Of a stretch of DNA of 64,000 bases, positions 1-64,000 are shown piece after piece. The stretch comes from Caldisericota bacterium (lineage in GTDB: Bacteria; Caldisericota; Caldisericia; JAAYUI01): positions 64,001 to 128,000 of the forward strand of contig JAKPMO010000004.1 of assembly GCA_029548865.1 (NCBI GenBank). The letters run 5' to 3'. A program made the position numbers and the translations under genes. Every line of letters starts with the position of its first letter. Position 1 is the stretch's first letter. The notes under the pieces are model-generated. The model did not search any database, was not told the origin of the DNA, and saw only the letters and a program-made list of their open reading frames with translations.

Positions 1-500
1 TCCCTGTAGCTAGTCAGTTTGAAGAAGTAATTTTCTTCAGATATTTTCTCGACTGGTCTTCCGCAATCAGGGCATTTTCCATCGACAAGGTCGCTCTCGA
101 GGAAGTATGTTTCGCATGGCACGCAATACCAGCCCTCATAACTCCCCTTGTAGACATCACCCTGGTCGTAAAGCTGCTGGATTGCTTTTTTGACTGCAGC
201 AGCATGCCTGGGCTGGGTTGTCCTTATGAAATCATCAAACGAGAGGCCAAATTTTTTGAAATAGTCCTCCCATTGTACTGCAAGCTGGTCAACAAATTGC
301 TGTGTTGTGAGCCCCTTTTCTTTTGCAGCCCTTTCGATTTTTACAGCGTTTTCATCGGTGCCAGTGAGAAACATGACTTCGCGTCCCATCGACTTCCTGT
401 ACCTTGCGATAATGTCTGCAGCCATTGTTGTGTACACATGTCCGATATGCGGGTTGTCGTTGATGTAGTAAATGGGCGTTGTCACATAATACTTTTTCAT
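1..500 (-). CDS. metG: Methionyl-tRNA synthetase, N-terminal part (runs off the left edge)
   Basis: Not in the ORF track. Manual translation from the ATG at 500 gives MKKYYVTTPIYYINDNPHIGHVY...FLTGTDEN...FIRTT...YCVPCE...CPDCG (HIGH motif and Zn knuckle). SD GGAGGTG upstream. Confidence 0.97.
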   Translation of the reverse strand, partial: MKKYYVTTPIYYINDNPHIGHVYTTMAADIIARYRKSMGREVMFLTGTDENAVKIERAAKEKGLTTQQFVDQLAVQWEDYFKKFGLSFDDFIRTTQPRHAAAVKKAIQQLYDQGDVYKGSYEGWYCVPCETYFLESDLVDGKCPDCGRPVEKISEENYFFKLTSYR

Positions 501-530
501 CTTGCACCTCCAAAAATTGATATTCATGTC

Positions 531-558
531 ATTTTATCGGAATTGAGGTGTTTTTCAA
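531..558 (-). promoter_or_regulatory. Putative sigma70-type promoter of metG
   Basis: TTGAAA-N16-TAAAAT, ending 30 nt before the start codon. Confidence 0.6.
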
Positions 559-607
559 CGTTTTATTACAGATTGCCAATCATTCCTACATTCCATTGGT
601 GGTGGAT

Positions 608-2875
608 TTATCTGTGTGGGTGATAAATGCTCCAGTTTTTTATGGCATCTTCTGGCGACTGGACATAATAAGTTTTCTCCAGCAACAAACAATCTCGATA
701 AATTCTGCAATCATCGTCGTTGCATTCACTGCCTTTAGGGATATTCTTCAATGCAATCTTAGAAAGACCAACCGTTTCACAATTACAAATAGTTCTTCGG
801 AAAAAATAATTTCCATTCTGTATCTCTTTAACTGAATTAATATGCTCTGGAGTAGGATAATTATATGTAATATCATATATGAATCCATCTTCCCTCAGTT
901 CCATTCTATGCATTGAACTAAACTTCATCGATGCATGATCCCGTCCAAAAAAATCATCAGGAACTGGTGCGCACCCTAGCTCAAGGGTGCCATAATGGCC
1001 CCTGCCACCGAAAGACCCAAAGAAATATTCAACCGATCCCAATCCTTCAACATCCATCACAAGCTGGTGCAATTGCCCGTTTATTACCGAGAATGTTACT
1101 GTATCATTGGTGTTTTCAGTCGCACCAAAATTCTGGAATTGAAAAACGAAGTCTGTAATCCCATCGCAATTTACATCGCCTATCCCATTGACTAAGATTG
1201 CCATTTCTCCCTCGATCCAGTCCATCAATTGGGTTGGTTTATAATTATTTTTTTCATTCCCAAGTTTGATGGCAGTCATGCATGGCGGGTAATCGGTTAT
1301 AATGAAAATTATATCCTCTGAAACTGGAATTACCATGTAATTCCTCTCATCTGCTATAAATTTGCCTCGATTCCATGTAAGCTCTTTACCTCCAAGCGTG
1401 AAATTCACAAATTTGATGAGATCTCTTTGAGAACTTTCTGGTTTTATCTGTGGCAAATCTTCCTTGTTGTTATAATTTATCTTTGCCATCTCATGTTTTC
1501 CAAGCCTTCTTTCTGGCCAGTAGCTTCCAGGTTCAATCTCCCAGCTCCTGCCTTCAAAAGGTTTATCTTGATATGGCGAATGGATAAAAATCATATTTTT
1601 TGAATCATTAAAAAATAGTAGTTCTTCAACTTCCTCGTAAGATAGAACGGTTTTTTTATTTATAGCTTCCTTCAAAGTTTTCCAGGCATCTTTGTAATTT
1701 GGAAACTTGTTGTATCTAAAATTATCCATATGGAGCCACACTTCACGGTTATACCATTTTTCGTGTTCGTATGAATCTCCTGCTTGCAAGGGTAATGAAA
1801 ATCTGGCAAGTGTTTCGACAATTTCTATTTCCCGTTTTTCTTTGATTTTGCTTGTTAGCGCATTGCGTTTGTATTGATTCAATGGCCCTATCTGCTCAAG
1901 GAAAATGTATTTTTCAAAAGGATTTCTTAGCCTCTCTGGTGTCCACAGCCCTCTCAAGATGTTTGGGAATATATAGGAAACGTCTATCAAATCTTCCCCG
2001 GAGATTTTGACTAGGTGAATTCTGGACTCATAGTCAGGGCATACAAAACCAGCCACAGACCCGATTTTGATCGCCATTATGCAATCACCGGTTCCATACT
2101 CTTTGTATGTTTTAATTATCGGAAAATTATTTTTTTCGTAGATATTGTTTACATTGTTTATATCCACGCTCATTATTAGATCGAATTCTACGGGCCTATT
2201 TCCTATGCCGATTATTTCATATATGTTTTCATCATGTCTGAAATGAACTTCCTCCATCCCATTGTTGTCAATATCGAATATGGAGAAGGGTACCTCTTTT
2301 GTTAATGGAAAAACATTCCTGGACAATTCGTACCAGTAAAATTCTTTCTCAGTGTTCAAAAAAAAGAAAATAAGTTTACCGGAGATTGTTGTGTCAAATT
2401 CGGGCTTGTTAGTGTCCATTGTCCCAAATGGTTGGCCGTTATCAGATGAGAAAAAGCAAACTGCCATGTTGCTCCTGGTCCAATAATAAATAAAAGATTC
2501 TTGAGTTTTACTGTCATTGATCCATTTTAAAATTCCATTGCCAAGTGTGGCCGCTTTGTATTGGCTGTATTCAATCGAAGTTTTGTATTCGTTGTTTTTC
2601 TTTATATTTCCGACATTTTTGTTCTTCCAGTAAAAATCATCTTTTGGGATTTCTGGGATAGCTTGAATACACACTGGAGGATTATTATTAATAGATACCA
2701 AATTAGTTCCGTACATATTTTTTAAAGCATCCAAGTCACTTTTGTCACCTTGCTGTTCTGTTTCGGGGGCATTTTTGCTGTTTTTTTGTATATCATCTTC
2801 CTGCTTTTTTGTCCCAGACATACACCCTGACAGCCCAATTGCCAGAATGATCATAATAAGCGCCAGTTTCTTCAT
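608..2875 (-). CDS. Hypothetical lipoprotein (755 aa)
   Basis: Start reassigned to ATG 2875 (SD GGAGG). Signal MKKLALIMIILAIGLSG-C with lipobox; two DxD/NxN/DG loops; Cys-rich C-terminus. Confidence 0.8.
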   Translation of the reverse strand: MKKLALIMIILAIGLSGCMSGTKKQEDDIQKNSKNAPETEQQGDKSDLDALKNMYGTNLVSINNNPPVCIQAIPEIPKDDFYWKNKNVGNIKKNNEYKTSIEYSQYKAATLGNGILKWINDSKTQESFIYYWTRSNMAVCFFSSDNGQPFGTMDTNKPEFDTTISGKLIFFFLNTEKEFYWYELSRNVFPLTKEVPFSIFDIDNNGMEEVHFRHDENIYEIIGIGNRPVEFDLIMSVDINNVNNIYEKNNFPIIKTYKEYGTGDCIMAIKIGSVAGFVCPDYESRIHLVKISGEDLIDVSYIFPNILRGLWTPERLRNPFEKYIFLEQIGPLNQYKRNALTSKIKEKREIEIVETLARFSLPLQAGDSYEHEKWYNREVWLHMDNFRYNKFPNYKDAWKTLKEAINKKTVLSYEEVEELLFFNDSKNMIFIHSPYQDKPFEGRSWEIEPGSYWPERRLGKHEMAKINYNNKEDLPQIKPESSQRDLIKFVNFTLGGKELTWNRGKFIADERNYMVIPVSEDIIFIITDYPPCMTAIKLGNEKNNYKPTQLMDWIEGEMAILVNGIGDVNCDGITDFVFQFQNFGATENTNDTVTFSVINGQLHQLVMDVEGLGSVEYFFGSFGGRGHYGTLELGCAPVPDDFFGRDHASMKFSSMHRMELREDGFIYDITYNYPTPEHINSVKEIQNGNYFFRRTICNCETVGLSKIALKNIPKGSECNDDDCRIYRDCLLLEKTYYVQSPEDAIKNWSIYHPHR

Positions 2876-2950
2876 TCCTGCCCTCCAGGTTCCATATACT
2901 ATAAAGGGTGCCGGTTTGCAATGATAGAGAGACAAAAAGCCCTTGGTTCC

Positions 2951-2979
2951 TTGACTTGAAAGTTGCCCCAAACTACACT
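2951..2979 (+). promoter_or_regulatory. Putative promoter of the dnaX operon
   Basis: TTGACT-N17-TACACT. Confidence 0.6.
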
Positions 2980-2986
2980 CTCTTTC

Positions 2987-4579
2987 GTGTCATCGGCATA
3001 TATTTCTCTCTATCGCAAATGGCGTTCGCAGTCGCTGGACGAGATCGTTGGCCAGGAGTTCGCAGTCAGGACCCTGAACAACACGTTCAAGTCTGGAAGA
3101 ATTGCTCATGCCTACCTTTTTTGTGGGCCAAGGGGCGTTGGCAAGACCAGTCTTGCCAGGATACTGGCCAAATCTGTCAATTGTGAAACAGGCATTACTC
3201 CGGCCCCCTGCCAGACATGCCAGAGTTGCAAGTCAATCACTGACGGGACAAACCTTGATGTAATCGAGATCGATGCCGCTTCAAACAGGGGTGTTGATGA
3301 TATAAGGCAGTTGAGGGAAAGGGTGAAATTCGCACCGGTTTCCTCAAGGTTCAAGGTCTACATTATCGACGAAGTCCATATGCTCACGGGCGAGGCATTC
3401 AATGCCCTGCTCAAGACGCTTGAAGAGCCGCCGCCGCATGTGATTTTTGTGCTTGCCACCACCGAGCCGCACAAGATACCGGTCACAATACTCTCAAGGT
3501 GCATCAGGTTTGACCTGAAGAGGATCCCGACTGACATGCAAGTCCAGCTGTTGCGCAGGATTTCTGATGCCGAGGGGATAAAGATTACCGATGATGCCCT
3601 GAGGTTGCTTGCCATTGACAGCAACGGTTCCCTCAGGGACGCCGAGAGCCTGCTTGATCAGGTGGCTTCTTTTACTGATGGTGAAATAGGCACCGAGGAC
3701 ATAGCCATGATGCTTGGCGTGACCGGTGAAAAATTCCTGCACAAGTACCTTCTGCATATTGCAGAGGGCAAGGCCGGCGAAGCGATTGGGTTGGTCAGGG
3801 AAGCATATAAAAATGGCAAGGAGCCGGAGCAGATTTCAAAAGACCTACTCTTGAGGGTTCACATTCTCATTCTCTCTGCCATTGGGGTCTCAAAGCAGGA
3901 ACTGCTCTCAGACTATGCTGTTGATCCAGAACTCATTTCCCAGGAATCATCGTCCTTCAGCTTCAGTTCGTTAAGACTCATAGAAATGAAGCTCAGGGAG
4001 CTTGTATCTCAGATGCGCTATACATTCTCGGCACTGGCTTCCCTCGAGATGACGACACTCGAACTTTCCGATATCGCCTCTGGAGCGGTTTTGCAATTGC
4101 CGGAACAGGCTCCGCAGGCCGTAAAAGAGCAAGCACCAAAAACCCAGATCAAAAAAGAAGATGTGCTTGTTGCTCCGATGAAAGAGCAGACCCAAAAAGA
4201 CCCTGAAGTGAAGCCTTCTGTGGCACAGGATTCCAAACCAAAAGCTGAAACCAGCTCATGCTCCTGCCTTGCAGACAAGGTCAAGGAAGCAGTCAAGGAA
4301 ACTGATATTATTCTTTTTGCCTTCCTGACGAGGCTTCTGGATGTGATAATTGAAGGCAATATTGCCCAGCTTATTTTGCCATCGGATGCCGAATTTGAGA
4401 AAGCAAGGCTTTCGGAGCGCCCGAACCAGGAAAAACTTTCAACAATAGTGTCAAAATTGATTGGGCAGGAAGTCACTGCCAAACCACAATTGCTCAAAGT
4501 GCAGACAAAAAACCTGGCTGAAGATGACCAGGTAAAAGCTGCTTTTGATTTGTTCAAAGGAAAAATACAGGAGAATTGA
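2987..4579 (+). CDS. dnaX: DNA polymerase III subunit gamma/tau
   Basis: LYRKWR, Walker A GPRGVGKT, Zn motif CQTCQSC, EIDAAS, IIDEVHML, SRC. Start placed at GTG 2987 (ORF track uses TTG 2963). Confidence 0.97.
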   Translation: MSSAYISLYRKWRSQSLDEIVGQEFAVRTLNNTFKSGRIAHAYLFCGPRGVGKTSLARILAKSVNCETGITPAPCQTCQSCKSITDGTNLDVIEIDAASNRGVDDIRQLRERVKFAPVSSRFKVYIIDEVHMLTGEAFNALLKTLEEPPPHVIFVLATTEPHKIPVTILSRCIRFDLKRIPTDMQVQLLRRISDAEGIKITDDALRLLAIDSNGSLRDAESLLDQVASFTDGEIGTEDIAMMLGVTGEKFLHKYLLHIAEGKAGEAIGLVREAYKNGKEPEQISKDLLLRVHILILSAIGVSKQELLSDYAVDPELISQESSSFSFSSLRLIEMKLRELVSQMRYTFSALASLEMTTLELSDIASGAVLQLPEQAPQAVKEQAPKTQIKKEDVLVAPMKEQTQKDPEVKPSVAQDSKPKAETSSCSCLADKVKEAVKETDIILFAFLTRLLDVIIEGNIAQLILPSDAEFEKARLSERPNQEKLSTIVSKLIGQEVTAKPQLLKVQTKNLAEDDQVKAAFDLFKGKIQEN

Positions 4580-4586
4580 AGAGAAA

Positions 4587-4889
4587 ATGGGAAACAACAT
4601 GTTTGACATGATAAAACAGGCCTCCCAGATGAAGGCACAGGTAATGAAGATCGAAAAAGAGCTTGCCGCAATGAAAATTGAAGGCGAGTCATCAAAGGGT
4701 GAAGTGAAGATCACCGCATTGGTAAATGGCAAGCTTGATGTCATAGGTCTATCAATCACCGAGTCCGAAGAAACCAAGAAACTTGACATAAAAGATTTGA
4801 CAAAACTGGTTCTTGGCGCAATCACAAAGGCCCAGTCCGAGGCAAAGAACGAGGCCGCAAAGATTGCCCGCAACCTCCAACTTGGATGA
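4587..4889 (+). CDS. ybaB: YbaB/EbfC nucleoid-associated protein
   Basis: MIKQASQMKAQV...EGESSKGEVKI; canonical position between dnaX and recR. Confidence 0.9.
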   Translation: MGNNMFDMIKQASQMKAQVMKIEKELAAMKIEGESSKGEVKITALVNGKLDVIGLSITESEETKKLDIKDLTKLVLGAITKAQSEAKNEAAKIARNLQLG

Positions 4890-5494
4890 ACTATCCGGTC
4901 AAGGCCTTTCAAGAGCTTGTTGACAACCTCCACAAGCTGCCAGGCATTGGCCCAAAAACAGCCGAAAGGCTGTCTCTGTTTATTTTGGGGATGGACCCGG
5001 AAGAGGCCAGGAAAATCTCTGATGCAATCGGGAAACTGCATGAGCGTGTAAAGCGCTGTCCAGTTTGCTTTAATCTTTCGGATGGTGGTGAATGTCCGGT
5101 TTGCCTTGATGAAAAGAGAGACCATTCAATCGTGCTTGTTGTTGAAGAAGCAAAGGATGTCCTGGCTATTGAAAGGGCTGGTTCATTTTCAGGAGTTTAT
5201 CACGTTATTGGCGGAACAATTAGGCTTGCATCGGGTATTGGGCCTGAAAAACTTAATATAGACGGCCTGATTGCCAGAGTGAGGAATGGTGGGATAAAGG
5301 AAATTATCCTTGCCACAAACCTGACCCATGAAGGTAATTTGACAGCAATGTACATAAAAAAAGAGCTTGACGGGATTGATGTCGAAATCTCCAGGATTGC
5401 CTCTGGCATCCCGATCGGCACCGAGCTTGAATTTGCAGACGGTGTGACCCTGACAGAATCCATAAAGGGCAGGGTGCATCTAACCAAGGAGTAA
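4886..5494 (+). CDS. recR: Recombination mediator RecR
   Basis: HhH LPGIGPKTAERL, C4 Zn finger, Toprim VVEE, GIPIGTELEFAD. Confidence 0.98.
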   Translation: MNYPVKAFQELVDNLHKLPGIGPKTAERLSLFILGMDPEEARKISDAIGKLHERVKRCPVCFNLSDGGECPVCLDEKRDHSIVLVVEEAKDVLAIERAGSFSGVYHVIGGTIRLASGIGPEKLNIDGLIARVRNGGIKEIILATNLTHEGNLTAMYIKKELDGIDVEISRIASGIPIGTELEFADGVTLTESIKGRVHLTKE

Positions 5495-5501
5495 GAAAAC
5501 C

Positions 5502-7319
5502 ATGTGCGGAATTTTTGGCATTGTTTACAAAGAAGACAAGGATGATATGGGCAAGACACTCACGAAGGCCGCAAAAAGCCTTACCTATAGGGGCTATGAT
5601 TCGGTGGGTGCCGTTGCTGTAACGAAAACCGGCAAAGCTGACCTCAGAAAAGATATCGGTAAAGTGGATGAGGTTGCCAAAAAGCTCAATTTTGAGGAGC
5701 TTTGTGGCAACAGGGGCATAACCCAGCTCCGCTGGGCTACGTTCGGAGTCCCTGCGCAGAGAAATGCCCAGCCGCATTTTGACACAAAAGGAAGGCTTGT
5801 TGGTGCCCACAACGGAAACGTTGTGAATACGATACATCTCATCAAAGAACTCACAGCAAAGGGTCATGTGTTCAGGGGTGAGAACGATGGCGAGGTCGTG
5901 GTTCATGTAATAGAAGACTCATTCAATCGCCATGGAGATCTCGATCTGGCAATCAGGGAAGCAAGAAAGATACTCAAGGGCGACTACGCTTACGCGATCA
6001 CAGCGCTCAAGGGCGAGAAGATGTTTTGCACAAAGATGGGTTCATCACTTTATCTGGGAGTCGGTGACGGATTTGTTTGCTGTTCCTCCGATTTGCCGTC
6101 AATACTCAATCTCACAAACCAGATAGTTCCACTCAATGATGGCGAGTACGTCGAGTTTGACAGCGATTCTTACGAGATCCGCAACATTGAGAATGGCGAG
6201 AAGATAGACAGAAAACCAATCACTTCACCTCTTTCCCCAGAGTCGGCCTCAAAAGGCGATTTTCCGTTTTTCATGGAGAAAGAGATATTTGAACAGCCAG
6301 AAAGGGCCCAGGCCCTGCTTGACTATCTTGCCGAATGTGATGAGCTTGTCCCGTTTGCAGAAGAAATAGCTTCTGGTGACAGAGTATACCTCGTTGGCTC
6401 CGGTTCGTCGTACAATGCTTGTGTAATAGGATCGTACTACCTCAACAAGCTTGGCGGGTGCGCAACTTTCCCGGTTGTTGCAGGGTCATTTATCGAACAT
6501 TTTGGTGAAGGAATAAGACCCACTGACCTTTTTGTCCTTGTCTCACAATCAGGCGAAACAAAAGACGTCATAAACGTGTTGAACATGCTTACTGCCAGAG
6601 GAATGGCAAACAATGTCCTTGGGGTTGTTAACGTTCTGGGCTCTACCCTCATGATGCGCTCCAGAAGGCACCTTCCATTGCTCTCCAATCTTGAAATAGC
6701 TGTTGCAGCAACAAAGACTTTTATCAACCAGTCAGTTCTTTTCCTGGCGCTTGCCATTGAAGTTGCAAAGCTCAAAGGCAGGGCTGGTGATCTTCCGGAA
6801 ACGCTTGCCAAAACGCCAAAAGCAATCAAGGGCACCATCGACCAGATGAACGGCTGGGCCAAGGAACTTGCCGAAAAATACAAGGATTGCGTTGACATGT
6901 ACACGCTTGGCTATGGCGCGACCTATGGTTCTGCGCTTGAGGCCGCACAGAAGATCAAGGAAATCTCCTATGCCCATTGTGAAGGGCTCTATTCGGCAGA
7001 GTTCAAGCATGGCCCGCTTGCCATCGTCACTGAAGGCTATCCTGTTTTCTATCTCACAACCGTTGAAGACCAGCACATGACCCTTTCCCACATCAACGAG
7101 GTCACATGCAGGCTTGGCAGTGCCATTACTGTTGCGCCACCCTCTGACCTTCTGGCCAAAAACTCAACAGCATTCTACCCGCTCCCACATTCAGAGTATG
7201 CGCTTGTCCCGATACTGTCGGTTGTCTTTATGCAACTGTTCGCTTATCATTTGACTGTAGTTAAAGGATACAGTCCAGATTTCCCGAGGAACTGCTCCAA
7301 GACAATAACAGTTGACTAG
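5502..7319 (+). CDS. glmS: Glutamine--fructose-6-phosphate aminotransferase (divergent)
   Basis: N-terminal MCG, YRGYDS, HNG, SQSGET, VAATKT, EFKHGP, C-terminal PRNCSKTITVD. Confidence 0.9.
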   Translation: MCGIFGIVYKEDKDDMGKTLTKAAKSLTYRGYDSVGAVAVTKTGKADLRKDIGKVDEVAKKLNFEELCGNRGITQLRWATFGVPAQRNAQPHFDTKGRLVGAHNGNVVNTIHLIKELTAKGHVFRGENDGEVVVHVIEDSFNRHGDLDLAIREARKILKGDYAYAITALKGEKMFCTKMGSSLYLGVGDGFVCCSSDLPSILNLTNQIVPLNDGEYVEFDSDSYEIRNIENGEKIDRKPITSPLSPESASKGDFPFFMEKEIFEQPERAQALLDYLAECDELVPFAEEIASGDRVYLVGSGSSYNACVIGSYYLNKLGGCATFPVVAGSFIEHFGEGIRPTDLFVLVSQSGETKDVINVLNMLTARGMANNVLGVVNVLGSTLMMRSRRHLPLLSNLEIAVAATKTFINQSVLFLALAIEVAKLKGRAGDLPETLAKTPKAIKGTIDQMNGWAKELAEKYKDCVDMYTLGYGATYGSALEAAQKIKEISYAHCEGLYSAEFKHGPLAIVTEGYPVFYLTTVEDQHMTLSHINEVTCRLGSAITVAPPSDLLAKNSTAFYPLPHSEYALVPILSVVFMQLFAYHLTVVKGYSPDFPRNCSKTITVD

Positions 7320-7327
7320 GAGGAGAA

Positions 7328-8281
7328 ATGGAACCTAAGGCAACCCGCTTTGGTTATAGTGAAGCGCTCCTGATGCTTGGTGAAAAAGATGACCGTATAG
7401 TTGCACTTGATGCGGACCTTGCAAAATCAACATCCAGCGCGAGGTTCAGGGACAAATTTCCCGACAGATTTTTCAACATGGGCATAGCCGAGCAGAACAT
7501 GGTTGATGTTGCGGCAGGACTCGCACTATCCGGTAAAATACCCTTTGCTTCAAGTTATGGCGTTTTTGTGACTGGCAGGGCATGGGAACAGATGAGGACA
7601 ATGGTTTGTTATTCCAAGCTCCCCGTCAGGATTGCAGGTCATGCAGGTGTTTCAGTTGGAGCGGACGGAGCAACCCACCAGGCACTTGAAGATATCGCAA
7701 TAATGAATGTTCTTCCAAACATGCATGTGTTTTCGCCTTGTGATTATTATGAAACGATAAAAGCAACGATGGCCGCTGCCTATGTTGATGGCCCCGCTTA
7801 CATAAGGTTTGGAAGGGCACCGATACCGATCATAACCGAGGTTGATTCGCCGTTTGAAGTTGGCAAAGCAACCGTCATGAAGAAGGGCTCAGATGCCACT
7901 GTTGTTGCAACCGGAACAATGGTGAACGAAGCCCTTATAGCCAGCGCCGACCTTGCAAATTTTGGCGTATCAGTTGAAGTGATAAATCTCTCGACAATCA
8001 AGCCGCTTGATGGCGAAACGATACTCAATTCTGTTGCAAAAACAGGTTGCATTGTAACGGCAGAAGAGCACCAGATCACAGGTGGAATCGGCTCGATAAT
8101 AGCCAGCCTCCTTTCACTCAATTTGCCTGTTCCTCTTGAGATAGTTGGCATGGGTGACAGATTTGGGGAATCCGGCGAGCCATTTGAGCTCCTCAAGCAT
8201 TTCCACTGCAATTCCTGCGAGATCGTCCAGGCATGCCTCAGGGCCATTTCCAGAAGACAGATGTCGAGAGTGGTTCTGTAG
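7328..8281 (+). CDS. Transketolase, C-terminal (pyrimidine-binding) subunit
   Basis: LDADL, NMGIAEQNM, DGATHQ, GPAYIRFGR, TAEEH, FGESG. Confidence 0.93.
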   Translation: MEPKATRFGYSEALLMLGEKDDRIVALDADLAKSTSSARFRDKFPDRFFNMGIAEQNMVDVAAGLALSGKIPFASSYGVFVTGRAWEQMRTMVCYSKLPVRIAGHAGVSVGADGATHQALEDIAIMNVLPNMHVFSPCDYYETIKATMAAAYVDGPAYIRFGRAPIPIITEVDSPFEVGKATVMKKGSDATVVATGTMVNEALIASADLANFGVSVEVINLSTIKPLDGETILNSVAKTGCIVTAEEHQITGGIGSIIASLLSLNLPVPLEIVGMGDRFGESGEPFELLKHFHCNSCEIVQACLRAISRRQMSRVVL

Positions 8282-8298
8282 TCTGCCGGGGCTTGGCA

Positions 8299-8679
8299 TT
8301 GAAAACATATTTCATACTTTATGTGGCAAGCCAGGAAAGAAGCACTGAGTTTTACAAAAAAGTTCTTGCCAGCGAGCCGGTCCTTTTTGAGCCTGGAATG
8401 ACAGAATTTGCACTATCGGACAGTTGCCTGCTGGGCATAATGCCGGCCGTTGACATTAAGAGAATATTGGGGTCGTTGCTCCCTGAACCTTCCATTAAGC
8501 ACCCAAGTAGTGAAATTTACATGATGGTTGACGATCCACTTGAATACCACAAAAGGGCCTTGAATGCTGGTGCAGTCGAGCTAAGCCCTTTGAGGGAGCG
8601 CGGTTGGGGAGACATTGCTGCTTACAGCCTGGATTTGGACGGCAATGTTCTGGTTTTTGCAAAAAGAATCACTTCTTAA
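8299..8679 (+). CDS. VOC/glyoxalase family protein
   Basis: ILYV...STEFYKKVL...WGDIAAYSLDLDGNVLVF; start codon uncertain (TTG). Confidence 0.8.
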   Translation: MKTYFILYVASQERSTEFYKKVLASEPVLFEPGMTEFALSDSCLLGIMPAVDIKRILGSLLPEPSIKHPSSEIYMMVDDPLEYHKRALNAGAVELSPLRERGWGDIAAYSLDLDGNVLVFAKRITS

Positions 8680-10996
8680 AAGCAAGAATAGAGTATTTCC
8701 CGTTTTCCACGGTGAGTGTTATGGCCCCGTTCTCTGCAGTCGAGAGAACGGGGATTTTCATTTCATCGAGCACCTTTGCCGTTTCTTTGTGAGCGCCATT
8801 CCCCTGGTTTGCCGAATTGGAGTTGATGGCCAGCTTTGGTGAAACGGCATCAAGCCACGATTTGAGGTTGGTGTTTTTTCCTCCGTGGTGCGGCAGTTTG
8901 ATGATATCGGCATCAAGCCACTGGCTGTTTTTCATCTCGAATGCCATTCCTTCTTCCTGCAAGTCACCAGAAAAAAGAAATTCTACTCCATCGATGTTTA
9001 TTTTGAATACGACGCTTGCATTGTTTATCTGTTTTGAGTCTTTGCCAAGTTTTTCAGCTGGAGGGCCTAGAAAAATGACCGATGTTTTTGGATCAATGTC
9101 TAGTTTTTGCCCGGGGAAAGGAAAGATTTTTTGTGCCCCTTTTGAATTTGCCAGGTCCCAGAAATCTTGTTCCTTGTATGTTCCGGAAGGCACTTTTGAT
9201 CCGATAATATTGTCTACCCTGAACTGTTCCATTACAGGAACAAGCCCGCCCAGATGGTCAATATCGTTGTGTGATGCAACAACATAGTCAATCCTGTTGA
9301 TTCCCAGATACCTCAAAAATGGGACCACGACCCTCTCTCCGATATCATAGGAAGAGTTACCTCCAAGTCCGCCTCCATCGACAAGTATTGTCTTTCCGGA
9401 GGATGTTCGTATTAGACAGCTGTCTCCATGTCCGACATCCAGAAAAGTAACCTGAGCCTGGCCATCTTTTGCATATCCAACCAGTGATCCGCCAAAGAGA
9501 ACAATAGAGATAGTCATTGTTGTTAAAAAAGCTTTTTTTACCCTTATATCATGAATAAAAGGTTTTGGCCGGCAGATGAAAAAACAGAGGCCAGCAAATG
9601 AGGTGTAATATGCAAGCCAGACGAGAACATGATAGGAGCCAATGGAGATTGTGGCCCATTCCGGAGAGGCAAGGAAACCAAGAACCATGTTTTGGAGGGC
9701 CAGAATGGGCCATGCAAGGTAGCACAGCAGAACACCAAGGGGCCTGAAAATCATTCCCAGGAAACCGGAGAGTGCGCCAAGTGGCATTATTATTTCCGAG
9801 CTTGTTATGGCCACCATGTTTGAAGCGACCGAAACTGTCGAGAATGTGTGGAAGTGGTATGCCAGTACTGGCAGTGTCGCCATCTGAACGAAAATAGTCT
9901 GGATGGCCATTATGGCGATACCGGAGTACCATCTTTTCTTCGGGATTATGTTTTCAAAGGAGCTTGTCATCACAAAGAACCCAAGGCATGCAACAAAAGA
10001 AAGCTGGAATCCTGGATCATAGATTGTTTTTGGATCTATTGCCAATAGCAGTATTACGGCAAACGCCAGTCCTGAACCGGCAGTGTATTTCCTGCCCAGC
10101 AATACCGCAGACAACGAAAGAACGGACATGACTAGCGCCCTTGATATTGATGGTGTGAAGCCGGCACTTGCGGCGTAGAGTATGGCTACAGCAATTGAAG
10201 CCACTATGGCTGTTTTTCTTGAACCAGTTATCCAGAGTAGCAGCCAGATTGAGGCAAAAACGAGTATGGTAAGGTTGAATCCTGATGCGGCCAGGATGTG
10301 TGATGTACCCGTCCTCTGGAATATGTCCAGTATTTCTTTTGGCATGTCGGATTTTCCAAAGACCATACTGTCCATTGTCGTAGCATATCTTTTTGGCAGA
10401 GCTTCGGAGAATGTCTCAAACGCATTTGCCCTGATTTTTGCGCCGATACTGTCTAGTGACAAACTTCCCTTCCCTTCAATTTTCAGGGGAGTTTCTGTGA
10501 AAATGACGCAAAAAACATCTTTTCTTAAAAGATAGTTTGAGAAATCAAACTGGCCGGGGTTTGTTGCATGGGCCGGGTTTGCCACGTTGCCGCTACCTCT
10601 TACGATGTCTCCTGCTTCCAGATTTTCTACAGGCGGAGAATAAATCCTTACTATGTTCCCAATCAATATGTCACTTTCAGATTCCTTGATCCTCGCATTG
10701 ACGACCAGCCTTTTGTCTGTGGATTCATCAATGGAAATGGCAACCCCCAAGAAATTTGCCTGTTTTGGGAAATTCGTTTCATCCTGTTTTTGTGTTGTTT
10801 GTCCGAGACTTGCTAGCAAAAAACCGGCCGCAAGAAAGCCAATTGTGAGCTTATATATCTTTTTACCAGCTGGTGCAATGATAAAAGACAGTGCTGCTGC
10901 GGCAATTGAGATAAGGATATACCATGGGGATTGGAATGAAAGCCCGAGTATTGTTCCGGCCACAAATACAACCGAACAGATTACAATAGGCGTCAT
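8669..10996 (-). CDS. comEC: DNA uptake channel ComEC/Rec2 (OB + competence + metallo-beta-lactamase domains)
   Basis: NPGQFDF, GTSHILAASG, GFQLSF, FLDVGHGD, SHNDIDH, PHHG. Confidence 0.95.
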   Translation of the reverse strand: MTPIVICSVVFVAGTILGLSFQSPWYILISIAAAALSFIIAPAGKKIYKLTIGFLAAGFLLASLGQTTQKQDETNFPKQANFLGVAISIDESTDKRLVVNARIKESESDILIGNIVRIYSPPVENLEAGDIVRGSGNVANPAHATNPGQFDFSNYLLRKDVFCVIFTETPLKIEGKGSLSLDSIGAKIRANAFETFSEALPKRYATTMDSMVFGKSDMPKEILDIFQRTGTSHILAASGFNLTILVFASIWLLLWITGSRKTAIVASIAVAILYAASAGFTPSISRALVMSVLSLSAVLLGRKYTAGSGLAFAVILLLAIDPKTIYDPGFQLSFVACLGFFVMTSSFENIIPKKRWYSGIAIMAIQTIFVQMATLPVLAYHFHTFSTVSVASNMVAITSSEIIMPLGALSGFLGMIFRPLGVLLCYLAWPILALQNMVLGFLASPEWATISIGSYHVLVWLAYYTSFAGLCFFICRPKPFIHDIRVKKAFLTTMTISIVLFGGSLVGYAKDGQAQVTFLDVGHGDSCLIRTSSGKTILVDGGGLGGNSSYDIGERVVVPFLRYLGINRIDYVVASHNDIDHLGGLVPVMEQFRVDNIIGSKVPSGTYKEQDFWDLANSKGAQKIFPFPGQKLDIDPKTSVIFLGPPAEKLGKDSKQINNASVVFKINIDGVEFLFSGDLQEEGMAFEMKNSQWLDADIIKLPHHGGKNTNLKSWLDAVSPKLAINSNSANQGNGAHKETAKVLDEMKIPVLSTAENGAITLTVENGKYSILAFKK

Positions 10997-11610
10997 TTTA
11001 TATGGAAATATTGCCTGAGTTTTTCGATTGTTTTTGGACCAACACCCTTTACCTCCCCCAACTGGTCGAAGTTTGAAATCCTACCCTTTGTTTTGATGAA
11101 TTTTATTATCTCGTTTGCAGTTTCTGCTTTAAGGTATGGGACTTTGTCGAGTTTGTCAAAAGTGGCGGTGTTTATGTCATCTGGGCCTGACCCATCCCTG
11201 TACTTAGTGTTGCTGGTTGGTTTTGCCTGAATCGAAACCATGCCACTTTTTTTGGGTGCTGGTATGGATGAAACTTGGGTAGCCTGTTTTGTTTTTTCCA
11301 GGAACTCAAATCTTTGTGTGAGGGATGATTCGATCTTGTTTTGAGCATCAGCCATAGAGCCGATTTGCAACTGTGCATCTGTTACTGCTATAACTCTTTC
11401 CATTACTGGCCAACCAATTTTGGCCGATGCGGATTTTGCCAGCTCCAGATTGTCTTCATGGCGCACGGTGTCCATTTGTGGAAGCATTATCCCGGCGATA
11501 ATGCCCACAGAGCAGCCTGCCAGAAAACAAGAAAGGCCCCATAAAAGGGCCTTTCTTGTTTCTATTGCTTCCTTCTTTTTGGTTGCAGTGACAGGATGGT
11601 TTTCTGTCAT
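10993..11610 (-). CDS. comEA: ComEA-like membrane-anchored HhH DNA receptor
   Basis: One N-terminal TM segment; C-terminal DINTA...VKGVGPKTIEKL; overlaps the comEC start (ATGA). Confidence 0.8.
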   Translation of the reverse strand: MTENHPVTATKKKEAIETRKALLWGLSCFLAGCSVGIIAGIMLPQMDTVRHEDNLELAKSASAKIGWPVMERVIAVTDAQLQIGSMADAQNKIESSLTQRFEFLEKTKQATQVSSIPAPKKSGMVSIQAKPTSNTKYRDGSGPDDINTATFDKLDKVPYLKAETANEIIKFIKTKGRISNFDQLGEVKGVGPKTIEKLRQYFHIK

Positions 11611-14600
11611 AGTTTCGGATAGGTGAGGGTTATTTTCTTCTCGGCAGCCTCGTACTGGACGTCGGCCCCAAGAGCATCACCAACAAACCTGAGTGGAAGC
11701 AGTGTTTTTCCACCCACTATTGTTGGGTAAAGCTTCTTCGTTTTTGAGTCTATGAATACTTCTTTGCCATCTATCTTTGCTGTTTTCTTGCCAATCCATA
11801 GCTCTATCTTTTTTGTTCCAGTTTCGAGTTTTTGAATCAGTGTTGCACGTTTTTCCTTGCCATCCCACTGTACTTCTACGCCGAGGGCCTTTGCGACCTC
11901 CGAGATGGGCATGAACGTTGATCCGGCAAGATCTTTTGGAAGTGGTGGTGACGATGAGGTTGGGGCGGTCAATAAAGTTACTGCACTTCCATTTACGAAC
12001 ATCTGTGTTTTTCCGAGCCAGAGCTGGATGATGGTCCTCTTCTTCAAAATGACAGTGACTGTGAGTGTTGTCGTTTTGCCTGTAAGGTCCGTTGCCTTGA
12101 TTGTTATTTTGTTTGGGCCGTCCTTCAGTGTTACTGTTTTCTGGAATTCCCTGTATTCGTTTACCTGAAGTGGTTCACCATTTAGAGTGATTGATGCTAC
12201 CTCATCAACCCAACCTTTTATTTCAAGAGCTGGATCGTTTACTGTCATGCCGTCTTCAATTCCGATAAGGTTGATTTCTGGAGGTGTGCTGTCCCTTATT
12301 ATTGTTTTTCTTATTCCTGTCGAGCCACCTGATTCATCAGTTGCGATTATGACAAAATTGTTTTTGCCTTCCCTGAGCCTTGCCTCGTATTCATAGGAGC
12401 CATCAGGTTTTACAGAAACAAGTCTACCATTGATCGTAAGGGTGATTGGATATTGCGGATCGCTGCTTTTGGCTATGCCCTTTATTACATATATTTCCTG
12501 GTCGACTATTATATCATCTTTGACATCAGCGGTGAGGGTTGGCGGTGCAATCTGGGATATGATATCCATGGTTGCTGTTGAGCAACCAACATTTGTAAGG
12601 ACTTTATCACCCTTTTCACCATACATTGTTACATCGCAGACTTCGACTTGTGTTCCGAGTTTTGTCTGGCCCTTCACACCTCTGAGAACCACTGAGAAAA
12701 GCTTGTTTTCACCTTTCCTGAATTCTGTTGATTTTATCTGTACTGTTGCGATCCCCTCGCTTGATCTGTCGATGAAATCATACGTTGTGTCCTTGCTGGG
12801 GAAGAAGTCGCCAAGGCTGGTGTGGCTCACTGTAAGCACTGAAGCATCGTACCTTACAGAGAACCTGGCTTCCTTGATGCCTATGGGTGTGCTGATGTTG
12901 ATGTCAACCCTTGAGCTATGGCAGGACTGGTTTTCCGAACAGCTGATGATCTTTTTTGGATTGGCTTCCAGCAAGAGCCTTGCATAGAGCACTTCCACTG
13001 GTATTTCAATCTTGTGCTGCATTTCCTGCCCATTTGTAGGGTTGCCTGTTGCCACTATGCACATCTTGGCTTCTGAAATCTGGAGTGCAGAACCACCTTC
13101 AGCTATCACATGGGCTTTGAAGGGCGGGATGCCTGTGTTTGGTGTTATTGTTACCTTTATGGATGCGTTATCGGTGCAGTTGCTTATGCTTACTGGTCCG
13201 TCAAAATCGTTGATTGGGTTGATGCTTATGTCAAACTCTGTCTTTGATCCTGATGTCAGCTCGACCCTTGGTACTGGTGACGTGAAAGTGAAGTCTGGTG
13301 GCAATCTCGGGATTGTCTCTATGCTTGTAATGTTGCTCCTGGCGTCAATCGGGCTTGAACTTGTTTTGATGTCAAAAGAAGCGGTTATTCCTGGTTGGGC
13401 ATCTTCAGGTGGCAGGGCTTTTATTGATACAATTGCACTTTGCATTGGCCTTAGGGGGATATCAAAATTCTCGGCCTTCTGCTCTTTACCATCAACCTGG
13501 ATTATATAATCCCATCCAGCTGCTTTGATGACTGGGGAACAATGGATTGGGAAGGAATGTGTGCTTGTATTGGTCACGTAATATTTGAACTCGGCTTCCT
13601 TGTCGACTTCAAGTTTTATGTTTTCTGTTTGTGTCCTTACTGTATATTGATTAACAACAGGCTGTTCGTAAAGGTTGATGTTCGAACCCTGGTAGATCTC
13701 TTTTGAGTTGTTGTTCTGGATCCAGACTACTATGTTGGCGTTATCCTTGTTGACCCACTGCGGAAGCTTTAGGGTCATCCTCTTGTATATTGGTTGACCC
13801 TCAACAAGTGTTATTGGTTCTCCAAGGGGGCCAGTGTACATCTCCCTGACTACCATGTTGTGGTATGAATCACCATTTGTAGCTTCAAAGGGAATATTGT
13901 TTTCGGCGAGAATGACATACAGGGCAATATTTTTCTGGTTTTCAAATGCCTGAAGCGTCTCGATTTCAATTCCGAGTTCAACGGTATCATCAAGAACTTC
14001 TGTTTCGGTGAATATTGATAGTTGAGAAGACATGCTCTGTCTTCTCTCAACTTCAGTTTTATATCTCAAATAGGTAAATGTTGTCCCGGAGAATTTGTCG
14101 CATTTCTTTTTGTCTTTTGGGGGCTTTTGTCTTTCTTCCGGAGTGTCTCCTCCAATGATGGAGTTTACGCCATCTATAAAAGTGGTTGGGAGTCCTTGTC
14201 CGGGGTACCATTTATACCTCTTGTCTGCAGGTGAATAATATAGGTGGGCATCATCTTCTTTTGAGTCGACATAATACATGAGCCAAACAACTCTCTTGTC
14301 TCCGAACTCGTTGACAAGCATTTCTCCAGCCCTGTGGGCGTATGGACAGTTGATGCACCAGACAGCAGTGAAAGTCTCTCCAATTGAAGTTCTTGGCTCG
14401 AATGACTGGTTTCTTGAGACAATCAGAGTGATGTCAAGCCTTGTTTCATATTTTATTTTTGGGCTCTGGCCAATAATCGTTATGTTGTATATTCCTGGTG
14501 CGATAATTGTAGTTGCCCTTATTGACATTACAGTTGATGTTGATTTCGAAAGTGTGAGCAGTGGCTCAGAAAATTGAATATATGTACCTCTTGGGGTCCC

Positions 14601-16832
14601 TTTTACGTCGAGTGCTGCTGTACCAGTATAGCCATTTTGTGCTACAAGATTTATGACTATATCAATTCTGGAGTTAGATTCTTTTGTGATGAAAGCATTT
14701 GTATCAATGAGGAAACCATAAGAATCACCTATCTGGATCTTGAAGTGGATTGTTTTTGGTTGGTTTTGCCCGTCTTTGTTTGTGGCGATCGTTACATCTG
14801 TTTCATAAGAACCTGCAGGGACACCATTTGAATCAACATAGAAGACAATCGGTTCTTCGTCGCTTTTGAATGTCGGATTGTGTGTTTTAAGCCATTGTGC
14901 TTCTTTTGGTATTATGACTACCCCGGTGAGTGGCCCGCCGGAAATATTTTTAAGGTATACACTCTTTTCGGCTATCGAACCAGGAGAGATAAAGCCAAAA
15001 TCAACATAAGATGGTGAAATGAGGTAGTTGGAATCGCCAAAGATGTCGATGAAGTCAACGAATTGCACTCTATGATTATAAGTATCTGATACAAAGCAAC
15101 CTTGATCATTGGCAACTATTCCTGATGGAAAATTAAATTTTCCGTATACGATTTTATCTGGTGGTGGTTCATCGCATGTAGCTTCTGCGACATAGGGAAC
15201 ATCACCTGGCCCGCCATTTTTACCAAAATTCCAGGAGAAGTTTGTTTCTGGGTCAAAGACGGTCAATCTGTGGTTGTATGTGTCAGCAACATATATCTTT
15301 CCAGAATTGTCAATTGAACAGTCCATTGGGAAAAGGAGCATGTCTTTGCCTCTACCCCTGTGACCGAAAGTTCTTATTGGCTTTCCATCGCTTGAAAGTT
15401 CCTGGATTCTACAATTGGCTGAGTCTGCAACAAATATATTAGTGCCATTGGTGCAAATGCCAATCGGATTGTTGAACTGCCCTGGGGCTGATCCAAAGCC
15501 GCCAAACTGGTAGAGGAAGTCACCTGAGAGAGAAAAGACCTGGACAAGATTGTTTCCTGTGTCTGTGACAAAAAGTTTGTTTTGCGGGTTGATTATTATA
15601 ATATCTGATGGTGTGTTTAACTTTCCATTTCCGGAACCGAAACCACCAAAAGCCTTCTTGAAGGTCCCATCTTTTTCGAACATTTTTATTGTGTTGTTTG
15701 CAGTGTCAGCAACATAATAGTTTCCTGATATATCAACAGCTACGCCGCTTGGCGAGGCCATCTTCGAATCAGCTATATCATCTTTTGATTCCTCGGACAA
15801 TTTCCCATCTTTGGAATAAGCTATAATTTTGTTTCTGGTTGAATCGGCAACATAGAGCTTGTCATTTCCAATGGCCAATCCTGTTGGTCTTCCAAGGGTT
15901 CCTGCGGCCTGTTCAACAGGATGACCAAATGTTCCAGAATGTTTTCCATCAACTTCGAAGATTTCGATTTTGTTTGTTTCATATGAAGAGATATATATTT
16001 TGCCATCCATAAAGGCGACACCCTTTGGTGTTTTGATGAAACCATTGGCCTGGATCTCGCCAACTTGTGTGCCATCAATACCCACCATTATTACTTTATT
16101 AGTTGATATGTCTGTTATGAAAACTTTACCCTCAGTCGGAAAAACTGCCCATGGTCTGGGGGAAGGAATTGTTATAGAATGGTTTCCATCCTGATCAAAA
16201 ACCTCTATTTTCCCTGCTTCAGGATCAGTCACGAATATTTTGCCGGATGCAACACAAATACCTGTTGGATAGAGGAGTTCTCCTTCACCGGTACCCTTTT
16301 TTGATATCCTCTGTATAAACTTGCCGTTTGTGTCACAGACTGCTATGTTTCCGTCGCCGGAGTTAGCAATATAAAGCCTTCCCTGGTAAGAAGAGATACC
16401 TATTGGATTCACAAGGACAGGTTTTTGGGCCTGGTCTTTTACTTTAAATTCACCTTGATACTCACCCATTTTTCCATAAACAAGGATTTTGCTTTGCGCT
16501 GTATCGGTGATATAGGATATTCCCTGGTAAGTTGTGATTCCACCCGGCTTGAACATTTGGCCAGTTTTGAAACCAAAAGTTCCCAACAGATAGTCATTTT
16601 GTGGGAATAATGACTGGACCCTTACAGCAAGTTCCTCAACAACGTACAACCTTGAGCCATCCGCATGAAGGAATGTTGGCCCAAGGAAAAGTCTTGCTGG
16701 CATTGGTCCGCCTATTATTTGGGGGGAGGAGGAATCCAGCGAAGTCTGTGCATGCACTACTGGAGTAAAGGGGGTCAATGATGCGATTATCGCTATGGTT
16801 AGTGTTATCGCCCACGTTCTTTTCATTATCAA
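11607..16832 (-). CDS. Secreted 1741-aa multidomain protein: two NHL propellers, Ig-like domains, thioredoxin/Omp28-like CxxC domain, cohesin-like domain, C-terminal stalk domain
   Basis: Signal peptide; repeats such as FGGFGSAPGQFNNPIGI and YVADTYNHR; ETFTAVWCINC; ARFSVRYDASVL cohesin pattern; TLLPLRFVGDALGADVQY. Confidence 0.8.
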   Translation of the reverse strand: MIMKRTWAITLTIAIIASLTPFTPVVHAQTSLDSSSPQIIGGPMPARLFLGPTFLHADGSRLYVVEELAVRVQSLFPQNDYLLGTFGFKTGQMFKPGGITTYQGISYITDTAQSKILVYGKMGEYQGEFKVKDQAQKPVLVNPIGISSYQGRLYIANSGDGNIAVCDTNGKFIQRISKKGTGEGELLYPTGICVASGKIFVTDPEAGKIEVFDQDGNHSITIPSPRPWAVFPTEGKVFITDISTNKVIMVGIDGTQVGEIQANGFIKTPKGVAFMDGKIYISSYETNKIEIFEVDGKHSGTFGHPVEQAAGTLGRPTGLAIGNDKLYVADSTRNKIIAYSKDGKLSEESKDDIADSKMASPSGVAVDISGNYYVADTANNTIKMFEKDGTFKKAFGGFGSGNGKLNTPSDIIIINPQNKLFVTDTGNNLVQVFSLSGDFLYQFGGFGSAPGQFNNPIGICTNGTNIFVADSANCRIQELSSDGKPIRTFGHRGRGKDMLLFPMDCSIDNSGKIYVADTYNHRLTVFDPETNFSWNFGKNGGPGDVPYVAEATCDEPPPDKIVYGKFNFPSGIVANDQGCFVSDTYNHRVQFVDFIDIFGDSNYLISPSYVDFGFISPGSIAEKSVYLKNISGGPLTGVVIIPKEAQWLKTHNPTFKSDEEPIVFYVDSNGVPAGSYETDVTIATNKDGQNQPKTIHFKIQIGDSYGFLIDTNAFITKESNSRIDIVINLVAQNGYTGTAALDVKGTPRGTYIQFSEPLLTLSKSTSTVMSIRATTIIAPGIYNITIIGQSPKIKYETRLDITLIVSRNQSFEPRTSIGETFTAVWCINCPYAHRAGEMLVNEFGDKRVVWLMYYVDSKEDDAHLYYSPADKRYKWYPGQGLPTTFIDGVNSIIGGDTPEERQKPPKDKKKCDKFSGTTFTYLRYKTEVERRQSMSSQLSIFTETEVLDDTVELGIEIETLQAFENQKNIALYVILAENNIPFEATNGDSYHNMVVREMYTGPLGEPITLVEGQPIYKRMTLKLPQWVNKDNANIVVWIQNNNSKEIYQGSNINLYEQPVVNQYTVRTQTENIKLEVDKEAEFKYYVTNTSTHSFPIHCSPVIKAAGWDYIIQVDGKEQKAENFDIPLRPMQSAIVSIKALPPEDAQPGITASFDIKTSSSPIDARSNITSIETIPRLPPDFTFTSPVPRVELTSGSKTEFDISINPINDFDGPVSISNCTDNASIKVTITPNTGIPPFKAHVIAEGGSALQISEAKMCIVATGNPTNGQEMQHKIEIPVEVLYARLLLEANPKKIISCSENQSCHSSRVDINISTPIGIKEARFSVRYDASVLTVSHTSLGDFFPSKDTTYDFIDRSSEGIATVQIKSTEFRKGENKLFSVVLRGVKGQTKLGTQVEVCDVTMYGEKGDKVLTNVGCSTATMDIISQIAPPTLTADVKDDIIVDQEIYVIKGIAKSSDPQYPITLTINGRLVSVKPDGSYEYEARLREGKNNFVIIATDESGGSTGIRKTIIRDSTPPEINLIGIEDGMTVNDPALEIKGWVDEVASITLNGEPLQVNEYREFQKTVTLKDGPNKITIKATDLTGKTTTLTVTVILKKRTIIQLWLGKTQMFVNGSAVTLLTAPTSSSPPLPKDLAGSTFMPISEVAKALGVEVQWDGKEKRATLIQKLETGTKKIELWIGKKTAKIDGKEVFIDSKTKKLYPTIVGGKTLLPLRFVGDALGADVQYEAAEKKITLTYPKL

Positions 16833-16882
16833 TTTGTTCTCCCCTCTCCTGAGTTAACCCAGGAAAAGCTAATTGTGAATTG

Positions 16883-16910
16883 ATTCTATTGTGTCAATAG
16901 TGAAGGTCAA
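16883..16910 (-). promoter_or_regulatory. Putative promoter of the scaffold-comEA-comEC operon
   Basis: TTGACC-N16-TAGAAT. Confidence 0.5.
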
Positions 16911-16992
16911 CCAAGCACAAAGCATTGCCAGACTATGGTTAAACTATGTTTCGTTAATACATTTAACCTAACCCAAATTTTCCTTGTGAATC

Positions 16993-17020
16993 TTGTTTTT
17001 AACTACCCCGCAATTATACT
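16993..17020 (+). promoter_or_regulatory. Putative promoter of the nucleotidase-like gene
   Basis: TTGTTT-N16-TATACT. Confidence 0.4.
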
Positions 17021-17075
17021 CGGTTTCGCTAATCCGCACAAATGCGGAACCCTACCTTTAAAGGAGGATAAATTA

Positions 17076-20000
17076 ATGAAAGCAAGCATCACGAAAAGCT
17101 TGTCTGTTTTCACAATCCTCGCACTTTGTTTTGGGATTTTCTCGTTTATTCCAGTCTCGATTGTGAATGCTGAAGCTGTGGAATACCTTCCGTTTTCCGT
17201 TGTCTTTACTGCCGGAATGCATGGCAATGTGAAGCCTTTTGATTACAAGGGCCAGCCAAATTTCGGTGGTTTTGCAAAAGCAAAGACCAAGATTGATGAA
17301 GTACGCAAACAGGTTCTTGAGGACAAGACCTGGTGGCAGTATGGTGGAAATACAATGGTCCTTGATATTGGAAACACGATAATGGGTTCCCAAACAGGTT
17401 GGTTTTTTGCAAACACAAAATTGTCAGAGAACCAGAAACACCCAACCATTGAAGCGATGAATGCCATTAAGTATGATGCTATGAGCTATGGTGCAGGCGA
17501 GTTCTCACTTCAGCCGGCCGTGCGTGAGCAGCTACACACGCAATCCTCCTTCAAGTGGATAAATGCAAATGTGGTTGTTGGGAAAGATCGTTCAAAACTG
17601 ACAGACGAATATCAGATGATGATCTACAAGATCCCAACAGCTGCCCATCCACTTCGTTTCGGAATTGTTGGTCTGGCAAATCCAGCTGTCTTCAACTGGG
17701 AAGACCCAAATAACCTTACCCTCGGTTCATCCAAGCTTGCCCTTGACGATTATGTAGAGAAGGCAAGAGAGCATGCAGAGTCACTCAAAGAAACTGGTGA
17801 AAAGGCTGACTTTATTGTTGTAATGACAGATCTTGGCCTCCAGAAGAATGCTGATGGCACCTGGAAAGAAAATGAACTTTACAGAATGATCCAGGAAGTA
17901 ACCCACGTTGATTTCATTTGTTCTTCAGCTCCTGGCCAGTCAATACAGCAGGAAATTTTTACGGTTCCGGAACCATCTGGAAAGATTCACGAAACCCTGG
18001 TTTGCCAGCTCCCAGAAGATGGCGTAACCATGGGTCGTATGGATTTCGTTTTTGAAAAATGCACCTGCCCAGTCAAACCATTTGTTTTCCGCAAGGTCAA
18101 TGGCAGAAGAGACATGAAGTCCCGTTTCATGATTCTTGACCAGTCTGTTAACCCGGACAAGGACATCATGGACAAGTTTAGGCCGCAGGATTCGCTCCTT
18201 AAGACAAAGTTTGATGTCAGGATCGGCGAGTCAAAATGTGAGATCTCGTCAACAAATGCAAGAAGAACAGACAACCCGATTGCTGAACTTGCCTGCAATG
18301 TCATGATGAAAGAAACTGATGCGCAATTTGCAATCACTGATATCTGGTCGACAACTGCAACAATAAAAAAGGGTTCGTTCACTTTTGGAGAACTGTTTAA
18401 TCTTTTCCCCAAAGACAGCAAAATCTACAAAATGACACTCACTGGGCAGCAGCTTGAGAATGCGCTTTCCCATGCAGCAACACTTTATCACACAGAAGCC
18501 GACACCAACTTCATCATTGGAAAAGGTTTCAACTATTACCTCGACATTAGACCTGGGGTCACCGATCGTGTTGGATACATGATGATCGGCAATTCACCAA
18601 TAGACCCAAAGAAGACCTACACTGTTGCCACCAACAGCTACATCGCACTTGGCCAGGGTGGATACAAGTTTGAAGCAAAATTTGAACCAACCAGAAAGAA
18701 GCTCCTTGATGCAATCCAGAATTATATTAAGGAGAAAGGTGGTCAGCTCAGCTGCAATACCACCAGGAACTGGTTTGTCGTACCGGACTATGTTGATCAC
18801 TGGGCCAATGAATACATTGACATCCTTATCAGCAAAAAGATTGTATCAGGCGACAAATATGGCAGATACAATCCAGATGCCAATATGACAAGGGCCGAAG
18901 CCTCAAAAATCCTTCTTTCGATCTACGATCTTTCACCATCATCACCAGCAAAGGGCAAGTTCAAAGACGTTCCAAAATCACACTGGGCCTATGGTTTTAT
19001 CGAAGGCGGAGTCAAAGTTGGAATGTGGAGCTGGATGGGCAACACCTTCGGGCTCAATGCAAACGTTACTCGTGAAGAAGTCTTTACAAACATAATATTC
19101 TCTGTTGGCGCCAAGGCACAAGCCGAGGCGATTTCTCCGGCTGATATGGCACAGTTTGAGGCCAATTTTGCTGATGCTTCCACATGTTCCCCGTGGGCAA
19201 AGAAATATATTGCTTATGGAACAAAAGTTGGCATTGTTGGTGGAATAGCAAAAGATGGCAAACTCTATGTCAATCCAAAAGCCAACATCAAGAGAGGCGA
19301 AGTAGCCACAATTATGGCAAAGGCCCGCTTCCCAATGGTTGCAGTAATGACAACATCTGATGTCAGAACCGAAATTGATTCTACAAGAGTTGATCCGACC
19401 AATGATCGCAAAATCGGAGGTTGGAATGGCCTTGCATATACAGTAGGCAATATTCGTGCGCTGTATGATAAGAATGTACTTCTTGACGCCGGTGGAATGA
19501 TCTCTGGCACGGCATGGGCAGAGCTTGCTGGCGGCAAGATGGCGACCGGTTTCATGAATGCACTTGGTTATGATGCAATGACGTTTGGAATCAGGGATTT
19601 CTATCTTGGCGGAGAGACCATTAAAGCAAGAGCCAAAGAGATTCCGCAGAATATCGCAGTTCTCGCGGCCAATGTCGAGGGAATTGATGGAGCAAAAAGA
19701 TCCGTTCTCAAGAACATTTCTGGAATTAAGGTCGGTATTGTTGGAGCAGTTGACCCAGACACAAATACATACATCTGTGATGGCGATCTTGCAGGGATAA
19801 AGATTAATCAGATTGCACAGTCAGTTAACGCTGAAATCAAGGCCCTCAAATCACAGGGTGCAGAAATTGTTGTTGTAATAGCCTCTGCTTCTGGGTATAT
19901 CGAACTTGGAAAGAGCGCAAAAGATGGTTTTAAGGGTCCAGCAGCCCAACTTGCAAGCCAACTCTCAGGCGCAAACATCATGTTTATCTCTGGTGCACCA

Positions 20001-20840
20001 ATGAGCTTTGTTGCACCAACAAACTCCGGAATATGGGTAATTTCCTCCGGGATTGGTGGTTCGTCGCTTGGTTTTGCAAAAGTTAGATTCGATGCAAAGA
20101 ACCGTTCTATTGATGCAATCGATCCATCCCTTAACTACACATACAACGATCTTCTCGATAACGAGATCAAACCAGCTGCAGCAACATTTGCAAATACTGT
20201 CAAAACCTTTGTTGAAGGACAGAGATCAGCAATGAAAGCTGATGTTGACCGTGTTATCGGAAGAACTGAAACTGGTTTTGATTTCAATGATTCCAATGAG
20301 TCGCTTCTCGGCGATTTCATTACTGAATATGCTTCAGATAAACTCGGTGTTGATATAATCGTTTTCCCATCAGATCAGACCAAGAAAGGTATTGCACCAG
20401 GAAGCATAACAGTCAAAGACGTCTATCAGATTCTACCTATTGATGACACTTGGGTGAAAGGCAAGATTTCTGGAGCCAAGATAAAAGAAATTTGTGAGTC
20501 ATCAGTCTCTGGTGAAAGAGGTGTTCTCCAGCTCTGGGGTCTTTCATTTGTCTTCACAAGGTCAAAAGACCCAGGTAACCGTGTCTCAGAAGCCTATATC
20601 ATCAAGAATGATGAGAAAACCCCGGTTGACACTTCCAAGACATATTCAATTGCCATGCCATCCAGAGAGTATCACACACTCCCAGGTTTTGGCCACGAAG
20701 TTCTAAGGAATGTTACTACTGATGTTAATTCCTCTTGCATTTACCTTAGGAAAACAATATTCGAGTACATCAAGAAACTCACTGAGGCAGGACAGCCAGT
20801 TAACCAGGCAAAGAGGAAATTTGGTTTTGTAGAGCCGTAA
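17076..20840 (+). CDS. Secreted tandem 5'-nucleotidase/CpdB-like protein with central SLH repeats; catalytic motifs degenerate
   Basis: Start at ATG 17076 (SD AAGGAGG); two metallophosphoesterase + 5'-nucleotidase-C units (YTVATNSYIALGQGGY); SLH repeats (MTRAE, VTREE, IKRGE). Confidence 0.85.
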   Translation: MKASITKSLSVFTILALCFGIFSFIPVSIVNAEAVEYLPFSVVFTAGMHGNVKPFDYKGQPNFGGFAKAKTKIDEVRKQVLEDKTWWQYGGNTMVLDIGNTIMGSQTGWFFANTKLSENQKHPTIEAMNAIKYDAMSYGAGEFSLQPAVREQLHTQSSFKWINANVVVGKDRSKLTDEYQMMIYKIPTAAHPLRFGIVGLANPAVFNWEDPNNLTLGSSKLALDDYVEKAREHAESLKETGEKADFIVVMTDLGLQKNADGTWKENELYRMIQEVTHVDFICSSAPGQSIQQEIFTVPEPSGKIHETLVCQLPEDGVTMGRMDFVFEKCTCPVKPFVFRKVNGRRDMKSRFMILDQSVNPDKDIMDKFRPQDSLLKTKFDVRIGESKCEISSTNARRTDNPIAELACNVMMKETDAQFAITDIWSTTATIKKGSFTFGELFNLFPKDSKIYKMTLTGQQLENALSHAATLYHTEADTNFIIGKGFNYYLDIRPGVTDRVGYMMIGNSPIDPKKTYTVATNSYIALGQGGYKFEAKFEPTRKKLLDAIQNYIKEKGGQLSCNTTRNWFVVPDYVDHWANEYIDILISKKIVSGDKYGRYNPDANMTRAEASKILLSIYDLSPSSPAKGKFKDVPKSHWAYGFIEGGVKVGMWSWMGNTFGLNANVTREEVFTNIIFSVGAKAQAEAISPADMAQFEANFADASTCSPWAKKYIAYGTKVGIVGGIAKDGKLYVNPKANIKRGEVATIMAKARFPMVAVMTTSDVRTEIDSTRVDPTNDRKIGGWNGLAYTVGNIRALYDKNVLLDAGGMISGTAWAELAGGKMATGFMNALGYDAMTFGIRDFYLGGETIKARAKEIPQNIAVLAANVEGIDGAKRSVLKNISGIKVGIVGAVDPDTNTYICDGDLAGIKINQIAQSVNAEIKALKSQGAEIVVVIASASGYIELGKSAKDGFKGPAAQLASQLSGANIMFISGAPMSFVAPTNSGIWVISSGIGGSSLGFAKVRFDAKNRSIDAIDPSLNYTYNDLLDNEIKPAAATFANTVKTFVEGQRSAMKADVDRVIGRTETGFDFNDSNESLLGDFITEYASDKLGVDIIVFPSDQTKKGIAPGSITVKDVYQILPIDDTWVKGKISGAKIKEICESSVSGERGVLQLWGLSFVFTRSKDPGNRVSEAYIIKNDEKTPVDTSKTYSIAMPSREYHTLPGFGHEVLRNVTTDVNSSCIYLRKTIFEYIKKLTEAGQPVNQAKRKFGFVEP

Positions 20841-20857
20841 TCAGGAAAGACTAAAGT

Positions 20858-20898
20858 AAATTAAAAAAGGCACCCTTTTGGGGTGCCTTTTTTAATTT
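20858..20898. terminator. Bidirectional intrinsic terminator
   Basis: AAATTAAAAAAGGCACCC-ttttg-GGGTGCCTTTTTTAATTT between convergent genes. Confidence 0.9.
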
Positions 20899-20922
20899 GT
20901 AGAGTTGAGAAATGTAAAACTA

Positions 20923-21636
20923 TTATTTTTCGATTTTTTTGAGTGCTTCTATTGCAGCGTTTTGTTCAGCTTCCTGTTTTGAATTTCCCCAGGCAGTAGC
21001 TATGATATTTTCCCCAACAGAGACTTTTGCTTCAAATCTCATGCAGTGGGCAGGTCCATCGCTCCCAACAATATGGTAATGTGGAAGCCCGAGACCTTCT
21101 TTCTGAGATAACGATTGCAATTCGCTTTTTGGGTCTTCCTTATCTGTCGCCATAGAGATAATCCCCAAAGCATCAAGAAAATCACATGTTTTTTGAAAGC
21201 CTTTTGCAATAAACACAACAGCCACAATAGACTCAAAACAATCGCAGAGAATTGAGTCTCTTTCAGAACCTCCGTTTGCTCTTTCACCCTTTCCCAAAAG
21301 AAGGCAGTGCGGGATCCCCATTTTTCTTGCTGATTTTGCGAGGGCTGGTTGTGAGACTATTGAGGCCCTTGCTCTTGTGAGTTTATCTTCTTGCCAATCT
21401 CTGTGCCTCATATACAAGCGATAGGCCACATAACTGCCCAGGATTGCGTCTCCAAGGTATTCCAGTCTCTGATATGAGGGAGAATCGTTCTCGCTTGTGT
21501 ATGACGGGTGGGTCAAGGCTTCCAGAAAGATTTGCTTATAGCTATTTTGGAGCCCAAGACGCTTGAAAAGAGCTTTTTGCTGGGCTGTTAGATTACTATC
21601 TTGTCTGAGACGAAATTTTTGAAATAAGTTGAGCAT
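20923..21636 (-). CDS. rnc: Ribonuclease III
   Basis: ALTHPS, QRLEYLGDAIL, DCFES, C-terminal dsRBD (SKQEAEQNAA); start uncertain because it overlaps plsX. Confidence 0.96.
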   Translation of the reverse strand: MLNLFQKFRLRQDSNLTAQQKALFKRLGLQNSYKQIFLEALTHPSYTSENDSPSYQRLEYLGDAILGSYVAYRLYMRHRDWQEDKLTRARASIVSQPALAKSARKMGIPHCLLLGKGERANGGSERDSILCDCFESIVAVVFIAKGFQKTCDFLDALGIISMATDKEDPKSELQSLSQKEGLGLPHYHIVGSDGPAHCMRFEAKVSVGENIIATAWGNSKQEAEQNAAIEALKKIEK

Positions 21637-22582
21637 TGCAACAGTTTACAGCTTGTCTAATTGCGGAGGAGATGGCCTTGCCATTCGAACGGCCATGGCA
21701 AATTATTGATATGCCATTCACACCCAAAAGAGGCGCCCCGCCATACTCTGAATAATCCATCATTTTTCTGATATTACCAATTGCTGGTAGCAGAAGCAAT
21801 CCACCCATTTTTGAGCTGAGGGACGTCTTGGCGGCTTTTTTTACCAGACCCATAACGTCGCTTGCGATACCTTCTATCGCCTTGAGTATCACATTTCCAG
21901 TAAAACCATCTGTTATAATTGCGTCTGCATTCCCCTTAAGAACGTCTTTTCCCTCTATGTTCCCAATAAAATTAAGCCCTGATTTTAACAAAAGTTTGTG
22001 TGTGGCCTGTGTAAGTTCTGAGCCTTTTTCTGGCTCTTCACCAATATTAAGAAGCGCCACCCTTGGGTTGTCTATCCCCATTACGTTCTGGCAATAAGCA
22101 GATGACATCTGGGCAAATTCAAGAAGGTTGTTTGGTTTGCAGTCTGATACAGCTCCACCATCACACATCATTGCCAATTTGCCGTTTACCTGTGGAACTG
22201 GCGTTGCCACTCCTGGTCTTTCTATGCCCCTTACGCGACCAAGGATAAATATTGCGGCGGCCAGTTGTGCCCCAGTTGAGCCAGCAGACACGATTGCATC
22301 GCACCTGCCCTCGGCCACCAGTCTTGTTGCTACAAAAATTGAAGCATCCTTCTTGGTCCTGAGGACCTCTGAAGGATGGTCATTCATGGTGACAACTTCT
22401 GTCGTGTGAACTACTGGAAACATAAAAGGCGATTTTTGGATTTTAAGTTCTTCCTCAATCGCCGTTTTGTCGCCAATAAGGGTGATATCAAGTTCCATGG
22501 AGGAGCGGGCAAGTATTGCCCCAGAAATGATTTCCTTGGGGGCGTGGTCGCCCCCCATGGCATCAAGTGCTATCCTTATCAA
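21596..22582 (-). CDS. plsX: Phosphate acyltransferase PlsX
   Basis: IALDAMGGDHAP, SAGSTGA, LLNIGEE, DGFTGN, GGAPLLG, HGRS. Confidence 0.97.
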   Translation of the reverse strand: MIRIALDAMGGDHAPKEIISGAILARSSMELDITLIGDKTAIEEELKIQKSPFMFPVVHTTEVVTMNDHPSEVLRTKKDASIFVATRLVAEGRCDAIVSAGSTGAQLAAAIFILGRVRGIERPGVATPVPQVNGKLAMMCDGGAVSDCKPNNLLEFAQMSSAYCQNVMGIDNPRVALLNIGEEPEKGSELTQATHKLLLKSGLNFIGNIEGKDVLKGNADAIITDGFTGNVILKAIEGIASDVMGLVKKAAKTSLSSKMGGLLLLPAIGNIRKMMDYSEYGGAPLLGVNGISIICHGRSNGKAISSAIRQAVNCCNAQLISKISSQTR

Positions 22583-22791
22583 TCCTGCTCTTCCTTGGAA
22601 GTTTTTACTTTTTTCACTTTCGGTACTACAACAAGCTCTTCATTGTAGAAACCACAATAGGTGCAAACATGATGTGCACGGGTCATTTTTCCGCAATTTT
22701 TGCACTCGACCAGTGCTGGAACGTCAATTTTTTGGTGAGCCCTGCGAAGTCTGCTTCTGCGGGGTGTTACTTTCTTTTTTGGTTCAGGCAT
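22579..22791 (-). CDS. rpmF: 50S ribosomal protein L32 (Zn-binding form)
   Basis: MPEPKKKVT...RRAH...CKNCG...HHVCTYCGFY; start at ATG 22791 with SD GGAGG. Confidence 0.96.
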   Translation of the reverse strand: MPEPKKKVTPRRSRLRRAHQKIDVPALVECKNCGKMTRAHHVCTYCGFYNEELVVVPKVKKVKTSKEEQD

Positions 22792-22828
22792 CTTAATCCT
22801 CCGAGTATTGTTGGTTACGCAAACGGCA

Positions 22829-22856
22829 AGTATATTATCTAACCACGACATGTCAA
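22829..22856 (-). promoter_or_regulatory. Promoter of rpmF-plsX-rnc
   Basis: TTGACA-N16-TATACT. Confidence 0.7.
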
Positions 22857-22859
22857 CCC

Positions 22860-22887
22860 TTGACAGGTGAGAACTCTTTTGTACAAT
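22860..22887 (+). promoter_or_regulatory. Promoter of rpsT
   Basis: TTGACA-N16-TACAAT. Confidence 0.7.
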
Positions 22888-22916
22888 CGCTAAGGTTTTG
22901 AAATATTGGAGGATAC

Positions 22917-23180
22917 ATGCTGAGACATAAAGCACAACAGAAATCAGTCAGGCAATCGGCCAAAAGGCACGAAAGAAACGTGACCCAGAAATCAGCCGCA
23001 AAGACAGCCATAAAGAAAGCCATTGCTTCAATCGGGACCGGTGAAGCAACAACAAATGTACAGATCGCCATTAAGTCGCTAGACAAACTCGAATCCCATG
23101 GCATCATGCACAAGAATGCCGTTGCCAGAAAGAAATCCAGACTTATGGCAAAGCTGAACAAATCTTTGCAACAAGCCTAA
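22917..23180 (+). CDS. rpsT: 30S ribosomal protein S20
   Basis: KTAIKK...LDKLESHGIMHKNAVARKKSRL; convergent with holA. Confidence 0.96.
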   Translation: MLRHKAQQKSVRQSAKRHERNVTQKSAAKTAIKKAIASIGTGEATTNVQIAIKSLDKLESHGIMHKNAVARKKSRLMAKLNKSLQQA

Positions 23181-23201
23181 GCAAAAACTATTGTCAATTA
23201 G

Positions 23202-23234
23202 AGGACCTTTCCCAGGTAGGGAAGGTCCTTTTTT
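23202..23234 (+). terminator. Intrinsic terminator after rpsT
   Basis: AGGACCTTTCCC / GGGAAGGTCCT stem followed by a T tract. Confidence 0.8.
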
Positions 23235-23304
23235 ATTTTACATGGTTTTACTACTGGAGCCATGCTGTTTTATGCAATTGTTTGGTCAATGAGGTCTATA
23301 TTGG

Positions 23305-24294
23305 CTAGTTTCCTGCAAGCTGGAAAAGCGCAGATTCGATTGCAGAAAGGGCATCCGCCATTCCTGTCTTTGCGGCAACATCTGCATTGGCAATGGCCGA
23401 AAGATAAGAGATCAATTCATCTTTTTTGAACTGTGTTGCCGATTCAAGGGCTTTTTTAGCAGCAAATGGGTGGCACTTTAATCTTTCGGCGATCTGTTTT
23501 TCTGTTGCCTTCTGGGACGACATTTCTTTTGCCACAAGTACTCTCATGAAGTGATTGTACAGCATTGCCATGACTCTTTCGGCGGGTTCACCGTTCCGAA
23601 CGAGTCCGTGGAGCAATTTGATTCCCTTCGATGTCTGTTTTGCGCCGAGTGCATCAAAGACCTGAAATACAATGATTTCTGGATTTTCGGGGACCAACTG
23701 TTCGATGTCCTTGCGCGTTGCTGTAGCGCCTTCGCCAAGCCAAGATGCTATCTTTTCGATTTCCCCGGAGAGTGCCACAAGGTCACCCATGGAGCGTTCT
23801 ACCATTATTGATGAAGCATCGTCAGCCACCTGACAGTTTTTTTCCTGGAACTTCTTTTTTACCCATGCCGAGAGCATCTTCTCAGTTAGGCCAGATTCTG
23901 TTATCTGGACAGCTTTTGAAGCTAGGTGTTTTCCCAGCGATGTGGTTTTTGGTATATCTGGCTCAGTGAAAATAACAATATTGGCAGGATTTGCATTTGT
24001 TATTGCATCAGTGATTCTTTTTCCGTCGTCGCCTTTGATCTTTAATGCGCCAGAAACAATTATCACCTTGCCGCCTGAAAGAAGACTTCCGGAGGTAACT
24101 GTAAATACGAAATCATTTATCTCGGTTTCGGTGAGGTCAATGCTGACTTTTGACATCGCCCCACCACCAACAGATGAAGCAATGAGCTCCAGAAATTCAC
24201 GCTCAAGATATGGATTGGAACAGCAAACCCAATAGAGGGATTTTGGCTGTTCCCCTTTTCTGATCTTTCGGAGCTCGTCGGTAAAAGTGTTCAC
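23305..24294 (-). CDS. holA: DNA polymerase III delta subunit
   Basis: 329 aa; GDLVALSGEIEKI, VFQVFDAL, HPFAAKK, ADVAAKTG; next to rpsT. Confidence 0.9.
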   Translation of the reverse strand: MNTFTDELRKIRKGEQPKSLYWVCCSNPYLEREFLELIASSVGGGAMSKVSIDLTETEINDFVFTVTSGSLLSGGKVIIVSGALKIKGDDGKRITDAITNANPANIVIFTEPDIPKTTSLGKHLASKAVQITESGLTEKMLSAWVKKKFQEKNCQVADDASSIMVERSMGDLVALSGEIEKIASWLGEGATATRKDIEQLVPENPEIIVFQVFDALGAKQTSKGIKLLHGLVRNGEPAERVMAMLYNHFMRVLVAKEMSSQKATEKQIAERLKCHPFAAKKALESATQFKKDELISYLSAIANADVAAKTGMADALSAIESALFQLAGN

Positions 24295-25577
24295 GGATAA
24301 TTGTGGTCAAGAAGTCTTGGGAAAGGTGATGCTTCCCTGATGTGTTGTGAGCCGGCAATCCAGGAAGTTGCCCTCTCTATTCCAAGTCCAAAGCCGGAAT
24401 GTGGGAAGGTGCCGTATTTTCTGAGGTCGAGATACCAGTCGAACATCTCCCGTGGGAGATTGTGGTCTGCAATCTTTTTGAGCAAGACATCGAGATTGTC
24501 TTCCCTCTGGGAGCCGCCAATTATTTCACCAACATCCTCCGGGGCTATCATGTCGTCACAGAGAACAACTCTTGGGTCTTCAGGATCTTGTTTCATATAG
24601 AAGGCTTTAACCTGGGCAGGATATTTCTCGATCATTACCGGCCTGTCGAATTTTGATGATACGATACTCTCGTCTGGTGCCCCGAAGTCTCCGCCCCATT
24701 CTATGCTGGAACCTTCCTGCTGGCAGATTTTTACCGCTTCTGTATAGGTTATTCTTGGAAACGGAGTGATAACATGCTGCAAGACTGTCGTGTCCCTTTC
24801 GAGTATTTTAAGCTCTGTTTCGCAATCATGAAGAGCATCCTTTACAATCCTCTCCACGAGCCTTTCTTGTATCTTCATGTTCTCTTCGTGGAGCACAAAT
24901 GCAGCCTCTGGCTCGACCTGCCAGAATTCGATAAGGTGTCTTCTTGTTTTGCTTTTTTCTGCCCTGAATACCGGTCCGAGGCAATAGACTTTTCCAAACG
25001 CCGCCGCTGTAGCTTCGTTGTAAAGCTGGCCAGATTGGCTCAAAAAGGCTGGTTTGCCAAAATAGTCTATCTCAAAGAGTGTTGTGGTTCCTTCACATGA
25101 TGATGGAGTTATGCATGGTGCATCAACGTTCACAAAACCTTCTGAATCGAGAAAATCCCTTATGGATTTTACGATTCTTGCCCTGATGCGAAGCGTTGCC
25201 CACTGTTTTTGGGAACGGAGCCACAGGTGCCTATTGGACATGAGAAATCCCACACCATGCTCTTTTGGTGAAATTGGGAAATCAACAGAATCTCCATATT
25301 TCTCAATTTGTTTGACATCAATTTCAAAAACACCCTTTTGTTTCGGGTTTTCTTTGACTGTACCAACAACAAAGAACGAAGTCTCCTGTGTCAGGTCTCC
25401 TGCCAGCTTGAACTGCTCTGGCGAGAGGTTACCCTGGAAAGCGACACACTGGCAGAAGCCAGTTCCATCCCTTATTACAAGAAACACCAGCTTGCCGGAC
25501 GATCTCGAGTTGTGCAGCCAGCCTGAAATTTTAACATCTTCGCCTACATGTTTTCCGAGTTCAGATATAGTAACCAT
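24291..25577 (-). CDS. asnS: Asparaginyl-tRNA synthetase
   Basis: OB fold, RHLWLRS, FRAEKSKTRRHL, EIIGGSQRE, HSGFGLGIER; start at ATG 25577 with SD AAGGAGG. Confidence 0.97.
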   Translation of the reverse strand: MVTISELGKHVGEDVKISGWLHNSRSSGKLVFLVIRDGTGFCQCVAFQGNLSPEQFKLAGDLTQETSFFVVGTVKENPKQKGVFEIDVKQIEKYGDSVDFPISPKEHGVGFLMSNRHLWLRSQKQWATLRIRARIVKSIRDFLDSEGFVNVDAPCITPSSCEGTTTLFEIDYFGKPAFLSQSGQLYNEATAAAFGKVYCLGPVFRAEKSKTRRHLIEFWQVEPEAAFVLHEENMKIQERLVERIVKDALHDCETELKILERDTTVLQHVITPFPRITYTEAVKICQQEGSSIEWGGDFGAPDESIVSSKFDRPVMIEKYPAQVKAFYMKQDPEDPRVVLCDDMIAPEDVGEIIGGSQREDNLDVLLKKIADHNLPREMFDWYLDLRKYGTFPHSGFGLGIERATSWIAGSQHIREASPFPRLLDHNYP

Positions 25578-25717
25578 GTTCCTCCTTAAGCTATAAAAAG
25601 ATACTATTTGTTGTGAAAAACGCAAGGTAATTTTAAGTTCTTAAGATTACCCCCTTGAAATATGTTGGCCAAATGGATATATAAACCTAAGCTTCAAGAT
25701 TGATTGGAGGATGAAAC

Positions 25718-25963
25718 GTGGTATTGTTCAGGAACATAATGGTAACTGTTGTAATAATCGCCGGAATCGGAATGGTGTTCGGCTACATAGTTTCATCACC
25801 AAAAGCATCTGGTCTTGGTGCCATTGGTGGCACTGCTCAGAAGTTTAAGGTGAGGAAATCACGCGACTTATTTCTGGACAAGCTGATTCTCTGGAGTGCC
25901 CTTATATTTGGGGTTTGCGCCTTCGTTCTTTCTATTGTCGATCCATCAATCTGGACTATGTAG
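25718..25963 (+). CDS. secG: Preprotein translocase subunit SecG
   Basis: Two TM segments joined by the PKASGLGAIGG loop; followed by tRNA-Leu(GAG), as in E. coli secG-leuU. Confidence 0.9.
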   Translation: MVLFRNIMVTVVIIAGIGMVFGYIVSSPKASGLGAIGGTAQKFKVRKSRDLFLDKLILWSALIFGVCAFVLSIVDPSIWTM

Positions 25964-25970
25964 TTTGTTT

Positions 25971-26055
25971 GCCGAGGTGGCGGAATTGGTAGACGCGTAC
26001 GTTTGAGGGGCGTATGGGGAGACCTGTGCGGGTTCAAGTCCCGCCCTCGGCACCA
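25971..26055 (+). tRNA. tRNA-Leu(GAG)
   Basis: Acceptor GCCGAGG/CCTCGGC, anticodon loop TTGAGGG, long variable arm, TTCAAGT, encoded CCA. Confidence 0.97.
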
Positions 26056-26065
26056 CTTAAAAACC

Positions 26066-26092
26066 AAAAGGCCGGCTTTTGCCGGCCTTTTT
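26066..26092 (+). terminator. Intrinsic terminator after tRNA-Leu
   Basis: AAAAGGCCGGC-tttt-GCCGGCCTTTTT. Confidence 0.9.
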
Positions 26093-26185
26093 CATTTTTG
26101 GTAAAATGTGTTTTGTCATCCTGGCACAAGAAAAGAGTTCTTCAAACCGGTAGTTTTTGTTACCAATGGTCAAACGTAAGTAATC

Positions 26186-26213
26186 TTGACGTGAAAGAAG
26201 TAGACGCTAAAAT
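26186..26213 (+). promoter_or_regulatory. Promoter of tRNA-Val
   Basis: TTGACG-N16-TAAAAT. Confidence 0.7.
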
Positions 26214-26224
26214 ATTTTTGTTCT

Positions 26225-26299
26225 GGGCGGATAGTTCAGCGGTAGAACGCTTGCCTTACACGCAAGAAGTCACAGGTTCGAATCCTGTTTCGCCCACCA
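26225..26299 (+). tRNA. tRNA-Val(TAC)
   Basis: Acceptor GGGCGGA/TTCGCCC, anticodon arm CTTGC-CTTACAC-GCAAG, TTCGAAT, CCA. Confidence 0.97.
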
Positions 26300-26389
26300 T
26301 TTTTCGATCCTCTTAACTCTAATACCCAACAATCTTTATCTTAAATGTATAATCATTTGCTAACAGTATTGCCCTAGCATTTTTTTGAA

Positions 26390-26839
26390 ATGACAATGAA
26401 AAACCAGAATAAGGTAGTTGCATACATCACAAGAGGTACAAAACTTCTCGTTTTTGATCATGCCAATTTTCCAGAAGTTGGGACACAAGTGCCGGCAGGG
26501 ACGATTGAAGATGGTGAAACACCGACTTTTGCAGTGATGAGGGAAGTCTTTGAGGAAACTGGTCTGAACAAGCTCTACCTTAGGGATTTTCTTGGTATGC
26601 AAACACTGGTGTTGGAAAAGCCTGAAGGAAAGATGTTAATCAACAGGCATTATTATCATTTTGAAGTCCCGGATGATGTTCCGGATACATGGGCCCATTA
26701 TGAAACAAAGCCAAGTGATGGCTCATTCGACCTGATCCTTTTCAATTTCAGGTGGGTTGATTTTTCAAAAGACAATATAACCTTGGCAGGCAAGCAGGAT
26801 TTTTTCTTGCGTCTTTTAGGCAATAAATTAAAAAAGTAA
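26390..26839 (+). CDS. NUDIX hydrolase
   Basis: Nudix box GTIEDGETPTFAVMREVFEETGL. Confidence 0.92.
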   Translation: MTMKNQNKVVAYITRGTKLLVFDHANFPEVGTQVPAGTIEDGETPTFAVMREVFEETGLNKLYLRDFLGMQTLVLEKPEGKMLINRHYYHFEVPDDVPDTWAHYETKPSDGSFDLILFNFRWVDFSKDNITLAGKQDFFLRLLGNKLKK

Positions 26840-26904
26840 AACAATAAAATATTGTATTAATGATTAATTTGTTACTCTTCTCCAGGTCAGCTTAGCGTTC
26901 TTAA

Positions 26905-26934
26905 TTGACAAACTGTTTGGGCCTTGCTTATAAT
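26905..26934 (+). promoter_or_regulatory. Promoter of tRNA-Asp
   Basis: TTGACA-N18-TATAAT. Confidence 0.75.
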
Positions 26935-26949
26935 ACGTGGACGTTTCGC

Positions 26950-27025
26950 GGGGTCGTGGTGTAGCGGTCAACACGCCAGCCTGTCACGCTGGAGACCGGG
27001 GGTTCGAATCCCCTCGATCCCGCCA
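26950..27025 (+). tRNA. tRNA-Asp(GTC)
   Basis: Acceptor GGGGTCG/CGATCCC, anticodon arm CCAGC-CTGTCAC-GCTGG, discriminator G, CCA. Confidence 0.97.
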
Positions 27026-27099
27026 AATAGCCAACTCAGAAAAATCAAATCTCCCAAAAAATCAGATTAAAACTGGGCATTCAGACCTTTCCAAATTTG

Positions 27100-27127
27100 T
27101 TGACTGGATTGCATTTCAACCTATAAT
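27100..27127 (+). promoter_or_regulatory. Promoter of the protease cluster
   Basis: TTGACT-N16-TATAAT, then SD GGAGG and ATG 27155. Confidence 0.7.
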
Positions 27128-27154
27128 TCCCAACCAAATGACTTTGGAGGTCCA

Positions 27155-30100
27155 ATGAGACGCCATCTCAGTCTTGTTCTTGTAGCGACCATTATTTTGA
27201 TGGTACAACCTGCTTATGCAGCTGAAAACAAACCTGATATTTCTCTTGACATGCTGGTAGTTCTGGATGGCAATACCGTTGCGGATTTCTTGCCACAAAA
27301 TTATGTCCAGACAGACTCAATCTCCCTGGATTCATCGCTTGCCTTTGCTGGACGCGAAACAATGAAATCGGTTGAATCTTTTATATCTTCAAATTGCCAG
27401 GGCATTGTCGAACAAGTTTATCAAAAATACAGCATTCTTACAAAAGGTTTTGCTTGCAAGATAAAAACACGAAATATTAAAAGACTGGCCAGTATTCCTG
27501 GGATCAAGAGCGTTGAAAAGATTCCGGATTACAAGCTCGATCTTGATACTTCAACAACCGTCATAGGTGCCAATGACGCTTGGAAGATGCTTGATCAAAA
27601 TCGCCAACCGCTGAATGGAACAGGAGTCATCATTGGTGTTATAGATACTGGCCTTGACTGGCGCCATCCCGACCTTGGTTCAAGAATGGGTTCGAAGGAA
27701 AAAGTTGTTGATGGCTATGATTTTGCCGATGGCGCTGATATATCCAATGATACAGAACAGCATGGTACTCATGTTGCTGGCATCTGTGCAGCAAATGGGA
27801 AAGTCAAAGGCGTTGCTCCTGGAGCAAATCTCGCAGGATATAAAGTTTTCACCAGTGAAAAGGGTAGATCAGTCAATGTTGGTGCAAACATCAATGCTGC
27901 ACTTGAGAAAGCAATCACATCGAAGTGCGGGGTAGTCAATCTTTCGCTAGGTTCTCCAGGGGGGAGCACTGGTGGCGAAGAAGGAAATTCAATCTATCAC
28001 AAGGTTGTAAAGGCCGGCATTGTTGTTGTCGCATCTGCAGGCAACAATGGTTCACGCTGCCTTACCCAGCCTTATGTTGTAGGAACGCCAAGCACTTACA
28101 TGCCAGTTATTTCTGTAGCCGCATCTGACGATATGAAGCACCCAGAGATTTCCGTAACAAACCCACCAGGTGAAAATATGCGCATTCTGGGAAGGGAGTT
28201 TGACCTTCCCCCAAAATGGCCAGATAGTGAATGGGAGGTTGTTGATTGCGGATACGGTTATCCTAGCGATTTTGAGGGTATTGACGTCAAAGGCAAAATT
28301 GCTTTGATACAAAGAGGCCCGATAACCGACAAGAATGCCTATTTTAGGGACAAAGACCTCAATGCTGCAAAAGCAGGTGCTGCAGGTTGCATAATTTACA
28401 ATCATAGCCCTGGTTCTTTTGCAGGAACCATGAAAATAGATGATGCAGACCTGGAAAAGAAGTTCATACCTGCACTTGCGATCACAAATGTTCAGGGTCT
28501 TAAACTCCAGTCATTAATAGCAAAGGGTCTTAAAGTGAAAGTTTCTTCAGGGAATCCCTTTGGCCAGATAGCTGATTTCTCTTCCTCAGGGCCCTCCGCC
28601 GATTATTATTTCAAGCCAGAGGTGACGGCACCTGGTGTTGGCATAAGAAGCACTGTAACTACCAAACCAAACAGCGCTGACCCAAAAAAGAGGGACCCTC
28701 AGTGGGCAGTAATGCAGGGAACATCAATGTCTGGTCCTCATGTTGCTGGGGCTTCCGCAATACTGAGGCAGGCATATCCAAAGGCCGAACCAAAACAAAT
28801 CAAGGCCATATTTATGGCGACCTGCGACCTGCTTCGCAATGATGAAGCCGGGGAATACGTTCCCCTGATGTCGCAGGGATCCGGAAGAATCAATATTCCT
28901 GCTGCACTTGGTGCCAAGATGATATTTGATCCACCTGCCCTTTCCTTGAGGGCAATCTCCGGGAAAGTAAAACAGGCATCTTTTAAGGTGACAAATATTT
29001 CCAAAAAGCAAACCGAGTTTGCTTTGAGTTATCATTCGCTTGGAGATACCACAAAGTGCAATTTTGACAGGGAAACAGAGAAGCTAAAACCTGGTGAGAC
29101 AAAAACGATAACAGCATCTTTTGTTTGCGATGACGATTCAAAAGGTTTTCTTGAAGGTGTGATTTTCGCCAATATGGGTCAAGAAAATGTTCATCTCCCG
29201 CTAATAATCCTCAATGGTTCTCCAGATGTCCCGCCACAAGTTTCTGACTTAAGGGTCAGCAAATCAATTATGACACATGGTGAGGGCAGTGAGGCTGGGA
29301 CAACAATCAGCTTCAGGTTCAATTATGGCACCTTCATGTCTGGCGGTCCGGGGCAGGATGTTTCATCAAATTATGGTGCAGCAAAAATAGTTCTCTACGA
29401 TAACGAAGAAAATCCTACTGGAAACATATTTTTTGATGATACCCTGGAGATAGGCTATCACAATATCATATGGAAAGGGCCGGACAATCTTGGAAGGCTG
29501 TTTGTAAAAGATGGCGATTATGTTGTAAATGCATTTGGTCTCTCGGCCAATGCCAGTGGTACGATAGTAGAACAGTCGCCCCGTCAAATGAAGCCAATTT
29601 CGATTGTTGGCGCACCTCTAAAGGAAAAACCTCTGATATTTATTAAGTGTGTTCCAGAGAAACCACGCCCTGAAGAACCTTTCCTTCTTCTTATAAAAAC
29701 GAGTTTTATCCCAAGCTTGTCTTCCATAAAACTGGACATTGATACTGATCCCGCATTTTATCAGGTGAGCTCTATAAAAGCACTGGATGTTTATGGCAAC
29801 TCCAAAGAAAATGTTTTGTTTGAAAACGCCGTTGACAATGAGAAGGGCAAGGTGGGTATAAAGTATCTTTCCACCAATGGTTCTTCCGTGGATTTTAAGG
29901 GCACCATTTTTGCTATTGAGTGCATCTCACATCAGGAAGGCATCTCGAGTGTTTCCATAAAAGAATGTACCGCAACCTCTTCTTTTGGCCAAATTGCTCC
30001 AATACCTCTCAAAGCAGTTTTTGAGATAAAAAAGGGCTACAGTTTTTATGATCTAAATATGGATGGTGTTGTTGATGAGCTTGATGGTGACATACTCATG

Positions 30101-30229
30101 TACCGTCTTGGAACATCTGAAGGGGAAGAAAACTATACTGAATCGATGGATTTTGATGGAGATGGACAAATAACCGTAATTGACTTTATAATATTGGCAA
30201 AACACTACGGGCAAACAATGTACCCATAG
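27155..30229 (+). CDS. Secreted S8 (Vpr-like) serine protease 1: propeptide, PA domain, Ig/FlgD-like domains, divergent cohesin, dockerin
   Basis: VIDTG, HGTHVAG, SAGN, GTSMSGP; PA domain VKGKIALIQRG; C-terminal DLNMDGVVDELD...DFDGDGQITVID. Confidence 0.92.
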   Translation: MRRHLSLVLVATIILMVQPAYAAENKPDISLDMLVVLDGNTVADFLPQNYVQTDSISLDSSLAFAGRETMKSVESFISSNCQGIVEQVYQKYSILTKGFACKIKTRNIKRLASIPGIKSVEKIPDYKLDLDTSTTVIGANDAWKMLDQNRQPLNGTGVIIGVIDTGLDWRHPDLGSRMGSKEKVVDGYDFADGADISNDTEQHGTHVAGICAANGKVKGVAPGANLAGYKVFTSEKGRSVNVGANINAALEKAITSKCGVVNLSLGSPGGSTGGEEGNSIYHKVVKAGIVVVASAGNNGSRCLTQPYVVGTPSTYMPVISVAASDDMKHPEISVTNPPGENMRILGREFDLPPKWPDSEWEVVDCGYGYPSDFEGIDVKGKIALIQRGPITDKNAYFRDKDLNAAKAGAAGCIIYNHSPGSFAGTMKIDDADLEKKFIPALAITNVQGLKLQSLIAKGLKVKVSSGNPFGQIADFSSSGPSADYYFKPEVTAPGVGIRSTVTTKPNSADPKKRDPQWAVMQGTSMSGPHVAGASAILRQAYPKAEPKQIKAIFMATCDLLRNDEAGEYVPLMSQGSGRINIPAALGAKMIFDPPALSLRAISGKVKQASFKVTNISKKQTEFALSYHSLGDTTKCNFDRETEKLKPGETKTITASFVCDDDSKGFLEGVIFANMGQENVHLPLIILNGSPDVPPQVSDLRVSKSIMTHGEGSEAGTTISFRFNYGTFMSGGPGQDVSSNYGAAKIVLYDNEENPTGNIFFDDTLEIGYHNIIWKGPDNLGRLFVKDGDYVVNAFGLSANASGTIVEQSPRQMKPISIVGAPLKEKPLIFIKCVPEKPRPEEPFLLLIKTSFIPSLSSIKLDIDTDPAFYQVSSIKALDVYGNSKENVLFENAVDNEKGKVGIKYLSTNGSSVDFKGTIFAIECISHQEGISSVSIKECTATSSFGQIAPIPLKAVFEIKKGYSFYDLNMDGVVDELDGDILMYRLGTSEGEENYTESMDFDGDGQITVIDFIILAKHYGQTMYP

Positions 30230-30290
30230 ACTAGCATAAGCATTTCATTTTGGTATAATTCTTACGCGATACTAGATTTAAGGAGCTTCA

Positions 30291-33200
30291 ATGAGAAGAT
30301 ACCTGGTTTGGGCTTTGATTTTTGTTCTCTCGGCAGGTCTTTTTCCGGCCAGCCGGGTCTTGTCGGCTTCTGATATCTATCTGGTTACCATTAATGGTGA
30401 ATCGGCTTGCAGAATGGAAAGTATGGGTTTTTCGCCGATCCATTCGATGCTCGTGTCAAAAACTTTGCTTGCCAGTGCGAAGGATGCTATCAGAAAAAAT
30501 TGCCACTCGGCTTCATTCAGGTTTGATTTTGATTACCTTTTAAATGGAATGTCTGTTGAGCTTGACAAGCGGGATGCTGAAGTGGTAAAAAGCTTGTCAT
30601 TTGTTAAGTCGATTACAAGAATTAATAGTCTAGCACCAGCAGCAGTCAGGACTGTTGCTGAAACAGTTGGGGCCTCGCCGCTTTATGAAGTTAAGGATCA
30701 AAATGGCAATTTTGTTAATGGCAAAGACATTCTTGTCGGTGTGATCGATTCTGGAATAGATTATAGACACCAGGACCTTGGAAATGGAATGTATGGACCT
30801 GGTGCAAAGGTGGTGGGTGGATCCAATTTTGTGGAACCAAAGGCACCTCCGCTTGATGATGAAGTAATGGGTCATGGAACCTCAGTAGCAGGCATTATCG
30901 CTGCAGACAACACAAAAGCGCCGGGTATTGCTCAAGGTGCAAAATTGATGTCTTATAAGGTTTTCTCAAACAAGAATCCCGATGTAATGGAAGATGTTGT
31001 TATCGCGGCGATTCAGGCAGCTGTAAAAGATGGATGCAAAGTAATCAATGTCTCTCTTGCAAGACCAGGTGGCAGTTCTTCTGAACTTTCAGCCTCTGCT
31101 CTTGCAGCAGAACAGGCTACAAGGGCTGGTATTTCAGTTGTTGGCTCAGCCGGTGATTTTGGAGTTTATTGTGATGGCATTGAAGGTGGAACGGTTGGTG
31201 GGCCATCCCTAGCCCTTGATTCGATATGCGTTGGTTCTTCAGACACCAGGCCAGCTTGCAGGGTAAAAATTGAAGGCTCAAACAGAAGCATTTTTGGAAT
31301 GATGTCTGTGCCACCCCTTTCATTTGCTGGACCACAATCCATAGAGCTTGTTGATGGTGGATATGGATCCGAAGAGGAATTTTCAAAAACTAATGTTCTT
31401 GGCAAGTATGTTCTTATAAAAAGAGGGCCAGAGATTGGCGAAGCAATCCCATTCTTCCAGAAACTGCTCAATGCAAAAAAGAGGGGTGCTGTTGGTGCAA
31501 TTATCTGGAACCATAGTCTTGGAGAAGTTTTCCAGATGTTTGTTGGTTTCAATTCAATAACTGGAGAACCAATAAGAAATGAAGAAATTGTCCCATCATG
31601 TTTTATAGGGAATTCTGATGGACTCTTCCTCCAAAAGCTTGTCTCAGGCCAGGAAGTCAAGACCTCTATCACAGAAGAAATTGCCGATACAGTGGCAAGA
31701 ATGACGGCTATTGGTCCAACATCGGACCTAACATTCAAACCGGATGTTTGCGCCCCTGGAATTGGAGTGCCTGCTCCTCTCTCCACAAGTTCGACTGATG
31801 GAAACACCTCAAAATATACACAGAATTTCTCTGGTACTTCCGCAAGTGCCGGTATTGTATCTGGAGCCGTTGCCTTGATAAAACAGGCCAATCCAGGTTG
31901 GACACCATCTGATATAAGACTTGCCCTCATGAACACATCAAAACTTCTTATCAATCCAATAACTGGTGAATATTCCAGTCTTTTGTTGCAGGGTGCTGGA
32001 CAGATAAATGCCAAAATGGCAACATCCGCCCCATGCGTTATTTCACCAGGCGGGTTGATAGTCACAAAAGACAAATCAAAGGACGTAAAGCTTACATTTA
32101 AGGGCCTTGGTACTGATGCAAATTTCAAAGTGAGATTTGAAGTTCTGAATAAGCTTGATGATTATGTCAAGTTTACTGGTCAGGAGACTGTAAGTGTGCC
32201 TTCAAAAAATGAAGCAACATACACTTTCTCAATTGATTATTCTGCGACTGAAATCCCATGGAATGTAGAGTGCGTTATCTGGTTTGAAAGCGACAAGATA
32301 AAGTTGCATGTTCCGGTCATTTGCTGGAAAGGCTATGCCACAAGTGAGAAAAGGAATATTACCTCACTCAAAGTTACAGGAAACAACATCAATTATGATG
32401 GGAAGGGCGACAAGGTAACCATCGAATTTGGTGTTGCGATGGGCGATAAATTTACATACAAGCCTCTTTTTTACAAAATGCAGAGCGATGAGGAAGCTCC
32501 GCAGCCAAGAGAAACGATGATTTCTGGTGTCCAGTTTGATCTTATTGATGGTAATGGTGATACATGGGTGACAATAAAACGCTTTGAGAACACCCAGTAT
32601 GGTTACTACAAATTTGACTGGTTTGGTGAAGATGCCGAGGGCATGCATTCAATACCTGATGGTTCTTATGGTCTCAAGATTGTTATTAGCGAAACAGTTC
32701 TGGAGCCAGGAAGCGCCAAATTGAAAACCAAGAATTCATCTCAGATTGCAAAAGACACTATAAGAATAAATGGAAGCAAAGTGCAAAGTCCACCAAGGTT
32801 CTTTATGGTTGCACAACCACATACGCCCTCTGCCAACCAGAAAGTTCTTGTGGATTGTTATGTGACATTTGCAAAAGATATTTCATCGCTTAATTTCAAT
32901 GTAGCCTACAATCCGGATGAGGTTAAAATACTCCAGGTTTGGCCTGGGAGATTCCTCCAATCAGACGGCTCGCCGGTAGAATCCGATGTTTATCTCGATG
33001 ATGTCAATGGTAAAATCAAAGTTATTTCCAAGAGAGCAAATCAAACTGGCATTAGCGGACATGGTATCATTCTGAAGTTCTTGGCCATCTTCCCCAATCC
33101 GTCTGCGCCAACCATTAAATTTGATGATCTTAGTCCATATGATCCAAGAGGAAGGATGATCCCACACATGGGTTTCCCACTGGAACTTGAAGTTACCGAT

Positions 33201-33392
33201 GTCGAACCACTACTTGGCGACCTCAATTTCGATGGAATTGTAGATATGGAAGACTACTTTATTTTCGCGCAATCGTATGGTGCAAAGAGGGATGAATTAC
33301 ACTACAACCCTCTTGCTGATTTCAACTCGGATGGTATTATTGACTTCGAAGATTTGAAAGTATTGCTTAATAATCTTGGCAAAAGTGAGTGA
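30291..33392 (+). CDS. Secreted S8 serine protease 2 (atypical active site) with cohesin and dockerin
   Basis: VIDSG, HGTSVAG, SAGD, GTSASAG; cohesin LNFNVAYNPDEV...GRFL...ISGHGIILKF; GDLNFDGIVDMED...DFNSDGIIDFED. Confidence 0.9.
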   Translation: MRRYLVWALIFVLSAGLFPASRVLSASDIYLVTINGESACRMESMGFSPIHSMLVSKTLLASAKDAIRKNCHSASFRFDFDYLLNGMSVELDKRDAEVVKSLSFVKSITRINSLAPAAVRTVAETVGASPLYEVKDQNGNFVNGKDILVGVIDSGIDYRHQDLGNGMYGPGAKVVGGSNFVEPKAPPLDDEVMGHGTSVAGIIAADNTKAPGIAQGAKLMSYKVFSNKNPDVMEDVVIAAIQAAVKDGCKVINVSLARPGGSSSELSASALAAEQATRAGISVVGSAGDFGVYCDGIEGGTVGGPSLALDSICVGSSDTRPACRVKIEGSNRSIFGMMSVPPLSFAGPQSIELVDGGYGSEEEFSKTNVLGKYVLIKRGPEIGEAIPFFQKLLNAKKRGAVGAIIWNHSLGEVFQMFVGFNSITGEPIRNEEIVPSCFIGNSDGLFLQKLVSGQEVKTSITEEIADTVARMTAIGPTSDLTFKPDVCAPGIGVPAPLSTSSTDGNTSKYTQNFSGTSASAGIVSGAVALIKQANPGWTPSDIRLALMNTSKLLINPITGEYSSLLLQGAGQINAKMATSAPCVISPGGLIVTKDKSKDVKLTFKGLGTDANFKVRFEVLNKLDDYVKFTGQETVSVPSKNEATYTFSIDYSATEIPWNVECVIWFESDKIKLHVPVICWKGYATSEKRNITSLKVTGNNINYDGKGDKVTIEFGVAMGDKFTYKPLFYKMQSDEEAPQPRETMISGVQFDLIDGNGDTWVTIKRFENTQYGYYKFDWFGEDAEGMHSIPDGSYGLKIVISETVLEPGSAKLKTKNSSQIAKDTIRINGSKVQSPPRFFMVAQPHTPSANQKVLVDCYVTFAKDISSLNFNVAYNPDEVKILQVWPGRFLQSDGSPVESDVYLDDVNGKIKVISKRANQTGISGHGIILKFLAIFPNPSAPTIKFDDLSPYDPRGRMIPHMGFPLELEVTDVEPLLGDLNFDGIVDMEDYFIFAQSYGAKRDELHYNPLADFNSDGIIDFEDLKVLLNNLGKSE

Positions 33393-33408
33393 AGAAAGGG
33401 CAGTCTAA

Positions 33409-36400
33409 ATGAAAAAAGCGCTTGCATTGATTGTCGCAGTTGCCGTGCTGGCAGGTTTGCCAGTCATCATGGCTCGAAACACCGTCGCTTCCGATGTGAA
33501 AATTACAGTGGAGCAGGTTTATGGTGTAATGCCTGATTCTTACATCGGCTCATTCAACCTTTCAGGCCCGAATACAGTGGAGTCTGACTATATGGTTGGC
33601 TACTATTATCCGATGTGTGCGATGAAGGTAACAAGTGATGGCAATTTGATAGTTGCCGATACCGCCTATGGAAGAGTCCATGTGCTTGGCTCGGATCTCT
33701 CCCACAAGAGTGTTTTTGGATCCCTTGGTTTTGGCGATGGCAAGTTTCAATATCCAGTTGATTGTGCCGAAGATGGGGATGGCAACCTTTATTTTGTAGA
33801 CATGTATAATTGCCAGGTTTCAAAATGGGACAAATATGGCAAATTTATTGGCGCTTTTGGCTCTGAAGGCCAGGAGAATGGGCAGTTTATTGCACCAGGT
33901 GGAATAGCAGTTGATAGTGATGGAAATATTTATGTTTCCGATGGCAACACAGCCAGAATACAAAAGTTTGATTCTTCCTTCAAATTTAAAAACTTAATGA
34001 ATGTTGGAAGTGAGACCGTTGCTCTTGATTCTCCTGGACCGATCAGAATTGGACCAAATGATGAAGTTTTTGTTGCAGAAATGAAAAGTGGGACCATTTA
34101 TCAATTCAAACCATCCGGTGATTTTGTAAAGGCAGTTGTCAAATCAACCGACGAAAAAAATCCCATTTTTAAAAAGCTGGGTGCTTTCGAAGTTGGTTCA
34201 GACGGGACATTCTATCTCCTTGATCGTGCAGATGGTTCAAACGCAATAAAGATTTTTGACAAGGATGGGAAAGAAAAGTCAAGGTTCCAGAGCGTTGCTT
34301 CCAATGAGGAGTATCTTGATGGCATGGCAGTTGGAGCAGACAGTGTTTATGTCCATGTTTATGGTTCAATCAATCCAGGGTCTGGCGTCTCGATTGACAA
34401 CCCGTTTATTGTGCCAAGCTCACAAAGACTCATCAAATTTGACAAATCAGGTTCCAAAAAGGGTGAGGAATCATACAACCCGATGCAAGAGGGCAGGGGT
34501 GGAAACATCACATCATGCGCTGTGACTTCAGATGGGACACTCTATGCCGTTTCAAACATCAATGTTGATCAGGGTGGTAAATACGCTAGTAATATCCTTG
34601 TTTGGGACGCAAAAGGAAACTATCAGAACTCGATTTCAACTGATGATCTTAATCTTTCAAATCAAGCTCTCTTCTCTGACGTAACAGTTGATTCATATGA
34701 TAATGTTTATGTTTCTGTCAATGAAGGTTTTAGGGGCGAGGTTCCAGGTTACATCATAAAGATTGCAACTGGCTCCGAAATGCTTTCAACGGTAACCCCA
34801 AATTCAAGGACCGCTATTTCTTACTCATCCGAGCAAATCGGAAAAGGTGATCTTGGAACTCCAGCAGGTCTGTGTGTTGATCGTATGGACAACCTTTATG
34901 TTGCCGACAGGGCAAGACAGTCAGTGATCATATTTACAAGCAAGGGGAGAAAAAGGGATGAACTTGGTGTCAATACTTCACCCAGCAATGTTTCGGTTGA
35001 CCCATTCCGCAATATGGCCTGTGCAACCGATGGACAGATAGTTGTCATTGACAAAAAAGGCAGAGACATCGCCAGTATGGGTGGTCAGGGAAGAAAACCA
35101 GGACAACTCTATTATCCCCATGGAGTTCTTTTCGCAAATAATGGAGCAGTAATTGTTTCTGATGGCGAAAATGGAAGAATCCAGATTTTTGAACGCAAAG
35201 AGGGTTCTGATTTCACGGCCACATATACTTCTCCTCGTATGTTCTATGTTCCGCAGGGAATGTGCTGGGGCAAGGACCAGAAGGTTTATCTCACAGATAA
35301 CTTCCATAATGTAATTTACAGGCTCAACATCAATGGTTACACACCACCAGGAATTGGCGAAACTGGTCCAGAACCGCCGCTCCCACCACAACCACCGGCC
35401 CCACAAAATATCCCATCAGATGGTGAGATTTACTTCCAGCCATCAGATGTGAAAATTCCATCGGGTGGATCATCAGACATCAATATCAGCATCAGGTATG
35501 CGTCAAATGTCTATGGTGTTGGTATGACACTCAAATATGACCCGCAATATCTCCAGCTTGACAAGTGCGAACAGGGGAATTTCCTTTCCTCTGACGGAAA
35601 CAAAAACCTCTTTATCTACAAAGATGAGCCAAAGGGTACAGTAAAAATTGGTGGCCCGACAAGAACATCAGCGGTTGCTGGAATGAATGGTGAAGGCATA
35701 CTTATAAAGTTCCGTTTCGTTGGTGTCAAGGAGGGCGACACAAAGCTCGAAGTATCAGAGGTATTAGTTAAAGATCCAGATCTTAACAATATTCAAGTTT
35801 CAGTCACAAATGCCAAAGTTAAAGTGTTGCCAAAAGACAGCACGCCACCACCAGTAAATGTCAATATTCCAAAATGTTCTTGGGATGCTTCATTTACCGG
35901 TTCCGGAACCACTGAAAAAGATGCAAAACTTGTACTCAAGACTGTTGATGGAAGCCAGGACATAAAAGTTGGTGCAGATGGAAGCTTCAAGTTTACAGTG
36001 AATTTGAAAAAAGGTGCCAACAACTTCACAATTACAGCAACTGATCCAGCGGGTAATTCAAAAGACTATACCTTTACAATCAATCAGGCAACAAAAAATG
36101 TTGTTGTCATGTGGGTTGGAAAGCTCGTTTACATGGTTAATGGTTCCAATATGAACCTTAATGCTGCTCCGCAGCTTATCGGTGGTTCAACATATGTTCC
36201 AATGCGTGACCTTGGAAATGCTCTCAGCTGTGTTGTTGATTGGGACGCTAAAGAAAAGAAAGCAACATATACATACACAGATCCATGCTCTGGTACACAA
36301 ACAGTCCTTGAAGCCTGGATTGACAAAACCATGGGAAGACTCAATGGTTCGCCACTAGATTTTGGTAAGGCACCAAAGATAATTGGTGGAAGAACGCTCG

Positions 36401-36492
36401 TGCCGTTACGTGCTATCTCGTCTGGACTTGGTGCTGATGTAAAGTATGAGGCTTCAAACAAGCAGATAACAATCACTCATCCGAAGCCCTGA
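33409..36492 (+). CDS. Secreted NHL double-propeller protein with Pro-rich linker, cohesin, Ig-like domain and C-terminal stalk domain
   Basis: NHL repeats; PEPPLPPQPPAP linker; cohesin VYGVGMTLKYDPQYL...GNFL...MNGEGILIKFRF; TYVPMRDL and TLVPLRAI stalk repeats. Confidence 0.85.
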   Translation: MKKALALIVAVAVLAGLPVIMARNTVASDVKITVEQVYGVMPDSYIGSFNLSGPNTVESDYMVGYYYPMCAMKVTSDGNLIVADTAYGRVHVLGSDLSHKSVFGSLGFGDGKFQYPVDCAEDGDGNLYFVDMYNCQVSKWDKYGKFIGAFGSEGQENGQFIAPGGIAVDSDGNIYVSDGNTARIQKFDSSFKFKNLMNVGSETVALDSPGPIRIGPNDEVFVAEMKSGTIYQFKPSGDFVKAVVKSTDEKNPIFKKLGAFEVGSDGTFYLLDRADGSNAIKIFDKDGKEKSRFQSVASNEEYLDGMAVGADSVYVHVYGSINPGSGVSIDNPFIVPSSQRLIKFDKSGSKKGEESYNPMQEGRGGNITSCAVTSDGTLYAVSNINVDQGGKYASNILVWDAKGNYQNSISTDDLNLSNQALFSDVTVDSYDNVYVSVNEGFRGEVPGYIIKIATGSEMLSTVTPNSRTAISYSSEQIGKGDLGTPAGLCVDRMDNLYVADRARQSVIIFTSKGRKRDELGVNTSPSNVSVDPFRNMACATDGQIVVIDKKGRDIASMGGQGRKPGQLYYPHGVLFANNGAVIVSDGENGRIQIFERKEGSDFTATYTSPRMFYVPQGMCWGKDQKVYLTDNFHNVIYRLNINGYTPPGIGETGPEPPLPPQPPAPQNIPSDGEIYFQPSDVKIPSGGSSDINISIRYASNVYGVGMTLKYDPQYLQLDKCEQGNFLSSDGNKNLFIYKDEPKGTVKIGGPTRTSAVAGMNGEGILIKFRFVGVKEGDTKLEVSEVLVKDPDLNNIQVSVTNAKVKVLPKDSTPPPVNVNIPKCSWDASFTGSGTTEKDAKLVLKTVDGSQDIKVGADGSFKFTVNLKKGANNFTITATDPAGNSKDYTFTINQATKNVVVMWVGKLVYMVNGSNMNLNAAPQLIGGSTYVPMRDLGNALSCVVDWDAKEKKATYTYTDPCSGTQTVLEAWIDKTMGRLNGSPLDFGKAPKIIGGRTLVPLRAISSGLGADVKYEASNKQITITHPKP

Positions 36493-36502
36493 TAAACTTT
36501 TG

Positions 36503-36532
36503 AAAGGGAGGCCTTTTGGCCTCCCTTTTTTT
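36503..36532 (+). terminator. Intrinsic terminator-like hairpin inside the protease cluster
   Basis: AAAGGGAGGCC-tttt-GGCCTCCC followed by T7. Confidence 0.85.
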
Positions 36533-36549
36533 GTAGACATGGAGGGGAT

Positions 36550-39500
36550 ATGAAAATACTCAAAAACATTGTTGTAGGTCTTATCATTTTTTCCATGTTT
36601 CTTTTTTGTGGTCCCTCTTTTGCGGCCCAGGATTATGGGTATGCAAAAATAGATAAAGCTCTAATTGGAAAAACAGGCACCGTTAATGTCATAATAATCA
36701 CTGGTGACAAAACTGTTGTCGATTATGTTGGTAATCTTTCTTACTCCAACAAATTTTTCCAGGGAACAATTGAGTCTTGTATAAACAATTCCGTCGAGAG
36801 CGTTTATCTGCGGTGCAAGTCCATTTCACCTGATCTCACAAAAAGATGGGTTTTTAATACGGTGATTAATGGTTTTTCTTGTGAAGTCGATGCAAGTAAA
36901 TTGATTGATCTTGCCAAACTGCCTTCGGTGAAAAAAATTGTTGATGCAACATTCAGATATGAAATGCAAATCAACAAGCACCTTCCATATCTTGGTGTAA
37001 CAAAACTGAGGCAGATAGGAACACCTGATGGTAAAAAAGCGACAGGCGCTGGCATAAGAGTCGGTGTTATTGACAGTGGAATAAACTATAAGCACCTTGC
37101 TCTTGGTGATGGCTGGGGCAAAAGGGTCAAATTTGGGTATGATTTTGCCGATAAAGATTCTGACCCGCTTGATTTTATGGGGCATGGTTCACACTGTGCT
37201 GGAATAATTGGTGCCAATGGCAAGTATCTTGATACTCCAATAACTGGTGTCGCACCGGAAGCTACTTTTGGTGCATACAAAGTTTTTACTGTCGACGAGG
37301 GTGGAGCAAGACCGGACAATGTGGCCGCGGCGCTTGAGATGGCTGCAAAAGATAAGTGTGCTGTTGCCAATATGTCGCTTGGAAGAGCGTTATATTATGG
37401 TGGTGAGAATGAAGTTGAAGATCAGGCAATAAAAAACGCCACAAAAGCCGGAATGCTTGTTGTAGTTGCAGCAGGTAATGACGGTTATCGCTCGGATAGG
37501 TTGCCATTGCCAATAGGTGTTCCAGCAGTAACAGAGGAGGCACTTTGTGTTGCGGCAACTGATGAGCGTGGCAAATGTCTCATAGAGGTAATGACAAAAA
37601 CTGGTGAAACAAAGAGGATGTTGGCAAACAATCATATATGGGGCCTTCCATCCATAAACCCGGATGATTCCCTTTACGAGGTTGTTGATGGTGGCACTGA
37701 TCCCAACAAAATTCCTGATTGTGCTGGCAAGGTTTTATTGATTCAATATAAAGACAATATCAGAAGCTGGCACAGATTGGAAACTCAAAATTTCATTCGA
37801 AAACTAAAAACACTCAAATGCAAAGCTTTTATTTTCTGGTCCGATGGTTTTGATGGAACACCATTTACCCTCTCCTATTTTGAAAGCTTTGAAGATGCAA
37901 TGACTTTTCAGGTGCCCATCTATACCTTGAACAGAAGGGATGCAAAGATACTTCTGGATGCGGTAAAAGAAGGGCAGAAAATACATTTCAAGAGAATATC
38001 ATACCCTGGAGATTTTTCCTCGACTGGTCCGTACCTTGGACCAAGGGGTCTGAAATTCAAACCAGAAGTTTCTGCGCCTGGAATGTGGATTTTTTCAACG
38101 GTTTATGATGAGAAGAATCCGAAGGATGCTTGGGACTCATATTCTGGAACATCAATGGCGGCACCATTCGTAACTGGCATGTCAGCACTTGTAAAGAGTT
38201 ATCACCCTGATTGGCTACCATGGCAAATAAAAGCCTCACTTATGAATACAGCCAAGTTCCAGATCAATCCACTCAATGGTGACCCCTATCCATTGGTAAT
38301 CCAGGGGTCAGGGCTTGCCAATGTTTATGATGCTTGTACAACGCCAGTAATAACGGACCCTCCAGCATTTACCTTCCATGGTGGTAACTACAAGGATGGA
38401 GTAAAGATAAATCTTATCAATGTTGATTCGAAGAGGGCTACAGTAAAACTCACTTCCAAAGTGACCTTTGTCGGGGATGTTGAAGGTGTTGATATATCAA
38501 TTACTCAATCAGATGAAGTGGTCTCTCCACCGCCACAATCCTCACCAAGGGATGCAACTGCTTCGCTTGATCTCAAAATAAATCTGGACAAGCAAAAAGT
38601 TCCAAAAAATAGAGTTGTTGAGGGCTCAATTGAAATCACCATCGATAGTTCAACCCAGATCCATGTTCCGTTCATGGCTTTGTTTGGCGAGATAGAGATT
38701 TACAACTCTCTTAAATCGTTTTCAAATCTTCTCGTGCAGAATGACAAGATTGATGTTGCCCAGGGTGAAAAACCTGGAACAGTCAAGTTTCATGTTGGAG
38801 TTGGCTCAAAATCGTTCTTCTGGGGCAACCAATATGACAATTTTGCCTATATGACAAGGATATCTGTTCTAGATAAGATCTTGGATAGGTGGAGAGATAT
38901 TTATGAAGGCAATTATCTCATTCCAGGTGATTATGAATTCGAATGGGACGGAAAAGATATTGATGGAGATTTGTTCTTGCCAAATGGGCCAAATGGCATA
39001 GGAAGTTTTATGTACTATGAAGCCATAGTTGGTAGTACGCAAAATAAACTTGTTGAGAGTTCAGTGCCAAGGGATGCTCAAGCTTGGGTGGAGGTGATTG
39101 GTTCAGACAAATTACCGCTTCCTGAGCTGAATCTTAGTGTTAACCCAGAGTTTGGTGCATTGAATAAAACACTCACAGTGAAGATGTCTCTTGCAAGGTC
39201 GAGCCAAAATAAGGTCATAAGGTTCTCTCTGCTCTATGATGCAAAAATGGTAACTTACACTGGCAATTATAGAAGAGGTTCTATGACTGAAGATTCAACA
39301 AGTATGATGATTTCAATCGAGGATAACCAGGACGGTAAAATGACCGTGGAGATCTCGCCATCTTATGCTGGTTTAACATTGGATGGAACAGGCGATCTCA
39401 TGGAGATTGATTTTACTTGCAATAGGGTTGGTGGAACGGAGTTCGATACTTCTTTTGTAGAAATACTTGACAATGAAATTAAAAATATTAGATTCGTAAG

Positions 39501-39735
39501 ACCGTTGCCAGTTGAGGTGCTTATAACCGATCGGTATCTTTTGATCGGTGATTTCAACGTAGACTGGGTGGTAGATGACAAAGATCTTGTTATTTTCGGT
39601 CAGCAGTTTGGTAAGAAAGAGGGAGATCCCGACTACAACAAGCTGTGCGACATTAACAGGGACAAGGTCATCGACGAAAAGGATTTTATCTACTTCTCTA
39701 AACATTTTGGAGAAAGAAGTGAAAAACCAAAATAA
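36550..39735 (+). CDS. Secreted S8 serine protease 3 with cohesin and dockerin
   Basis: VIDSG, HGSHCAG, AAGN, GTSMAAP; FlgD-like FEWDGKDIDG; cohesin IRFSLLYDAKMV...LDGTGDLMEIDF; GDFNVDWVVDDKD...DINRDKVIDEKD. Confidence 0.92.
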   Translation: MKILKNIVVGLIIFSMFLFCGPSFAAQDYGYAKIDKALIGKTGTVNVIIITGDKTVVDYVGNLSYSNKFFQGTIESCINNSVESVYLRCKSISPDLTKRWVFNTVINGFSCEVDASKLIDLAKLPSVKKIVDATFRYEMQINKHLPYLGVTKLRQIGTPDGKKATGAGIRVGVIDSGINYKHLALGDGWGKRVKFGYDFADKDSDPLDFMGHGSHCAGIIGANGKYLDTPITGVAPEATFGAYKVFTVDEGGARPDNVAAALEMAAKDKCAVANMSLGRALYYGGENEVEDQAIKNATKAGMLVVVAAGNDGYRSDRLPLPIGVPAVTEEALCVAATDERGKCLIEVMTKTGETKRMLANNHIWGLPSINPDDSLYEVVDGGTDPNKIPDCAGKVLLIQYKDNIRSWHRLETQNFIRKLKTLKCKAFIFWSDGFDGTPFTLSYFESFEDAMTFQVPIYTLNRRDAKILLDAVKEGQKIHFKRISYPGDFSSTGPYLGPRGLKFKPEVSAPGMWIFSTVYDEKNPKDAWDSYSGTSMAAPFVTGMSALVKSYHPDWLPWQIKASLMNTAKFQINPLNGDPYPLVIQGSGLANVYDACTTPVITDPPAFTFHGGNYKDGVKINLINVDSKRATVKLTSKVTFVGDVEGVDISITQSDEVVSPPPQSSPRDATASLDLKINLDKQKVPKNRVVEGSIEITIDSSTQIHVPFMALFGEIEIYNSLKSFSNLLVQNDKIDVAQGEKPGTVKFHVGVGSKSFFWGNQYDNFAYMTRISVLDKILDRWRDIYEGNYLIPGDYEFEWDGKDIDGDLFLPNGPNGIGSFMYYEAIVGSTQNKLVESSVPRDAQAWVEVIGSDKLPLPELNLSVNPEFGALNKTLTVKMSLARSSQNKVIRFSLLYDAKMVTYTGNYRRGSMTEDSTSMMISIEDNQDGKMTVEISPSYAGLTLDGTGDLMEIDFTCNRVGGTEFDTSFVEILDNEIKNIRFVRPLPVEVLITDRYLLIGDFNVDWVVDDKDLVIFGQQFGKKEGDPDYNKLCDINRDKVIDEKDFIYFSKHFGERSEKPK

Positions 39736-40669
39736 TAGGATTATTGCTACAGAAGATGGTCAGAAAAAAAGGGCGGGTAAGAAAACGCCCTTTTTTTCTG
39801 GTCCTATCTGGCATGAAATCGTAAGGTATTCAGAACTTGTTATAGGGGCTGTGATATTTGGCTTTGGTCAGGTAACTTTTCTTGTTCCAGCACAATTGGC
39901 TCCAGGTGGGTTGAATGGTTTTGGCATTATCATCAATAGTGCCACCGGTTTTCCCGTAGGTCTTGCGTATTTTCTCATGAACATCCCGGGGTTTCTATGG
40001 GCGTTCAAACTTCTTGGGCCAAGGTACCTCTTAAGGACCGGCGTTGCCATTGCTGTTTCATCAGCTACCATGGATTTATGTGCCATGTTTATAGTCCCAA
40101 AACTCAATATCTTTCCAAATGGGCCGGACTATGTTTTGGCATCCATATTTGGAGGAGTTCTCCTTGGGATAGGTGTCGGCCTGATTTTCAGAAGCGGAGG
40201 AAGTGCCGGAGGAACCGAGGTCATTTCCCAGCTTTTATACTGGTCGACTGGCTATGAATATGGAAAAGCTGTCCTAGTTCTTGATTCGGTTATTATAGCT
40301 ATTGTGACATTGTATTTTAGAAATATTCAACTGGCCCTTTATTCAATCATCACCCTTTTTATCTATTCAATGGTTTTGAATATGGTTGCGTCTGGGATGA
40401 CGTCAACAAAACTTGTGATAATCATCACCAACGAGTGCGATAAGATAAGAAATGTAATTATGGAGAAACTTGGAAGAGGCGTTACGATATTGGATGCTGA
40501 AGGCGGCTATCGCTTTGATCCCAAGAAAATGGTTATTTGTGCAGTTCCTCAATCTCAGGTAAGCAGGATAAAAGAGTTTGTTAGGGAGGTTGATCAGGAA
40601 TCTTTTATGATGGTGTCTGACCTTTCAGAAGTTGTTGGAAAAGGTTTTGAGAGAAAATTACCCAAGTAA
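39719..40669 (+). CDS. YitT family membrane protein
   Basis: LAPGGLNG, MNIP, FGGVLLGIGVG, GGSAGGTE, LGRGVT, EVVGKGF; start probably GTG 39719. Confidence 0.9.
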   Translation: MKNQNNRIIATEDGQKKRAGKKTPFFSGPIWHEIVRYSELVIGAVIFGFGQVTFLVPAQLAPGGLNGFGIIINSATGFPVGLAYFLMNIPGFLWAFKLLGPRYLLRTGVAIAVSSATMDLCAMFIVPKLNIFPNGPDYVLASIFGGVLLGIGVGLIFRSGGSAGGTEVISQLLYWSTGYEYGKAVLVLDSVIIAIVTLYFRNIQLALYSIITLFIYSMVLNMVASGMTSTKLVIIITNECDKIRNVIMEKLGRGVTILDAEGGYRFDPKKMVICAVPQSQVSRIKEFVREVDQESFMMVSDLSEVVGKGFERKLPK

Positions 40670-40911
40670 ATATATCATTTCTAAAATGATTCACAAGAAA
40701 TAATTATCTATACTTATTTTCTTTTGATCATCTAAAATAACCTATTATTTTTGAATTTTTAAGAAACCAACAGGGAGAGGAATAGGAATACCCCCCAAAA
40801 AAATCTACCCATTTTTTTGTTATAAATCTTTGAACTCAAACTATCATATTACTAAATTAAATTATCCTTTAATGCAATCATATATACCAAGATAATAATG
40901 TAAAAATCAAT

Positions 40912-40941
40912 AAAAAAGCCCGAGGATATCCTCGGGCTTTT
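40912..40941. terminator. Bidirectional intrinsic terminator
   Basis: AAAAAAGCCCGAGGAT-ATCCTCGGGCTTTT inverted repeat between convergent genes. Confidence 0.85.
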
Positions 40942-40957
40942 AAAGTAGGTTTTGATC

Positions 40958-43726
40958 TTATGGCCGAATTTGTTTTGTGAGGATTATTGATTTTGTTGTG
41001 GCATCGTAAGTGACCTCAGCCCCGAATGCCTCAGCTATAAATCTGAATGGCACTGTTACTCTTCCGGATTTATGTGTTTCAGGAGGAGGTGATATTTTTA
41101 CACGTTTTCCGTTTACGATAGCCTCTGTTTTATTCACAACCATAGTTATTTTTATCTGACCATATTTTATCGAGATACTCTTGGTTTTCCCATCATAGTT
41201 GACCTCGGCCCCAAATGCATCTGCAATTGCCCTCAGTGGAACCATTGTTGTCCCACCTTTTATATAAGGTGGAGGATTAATTTGTACCTCAACTCCATCA
41301 ACCATCATTGTTTGACTGCCAACAGTGAGTTCCACTCTCTTTTCGGCAATGTTTATAATTATAACATCAGCCATTGTTTTGTTGCCTGATTCGTCGGTTA
41401 CTTCAATCTTGAATATATTTTTGCTTGGGGCCGGTTTTAGCGGGACAGTAATAGTAAATGTATTTGGGGCATTTTGTTTTCCATTTATTTCGATGCCACC
41501 AAAAATAGCTTTAGCGGTTACAGTTTCATTGGCACTACCCATAATTACATAGGAATCCTGATTTACTAGGTCCCCTATCTTATCGATTGTTATTTTGGGT
41601 GATGTAACATCTTTCACCATTTCAACTTTTACAGGCAGCTCTAGTTCACCCTTTGGCCATTTGACTATTACGATGCCAGTGTGTGTTTTACTTAGTGCGA
41701 GGCCATTCGTTGATATCTCAAATTCAAAAGTGGCTTCGTTGTCTGCCGGAATAATTATTTCTTCTACTGGAACTTTCAACCATGGCGTGGTGGACTTGCA
41801 GCTTATCTTATATTCCTTTTTTGCCTGGTTGATGATCTGGAAAGATTTTTTGATGTTCTCACCCTGCTTGACACCAGCCAGTTCAATTTCCTTTGGCGCA
41901 AGAAGTGGTGGTGGATTATATGTTTTTTGAGCCTGGATAGTGATTTCGCCTTCACCATAATTATATTCAAGCTCTGCTTTTTCGGTTACAAGTTGGTCCA
42001 TCTCAAGCGATTCAGGATTTGCTGTCGCTTTGATAGTTATTGTGTTTTCCGGGTCAATTTTCCCACTTGAAGGATCAAATGTAACCCACTTGCTTTTTGT
42101 AGTTATTTTGAATTTTGCTTCGTATGGTTCGGGGTTTTTAATTACGAATTCGATTGTACGCGTTGTGTCTTGTTCAACTTCGCCAAAATCCAATATTTCT
42201 GTAAATTCCAGTGGCTGTTTCATATAAACTTCAACATTTGTAGATGCAGAGAGTTTACCAATTGAGGCTGTAATAGTGCAATTCCCCTTTTCAGCTGGAA
42301 GGAAAACTCCAAATTGGTCGATTGTGCCATATTTTGGAGGATCAACTTTCCAAACCGGTTGCAAACCAATGATTTTTTTGCCATCCTGGTCAAGAACTGT
42401 TGCTTCAAATTGTATCTTTTCATTTACAAAAGCTGTTGGATTTTTTGGAGAAATATCAATTGAAGTTGGTTTTGGACCAGATTTCCCCTCGAAACAGATT
42501 ATGTTGTTGTCTGTAGTTGAAACAATGACCATGTTATCAAGCACAGCAGGTGGTGTTGGAACAGCTCCATTGGTCTCATATTTTGCAGCTATTTTGCCAG
42601 AAAGCTTGTTGATACAGTAAAGATTGTCATCATAGCACCCAATAAGAATGTATTTTCCAAAAATTGTAGGGGAACCAATTATTTTTTCTGGTAGTGTAAG
42701 GTTCCATTTTTCTTTTCCTGTTTCTATGTCAAGCCCGTACATTTTTGAGTCTACGCAACCAAAAAAAACTGAATTTGAATCTTGATCAACTGCAAAGCCA
42801 GAAAAGACATCATCTTGGGTTTTGAACTTCCAGAGAACTTTCCCTTTTTCCTGCTCGACACAAACTATTGTATTTGGTGTTGGTTTATCTTCATCATCAT
42901 TTGCAAAATAGTTTGTATTGGAACTTCTCTGATCTATTGACGCGATAATTTTATCTTTGTATGAAGAAATGTTTGCCAAACCTGTTCCACCATTGCCAAC
43001 AAATGAACTCCATATTTGGCGACCATTTGATGGGGACAGGCAATAGAGATTGTCCATTAGCACAAATAATTTATTGTTAGAAATGATTGGGGATGAATAG
43101 GAATAATAGTTTGAACTGCTTGTAATTTTATCAAGCCAGAGTTTTCCTCCTGACATGGAAAAACATGCTATTTTTCCAAGGCCAAAAGTTGTGTATATCT
43201 TGTCGTCGTAAATTGTTGGTTTCGGGGAGTAAATGATTGTTTGCATTACCTCTGAGATGTCGACATCATAGCTCCATAAGGGCATGCCGCTTTTTGTTGA
43301 AAGACATTTCATGCCCATAGCATCGCCATAAAAGATTTTCTCGCCTGAAATTGCCATTTGAGAAAACAACATTGGAAGATCCAGTTGTCTTGACCATATA
43401 ATTTTGCCATCAGTTGATCTCAGGCAATGCATCATTGTTTTTTTGAAATCGAGATCTTCTGTAATGGTGTAGATTTTTCCTTTAGCAGTCACTAGTGATT
43501 CTATACCAATAAAATCTGATTCTGGTATCTTGGATTCCCATTTTTTCTTCAGAAGTGAAACATCTTCAATGCAATGATCTTGAGCAACACCTGAATGTTC
43601 TTCATCTCCACCAAACATTGGATAAATGCAGCTGTTATTGTCATCATCATCTTCTGCGGTTATCATCGGCGGTGTGATTGAGCAAAAGACCACCAGTGAA
43701 ATCAAAATAGCGATAGTTTTTTTCAT
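40958..43726 (-). CDS. Secreted PQQ-like (BamB-type) beta-propeller protein with Ig/BACON-like domains and C-terminal stalk domain
   Basis: Signal MKKTIAIL; repeats such as LDIETGKEKW; TMVPLRAIADAFGAEV and VTVPFRFIAEAFGAEV. Confidence 0.85.
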   Translation of the reverse strand: MKKTIAILISLVVFCSITPPMITAEDDDDNNSCIYPMFGGDEEHSGVAQDHCIEDVSLLKKKWESKIPESDFIGIESLVTAKGKIYTITEDLDFKKTMMHCLRSTDGKIIWSRQLDLPMLFSQMAISGEKIFYGDAMGMKCLSTKSGMPLWSYDVDISEVMQTIIYSPKPTIYDDKIYTTFGLGKIACFSMSGGKLWLDKITSSSNYYSYSSPIISNNKLFVLMDNLYCLSPSNGRQIWSSFVGNGGTGLANISSYKDKIIASIDQRSSNTNYFANDDEDKPTPNTIVCVEQEKGKVLWKFKTQDDVFSGFAVDQDSNSVFFGCVDSKMYGLDIETGKEKWNLTLPEKIIGSPTIFGKYILIGCYDDNLYCINKLSGKIAAKYETNGAVPTPPAVLDNMVIVSTTDNNIICFEGKSGPKPTSIDISPKNPTAFVNEKIQFEATVLDQDGKKIIGLQPVWKVDPPKYGTIDQFGVFLPAEKGNCTITASIGKLSASTNVEVYMKQPLEFTEILDFGEVEQDTTRTIEFVIKNPEPYEAKFKITTKSKWVTFDPSSGKIDPENTITIKATANPESLEMDQLVTEKAELEYNYGEGEITIQAQKTYNPPPLLAPKEIELAGVKQGENIKKSFQIINQAKKEYKISCKSTTPWLKVPVEEIIIPADNEATFEFEISTNGLALSKTHTGIVIVKWPKGELELPVKVEMVKDVTSPKITIDKIGDLVNQDSYVIMGSANETVTAKAIFGGIEINGKQNAPNTFTITVPLKPAPSKNIFKIEVTDESGNKTMADVIIINIAEKRVELTVGSQTMMVDGVEVQINPPPYIKGGTTMVPLRAIADAFGAEVNYDGKTKSISIKYGQIKITMVVNKTEAIVNGKRVKISPPPETHKSGRVTVPFRFIAEAFGAEVTYDATTKSIILTKQIRP

Positions 43727-43737
43727 TCTGCCCTCCC

Positions 43738-46700
43738 TCATGGCATTTTGTCCATGTTAAGTGTTATTGTTTTTGTTTTTGGGTCCCATTCCACCTGCGC
43801 GCCAAGCGCTTCAGCAATAAATCTAAACGGGACCATTGTCTTCCCGTTGTAGATAATTGCTGGTGGTTTTATCAATTTGGTCTCTCCATCAACGATTGCA
43901 GTCTGGGAGCCAATAAATATGATTATCTTTCTTCCATCAAGTGTTATTGTGACAGAGTTGGTATCTTTGTTAAATTCTGTTGTAGCGTCAAAAGCATCGG
44001 CGATTGCTCTTACAGGTACCATTGTTGCCCCACGAAGTATAGTTGGTGGTGGGTTTATGGCCACTGATTTCCCATTTACGGTCATAGTTGCCACTCCGAC
44101 AGTCATGACAACCTTTCTTCTTTTTATGTTTACAATAAGCACTTCTTTGACTGTTTTATTGCCTGATTTGTCAGTACTTTCAATGATTATTGTTTTTTTA
44201 GAAGGTGCTTGGACAACTTTTATTTTTGCGCTGAACTGGGTTCCAGTGAGTTTTGCCTGAATCCCATCCACAATCACAGAGCAGCCTTTTTCTGTTTCTC
44301 CGGTAATTTCTGCTTCTGTTGCGTTATATATCGTTATGGTATCGGAAATTCTGATTTGTGGAGGCGTTTTGTCTGGCAGGGCATTGACTTTTACGGGTAC
44401 CTCGACATTTCCAAGGGGCCAATCAAACATGACTAGTCCATTGTATGTTTTGTTCCCTTCAAATTCCCAAGTTTCGATAGTTATTGTAACCGACCCATCC
44501 TTGCCAGATTTGATTGCTACACTTTCAGGGCTGTATTTGATCCAGTTAGCACTGGAAGAAATGGCCATTTGAACATCGTTTTTTGTGTTGTTTGATATTA
44601 TGATCGTTCTAGACTGTATTTGCGAAACTTGGATGTCCCCAATATCAATTTCTGTTCTTGAGAATGATATTCCCTTGCCTACCACTTTCACCTTGATGTC
44701 TTTTTTGTCATCTCCCCAATCAAGATTCAGTTTTCCTGTTAACCAGGCGCCATCAGGCAGTTTATCTGGCACAGTCCTGATTTTTAGAGTGTATGTTTCA
44801 CCTTTCTGGATATGAACACTTGGCAGCGAGCATTCAAACCACTCGTCGCTCTCACTAATTCTAATATCAATTGAGGTGCAAGACTGGTTTTTTACCTTTA
44901 GCTCCAGGGTTTTTTCTACACCAGGCTCGACCGTACCAAAGTCAATTTCGTCCGAACATTCAGGTGGTATTTTCCCTACAACTTCTATGTCAAGATTTGC
45001 TTCAAGTTTTTCTGTGCGGCATATTATTTTGCATTTGCCGATACTTGTTGCTTTGAGGACACCCTTATCGCTTATTGTAACAATCCCTTCTGGTTCTGAC
45101 GCCCAGGATACTGGATAACCTCTCATCTGATTATCTTTTGCATCCAGTACTGCGCCTTCAAGCTGAACTGTTTGTTCCAGCTCTACTTTTTCTCCAATAT
45201 TCCTGATTTCAAGTTTTGTTGGAACTGCATTTTCATCGTTATTTAAACAATAAACGATTCCTTCGTCGTCGACTGCATAAAGGTCTCCATTTACAAGGAT
45301 TACACCACTTGTGATGGGCGCTTTTGTTGGAACTGTCCATACCAAGGAACCAGCGTTTTTGTCGATGCAGAATATTTTTAAAGCTGTGTTGCCAAAAAAG
45401 AGTTTGTCGCCGCTTAAAACTGGCGTTGCTGATATTATGCCCTCGGAGTTAAAAATCCATTTCCTTGTACCTTTTTTTGCATCAAGGCAGTACATGAAAC
45501 CATCACTGCACCCAAAATACACAAATTCACCGTCTGAGATGATACTTGAGTGAATTTTCCCCTCAATTTTTGAGGACCATACATTTTTCCCAGATACTAG
45601 ATCAATGCAATTAACGAATGTTTGTTCTGATGCACCTATGTTGTTAGTAGATGCAATAGAGGTAACAATAAAAATATTGCCATTACTTATTGATGGAGAA
45701 TTTGTTGGTTTTCCACTAAGGGATGATTCCCAGATTATTAATCCTGTGCTGGATTCAATGCAATATAACTTGCTGGCTGATACAGCGTACACTTTCCCTT
45801 TGTCATATGCTGGATATGCGGATACACTTTCTCCTAGTGGAGTAGACCAGATTTTTTCTCCTGTATCGGAGGCAACACTATATAGATTCCCATCGCTGGC
45901 TGTGAAGAATATCCTGCCCGGTCTACTTATGGGTTTAATATTTACTTTACTATTTTTATCTGCGTCTATTTTGAAGCTCCATCGTTCTTTTCCGGTTTCC
46001 ACACTCATCGAATATAGTTCGTAGCTGGAACCAAAGAGGATATTGCCACCTTCAATAGAGGCCGAACCCTCATTTGTTGATTCCATGGATTCATTCCAGA
46101 GTTTTTCACCGCTTGATCTTTTCAAACAGAACAATTTTCCATAGTGATTCGAATTAGCGAGTGCGACAAAAATTTTTGACTGGTCAGAAAGTAGCGAATA
46201 GTTTGATTCACCAGCTTTTAATGCTGTTATCCAGGCTTTTTTCAAGTAATTTGATGTCGGTGCACATTTGGGGTCGCAAGTGAAGCTGTGAGTGGATGTT
46301 TTGCCAAAATTCTTCCATTCACATGAATTTGGATCCTCTTCTGATCCTGACAGTGTGTATGCCATCAATTCAACGCTGGCTTCCAAAGATCCAGAACTTA
46401 TTGTGATTTTACCTTTATAAATGCCACTTTGGGCCATTTTATCAGGAATCAGGGAAACTTTGATTTTCCCATCCTGACGCCCGTTAAGCGATATCTTTGT
46501 TTTATCTATCCTTATCCAATCACCATTTGTTATGGTGACTTTGAATTCTTGTTGGGATTGTTGGTTGTTTCTGACATTAATTTCTCTTTCCAGCTTTTGG
46601 CCAGATGTGATTTCGCCAAAATCAATAATGTGCTGATTGACGATTGATTCAGTATAACAGTGCAAAGTTCCATCGGCTTCTCCAACAACTACCATATTAT

Positions 46701-47856
46701 TGGAAATTGAGAAAGAACTACCCGCGTATGAATCCAAACTAGCTTGCCATAGTGTTGCACCTGTTTCGAGATCAAGTGCGTATGCTATTCCTTTGCCAAA
46801 AGTCAGATACACAATTCCATTTGAGATAGCAGGGTCTGTTGTGCTACCAATATCAGCAAATTTTTTCCATATTATTTTCCCTGATGCGATGTCGATGCCA
46901 TATATGCTGCAATCCGATGATCCATCCTTTATGTTCTGCTGTTCTGGGTCCATTGTGCCAATGACCAACATATTTCCTGATATTCCCGGAGTGCTCGCGA
47001 TTGGATGATCAAGTTTGATCATCCAGACTTCATTTCCGGTATTTGCATCAACACAATACAACTGTCCTTTAGAATTTCCAAAATAAATCTTCGCATCTTT
47101 GTGGGCCGAGCTTGCAATAAAATCATTATCTGATTGGCCGTATGTTTTTTTCCAGACGATAGCTCCATTTTCCTGGTTTAAACAATAAATTGTTCCATCA
47201 GATGCGCCTATATATAATTTCCCATTGGAGCAGACCGGTGAAGATGAATAAATCATAGCTCCTATTTTTGTCTTCCATTTCATTGCCCCTGATGTGGCAT
47301 CAAGGCAGTAAATGAAATTGTTTTCATCAAATGTACCGAAAAAAACACTCGATCCAACCACAACTGGTGAACACATGACAGGGCATTTTGTATCAAATTT
47401 CCAGAGCTCTTTGCCATCGAGTGCATTGAAGCAATAAAATTTGCATCCACGAAACAACTCTTCAGATGGTTTATAACCTGCGAAACAGCCGGAGTAAACT
47501 TTCCCGCCATAGACAGCAGGAGCACAATAGTTTCCATAACCACTCATCCTTGCTTTCCACATTTCTTTTCCAGTTGTAAGATCGATGCAGTGCAAACTGG
47601 CATTTGGAGTGCTTCTCGCATGATCACAAAAAAATACCTTTCCATTAGATATGACAGCTGGAGAATCTATTCTTCCATTCGCAGTAAAAGTCCAAAGCTC
47701 TCTAAGTTCCGCAGAGCCTGGGCCACATGATGAATAGCCTTGTGATTCAGCTGTACCATGAAAGAAATTCCAGTCGCAATCATCAATTGCAATAGCGGTG
47801 GTCAGTGTTGTTATAAGAAAAATAGTTATTATTGCCAAAAATATCGTCCTCTTCAT
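43738..47856 (-). CDS. Secreted double PQQ-like beta-propeller protein with Ig/BACON-like domains and C-terminal stalk domain
   Basis: Two blocks of YCLDAxxGxxxW repeats; TMVPFRFIAEALGAQVEWD. Confidence 0.85.
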   Translation of the reverse strand: MKRTIFLAIITIFLITTLTTAIAIDDCDWNFFHGTAESQGYSSCGPGSAELRELWTFTANGRIDSPAVISNGKVFFCDHARSTPNASLHCIDLTTGKEMWKARMSGYGNYCAPAVYGGKVYSGCFAGYKPSEELFRGCKFYCFNALDGKELWKFDTKCPVMCSPVVVGSSVFFGTFDENNFIYCLDATSGAMKWKTKIGAMIYSSSPVCSNGKLYIGASDGTIYCLNQENGAIVWKKTYGQSDNDFIASSAHKDAKIYFGNSKGQLYCVDANTGNEVWMIKLDHPIASTPGISGNMLVIGTMDPEQQNIKDGSSDCSIYGIDIASGKIIWKKFADIGSTTDPAISNGIVYLTFGKGIAYALDLETGATLWQASLDSYAGSSFSISNNMVVVGEADGTLHCYTESIVNQHIIDFGEITSGQKLEREINVRNNQQSQQEFKVTITNGDWIRIDKTKISLNGRQDGKIKVSLIPDKMAQSGIYKGKITISSGSLEASVELMAYTLSGSEEDPNSCEWKNFGKTSTHSFTCDPKCAPTSNYLKKAWITALKAGESNYSLLSDQSKIFVALANSNHYGKLFCLKRSSGEKLWNESMESTNEGSASIEGGNILFGSSYELYSMSVETGKERWSFKIDADKNSKVNIKPISRPGRIFFTASDGNLYSVASDTGEKIWSTPLGESVSAYPAYDKGKVYAVSASKLYCIESSTGLIIWESSLSGKPTNSPSISNGNIFIVTSIASTNNIGASEQTFVNCIDLVSGKNVWSSKIEGKIHSSIISDGEFVYFGCSDGFMYCLDAKKGTRKWIFNSEGIISATPVLSGDKLFFGNTALKIFCIDKNAGSLVWTVPTKAPITSGVILVNGDLYAVDDEGIVYCLNNDENAVPTKLEIRNIGEKVELEQTVQLEGAVLDAKDNQMRGYPVSWASEPEGIVTISDKGVLKATSIGKCKIICRTEKLEANLDIEVVGKIPPECSDEIDFGTVEPGVEKTLELKVKNQSCTSIDIRISESDEWFECSLPSVHIQKGETYTLKIRTVPDKLPDGAWLTGKLNLDWGDDKKDIKVKVVGKGISFSRTEIDIGDIQVSQIQSRTIIISNNTKNDVQMAISSSANWIKYSPESVAIKSGKDGSVTITIETWEFEGNKTYNGLVMFDWPLGNVEVPVKVNALPDKTPPQIRISDTITIYNATEAEITGETEKGCSVIVDGIQAKLTGTQFSAKIKVVQAPSKKTIIIESTDKSGNKTVKEVLIVNIKRRKVVMTVGVATMTVNGKSVAINPPPTILRGATMVPVRAIADAFDATTEFNKDTNSVTITLDGRKIIIFIGSQTAIVDGETKLIKPPAIIYNGKTMVPFRFIAEALGAQVEWDPKTKTITLNMDKMP

Positions 47857-47882
47857 ATTTGTCCCTCCTATGGCAACAAGTT

Positions 47883-47910
47883 ATTGTAAATAATAAAATT
47901 TAAATTTCAA
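47883..47910 (-). promoter_or_regulatory. Promoter of the propeller gene pair
   Basis: TTGAAA-N16-TACAAT, followed by SD AGGAGG. Confidence 0.6.
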
Positions 47911-47943
47911 CAACCCAGTCCGAACCATTATAGGCCGTAAAAT

Positions 47944-47974
47944 AAAAAAGGCGACCCTATAGGGTCGCCTTTTT
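47944..47974 (-). terminator. Intrinsic terminator after rpoC
   Basis: AAAAAGGCGACCC-tata-GGGTCGCCTTTTT. Confidence 0.9.
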
Positions 47975-47995
47975 GTAAATTTTTGTTTACGAAAG

Positions 47996-50900
47996 TTAAT
48001 CCTGCTGTTTGGGTGGTGCAGTTTCCTGATCCGTTGTGAAAGGAGTTTCCTCCTTTGTTTCCACAACCATGTCAAGATAGCATGGGGTTCCTGTGCCTGC
48101 AGGTATGAGTTGTCCTACAATGACTGCTTCTTTGAGGCCGTGTATCGGGTCTATCTTGCCTTTTACAGCTGCTTCAGCAAGAACCCTTGGTGTTTCCTGG
48201 AACGAAGCTGCAGAGAGGAATGATTCGGATGTGATAGCTGATTTGGTGACCCTTTGAAGTATTGGTTCGAATGTTGCAGGTTTTTTGTTTTGTGCAATCA
48301 GATATCTGTTTTCTTCCTCAATTTCCTGCTTGTCGGCAGTTTCACCAGGCAAGAATCTTGAATCTCCCGAATCTTTGATTTTTATTCTGCGGAGGAGCTG
48401 TCTGATGATTATTTCGACATGCTTATCGTTTATGTCTACACCCTGTGATTTATAGACTTTTTGAATTGCTTCGATCAGATAAGACTGGGTGGCCATTACA
48501 CCTTTAATTCTCAATAGTTCGTGTGGATTGAGTGAGCCTTCGGTTATTGGCGTTCCTGCCTCTACTTCCTCATTGTTTTGAACAAGAAGCTGGCTTGTGT
48601 ATGGCACTTCGTATGTTTTTTGGGCACCGTCTTTGGAGGTTACAATAACATTGAGCATATCCTTGCCCTGATCGATTGTTATCTTGCCGGATATTTCAGT
48701 GACAGGAGCTTCTCCCTTTGGCTTCCTTGCTTCAAAAAGCTCCTCGACCCTTGGAAGACCGGTGGTGATGTCGGCCGAAGCGACGCCTCCGGTGTGGAAT
48801 GTCTGGAGTGTGAGCTGTGTGCCTGGTTCTCCGATTGATTGGGCGGCGACGATTCCAACTGCTTCGCCAACATTCACAAGGTTTCCGGAGGATAAGTCTC
48901 TGCCGTAGCAAAGAGCGCATACACCTTCGGTGCTCTGGCAAGTAAGTGGTGAACGCATTCTGACTTGTGCTATTCCAGCATCATTGATCTCTTCGACTGC
49001 CTTTTCATCAACCATCTGGCCTGCCTTGACGATTGCCCATGGCTCGCCAGTTGCAACAGCAATCTTTTCGAAATCAAGATTCTTTGCTGTTTTAAGCATT
49101 TGCTTGGTTATTTTGGACCCACGTTCATAATGAATCTTACCACGTTTGACGATGTCATGGGCTAAAATCCCGCCAACAACTGATTCATCATCAACTGGCA
49201 CTGTTTTTGAAGGATAACCAAGGATATCTTCGATTGCTATTCTGCCTATTATTCTGTCGCCAAGCTGTTCAACGATTGTTTTGTCGTCATAGAGGGCTGT
49301 GTAAACAACGCCATCAATGGATGTTTTGACCTTTGCAATCTTGATGTTCGCTTCGTCCATCAGCTGGGCTTTTTTCCATGTGATTGTTTGCCCCGCACTG
49401 ATGATTACTTCACCAGTTTCAGGATTGACGATATCTTCTATGGCAATTTTCCCGACAGCCTGTTTTGAAATGGGTTTTACAACCTTGTTGGCGATGATTA
49501 TTGGATAAATTTCTGTCTGGGAGCAATCATATTCCCTGACTATGATGTCGTGCGAAACATCAACAAGACGCCTTGTAAGATAACCAGAGTCTGATGTCCT
49601 TAGAGCGGTGTCTGCGAGACCTTTTCTGGAACCGTGGGTTGACATGAAGTATTCAAGAACCGTAAGGCCTTCTCTGAGGTTGGATTTAATTGGAAACTCG
49701 ATGATTTTATTGGTAGGGTCGGTCATAAGTCCCCTCATTCCGACCATCTGATTGATCTGCTTAGGTGATCCTCTTGCTCCCGAGTTTGCCATCATGTGGA
49801 CCGAATCAAACTTGCCGAAGTTGGCAAAAACAGCGCCCTTGATGTCATCAGTTGCACCAGTCCAGAGTGTTACTATTGCTTGATATCTTTCGTTGTCAGA
49901 AATAAGACCGTTGTCAAAATATTCTGTTATTTTATCTACTTCTTTTTCTGCTTTCTTGATGATTTCATTTCTTTGTGGTGGGATTTTCATATCTGTCAGG
50001 GCGATTGTTACACCGGCCTGGGTCGACATTTCATATCCGATGTCCTTGATGATGTCGAGCAATTCTGCGGTTATTGCAGGTCCATTGAGTCTGAAACACT
50101 CTGAAATGTGCTTCTGGATCATCTTGACTGCCATCAGTTCATTGAAGAATGGAAGGTTCCATTTTGTTGGGGCTTTGTCGCCAGCCATCTCAGCAACGGC
50201 TGCCCTATGGGTAATGCTCTTTTCAAGGGCTTCTCTGATCCTGCCATTGTAGATGACTCTTCCAACTGATGTTTTTATCTCAAGGCCCTTGAGGTCTTTG
50301 ACTTGGACGGTTTTACCCTTTTGGAAGAGGCTTTCACCCTTTGGAATCCTGAAGTTGATTTTGTCATGAAGGCTTACAAGGCCAGCATTCAGTGCAGCAT
50401 TTACCTCATAATAGCTGTCATAAACTTTCTTCTCATGATAGGTATCATTTTCCAGGGAGATGTAGTAGCAACCTAAAACGATGTCTTGGATTGGTTTGAT
50501 GATCGGCTGTCCAGAGGCTGGCGAAAGAATCGAGCGCGATGAAAGCATCAACAATCTTGATTCCATCTGTGCCGCAATGGTCAGAGGAACATGAACTGCC
50601 ATCTGGTCACCGTCGAAGTCAGCGTTGAATGGCGGGCAGACGAGAGGTGGTATCTGGAGTGCTTTGCCTTCAACAAGGATTGGGTCAAATGCTTCAATGC
50701 CCAGCCTGTGAAGTGTTGGAGCGCGATTTAGAAGCACCGGGTGACCTTTGACGACCTCTGATAGGATTCTGTAAACCTCTGGATGTTGCTGCTCGATTAG
50801 AGACCTTGCCTGTCTGAGACTCTGGGTGAAGCCAGTTCTGACAAGACCTTCCATCACGAATGGCTTGAAGAGTTCGAGGGCCATTTCTTTTGGAAGCCCG

Positions 50901-51949
50901 CATTGGTCTATCTTGAGGTTCGGGTTGACGACAATGACCGAACGGCCAGAGTAATCAACACGTTTTCCAAGCAGATTCTGCCTGAATCTTCCCTCTTTCC
51001 CCTTGAGTATGTCTGACAGAGATTTGAGTGGTCTGTTGGCCGTTCCAAGTATCGGGCGGTCCCTCTTTGAGTTGTCAAACAGGGCATCAACGGACTCCTG
51101 GAGCATCCTTTTTTCGTTCTGGATCATGATGTCAGGGGCCTTGACTTCCATGAGCTTTTTGAGCCTGGTATTACGGTTGATGACGCGCTGATAGAGATCG
51201 TTAAGGTCAGATGTGGCAAATCTTCCACCATCAAGCTGGAGCAATGGACGGAGGTCTGGTGGGATAACCGGAATTACTTCCAGTATCATATTTATTGGGG
51301 ACCTGCTTGTTTCATTGAATGCCTGGACAACATCCAGCCTCTTGATGGCTTTTGCTTTGCGTTGTGCTGAGCCTGAGCCAAGCTCTTCATAGAGTTCAGT
51401 GTTGAGTTTTTCGAGGTCGATTTCACCAATAAGGTCCAGGATTGCCTCGGCGCCTTTTTTGGCCTTGAAAGAATATTTTCTTCTAAGCTCCCTGTATTCT
51501 TCGTCGGTGAGAAGCTGCATCTTTTGGACATTTGGTGCATTTCCTGGGTCAACAACAACGTAGTTGATGAAGTATGTTATCTTTTCAAGTACCTTGCCAG
51601 TGACTTTGAGCAGGAGAGCGATATAAGGCATGGTTTTTAGATACCATGTGTGCACGACCGGGGCGGCCAGTTCTATGTGGCCAAAGCGCTCACGTCTTAC
51701 CTTGTTGATTGTTACTTCAACACCACATCTGTCGCAGATTACGCCTTTGTACCTTGCGCCCTTGAATTTACCGCAACGGCACTCGTAATCCTTGACTGGT
51801 CCGAATATCTTTTCGCAAAAAAGCCCATCTGGCTCGGGCTTAAAGTTGCGATATGAGATAGTTTCGGATTTTTTGACTTCGCCATGGCTCCATGAACGGA
51901 TTTCCTCGGCTGAAGACAGTATTATCTGAACGGCGGAGTTTTTGTCCAC
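47996..51949 (-). CDS. rpoC: RNA polymerase beta' subunit
   Basis: DGLFCEKIFGP, GRFRQNLLGKRVDYS, NADFDGD, SGYLTRRL, FLSAASFQET; GTG start with SD AAGGAGG. Confidence 0.99.
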   Translation of the reverse strand: MDKNSAVQIILSSAEEIRSWSHGEVKKSETISYRNFKPEPDGLFCEKIFGPVKDYECRCGKFKGARYKGVICDRCGVEVTINKVRRERFGHIELAAPVVHTWYLKTMPYIALLLKVTGKVLEKITYFINYVVVDPGNAPNVQKMQLLTDEEYRELRRKYSFKAKKGAEAILDLIGEIDLEKLNTELYEELGSGSAQRKAKAIKRLDVVQAFNETSRSPINMILEVIPVIPPDLRPLLQLDGGRFATSDLNDLYQRVINRNTRLKKLMEVKAPDIMIQNEKRMLQESVDALFDNSKRDRPILGTANRPLKSLSDILKGKEGRFRQNLLGKRVDYSGRSVIVVNPNLKIDQCGLPKEMALELFKPFVMEGLVRTGFTQSLRQARSLIEQQHPEVYRILSEVVKGHPVLLNRAPTLHRLGIEAFDPILVEGKALQIPPLVCPPFNADFDGDQMAVHVPLTIAAQMESRLLMLSSRSILSPASGQPIIKPIQDIVLGCYYISLENDTYHEKKVYDSYYEVNAALNAGLVSLHDKINFRIPKGESLFQKGKTVQVKDLKGLEIKTSVGRVIYNGRIREALEKSITHRAAVAEMAGDKAPTKWNLPFFNELMAVKMIQKHISECFRLNGPAITAELLDIIKDIGYEMSTQAGVTIALTDMKIPPQRNEIIKKAEKEVDKITEYFDNGLISDNERYQAIVTLWTGATDDIKGAVFANFGKFDSVHMMANSGARGSPKQINQMVGMRGLMTDPTNKIIEFPIKSNLREGLTVLEYFMSTHGSRKGLADTALRTSDSGYLTRRLVDVSHDIIVREYDCSQTEIYPIIIANKVVKPISKQAVGKIAIEDIVNPETGEVIISAGQTITWKKAQLMDEANIKIAKVKTSIDGVVYTALYDDKTIVEQLGDRIIGRIAIEDILGYPSKTVPVDDESVVGGILAHDIVKRGKIHYERGSKITKQMLKTAKNLDFEKIAVATGEPWAIVKAGQMVDEKAVEEINDAGIAQVRMRSPLTCQSTEGVCALCYGRDLSSGNLVNVGEAVGIVAAQSIGEPGTQLTLQTFHTGGVASADITTGLPRVEELFEARKPKGEAPVTEISGKITIDQGKDMLNVIVTSKDGAQKTYEVPYTSQLLVQNNEEVEAGTPITEGSLNPHELLRIKGVMATQSYLIEAIQKVYKSQGVDINDKHVEIIIRQLLRRIKIKDSGDSRFLPGETADKQEIEEENRYLIAQNKKPATFEPILQRVTKSAITSESFLSAASFQETPRVLAEAAVKGKIDPIHGLKEAVIVGQLIPAGTGTPCYLDMVVETKEETPFTTDQETAPPKQQD

Positions 51950-51958
51950 AGTTCCTCC

Positions 51959-54043
51959 TTATTGTTCGGCCTGCTCGGCTTTTGCCTTTGCAACGACCTC
52001 CTCAACGACTCTTGGCGGTGCTTCTTCGTAATGATCAAATTCCATACTGAAAGATCCCCTACCTCCTGTGATGGAGCCAAGGTCAATTGCGTACCTCTGT
52101 ACTTCGATAAGCGGGGCGGTTGCTTTTATGACCTGGATCTTTCCATGAGCCTCGCTACCGATTATTTTTCCTCTCCTGGAGCTGATGTCACCCATGATGT
52201 CACCCATGTACTGGTCCGGTACAGTTATTGTGAGCATATAGATTGGCTCAAGAAGAACGGACCCGCCATCTTCAAACGCTTTTCTGTATGCGAGGTTTGC
52301 GGCAAGTTTGAATGCCATTTCAGACGAGTCAACCGGGTGGTATGAACCATCGTAAACGTTTACCGAAATATCGATGACAGGATAACCTGCCAGTGTTCCT
52401 ACCTGGATGGATTCCCTGAACCCCTTTTCGATTGCAGGGATGAAGTTCTTTGGAATGGAACCACCAAACACGGATTCCTCAAAGACAAATCCTGAACCCC
52501 TTGGAAGTGGCTTGACTTCAACCCAGCAGTCACCAAACTGACCATGGCCACCGGTCTGTTTCTTGTGGCGTCCCTGGACTTTTACTGCCTTTTTGATGGT
52601 CTCGCGGTATGGAATCTTTGGAATTGATAGTGTTGTTGCAACGCCGAATTTCCTTGCTAACTTTTCGGCTGCGGCCTGCAAATGGGCCTCTCCAAGTCCG
52701 CCAAGGATGATTTCCCTGGTTTCTTCGTTGCGTGTGTATTCAAGGGTGGAATCTTCTTCGAGGAGTCTTGGAACTGCAACACCGATTTTGTCATCATCAG
52801 CTTTTGATTTTGCCTTGAGAGACATTCTAAGAACTGGTTTTGGAAAATCTATGCCTTTTATAATGATTGGTTTGACTGGATCAGCGAGAGTCTCGCCGGT
52901 AAGGGTTTTGCTGAGTTTTGTGAGGACCCCAATGTCACCAGCCTTGAGCTCTGAAACGTTGTCCTGCTTTTTGCCTATCGGGATTGATACAACACTGATG
53001 CGCTCTTCCTCGTCCTTGTTGATGTTTTCAAGTTTTGTATCTGGCGTGAGTGAACCAGTGATGACCTTGAGGTATGTGATTCTTCCAACAAATGGATCAG
53101 CAGTTGTCTTAAAGACGAGTGCTGAGAATGGCTGGGATGGGTCAGTTTTTACCTTTATTTCCTGCTCTGTTTTTGCATCTTTGGCTGACTCTGGTTGTGC
53201 GTGGTCCGGCGATGGGAAGTAGTCGATTATTGCATCAAGAACATTTTGTGTTCCAATATTGGAGAGTGAGGATGTGGCCATGACTGGATAGACCTTGCCA
53301 TTTTTTACAGACTCGTGGAGTGCTTTGACAACCTGTTCCGGGGTTGGGATTTTTCCTTCAAGGTATGCCTCTAGCAGCTCATCATCCGATTCAGAAACGA
53401 CTTCTACGAGCTTGTTGTAATAGGCTTCCTGTTTTGACTTGAGATCGGCCGGGATGTCGCCTTCGACAACTTTCTTGCCACCATCGGCAAATGTGTATGA
53501 TTTTCCCTTTATAACATCGACGACGCCCTTGAATTGTGGGCCTTCGCCTATTGGGAAAGTGAGTACGAGGTAATTTTTGGTGAGGGTCTCTTCAATCTGG
53601 GCAAGGGCATTGTCAAAATTTGCATGTTCCCTGTCCATCTTGTTGATTACGATTATTCTTGGGAGTTTTCTGTCTTCGCAATACTGCCAGACCTTTTCAG
53701 TTCCGACCTGGACACCGCCACCGACATCAACAAAGATGAGTGCGCTTTCAGCAGCGCGGACACCTTCGAGTGTTTCACCGACGAAATCGAAGAAACCTGG
53801 AGTGTCAAGAAGGTTTATTTTGGTGTTCTGGTGAACAACAGGAACAACAGACAGGTTTATTGAAATTTGCCTTTTTGCTTCGTCCGGATCAAAATCCGAT
53901 ATTGTTGTCCCGGCGATTACATTGCCCATTCTTTCAATAAGCCCTGTGTCAAAAGCAGCGGCTTCTACCCATGAGGTTTTACCGGCTCCACCGTGGGAGC
54001 ATAGAGCCACATTCCTGATTGATTGGGTGTCAAAAGTCTTCAT
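51959..54043 (-). CDS. fusA: Elongation factor G paralogue (EF-G2/EFG II type)
   Basis: Full five-domain EF-G (IPYRETI, KQTGGHGQF, GSYHPVDSSEMAF) with divergent G motifs SHGGAGKT, RQISI, DTPGFFDF. Confidence 0.93.
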   Translation of the reverse strand: MKTFDTQSIRNVALCSHGGAGKTSWVEAAAFDTGLIERMGNVIAGTTISDFDPDEAKRQISINLSVVPVVHQNTKINLLDTPGFFDFVGETLEGVRAAESALIFVDVGGGVQVGTEKVWQYCEDRKLPRIIVINKMDREHANFDNALAQIEETLTKNYLVLTFPIGEGPQFKGVVDVIKGKSYTFADGGKKVVEGDIPADLKSKQEAYYNKLVEVVSESDDELLEAYLEGKIPTPEQVVKALHESVKNGKVYPVMATSSLSNIGTQNVLDAIIDYFPSPDHAQPESAKDAKTEQEIKVKTDPSQPFSALVFKTTADPFVGRITYLKVITGSLTPDTKLENINKDEEERISVVSIPIGKKQDNVSELKAGDIGVLTKLSKTLTGETLADPVKPIIIKGIDFPKPVLRMSLKAKSKADDDKIGVAVPRLLEEDSTLEYTRNEETREIILGGLGEAHLQAAAEKLARKFGVATTLSIPKIPYRETIKKAVKVQGRHKKQTGGHGQFGDCWVEVKPLPRGSGFVFEESVFGGSIPKNFIPAIEKGFRESIQVGTLAGYPVIDISVNVYDGSYHPVDSSEMAFKLAANLAYRKAFEDGGSVLLEPIYMLTITVPDQYMGDIMGDISSRRGKIIGSEAHGKIQVIKATAPLIEVQRYAIDLGSITGGRGSFSMEFDHYEEAPPRVVEEVVAKAKAEQAEQ

Positions 54044-54055
54044 TGGTCCTCCAGT

Positions 54056-57000
54056 CTATTCTTCGTCTAGTTCTATCTCATCGCTGATACTGAAGGTTTC
54101 TGGAACGATAACCTTCATCTGGTCAGCATCCATTGATTCCTGTATGGCTGCGTCAACCTTCATGTTGAAGAGGCCCTTGTCAGATTTTGATTTGTCTTCC
54201 TTCTCACCAATAATCTGAAGATCTATGCAAAGTCCCCTGAGTTCTCTCTGGATGACCTTGAATGATTCCGGTGTTCCTGATTCAGGGATCGGTTTCCCCC
54301 TGCAGATTGCCTCGTAGGCCTTGATTCTTCCCTCTGTGTCATCGGATTTTAGGGTGAGCATTTCTCTTAGTGTGTGTGCTGCACCGTAGGCTTCGAGTGC
54401 CCAGACTTCCATTTCTCCGAGTCTCTGGCCTCCAAACTGTGCTTTTCCGCCCAATGGCTGTTGGGTTATGAGGGCATATGGTCCGGTTGAACGGGCGTGG
54501 ATCTTGTCTTCAACAAGATGGTTGAGTTTAAGCATGTATGCTATGCCAATGGTAACCATGTTTTCAAACTTTTCGCCGGTGTAGCCATCATAAAGATTCA
54601 TCTTGCCATCTTTTGGAAGGCTTGCCTTCTCAAGCGCATCAACGACATCTTTTTCAGTTGCGCCGGAGAAAATTGGCGTGGCAAAGTAAACGCCAAGCTG
54701 TCTGGCTGCATAACCAAGGTTGCACTCAAGAATCTGGCCGATATTCATACGCGAAGGAACACCAAGTGGTGAAAGAATTATGTCTACTGGTGAACCATCC
54801 TCAAGGAAAGGCATGTCATAAATTGGGAGGATTTTCGAGATGACACCCTTGTTTCCGTGCCTTCCTGACATCTTGTCGCCAACTTGGATTTTACGTTTTT
54901 CGGCGACGTATACCTTGGCAAGCATGTTCAATCCAACCTGAAGCTCGTCCGATTTGTCCCTCTTGAAAAGCTGTGTTCCGATTACAACACCCTTTTCTCC
55001 CGGGCTTACCCTGAGCGATGAATCACGGACGTCTTGACCCTTGCGGTCGAACATGGCCCTCCAGAGCTTCATTTCTGGGGTAAATTCGGATTCGGCCTTT
55101 GGGGTGACCTTTCCGACGAGAATATCGCCGGATTTGACCTCGGTTCCGACCCTTACGATTCCATTTTCATCAAGATTGCGAAGCATCTCTTCGGAGACGT
55201 TTGGTATTTCCCTGGTCAGTTCTTCCGGTCCGACCTTGGTGTCTCTTACTGCAAGCTTGTATTCTTTTATATGGATTGAAGTGTAAACATCGTCATAAAC
55301 AAGGCGCTCTGAAACAATGATGGCGTCCTGATAGTTGTACCCTCTCCATGGGAGATATGAAACAAGAACGTTCTGGCCAAGTGCCAGGTCGCCCCTGTCG
55401 CAGGCTTCTCCATCGATAATGACATCGCCAGCCGAGACGAAGTCTCCCTTACGGACGAGCGCCCTCTGGTTGATGCAAATGTCCTGGTTTGACCTGAAGA
55501 ACTTTTGAAGCTTGTAGGTTGTTTCATAGGATACATGTATATCATCAACACCTATTGAGGCTAGGCGCTTCAAAAGATCAACTGTAAGGTACGAACCTTT
55601 GTATGCTACAACTTCTTTGGAATCATAGATGTCTTCGGCAAGAATTCTTGAAGAGTTGAGCATCTCCTGATTGAAGGTGTAAACTTCTTCCTCGTGAAGG
55701 GCCATTATGTCGACAACCCTGATTTCAGTTGCGCCGAGTTGCAGTAGCTGGCGGAGCACATCTTCGGTTACAAAGGAAGAATCGATATTGTCAAATATTT
55801 CCTGTTCCTTTGGCCCCCTGAGGAGGATTTTTCCAAGGAAACTGTTTCTTGAGGCTGCAACTTTGAGAATGGCTACAGGAAGGTTTTCGGGTGAACCCTC
55901 AACCTCGACGATTACATCTCTTATGCCTGCTTTGTAGAGTTTCTCAAGGCCTGTTTCAGTTATCTTTTTGCCTGCGGCGATGAGGGTTTTTCCTTCAGAA
56001 TCAAGGGCTGGCTCGACAAGGATTTTGCCTATCAGTTCGTCATTTCTTTCGACTTTTACGAACTCGCCTAGGTTGATTGTTTCTACTTCATCCCTGCTTA
56101 TGGTTCTTACTTTAAAGAAATTGTTCTGGATGAGCTTTCTGGCCACTGTTCCATCAACGAGATCGCCTATCCTGCCGACGTTTGCTATATCTTCACCAAG
56201 AAACCTGTAGAGTGCTTCAGAGTTGATGCTACCAAGCTTGAATTTGACTGGTTGTGCATCAAGTGATGCAATTTTTATTGTTCCGGCATCAACATAGGAG
56301 ACTACGCCAGACTCTTTGGCCAGGACAACAGAGCAGTTGTCCACGACGATCTGGTGCTCCATGCCAGTGCCAACTCTTGGGGCCTCTGGCTGGATGAGTG
56401 GAACGGCCTGGTGTTGCATGTTGCAGCCCATGAGGGCACGGTTTGCTTCATCGTGCTCAAGGAATGGAATGATTGTGGCCGAAGCTGAGAAGACCTGGTT
56501 TGGAGAAATGTCTATAAGATCAACATCGAGAGGCTCAACTTCTACAATTTCTCCACCCTTTTGCCTGCAGATGGCAGTGCCTTTGATTATTCCTTTGCGG
56601 TCAGTCTCGGTGTTTGCCTGTGCGATATTGTAGTTTTCCTCATCATCGGCAGTCAGGTAGATGACCTCGTCTGTGACCCTTCCCTCTATAACCTTGAAAT
56701 AGGGGGCCCTTATAAAGCCAAATTCATCGACGATTGAGTGCGAGGTCAGTGAGTTGATAAGACCGATTTTTCCGCCTTCAGGTGTTTCAATAGGGCATAT
56801 CCTTGAGTAATGGCTGTGGTGGACATCACGCACATCTGCACCAGCACGATCCCTATTGAGACCACCTGGTCCAAGAGATGAAAGTTTACGTTTGTGGGTG
56901 AGTGCAGCGACAGGATTTGTCTGGTCCATGAACTGGGAAAGCTGGCCGAGGCCGAAGAATTCCCTCATGGCTGCAATTATTGGCCTAACGTTGATGATAT

Positions 57001-58255
57001 TCTGGACGGTAAGCTCTTCATCCGGAAGGGTGATGATCTTTTCCCTTACAATCTTGAGCATCCTGAGAAAGCCGACCCTGAGCTGGTTTTCGAGCAATTC
57101 ACCAACTGCCCTGATACGCTTGTTTGCAAGGTGGTCCTTGTTGTCTGGTGGGACATTGCCCAGTTTTAGCTGGAACAAGAATTTCAGGATTGCTCTTACG
57201 TCTTCAAGCGTAACGAGGTTGGAGTCAAGGTTTAGCTCGAGCTTCTTGTTGATTTTGTATCTACCAACAACCGAGAGGTTGTTTCTTCTTGGATCCCTGA
57301 GCAGGTTGTGAATAAGGCTTTCGGCATTTTCGATTGTTGGACGCTCACCAGGCCTGATGTGCTTGAACATATCGACAAGAGCTTCTTCTCTTGTTTTGGT
57401 CTGGTCTTTTTCGAGTGTGGCCACAATGAAGCTGGCTATGTCTTTGTCAAAGTATTTTACTTTTTTGATTCCAAGGCGTTTTATTTCATCGAGGATTATG
57501 TTAGTGAGTGTCGTACCAGCTTGATAAAGATCATCACCGGTTGTTGGGTGATAAATAGTATCAGCAAGAGGTTTTCCTTTTGCCCTCTCGAGATCAGTTT
57601 TATTGTCAGACTTTGCTTCGGAGGTTTTGTCCTGGTTGAAGAGATTACGGATTTCATCATCCGTGTAATCGCCCATCACCCTCAGTAATTCTGTGACGGG
57701 GAATTTCTTGGATTTTTTATCTATCTTGACATAACAAATGTCATCATCGCCCATTTCAAATTCGAGCCATGAACCTCTGTCTGGTATGACGGTTGCCATG
57801 GCCCTGTTTCTGTTTGAATTTGGCAGTTGTTCAAATTCGAAATACACTCCTGGTGAGCGCACGAGCTGGGAAACAACGACACGCTCAACGCCGTTGATTA
57901 TGAATGTTCCGGCATCTGTCATTTGTGGAAGCTCTCCAGCGAAAAGCTCCTGCTCTTTTATTTCGCCGGTTTCTTTATTTATAAGCCTAACAGTGAGTTT
58001 TAATGGTATGGTGTATGTCAAACTGCGCTGTTTGCATTCAATTTGACTGTATGGTGGATCACCGAGTGTGTAATCAACAAACTCGACTTCGACTTTTCCC
58101 GATTCACGAAGTGAACGATCTTCGTTCAATGAAGCAATGAGGTTTTTGAGGTCCTCGGTCAAAAACCTTTTGTAAGAATCGGTCTGGATTCTTATCAAAT
58201 CTGGTGGATTGACCTCAGTTCTTCTCTTGCCAAACCAAACCCGTTCAATTCTCAT
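54056..58255 (-). CDS. rpoB: RNA polymerase beta subunit
   Basis: INGVERVVVSQL, SQFMDQ, ETPEG, GDKMSGRHGNKG, GGQRLGEME. Confidence 0.99.
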   Translation of the reverse strand: MRIERVWFGKRRTEVNPPDLIRIQTDSYKRFLTEDLKNLIASLNEDRSLRESGKVEVEFVDYTLGDPPYSQIECKQRSLTYTIPLKLTVRLINKETGEIKEQELFAGELPQMTDAGTFIINGVERVVVSQLVRSPGVYFEFEQLPNSNRNRAMATVIPDRGSWLEFEMGDDDICYVKIDKKSKKFPVTELLRVMGDYTDDEIRNLFNQDKTSEAKSDNKTDLERAKGKPLADTIYHPTTGDDLYQAGTTLTNIILDEIKRLGIKKVKYFDKDIASFIVATLEKDQTKTREEALVDMFKHIRPGERPTIENAESLIHNLLRDPRRNNLSVVGRYKINKKLELNLDSNLVTLEDVRAILKFLFQLKLGNVPPDNKDHLANKRIRAVGELLENQLRVGFLRMLKIVREKIITLPDEELTVQNIINVRPIIAAMREFFGLGQLSQFMDQTNPVAALTHKRKLSSLGPGGLNRDRAGADVRDVHHSHYSRICPIETPEGGKIGLINSLTSHSIVDEFGFIRAPYFKVIEGRVTDEVIYLTADDEENYNIAQANTETDRKGIIKGTAICRQKGGEIVEVEPLDVDLIDISPNQVFSASATIIPFLEHDEANRALMGCNMQHQAVPLIQPEAPRVGTGMEHQIVVDNCSVVLAKESGVVSYVDAGTIKIASLDAQPVKFKLGSINSEALYRFLGEDIANVGRIGDLVDGTVARKLIQNNFFKVRTISRDEVETINLGEFVKVERNDELIGKILVEPALDSEGKTLIAAGKKITETGLEKLYKAGIRDVIVEVEGSPENLPVAILKVAASRNSFLGKILLRGPKEQEIFDNIDSSFVTEDVLRQLLQLGATEIRVVDIMALHEEEVYTFNQEMLNSSRILAEDIYDSKEVVAYKGSYLTVDLLKRLASIGVDDIHVSYETTYKLQKFFRSNQDICINQRALVRKGDFVSAGDVIIDGEACDRGDLALGQNVLVSYLPWRGYNYQDAIIVSERLVYDDVYTSIHIKEYKLAVRDTKVGPEELTREIPNVSEEMLRNLDENGIVRVGTEVKSGDILVGKVTPKAESEFTPEMKLWRAMFDRKGQDVRDSSLRVSPGEKGVVIGTQLFKRDKSDELQVGLNMLAKVYVAEKRKIQVGDKMSGRHGNKGVISKILPIYDMPFLEDGSPVDIILSPLGVPSRMNIGQILECNLGYAARQLGVYFATPIFSGATEKDVVDALEKASLPKDGKMNLYDGYTGEKFENMVTIGIAYMLKLNHLVEDKIHARSTGPYALITQQPLGGKAQFGGQRLGEMEVWALEAYGAAHTLREMLTLKSDDTEGRIKAYEAICRGKPIPESGTPESFKVIQRELRGLCIDLQIIGEKEDKSKSDKGLFNMKVDAAIQESMDADQMKVIVPETFSISDEIELDEE

Positions 58256-58320
58256 GTGGTTTCCTTCCTACCCCACTCATCAGGGCATACGAATTGCTAG
58301 GGGCATATTCACAAAAGAAT

Positions 58321-58349
58321 ATCCTAACCTATGGCCCTTTTAATGTCAA
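58321..58349 (-). promoter_or_regulatory. Putative dedicated promoter of rpoB-EFG2-rpoC
   Basis: TTGACA-N17-TAGGAT, 65 nt upstream of rpoB. Confidence 0.65.
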
Positions 58350-58359
58350 TGAACAATGG

Positions 58360-61300
58360 TTAAGGTAACCACACTCTTTCAATTACTATAAAACCTTTGA
58401 GCAGGTCAGTATTTAGTGTGCATTCAAGCACAGACCTGAGAATTTCTTGCGTCAGATAGAACGAACCATCCACCAGTGAAGGTGAGTTTGGCAATTGTAT
58501 CTGGGTACCTCCAGAAAGAGCAACGGTTGAACCTGACTCAAAGATGATTGATTTTCCAAACACATCAAGTTTGCAGGTGTTTGCTTCCTGGGAAACTTGG
58601 AACGAGGCACCGAAAATTACCCGTAAAGCGTCTACTGGTATCAATCCATCCTTTGTCAGAGAGGATTGCATCACGCCAATCACATCACCTTTTTGGTCAA
58701 AAACTTCTTTCTGGCCAACAACAATTCGGCCCCAGCCTTGTGCATATACCGGGATTTCTACTGTTTCGATGGCAATGTTTCCTGCCTGGTCAACAGCTTC
58801 AATCTTGATCTGATTCTTGCCAGGCACCAAAGAAATGCTGGCCTGATAAATGTCGTAAACCACGGTTGCATCTTTGCCATTGATCTTGACAGAGGCCCCT
58901 GGCTCAACCCTTCCCTTTATTATAAATTCTTGTGCACCAATAAGCTCTGGGAATTTTGGCACAAGCAATTCTGGTTTTATGGTATCGAGTGTTATTGAAA
59001 GTTGCAGTGTTCTTGATGGGCCTTTTGAAAGTTGGGACACGATAACCACAAAATTCGGGCCTTCAACAAGAGACACCTTTGTGGTGAAAGAACCATCCTG
59101 GGCAACCTGGGTCAGTTTTCCATTGATTACCAGTGTTGCTCCTGGGGACGTCTTGCCTTTTAGCGTGACCGTTTGTTTGTTGGTGAGGGATGGGTATGGA
59201 TCAACCTCAAGAACTGGAGGTTCGGTTTGGTCACCTGTGTATTCGATGATTTCCCCGGGCACAAAACCTTTGGCTGTCGCAGATATAACGATCTTCATGA
59301 CTGATTTGGGCTCTATTTCAAGCGTTACTTTGCCGTTTGCATCAGTTTGCCCTTCAGCATCAACATCCTCGCCTTTAACCCTTACTGCGGCATTCGGTAT
59401 CACTGCTTTTGTGGCCCTATCAATGATCTGAATAGTCAGGGTGTTTTTGATTCCATTGACGATTTTTGATGGTGAGAGAAGTATTGGGACAATTCCGGGT
59501 GAGCTGTCAAGTGCAGCAATCGGGTAAATGGAGAAGTATTCGGGGGCATCTTTTATGGTGAATTCAAATGGTTCTTTGTCCAGCAAAGTGTTTTTGCATG
59601 TGTATCCAAGCTGTATAACTGATTTACCCTGTCCCGTTGGGTTTAGAGTGAGGTAGGTATAAGGAACACTTCCTGGCTCAAATGCGTAGAATCCACCCTG
59701 GGAGAGGAAGCTCTCATTTGCTCCAGTGGCCATTATGTAGCCACCGCCAGTGATCTGGATATCCCTGTCATCAGCCGGCATTATTTCTACCAGTATGTGG
59801 TTGTCAGTGGCATAGGCCAGATCAAAGTTGTTCTGGTCGAGTAACCCTATTGAAAGCGGCATCTTGCTTTCTGCTGATTTAAAGGCCATCTTTGGTGTTT
59901 CAAGCGAGAGCATTGTCTCTGGGAAAGCATCCCAGTCGAGAGCAAATGTTCCGTCCCTGGAACCCATGGTTGAACCTTCCAGTGGCCCAGGATTTGTCTT
60001 GTACTTGAACCTGGTGTAATGGAAGCCAGGATCTGTGTAGTTTGAGAAAGGAGCACCTGCTACATCTGCAAAGAGGTCGTCAGTTGAGTATGAGTTGAGG
60101 CCAACTAGACCACCTACCTTGCATACGTCTTCGGCAAAAATATAGAACTTGCATGAACCAAGCTCATCCAGAGGCAGAGTATCTTTGATATCCAGGATAC
60201 CGTCCTTTTCCCTGTCAGCGAAGAGATATGTACCCTCGTGAGGATTGTTGTATATGCAACCAAGGCCCCACCCATATGGAGTAGGTTTGTACTCCGGCTG
60301 GACAAGCATATTCGGCCTGTCCGAGAACGTATCGTTATTGTAGTGGATATTTGTTATGTTGTAGAGGACTGGCTCATTGCGCCTTAATATCGTTACAGCC
60401 CTTAACTGCTCATCCCACGTGAAGAATTCCCTCTTTGTCAGGAATGAACTAAATTGGAGTATCTCACCATTTGATCTCTGGAGCTGTCTATCTCCGTTCC
60501 AGTCCAATCCAAGGTGAACGCTGTATTTTGTCTCACACCTTTCACAGGGGAAGAAGCTTCTCGGACGCCAGTTGGCGGGGACGTTTATAAATGGGGTAAA
60601 GTGAGCTGGGTATGTTATCTTGTCACCGCAAATTCTCACCTCTTTTGGAGGTTGTTTGAGAATAAAACCTTGCCGGTTCTTGCAGACAGCTGTTACCTCG
60701 TAGACTCTATTGGATCCCGCAGTAAGCAAGAAATCTGGTTCACCAGGAGTTGTGAACACTTTTCTTTCTGGGTCATCAAGGTTTGTAACATTGTATTCAA
60801 CAATTGGAAGCTCAACCTTGATCTTGGTTGTTCCAAAGTGTTTTCTGTTGGGCGTGTAAACAGTAAGATAAAATTCGCCTGCATCGTTGGCACAGAAGCC
60901 TTTAAATTGATATATTCCATCTTTTGAGCGCGAGAAGTCAATCTGGATTGGTTCAAATGATCTCTTCTTGGCATCTTCCCAATCAGAGTAGAGGAACATG
61001 TTGGCGTAGTAATTATAGGAAACGTTGTGAAGGTCTGTTCTTACCCAGTAATATTGCGGCAATCTTGCGTCTGGGCCAAAGAACAGCTCATCGTCCGGGA
61101 ACCAGTCCTTAAAGCAATGTAACCATGCTCGATCAGGTGGGACTTCGTTGTCTCCGCCCATGTCCCTTACGCCCTGGAGAAGGTCGACTGGAGTACCTGT
61201 TGCATCGGTGACCCTTATGGTTAGGGGTTTAGACGGATCAGCCATCTCATTTACAACTCCAGCTGTAAGTGGTTGTGGCGAAATCTCAACGGTGAGGTCG

Positions 61301-64000
61301 TCTTTTGGTCCGATGTTTGCTTTGGCTTCGCCTGCGAGATAGACCTCGTGGGTATAGCTTAGTTCAAACCATTCGTGGTAATAATATGGCGAATAGGACC
61401 TATCATTGTTGTCATCACCATATTTGTAAGCAGTAACATAAACGCTTGTTTCTTCCTGTTCCGAGATGACGTGGTCGGCAGGTGTCATCATTTTTCTCAT
61501 AAACCCAATATTCATGCCGCCAATGTCCATACCTACATCGGTGATTTGGCAACCTGTCTCTTTTGTAAGATCAAGTTCGTAAATACCATCATTTCTGTTG
61601 AATGTCCTGGCGTCATACATTCCACCGTTCCACAGGTTTGTTGCAAGATCATAGGTACCAATTATTTCTGTCTCGTATTCCGAAAAACTTATTTTTCCAT
61701 TTTCGTTGAAATCGTCGCGTTCAGAATACATCCTGCCGCCGCTACGCGAATTACCTCTCATTGGCATTGGTGTTCCCATTGTTCTTCCATCACCCATGCC
61801 CAAATGGATTGGTTCGTCCATTCCTTCAATCTGGAAGGCGATTCCCCTGTCTTGCCATATATAGACGAAAGCGTTGTTGCACGCTTCCTCTATTTGCATG
61901 TCTTCTTGTTCGGTGATTTTTATTTTGAAATGATGGTCTTGATCAACTGGAATTGCGTCTGGAAGGCCCGTGATTGTGAGCCCATGCACCCTTATTCCAA
62001 ATTCGTTTTTGTTGCCACAGCAGTCCTGGAATTTCTTTATGGTACCGTCAAACAACTCAACTTCGATTTCTATCCTGCCTGAACCAACAGGGGTCAATTC
62101 ATCAATCTTTATGACGTTTGAAACGCCTGTATAATCCAGCCTTTTGTTCCATATGAGGAATTTGTTGAATTCATCAGGCATGAATGTTATCTTGTCTGGG
62201 CCAAAACCTATTTCACCGATCCAGTTTTGCCCTTCAAACTCGTACCATTGATAGTTAGTACTGTCTATGACTACTTTTCCAGTGAAATCATATATGATTG
62301 GAAGTCTGACCATTCCCTCAAAGGCAAAGTCAGTTGTGACCCTTCCAGTTATCGGGTCCATGATCTTTGGCCTCTTGAATGGCCCTGTAACCGTGAGTTT
62401 CTTTATTAGTCTTTTGAATGGTGTTGGATTTGATGTGGTTCCAGGATTGAATGTCAAATGAGTACCATTTGAGTCTTTCAAGACGAAATAAATGCCGTAA
62501 TCAGTGAGCGGGAAGAATTCGGTACCAAGCTTGTTAAAGTTTACCTTCCTTTGTTTTTTGTCTTCATCGGGGTCTTTGCCAAGTGCTTCTTTGTTTGCAT
62601 TGAGCCTTTGTCCCCATTCGGACCATATTGCGGGATATGAGTTGTAGCCACATATCATTGCTCTGGCAAAAGGAATATTTATGATCCTGCTCAAGTGCGC
62701 CTGTCCGCCTGGATAGACCCTGAAATCATCTTGCAAATTCCTTAGCATTGGATTGTATGGGTGCTGGATTTGTGGAGTTGGCGGCGAGATCTGGTTTATG
62801 GAGTTTTTCCCTGCTGTGTAATCCAGTTGCGAGAATTGCAGACCATGATCGATGACCTCGAGTTCTGAGAAGTTGAGTACTGGGTCGAGTGTAAGAACCT
62901 TTGCTGTTGCATAACCGCTGTAATCAAGACCAAGGTGATCATCAAGCAGGAAGTGTGAAGGGTGGACTGGTAGTTTGCTGTTATAGTCGAACATAATGTT
63001 GAAACTGCTTATTCTCAGCCTTATCTGGGTGTTCTCTTTTGGTTTTACAAGACCCAGTGCCCACCCACCGGTATCTGTATCTGTGAATGTTGAAGCACTG
63101 GTGATATATGTTGGGACACCATAAGTCTCAATTCTTCCAAATTTAACACCTGTTTTTGGGTCTGTGGTAATGCCATCGAACAATCCGAGTTCATCACCCT
63201 TTGTGACTACTCCCCAGGCGAGGAAACCATCGTCATCACCCCATGTTTGGGCCATCTGCGAGGAATTGTTTACATCAACCAGCGATGCCTGTGATGAAAC
63301 TTCTATTGGTCTGGATGTCCCAACAAATAGAGGTGGCATAAAGCTTGGATCATCACCAACATAGTCACCCGAATCAAGTGCTCCAGGAACATAACCTATA
63401 TCATTCCAATACCAGAAGTAGTATGTTTTGTCTATGTTGTATTGGATTATGTATCGCTGTCCGTTTTCACCTATGGCGGTTGCCATCCAATTTACGCCAC
63501 CGCCAGTGGCATTATAGGAAACAATTGTTTGCTCGTCCTTATTGAGGGCAAACGGGATGCAACATGGGTCGTTAATATCGAGCATGTTGTCTGCATCATA
63601 GGTCTCAAGAGAGATGTTTGGATATCTCTCTTCGAGCATGTCCAGACACTTTCTTGTGGAATTTATTTCGAGCCTTTCACTCCTGACTTTCAGATAGCCC
63701 TTTTCCCATGCGTCATACTTGTTTGCAAGTGAAATCGGAACAGCCGGTTGCGGCCATGGAGGAGGGACTGCAGTGAGAGTATTTTTGTTGTTCTGAACGT
63801 TGTCTGTGGGCATGTATTTTGTCAGGTAGAACATGTCCTGATAAGGCCCATCTGGTGGCGCTACTTTTACTGGGTCGCCAAAATCTGCAAAAGCCGTTAC
63901 AACGAGCGGATCGTATCTCCCATTTGAATAAAGTGAACCCTGGTAAGGGGTTATTTCAAAATAGATTTCTCTGTCGGCATCAGTTATTGTGCTTGTCTGT
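58360..64000 (-). CDS. Giant putative cell-surface protein, C-terminal 1879 aa or more (N-terminus outside the window)
   Basis: Frame stays open upstream of ATG 63834 to the edge (QTSTITDADREIYFEITP...). Ends in Ig-like repeats (VSLVEGPNFV, LVPGKNQIKIEAVDQAGN) and a degenerate stalk-like tail. Confidence 0.85.
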   Translation of the reverse strand, partial: QTSTITDADREIYFEITPYQGSLYSNGRYDPLVVTAFADFGDPVKVAPPDGPYQDMFYLTKYMPTDNVQNNKNTLTAVPPPWPQPAVPISLANKYDAWEKGYLKVRSERLEINSTRKCLDMLEERYPNISLETYDADNMLDINDPCCIPFALNKDEQTIVSYNATGGGVNWMATAIGENGQRYIIQYNIDKTYYFWYWNDIGYVPGALDSGDYVGDDPSFMPPLFVGTSRPIEVSSQASLVDVNNSSQMAQTWGDDDGFLAWGVVTKGDELGLFDGITTDPKTGVKFGRIETYGVPTYITSASTFTDTDTGGWALGLVKPKENTQIRLRISSFNIMFDYNSKLPVHPSHFLLDDHLGLDYSGYATAKVLTLDPVLNFSELEVIDHGLQFSQLDYTAGKNSINQISPPTPQIQHPYNPMLRNLQDDFRVYPGGQAHLSRIINIPFARAMICGYNSYPAIWSEWGQRLNANKEALGKDPDEDKKQRKVNFNKLGTEFFPLTDYGIYFVLKDSNGTHLTFNPGTTSNPTPFKRLIKKLTVTGPFKRPKIMDPITGRVTTDFAFEGMVRLPIIYDFTGKVVIDSTNYQWYEFEGQNWIGEIGFGPDKITFMPDEFNKFLIWNKRLDYTGVSNVIKIDELTPVGSGRIEIEVELFDGTIKKFQDCCGNKNEFGIRVHGLTITGLPDAIPVDQDHHFKIKITEQEDMQIEEACNNAFVYIWQDRGIAFQIEGMDEPIHLGMGDGRTMGTPMPMRGNSRSGGRMYSERDDFNENGKISFSEYETEIIGTYDLATNLWNGGMYDARTFNRNDGIYELDLTKETGCQITDVGMDIGGMNIGFMRKMMTPADHVISEQEETSVYVTAYKYGDDNNDRSYSPYYYHEWFELSYTHEVYLAGEAKANIGPKDDLTVEISPQPLTAGVVNEMADPSKPLTIRVTDATGTPVDLLQGVRDMGGDNEVPPDRAWLHCFKDWFPDDELFFGPDARLPQYYWVRTDLHNVSYNYYANMFLYSDWEDAKKRSFEPIQIDFSRSKDGIYQFKGFCANDAGEFYLTVYTPNRKHFGTTKIKVELPIVEYNVTNLDDPERKVFTTPGEPDFLLTAGSNRVYEVTAVCKNRQGFILKQPPKEVRICGDKITYPAHFTPFINVPANWRPRSFFPCERCETKYSVHLGLDWNGDRQLQRSNGEILQFSSFLTKREFFTWDEQLRAVTILRRNEPVLYNITNIHYNNDTFSDRPNMLVQPEYKPTPYGWGLGCIYNNPHEGTYLFADREKDGILDIKDTLPLDELGSCKFYIFAEDVCKVGGLVGLNSYSTDDLFADVAGAPFSNYTDPGFHYTRFKYKTNPGPLEGSTMGSRDGTFALDWDAFPETMLSLETPKMAFKSAESKMPLSIGLLDQNNFDLAYATDNHILVEIMPADDRDIQITGGGYIMATGANESFLSQGGFYAFEPGSVPYTYLTLNPTGQGKSVIQLGYTCKNTLLDKEPFEFTIKDAPEYFSIYPIAALDSSPGIVPILLSPSKIVNGIKNTLTIQIIDRATKAVIPNAAVRVKGEDVDAEGQTDANGKVTLEIEPKSVMKIVISATAKGFVPGEIIEYTGDQTEPPVLEVDPYPSLTNKQTVTLKGKTSPGATLVINGKLTQVAQDGSFTTKVSLVEGPNFVVIVSQLSKGPSRTLQLSITLDTIKPELLVPKFPELIGAQEFIIKGRVEPGASVKINGKDATVVYDIYQASISLVPGKNQIKIEAVDQAGNIAIETVEIPVYAQGWGRIVVGQKEVFDQKGDVIGVMQSSLTKDGLIPVDALRVIFGASFQVSQEANTCKLDVFGKSIIFESGSTVALSGGTQIQLPNSPSLVDGSFYLTQEILRSVLECTLNTDLLKGFIVIERVWLP

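Follow-up and report, generated by a model that had tools for sequence, protein, structure and literature searches.

How might an uncultured bacterium's relative of the cellulosome be built if its enzymes were proteases? We address this question with a gene cluster of an uncultured Caldisericia bacterium (GCA_029548865.1, contig JAKPMO010000004.1), in which three genes for S8 proteases with a cohesin and a dockerin accompany a gene for an NHL-propeller protein with a cohesin. The cluster occupies positions 27155-39735 of the window, the whole stretch of 64,000 nt that was analyzed. An initial annotation had proposed that the proteases could chain head to tail on the NHL-propeller protein to form a protein-degrading surface complex.

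The cluster and its protein modules

According to the ORF list, the gene order is S8a, S8b, the NHL-propeller protein (the NHL anchor in what follows) and S8c (Table 1). The four co-oriented, secreted proteins of about 1000 aa described in the initial annotation are borne out by strand and length, with secretion judged by eye from the signal peptides. Its treatment of the cluster as one set holds as far as this shared orientation goes, but the anchor gene comes third and a terminator-like hairpin parts it from S8c. Besides the promoter-like site before S8a, a better one at 26905-26934 lies upstream of tRNA-Asp (26950-27025), which it likely serves. The neighbors of the cluster are housekeeping genes and giant surface-protein genes.

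RNA-library contigs from four studies span genes of the cluster at identities of at least 99%, and the flanks (26500-26966 and 40043-40500) have zero RNA depth in runs X6, X7 and X10. The contigs of three runs end at 36486-36492; they restart at positions of at least 36586 in X6 and X7, and in X9 no piece follows before 38665 among the pieces listed. This break agrees with termination at the hairpin between the anchor gene and S8c, which we regard as a weak hint. Contigs of X6 and X7 also stop, at 39750 and 39770, by the hairpin 3' of S8c.

Table 1. Positions of cluster features in the window (residue numbers refer to the respective protein)
Feature	Position	Strand	Details
Promoter-like site TTGACT-16-TATAAT	27100..27127	+	11/12; 27 nt upstream of S8a start, then GGAGG ribosome-binding site
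S8a (P0001)	27155..30229	+	ORF, 1024 aa
S8a cohesin, residues 827-958	29633..30028	+	Pfam 25.0 bits; AF2 and VIA-align
S8a dockerin, residues 959-1024	30029..30226	+	Pfam 28.8 bits; Ca loops D152-D163 and D185-D196 (tail numbering)
S8b (P0002)	30291..33392	+	ORF, 1033 aa
S8b cohesin, residues 836-968	32796-33194	+	Pfam 18.9 (below cut-off); genome-specific cohesin HMM
S8b dockerin, residues 969-1033	33195-33389	+	Pfam 18.4 on protein, 23.1 in six-frame genome search
NHL anchor (P0003)	33409..36492	+	ORF, 1027 aa
NHL anchor cohesin, residues 673-806	35425-35826	+	Pfam 24.7 bits; genome-specific HMM
NHL anchor Ig-like domain, residues ~828-893	within 33409..36492	+	Pfam
NHL anchor C-terminal Cu_amine_oxidN1, residues ~883-1027	36055-36489	+	Pfam E 8.1e-24
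Terminator-like hairpin and U run, anchor gene/S8c gap	36502..36535	+	12 bp, -22.8 kcal/mol, z -5.6
S8c (P0004)	36550..39735	+	ORF, 1061 aa
S8c cohesin, residues 859-990	39124-39519	+	no Pfam cohesin; genome-specific HMM, hhalign
S8c dockerin, residues 991-1061	39520-39732	+	Pfam 19.9 on protein, 25.1 in six-frame genome search
Terminator-like hairpin and U run, 3' of S8c	39764..39797	+	-15.8 kcal/mol, z -3.7

S8a consists of a signal peptide, an I9-like propeptide, an S8 domain with a PA insert, an Fn3/Ig-like middle region, the cohesin and the dockerin. Pfam detects S8 in all three proteases at E-values of 5e-48 to 6e-55 (5.9e-55 in S8a), with PA in S8a and S8b and without it in S8c. The catalytic triad of the subtilases is intact in each: D164/H203/S524 with oxyanion N297 in S8a, D153/H195/S517 with the oxyanion Asn replaced by Asp in S8b, and D175/H212/S535 with the Asn kept in S8c. 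The best solved match to S8a is Bacillus Vpr (8jmw_A, E 1.7e-69, residues 129-701). The NHL anchor has a signal peptide, two NHL propeller regions (Pfam E 3.2e-25) and a Pro-rich linker (~641-672) ahead of its cohesin; its terminal domain, which the initial annotation took for a stalk in place of a dockerin, is Cu_amine_oxidN1.

The cohesins of S8a and the NHL anchor exceed the Pfam cut-off (24.1 bits, PF00963), and a genome-specific cohesin HMM recovers all four cohesins of the cluster, including those of S8b and S8c. The S8c tail aligns with the S8a-type cohesin-dockerin profile over 203 columns (hhalign 99.4%, E 1.7e-21). AF2 models of the S8a tail (pLDDT 85.5) and the S8b tail (pLDDT 90.2) have the same strand pattern, and the modeled S8a cohesin is a complete nine-strand jelly-roll that superimposes on solved type I, type II and non-cellulosomal cohesins (VIA Z 16-17, rmsd 1.9-2.4 A, 130-138 residues). 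The NHL cohesin profile likewise finds solved cohesins (E 1.5e-11). On the dockerin side (cut-off 22.9 bits), both Ca loops occur in S8a, S8b and S8c and two helices in both tail models, the duplicated 12-residue loop/helix arrangement that marks type I dockerins (PF00404). The Ca-ligand columns are invariant across 29 tails from six families; position 6 of the S8c loops is W and K, where G is usual. All three domain families named in the initial annotation are therefore present, S8b and S8c having required methods beyond Pfam. Its own reservation, that the modules might be generic Ig folds or EF-hands, can be set aside, because the cohesin model matches true cohesins at the above Z-scores and the tail profile finds solved dockerins at E 2e-17 versus about 1e-5 for calmodulins.

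Cohesin and dockerin proteins in the genome and the class

A census of the 1.8-Mb genome with genome-specific HMMs for both modules identified 11 proteins with one cohesin each, together with 12 clear dockerin proteins. All six cohesin proteins without a dockerin carry Cu_amine_oxidN1, which is found in none of the five with one (0/5) and in none of the dockerin proteins (0/12). The NHL anchor and five more proteins thus share the makeup of OlpC/ScaG-type anchors (signal peptide, one cohesin, PF07833, no dockerin), and one of these, Anc19, adjoins a PQQ-cohesin-dockerin gene as a second anchor-client pair. Eight dockerin clients are peptidases (four S8, three M6-like, one C25), three are BD-FAE esterases and one is a PQQ propeller. 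The absence of glycoside hydrolases noted for the cluster extends to all 12 dockerin proteins in Pfam scans, and such scans of the cohesin proteins gave no CBM above thresholds, the only row being a sub-cut-off CBM32 on S8a (E 0.054). A cellulosome in the strict sense, with a multi-cohesin scaffoldin plus CBM and dockerin-bearing glycoside hydrolases, is not what these genes encode. The numbers of sockets (11; 12 if the C25 tail is included) and plugs (12 and a weak one) approach parity only if the enzyme-borne cohesins are counted.

Cu_amine_oxidN1 is the main surface module of this genome: it occurs in 86 proteins, 73 of which have it at the extreme C-terminus, and together the 86 make up 12.9% of coding capacity. 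Omp85 was not found in the genome, and SLH is confined to two ORFs. Four of the seven S8 genes end in cohesin-dockerin, one ends in Cu_amine_oxidN1 and one has SLH; the dockerin therefore occupies the place of the direct anchor of the paralogs.

Across the class, where the cohesin-dockerin tails are retained throughout, an S8-cohesin-dockerin gene is followed by an NHL-cohesin-Cu_amine_oxidN1 gene in 25 of 29 loci, from families f1, f3, f4, f5 and f6. Family f2 has no adjacent anchor gene (3/3 loci), and its genomes have cohesin ORFs of ~1,090 aa at other sites. Most f4 genomes have one Dockerin_1 match, on S8, and in the five checked, no cohesin above the cut-off occurs outside the S8 and NHL genes. 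The dockerin set widens to M6-like, C25 and esterase proteins in f1, f5 and f6. Among the loci read, S8c is restricted to the window's own genus, with orthologs at L002 and L003.

Conservation within the genus differs among the modules. The cohesin and the catalytic domain are 92% and 87% conserved in S8b and 89% and 93% in S8c, and both dockerins reach 95%. In S8a, no part of the protein is less conserved than the cohesin (65% in the genus, 15.5% between families), and the dockerin stands at 72%, versus 96% for the NHL cohesin, which makes S8a a poor candidate partner for the NHL anchor here; by this measure the S8b and S8c dockerins would fit it better. Partial correlation of pairwise distances across 23 genomes gave no excess co-variation of the S8a-type dockerin with the NHL cohesin (partial r 0.00), and values of 0.38 with its own cohesin and 0.27 with the protease middle region.

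Possible modes of assembly

From the domains, the intact triads, the anatomy of the operon, the census and the conserved gene pair, we infer that the proteases dock on the anchor. Our leading model, to which we assign an even chance, is that the S8 dockerins plug into single-cohesin Cu_amine_oxidN1 proteins, predicted to be held on the cell wall, as part of a non-cellulosomal cohesin-dockerin system. Cu_amine_oxidN1 would fix proteins to the envelope, with the NHL-propeller protein of the same operon as one such anchor, and the dockerins would bind anchored cohesins in a Ca-dependent manner. The protease-borne cohesin would then offer a second-tier socket for dockerin enzymes that lack a cohesin (M6-like metalloproteases, esterases) or for another protease, and the NHL propellers may act as a spacer or a substrate-binding part, like a CBM on a scaffoldin. 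The outcome would be a surface assembly of two layers, chiefly proteolytic, that supplies peptides to the cell.

We favor this model because of the S8/NHL synteny in five families, the fact that cohesin proteins carry either Cu_amine_oxidN1 or a dockerin but never both, and the absence of dockerin-bearing glycoside hydrolases, which together lend indirect support to the anchor-and-clients logic of the initial annotation. It is further favored by the conservation of the S8b and S8c cohesins in the genus, which matches that of the catalytic domains, and by the precedent of OlpC/ScaG, with PF07833 and a single cohesin, and of Amy4. It is weakened by the lack of co-variation between dockerin and NHL cohesin, by family f2 and by f4, where one dockerin faces two cohesins and parity of sockets and plugs fails.

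The geometry of the tails also weakens it, and bears on an arrangement that we consider rather unlikely, in which the proteases dock singly and each cohesin is a rigid same-chain support like an X module, with neither chains nor a second tier. In the S8-type tails, only seven residues join the end of the cohesin's final strand to the first of the two Ca loops, and the two-domain models have pTM values of 0.76 (S8a) and 0.82 (S8b); a fixed dyad in cis suits both at least as well as a head-to-tail chain does. The weak conservation of the S8a cohesin, the divergence of the dockerin in step with its own cohesin, the beta-rich, non-cohesin module directly N-terminal to the dockerin of the M6-like proteases and the spread of contiguous cohesin-dockerin units over many architectures are all consistent with such a role. 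Against it, the modeled S8a module is a complete cohesin (Z 17) rather than a reduced X module, and the S8b and S8c cohesins are conserved like catalytic domains. Moreover, discounting the enzyme-borne sockets leaves 12 dockerins to six anchored cohesins, and the Amy4 study shows that trans binding is possible for an enzyme-borne cohesin (PMC4611034).

At the other extreme, each anchor could seed a chain of active S8 proteases joined head to tail, a self-assembling proteolytic coat rooted in the wall. In f1 this would have branched into a counterpart of the cellulosome that degrades protein with several enzymes. We consider this unlikely; in f4 it would require the lone dockerin to accept both the anchor cohesin and that of the protease itself, which are very different from each other. 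An improbable variant dispenses with the anchor, so that the proteases join into oligomers or fibrils, either free or attached only loosely, and the NHL cohesin pairs elsewhere. This would leave the NHL cohesin of f4 without a partner, although it lies beside a protease gene in most loci, and the short junction makes chain geometry uncertain. The variant does accommodate the missing co-variation and the f4 dockerin, the only one found there, which adjoins a cohesin on the same protein. Amy4 auto-aggregates via its own cohesin-dockerin pair (PMC4611034) and Vpr, the nearest solved catalytic relative, makes active extracellular fibrils (PMC10657474), a likeness that concerns the catalytic domain only.

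The function could also differ from feeding. Anchored S8 might mature, shed or turn over Cu_amine_oxidN1 surface proteins, the S8-NHL pair being a housekeeping device, as its retention in small single-dockerin genomes, the setting of the cluster amid housekeeping and giant surface-protein genes, and the ~13% of coding capacity given to surface protein needing maturation or remodeling might suggest. We hold this for improbable too: the dockerin sets of f1, f5 and f6 extend to broad-range degradative enzymes, the genome has three oligopeptide-binding proteins, and the PA-inserted, Vpr-like S8 type is the usual one in extracellular degradative proteases. Finally, that the modules are relics which keep their folds without binding, with the proteases released as free enzymes, is very improbable given the invariant Ca ligands, the class-wide retention of the tails, the conservation of the S8b and S8c tails at least at the level of the catalytic domains and the strict either/or with Cu_amine_oxidN1, even though S8b and S8c score below curated Pfam cut-offs, the S8c loops deviate at position 6 and the cohesins are mutually just 10-28% identical.

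Relation to known systems

The docking model has precedents. OlpC of Clostridium thermocellum and ScaG of Acetivibrio cellulolyticus and C. alkalicellulosi are monovalent cell-surface anchoring proteins, and ScaG is drawn as 'CSBM Coh1', CSBM being a cell surface-binding module (PMC3413522, PMC6780208). Like the NHL anchor, they combine one cohesin with the copper-amine-oxidase-like PF07833 and no dockerin, and both the S8a cohesin model (Z 16.5) and the NHL cohesin profile (E 6.3e-5) match the solved cohesin of OlpC (4dh2). They differ in order, with PF07833 before the cohesin, whereas ~640 residues of NHL propeller precede the cohesin and PF07833 is C-terminal in our anchor. Its presumed partners, furthermore, are proteases, in an organism without dockerin-bearing glycoside hydrolases.

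The proteases resemble ScaO and ScaP, 'unconventional scaffoldins' of A. cellulolyticus, A. mesophilus and C. alkalicellulosi (PMC11557425, PMC6780208, PMC3413522), which by their descriptions share a peptidase (S8-like in ScaO), Fn3 repeats and a cohesin-dockerin unit; the A. mesophilus peptidase scaffoldin has a 'C-terminal Coh1-Doc1 bi-domain unit'. As described, those play a side role in large cellulosome systems and carry extra modules (galactose oxidase, Rhs, PPC), whereas the enzymes here form the core, contain a PA insert and share an operon with their presumed anchor. Our working model follows Amy4 of the Ruminococcus bromii amylosome, an enzyme (GH13) with both plug and socket, whose dockerin binds Sca2, the anchor in the cell wall, as well as the cohesin of Amy4 itself. 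That cohesin also recruits other dockerin enzymes (PMC4611034). There the substrate is starch, the anchor is sortase-linked and binding was measured; here the substrate would be protein and binding is predicted from genes.

For Ca. Stygibacter (Cloacimonadota), an uncultured anaerobe, a cellulosome-like complex with dockerin-bearing S8/S53 and C25 peptidases was predicted and inferred to degrade polypeptides (PMC8542988). It is reported to have a single scaffoldin of 3,755 aa, with CBMs and cohesins in tandem, and to include GH18 and GH57 clients, in contrast to the monovalent cohesins, the lack of GH clients and CBM and the several cohesin-bearing enzymes here. Bacillus Vpr (PDB 8jmw) is an extracellular S8 whose fibrils concentrate activity around cells; the abstract (PMC10657474) and the solved-chain listing mention no cohesin, dockerin or anchor, and the S8a tail lies outside the matched stretch. 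With OlpC/ScaG, ScaO, Amy4 and Ca. Stygibacter in print, the initial annotation overrated the novelty of the parts. Overall, the protease-only system with its paired anchor is a variant of these published designs, a proteolytic take on the plug and socket of the cellulosome that would likely keep proteases at the cell surface.

Architecture and transcription of the protease and predicted anchor genes

The initial annotation described four co-oriented genes for secreted proteins, and all four open reading frames were recovered on the forward strand, in the order protease, protease, NHL protein, protease (see table). S8a carries a Peptidase_S8 domain (Pfam, 5.9e-55) with an inserted PA domain, together with Cohesin (25.0 bits, cut-off 24.1) and Dockerin_1 (28.8, cut-off 22.9) matches, while S8b has the S8 and PA domains with Cohesin (18.9) and Dockerin (18.4) matches that are both below the cut-off. 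S8c has S8 and Dockerin (19.9) matches, and neither cohesin nor PA was detected in it by the Pfam scan. The NHL protein combines NHL repeats (3.2e-25), a cohesin (24.7), Ig-like domains and Cu_amine_oxidN1 (PF07833; 8.1e-24), a predicted wall-anchor domain. N-terminal signal peptides were called by eye on the translations. The catalytic part is nearest to Bacillus Vpr, and Asp, His and Ser are kept in the subtilase motifs of all three proteases. Residue 289 of S8b is Asp instead of the usual oxyanion-hole Asn (motif SAGD), which is kept in S8a and S8c; the same replacement occurs in proprotein convertase 2. In a related genome (G063:C1:17500-23751), the S8a and S8b orthologues share one open frame of 2092 aa, which is either a natural fusion or the result of a lost stop or an assembly error.

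Features of the window, with strand and remarks where available
Feature	Position	Strand	Remark
ORF, 787 aa	608-2971	-	no Pfam family at E 0.001 or better
Cu_amine_oxidN1 protein gene	11607-16832		
5'-nucleotidase-like ORF, 1301 aa	16935-20840	+	two 5'-nucleotidase C-terminal domains, SLH repeats
Sigma-70-type promoter match	26905-26934	+	perfect match; precedes tRNA-Asp
tRNA-Asp	26950-27025	+	directly upstream of S8a
Promoter-like site	27100-27127	+	11/12; followed by GGAGG before S8a
S8a (P0001)	27155-30229	+	1024 aa
S8b (P0002)	30291-33392	+	1033 aa
NHL protein (P0003)	33409-36492	+	1027 aa
S8c (P0004)	36550-39735	+	1061 aa
Cu_amine_oxidN1 protein gene	40958-43741		
Cu_amine_oxidN1 protein gene	43738-47856		
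rpoC	47996-51949	-	
EF-G-like gene	51959-54043	-	full EF-G domain set
rpoB	54056-58255	-	
Cu_amine_oxidN1 protein gene	58360-63999		

The genes are separated by gaps of 61, 16 and 57 nt. The last of these, which separates the NHL gene from S8c, contains a GC-rich hairpin of 12 bp (-22.8 kcal/mol, z -5.6) with a U run behind it, and a second hairpin lies 3' of S8c. Because the first hairpin splits the NHL gene from S8c, we conclude that S8a, S8b and the NHL gene form the core unit and that S8c is a later addition. Among the loci read, S8c occurs only in the window's genus. The perfect sigma-70-type match was rejected as the operon promoter, as the tRNA-Asp gene stands right behind it. RNA contigs from four libraries of four studies match the genes at at least 99% identity and span the S8a/S8b and S8b/NHL junctions, and depth is zero in the flanks (26500-26966 and 40043-40500) in the three library runs X6, X7 and X10. 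It should be noted that such contigs are no proof of transcript ends or levels; the anchor gene's contig depth, raised about twofold, is therefore not read as a ranking of expression. The tRNA-like loose ends of RNA contigs at 26969 and 27025 belong to the tRNA-Asp gene and look like chimeric tRNA assemblies. Elsewhere in the window, the EF-G-like gene lies between rpoB and rpoC, an unusual order for these two genes.

Cohesins and dockerins in the genome and across the class

A cohesin HMM built from the genome's own modules matches all four proteins, S8c being picked up at E 0.003 at the outset and joining the family afterwards. Over 203 columns, the C-terminal 216 residues of S8c can be aligned to a profile made from 29 S8a-type tails (hhalign 99.4%, E 1.7e-21). 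AF2 models of the S8a tail (29-row alignment; pLDDT 85.5, pTM 0.76) and the S8b tail (11 rows; pLDDT 90.2, pTM 0.82) agree in having nine strands and, after them, two helices. The top Foldseek matches of the S8a model are all cohesins, and VIA-align superposes it on type I, type II, C. perfringens and A. fulgidus cohesins with Z 16-17 and an rmsd of about 2 A over 130-138 residues. Against solved structures, the tail profile finds dockerins at E 2e-17 and calmodulins only at about 1e-5, and the NHL-protein cohesin profile finds cohesins at 1.5e-11. Every dockerin has two Ca loops, and the Ca-ligand columns D152, D163, D185, D189 and D196 are invariant over the 29 tails. The domain assignments of the initial annotation thus stand for all four proteins, and from the cohesin-fold match, the far stronger profile match to dockerins than to calmodulins and the Ca-ligand columns, these modules are therefore not generic Ig folds or EF-hands. 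In its dockerin part, the tail profile also matches PDB 8x39_A / 8x3a_A at E 3.4e-7; this solved "serine protease" fragment of 151 aa may, judged by sequence, be a protease-borne dockerin of known structure.

The genome (1.80 Mb, 29 contigs, 93% complete) yields nine dockerins and seven cohesins by Pfam; over all ORFs, its own HMMs give 11 cohesin proteins, 12 clear dockerin proteins and one weak match (C19_163081_165468, E 0.011), extending the repertoire beyond the four proteins of the cluster. One further candidate, C17_65243_69088, was dropped as a spurious repeat match (domain E 4.6). Dockerins are borne by four S8 proteases (the three in the cluster and S8d on contig 19), three M6-like metalloproteases, one C25 peptidase, three BD-FAE type esterases and one PQQ-propeller protein; as the initial annotation had held for the cluster, Pfam finds no glycoside hydrolase, here among all 12 carriers. 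Six cohesin proteins lack a dockerin, and Cu_amine_oxidN1 is present in each of them. They comprise the NHL protein, a PQQ protein, a C25 peptidase, two small anchors of the Coh-Ig-Ig type and one other. In the remaining five the dockerin directly follows the cohesin and Cu_amine_oxidN1 is present in none; no dockerin protein of any kind carries it. The C25 dockerin protein has a cohesin-like stretch N-terminal to its dockerin (hhalign 97.8%); none was found in the M6-like tails. The genome's cohesins are mutually 10-28% identical. On contig 19 (59248-65885, reverse strand), a 498-aa Coh-Ig-Cu_amine_oxidN1 protein is encoded directly upstream of a 1709-aa PQQ-propeller protein ending in Coh-Doc, a second anchor-client pair with a non-enzymatic client.

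Cu_amine_oxidN1 itself has 103 matches in 86 proteins, lying at the extreme C-terminus in 73 of these, and its carriers make up 12.9% of coding capacity. Because there are 86 such proteins, no Omp85 was found in the genome and SLH occurs in only two ORFs (one being the 5'-nucleotidase-like ORF of the window), it appears to serve this organism as its anchor for surface proteins in general. The genome has seven S8 genes, of which four end in Coh-Doc, one ends in Cu_amine_oxidN1 and one carries SLH. Oligopeptide-binding proteins number three.

A word-based homologue search with the S8a tail gave the query cluster only, and relatives were found through genome and HMMER profile searches. Dockerin_1 is present in 80 of the 93 genomes of the phylum, including 79 of the 83 other genomes of families f1-f6 (the four without it are all among the 23 of f4) and none of the nine of f7. 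In a chosen, non-random set of 29 loci around the best S8a matches, the window counted, the NHL gene follows the S8-Coh-Doc gene in 25, either directly, after S8b or, once, after a C25-dockerin gene. Its product has a visible cohesin in 23 of the 25, the other two being cut by the contig or locus end. By Pfam, the NHL orthologues scanned in f3, f4, f5 and f6 all keep NHL and Cu_amine_oxidN1, and an Ig-like domain is kept in f3, f5 and f6 and not in f4; their cohesins were called by our own HMM, with Pfam Cohesin reporting only the f4 one. The loci without an adjacent NHL gene are an f6 paralogue and three from f2; at other sites, the f2 genomes do contain cohesin ORFs of about 1,090 aa. The C25 (gingipain-family) peptidase gene with a dockerin lies in an f3 genome (L031:2141-4438, reverse strand), between the S8-Coh-Doc and NHL genes, which suggests that clients get added to the operon. 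Genomes of f4 mostly have a single dockerin, and in the five checked, over-cut-off cohesins are confined to the S8 and NHL genes. Family f4 thus has the minimal form, with one plug (dockerin) and two sockets (cohesins); the expanded form has about 12 of each, nearly all on peptidases and esterases. A quick tree resolves its deep nodes weakly (support 35), and no weight is put on where it places S8b and S8c with respect to the enzymes of f5 and f6.

Probable docking partners of the tagged proteases

The best reading, and one to which we give an even chance when its second tier is counted in, is that dockerin-tagged proteases are anchored on Cu_amine_oxidN1-borne cohesins and that the enzyme-borne cohesins recruit more dockerins. 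The interpretation given in the initial annotation is thus supported in part; the head-to-tail chains that it proposed would be a further, hypothetical step. Docking on the anchors is favoured by the conserved gene pair, by the second anchor-client pair in the same genome and by the strict either/or between dockerin and Cu_amine_oxidN1. Published precedent favours it too: the cell-surface proteins OlpC (C. thermocellum) and ScaG (A. cellulolyticus) have one type I cohesin and a PF07833 domain (PMC3413522), a module drawn as cell surface-binding for C. alkalicellulosi (PMC6780208). For a working socket on the enzymes, the counts are favourable, as plugs (12-13) and sockets (11-12) balance only if enzyme-borne cohesins are included, and so is the within-genus conservation of the S8b and S8c cohesins (92% and 89%), which matches that of their catalytic domains (87% and 93%).

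Other observations speak against this picture or for a rival to its second tier, in which the cohesin would act in cis, forming a fixed dyad with the dockerin beside it. The last cohesin strand and the first Ca loop are just seven residues apart, and the pTM values of the S8a (0.76) and S8b (0.82) tails point the same way. The S8a tail also drifts fast within the genus (cohesin 65%, dockerin 72%; NHL cohesin 96%). With shared descent removed, the divergence of the S8a-type dockerin tracks that of the cohesin (r 0.38) and the middle region (r 0.27) of the same protease, and does not track that of the NHL cohesin (r 0.00). This distance-correlation ("mirror tree") test has little power, since shared descent makes all matrices correlate at 0.87-0.97; it lends no support to a pairing of this dockerin with the NHL cohesin and is not taken to disprove one. 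The S8b and S8c dockerins are 95% conserved within the genus, and there they are better candidates than that of S8a for the NHL cohesin. That the cohesin beside the dockerin is a shortened X module was rejected, as the S8a model has the full cohesin fold.

Relation to known cohesin-dockerin systems

Non-cellulosomal cohesin-dockerin pairs are common in genomes, and to our knowledge almost none has a known role. Here, a two-gene core is kept across a whole class, with a protease bearing plug and socket beside a wall-type anchor bearing a socket. It raises the questions of whether a dockerin-fused cohesin is a socket in trans or a support in cis, and whether protein degradation is arranged on the cell surface as cellulose degradation is. 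Anchor docking, if true, would explain how abundant digester bacteria with genomes below 2 Mb, in which no outer-membrane marker was found, retain their exoenzymes. It would also give those who design enzyme scaffolds more plug-socket pairs to work with, Ca-dependent and divergent from one another.

Our literature search found no paper naming both "Caldisericota" and "dockerin"; the survey of non-cellulosomal cohesins and dockerins by Peer et al. in 2009 may list similar architectures. The Coh-Doc tail profile has 270 representatives at E 1e-30 or better. In 50 of these the tandem lies in one stretch; S8+PA proteins of about 1,000 aa account for 13, and the others are scaffoldins and proteins with C11, M12B, LRR, PKD, PQQ or solute-binding domains; the Coh-Doc unit is therefore widespread.

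Several published systems share parts of this arrangement. ScaO-type scaffoldins join a peptidase to a Coh-Doc unit, the peptidase being S8-like in A. cellulolyticus and A. mesophilus (PMC3413522, PMC11557425, PMC6780208). Amy4 of R. bromii likewise combines a cohesin and a dockerin; the dockerin binds both the wall anchor Sca2 and Amy4's own cohesin, and this cohesin recruits other enzymes (PMC4611034). In Ca. Stygibacter MAGs, S8 and C25 peptidases carry dockerins and occur together with a scaffoldin that has several cohesins (PMC8542988). Bacillus Vpr, to which the catalytic part is closest, forms active extracellular fibrils (PMC10657474). The Caldisericia system is not a cellulosome, because a scaffoldin with several cohesins, a CBM and GH clients are all absent from it. 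Overall, it is a protease-centred variant built from already described parts. New in it are the phylum, the two-gene core shared across the class, the minimal form with a single dockerin and the anchor with NHL propellers.
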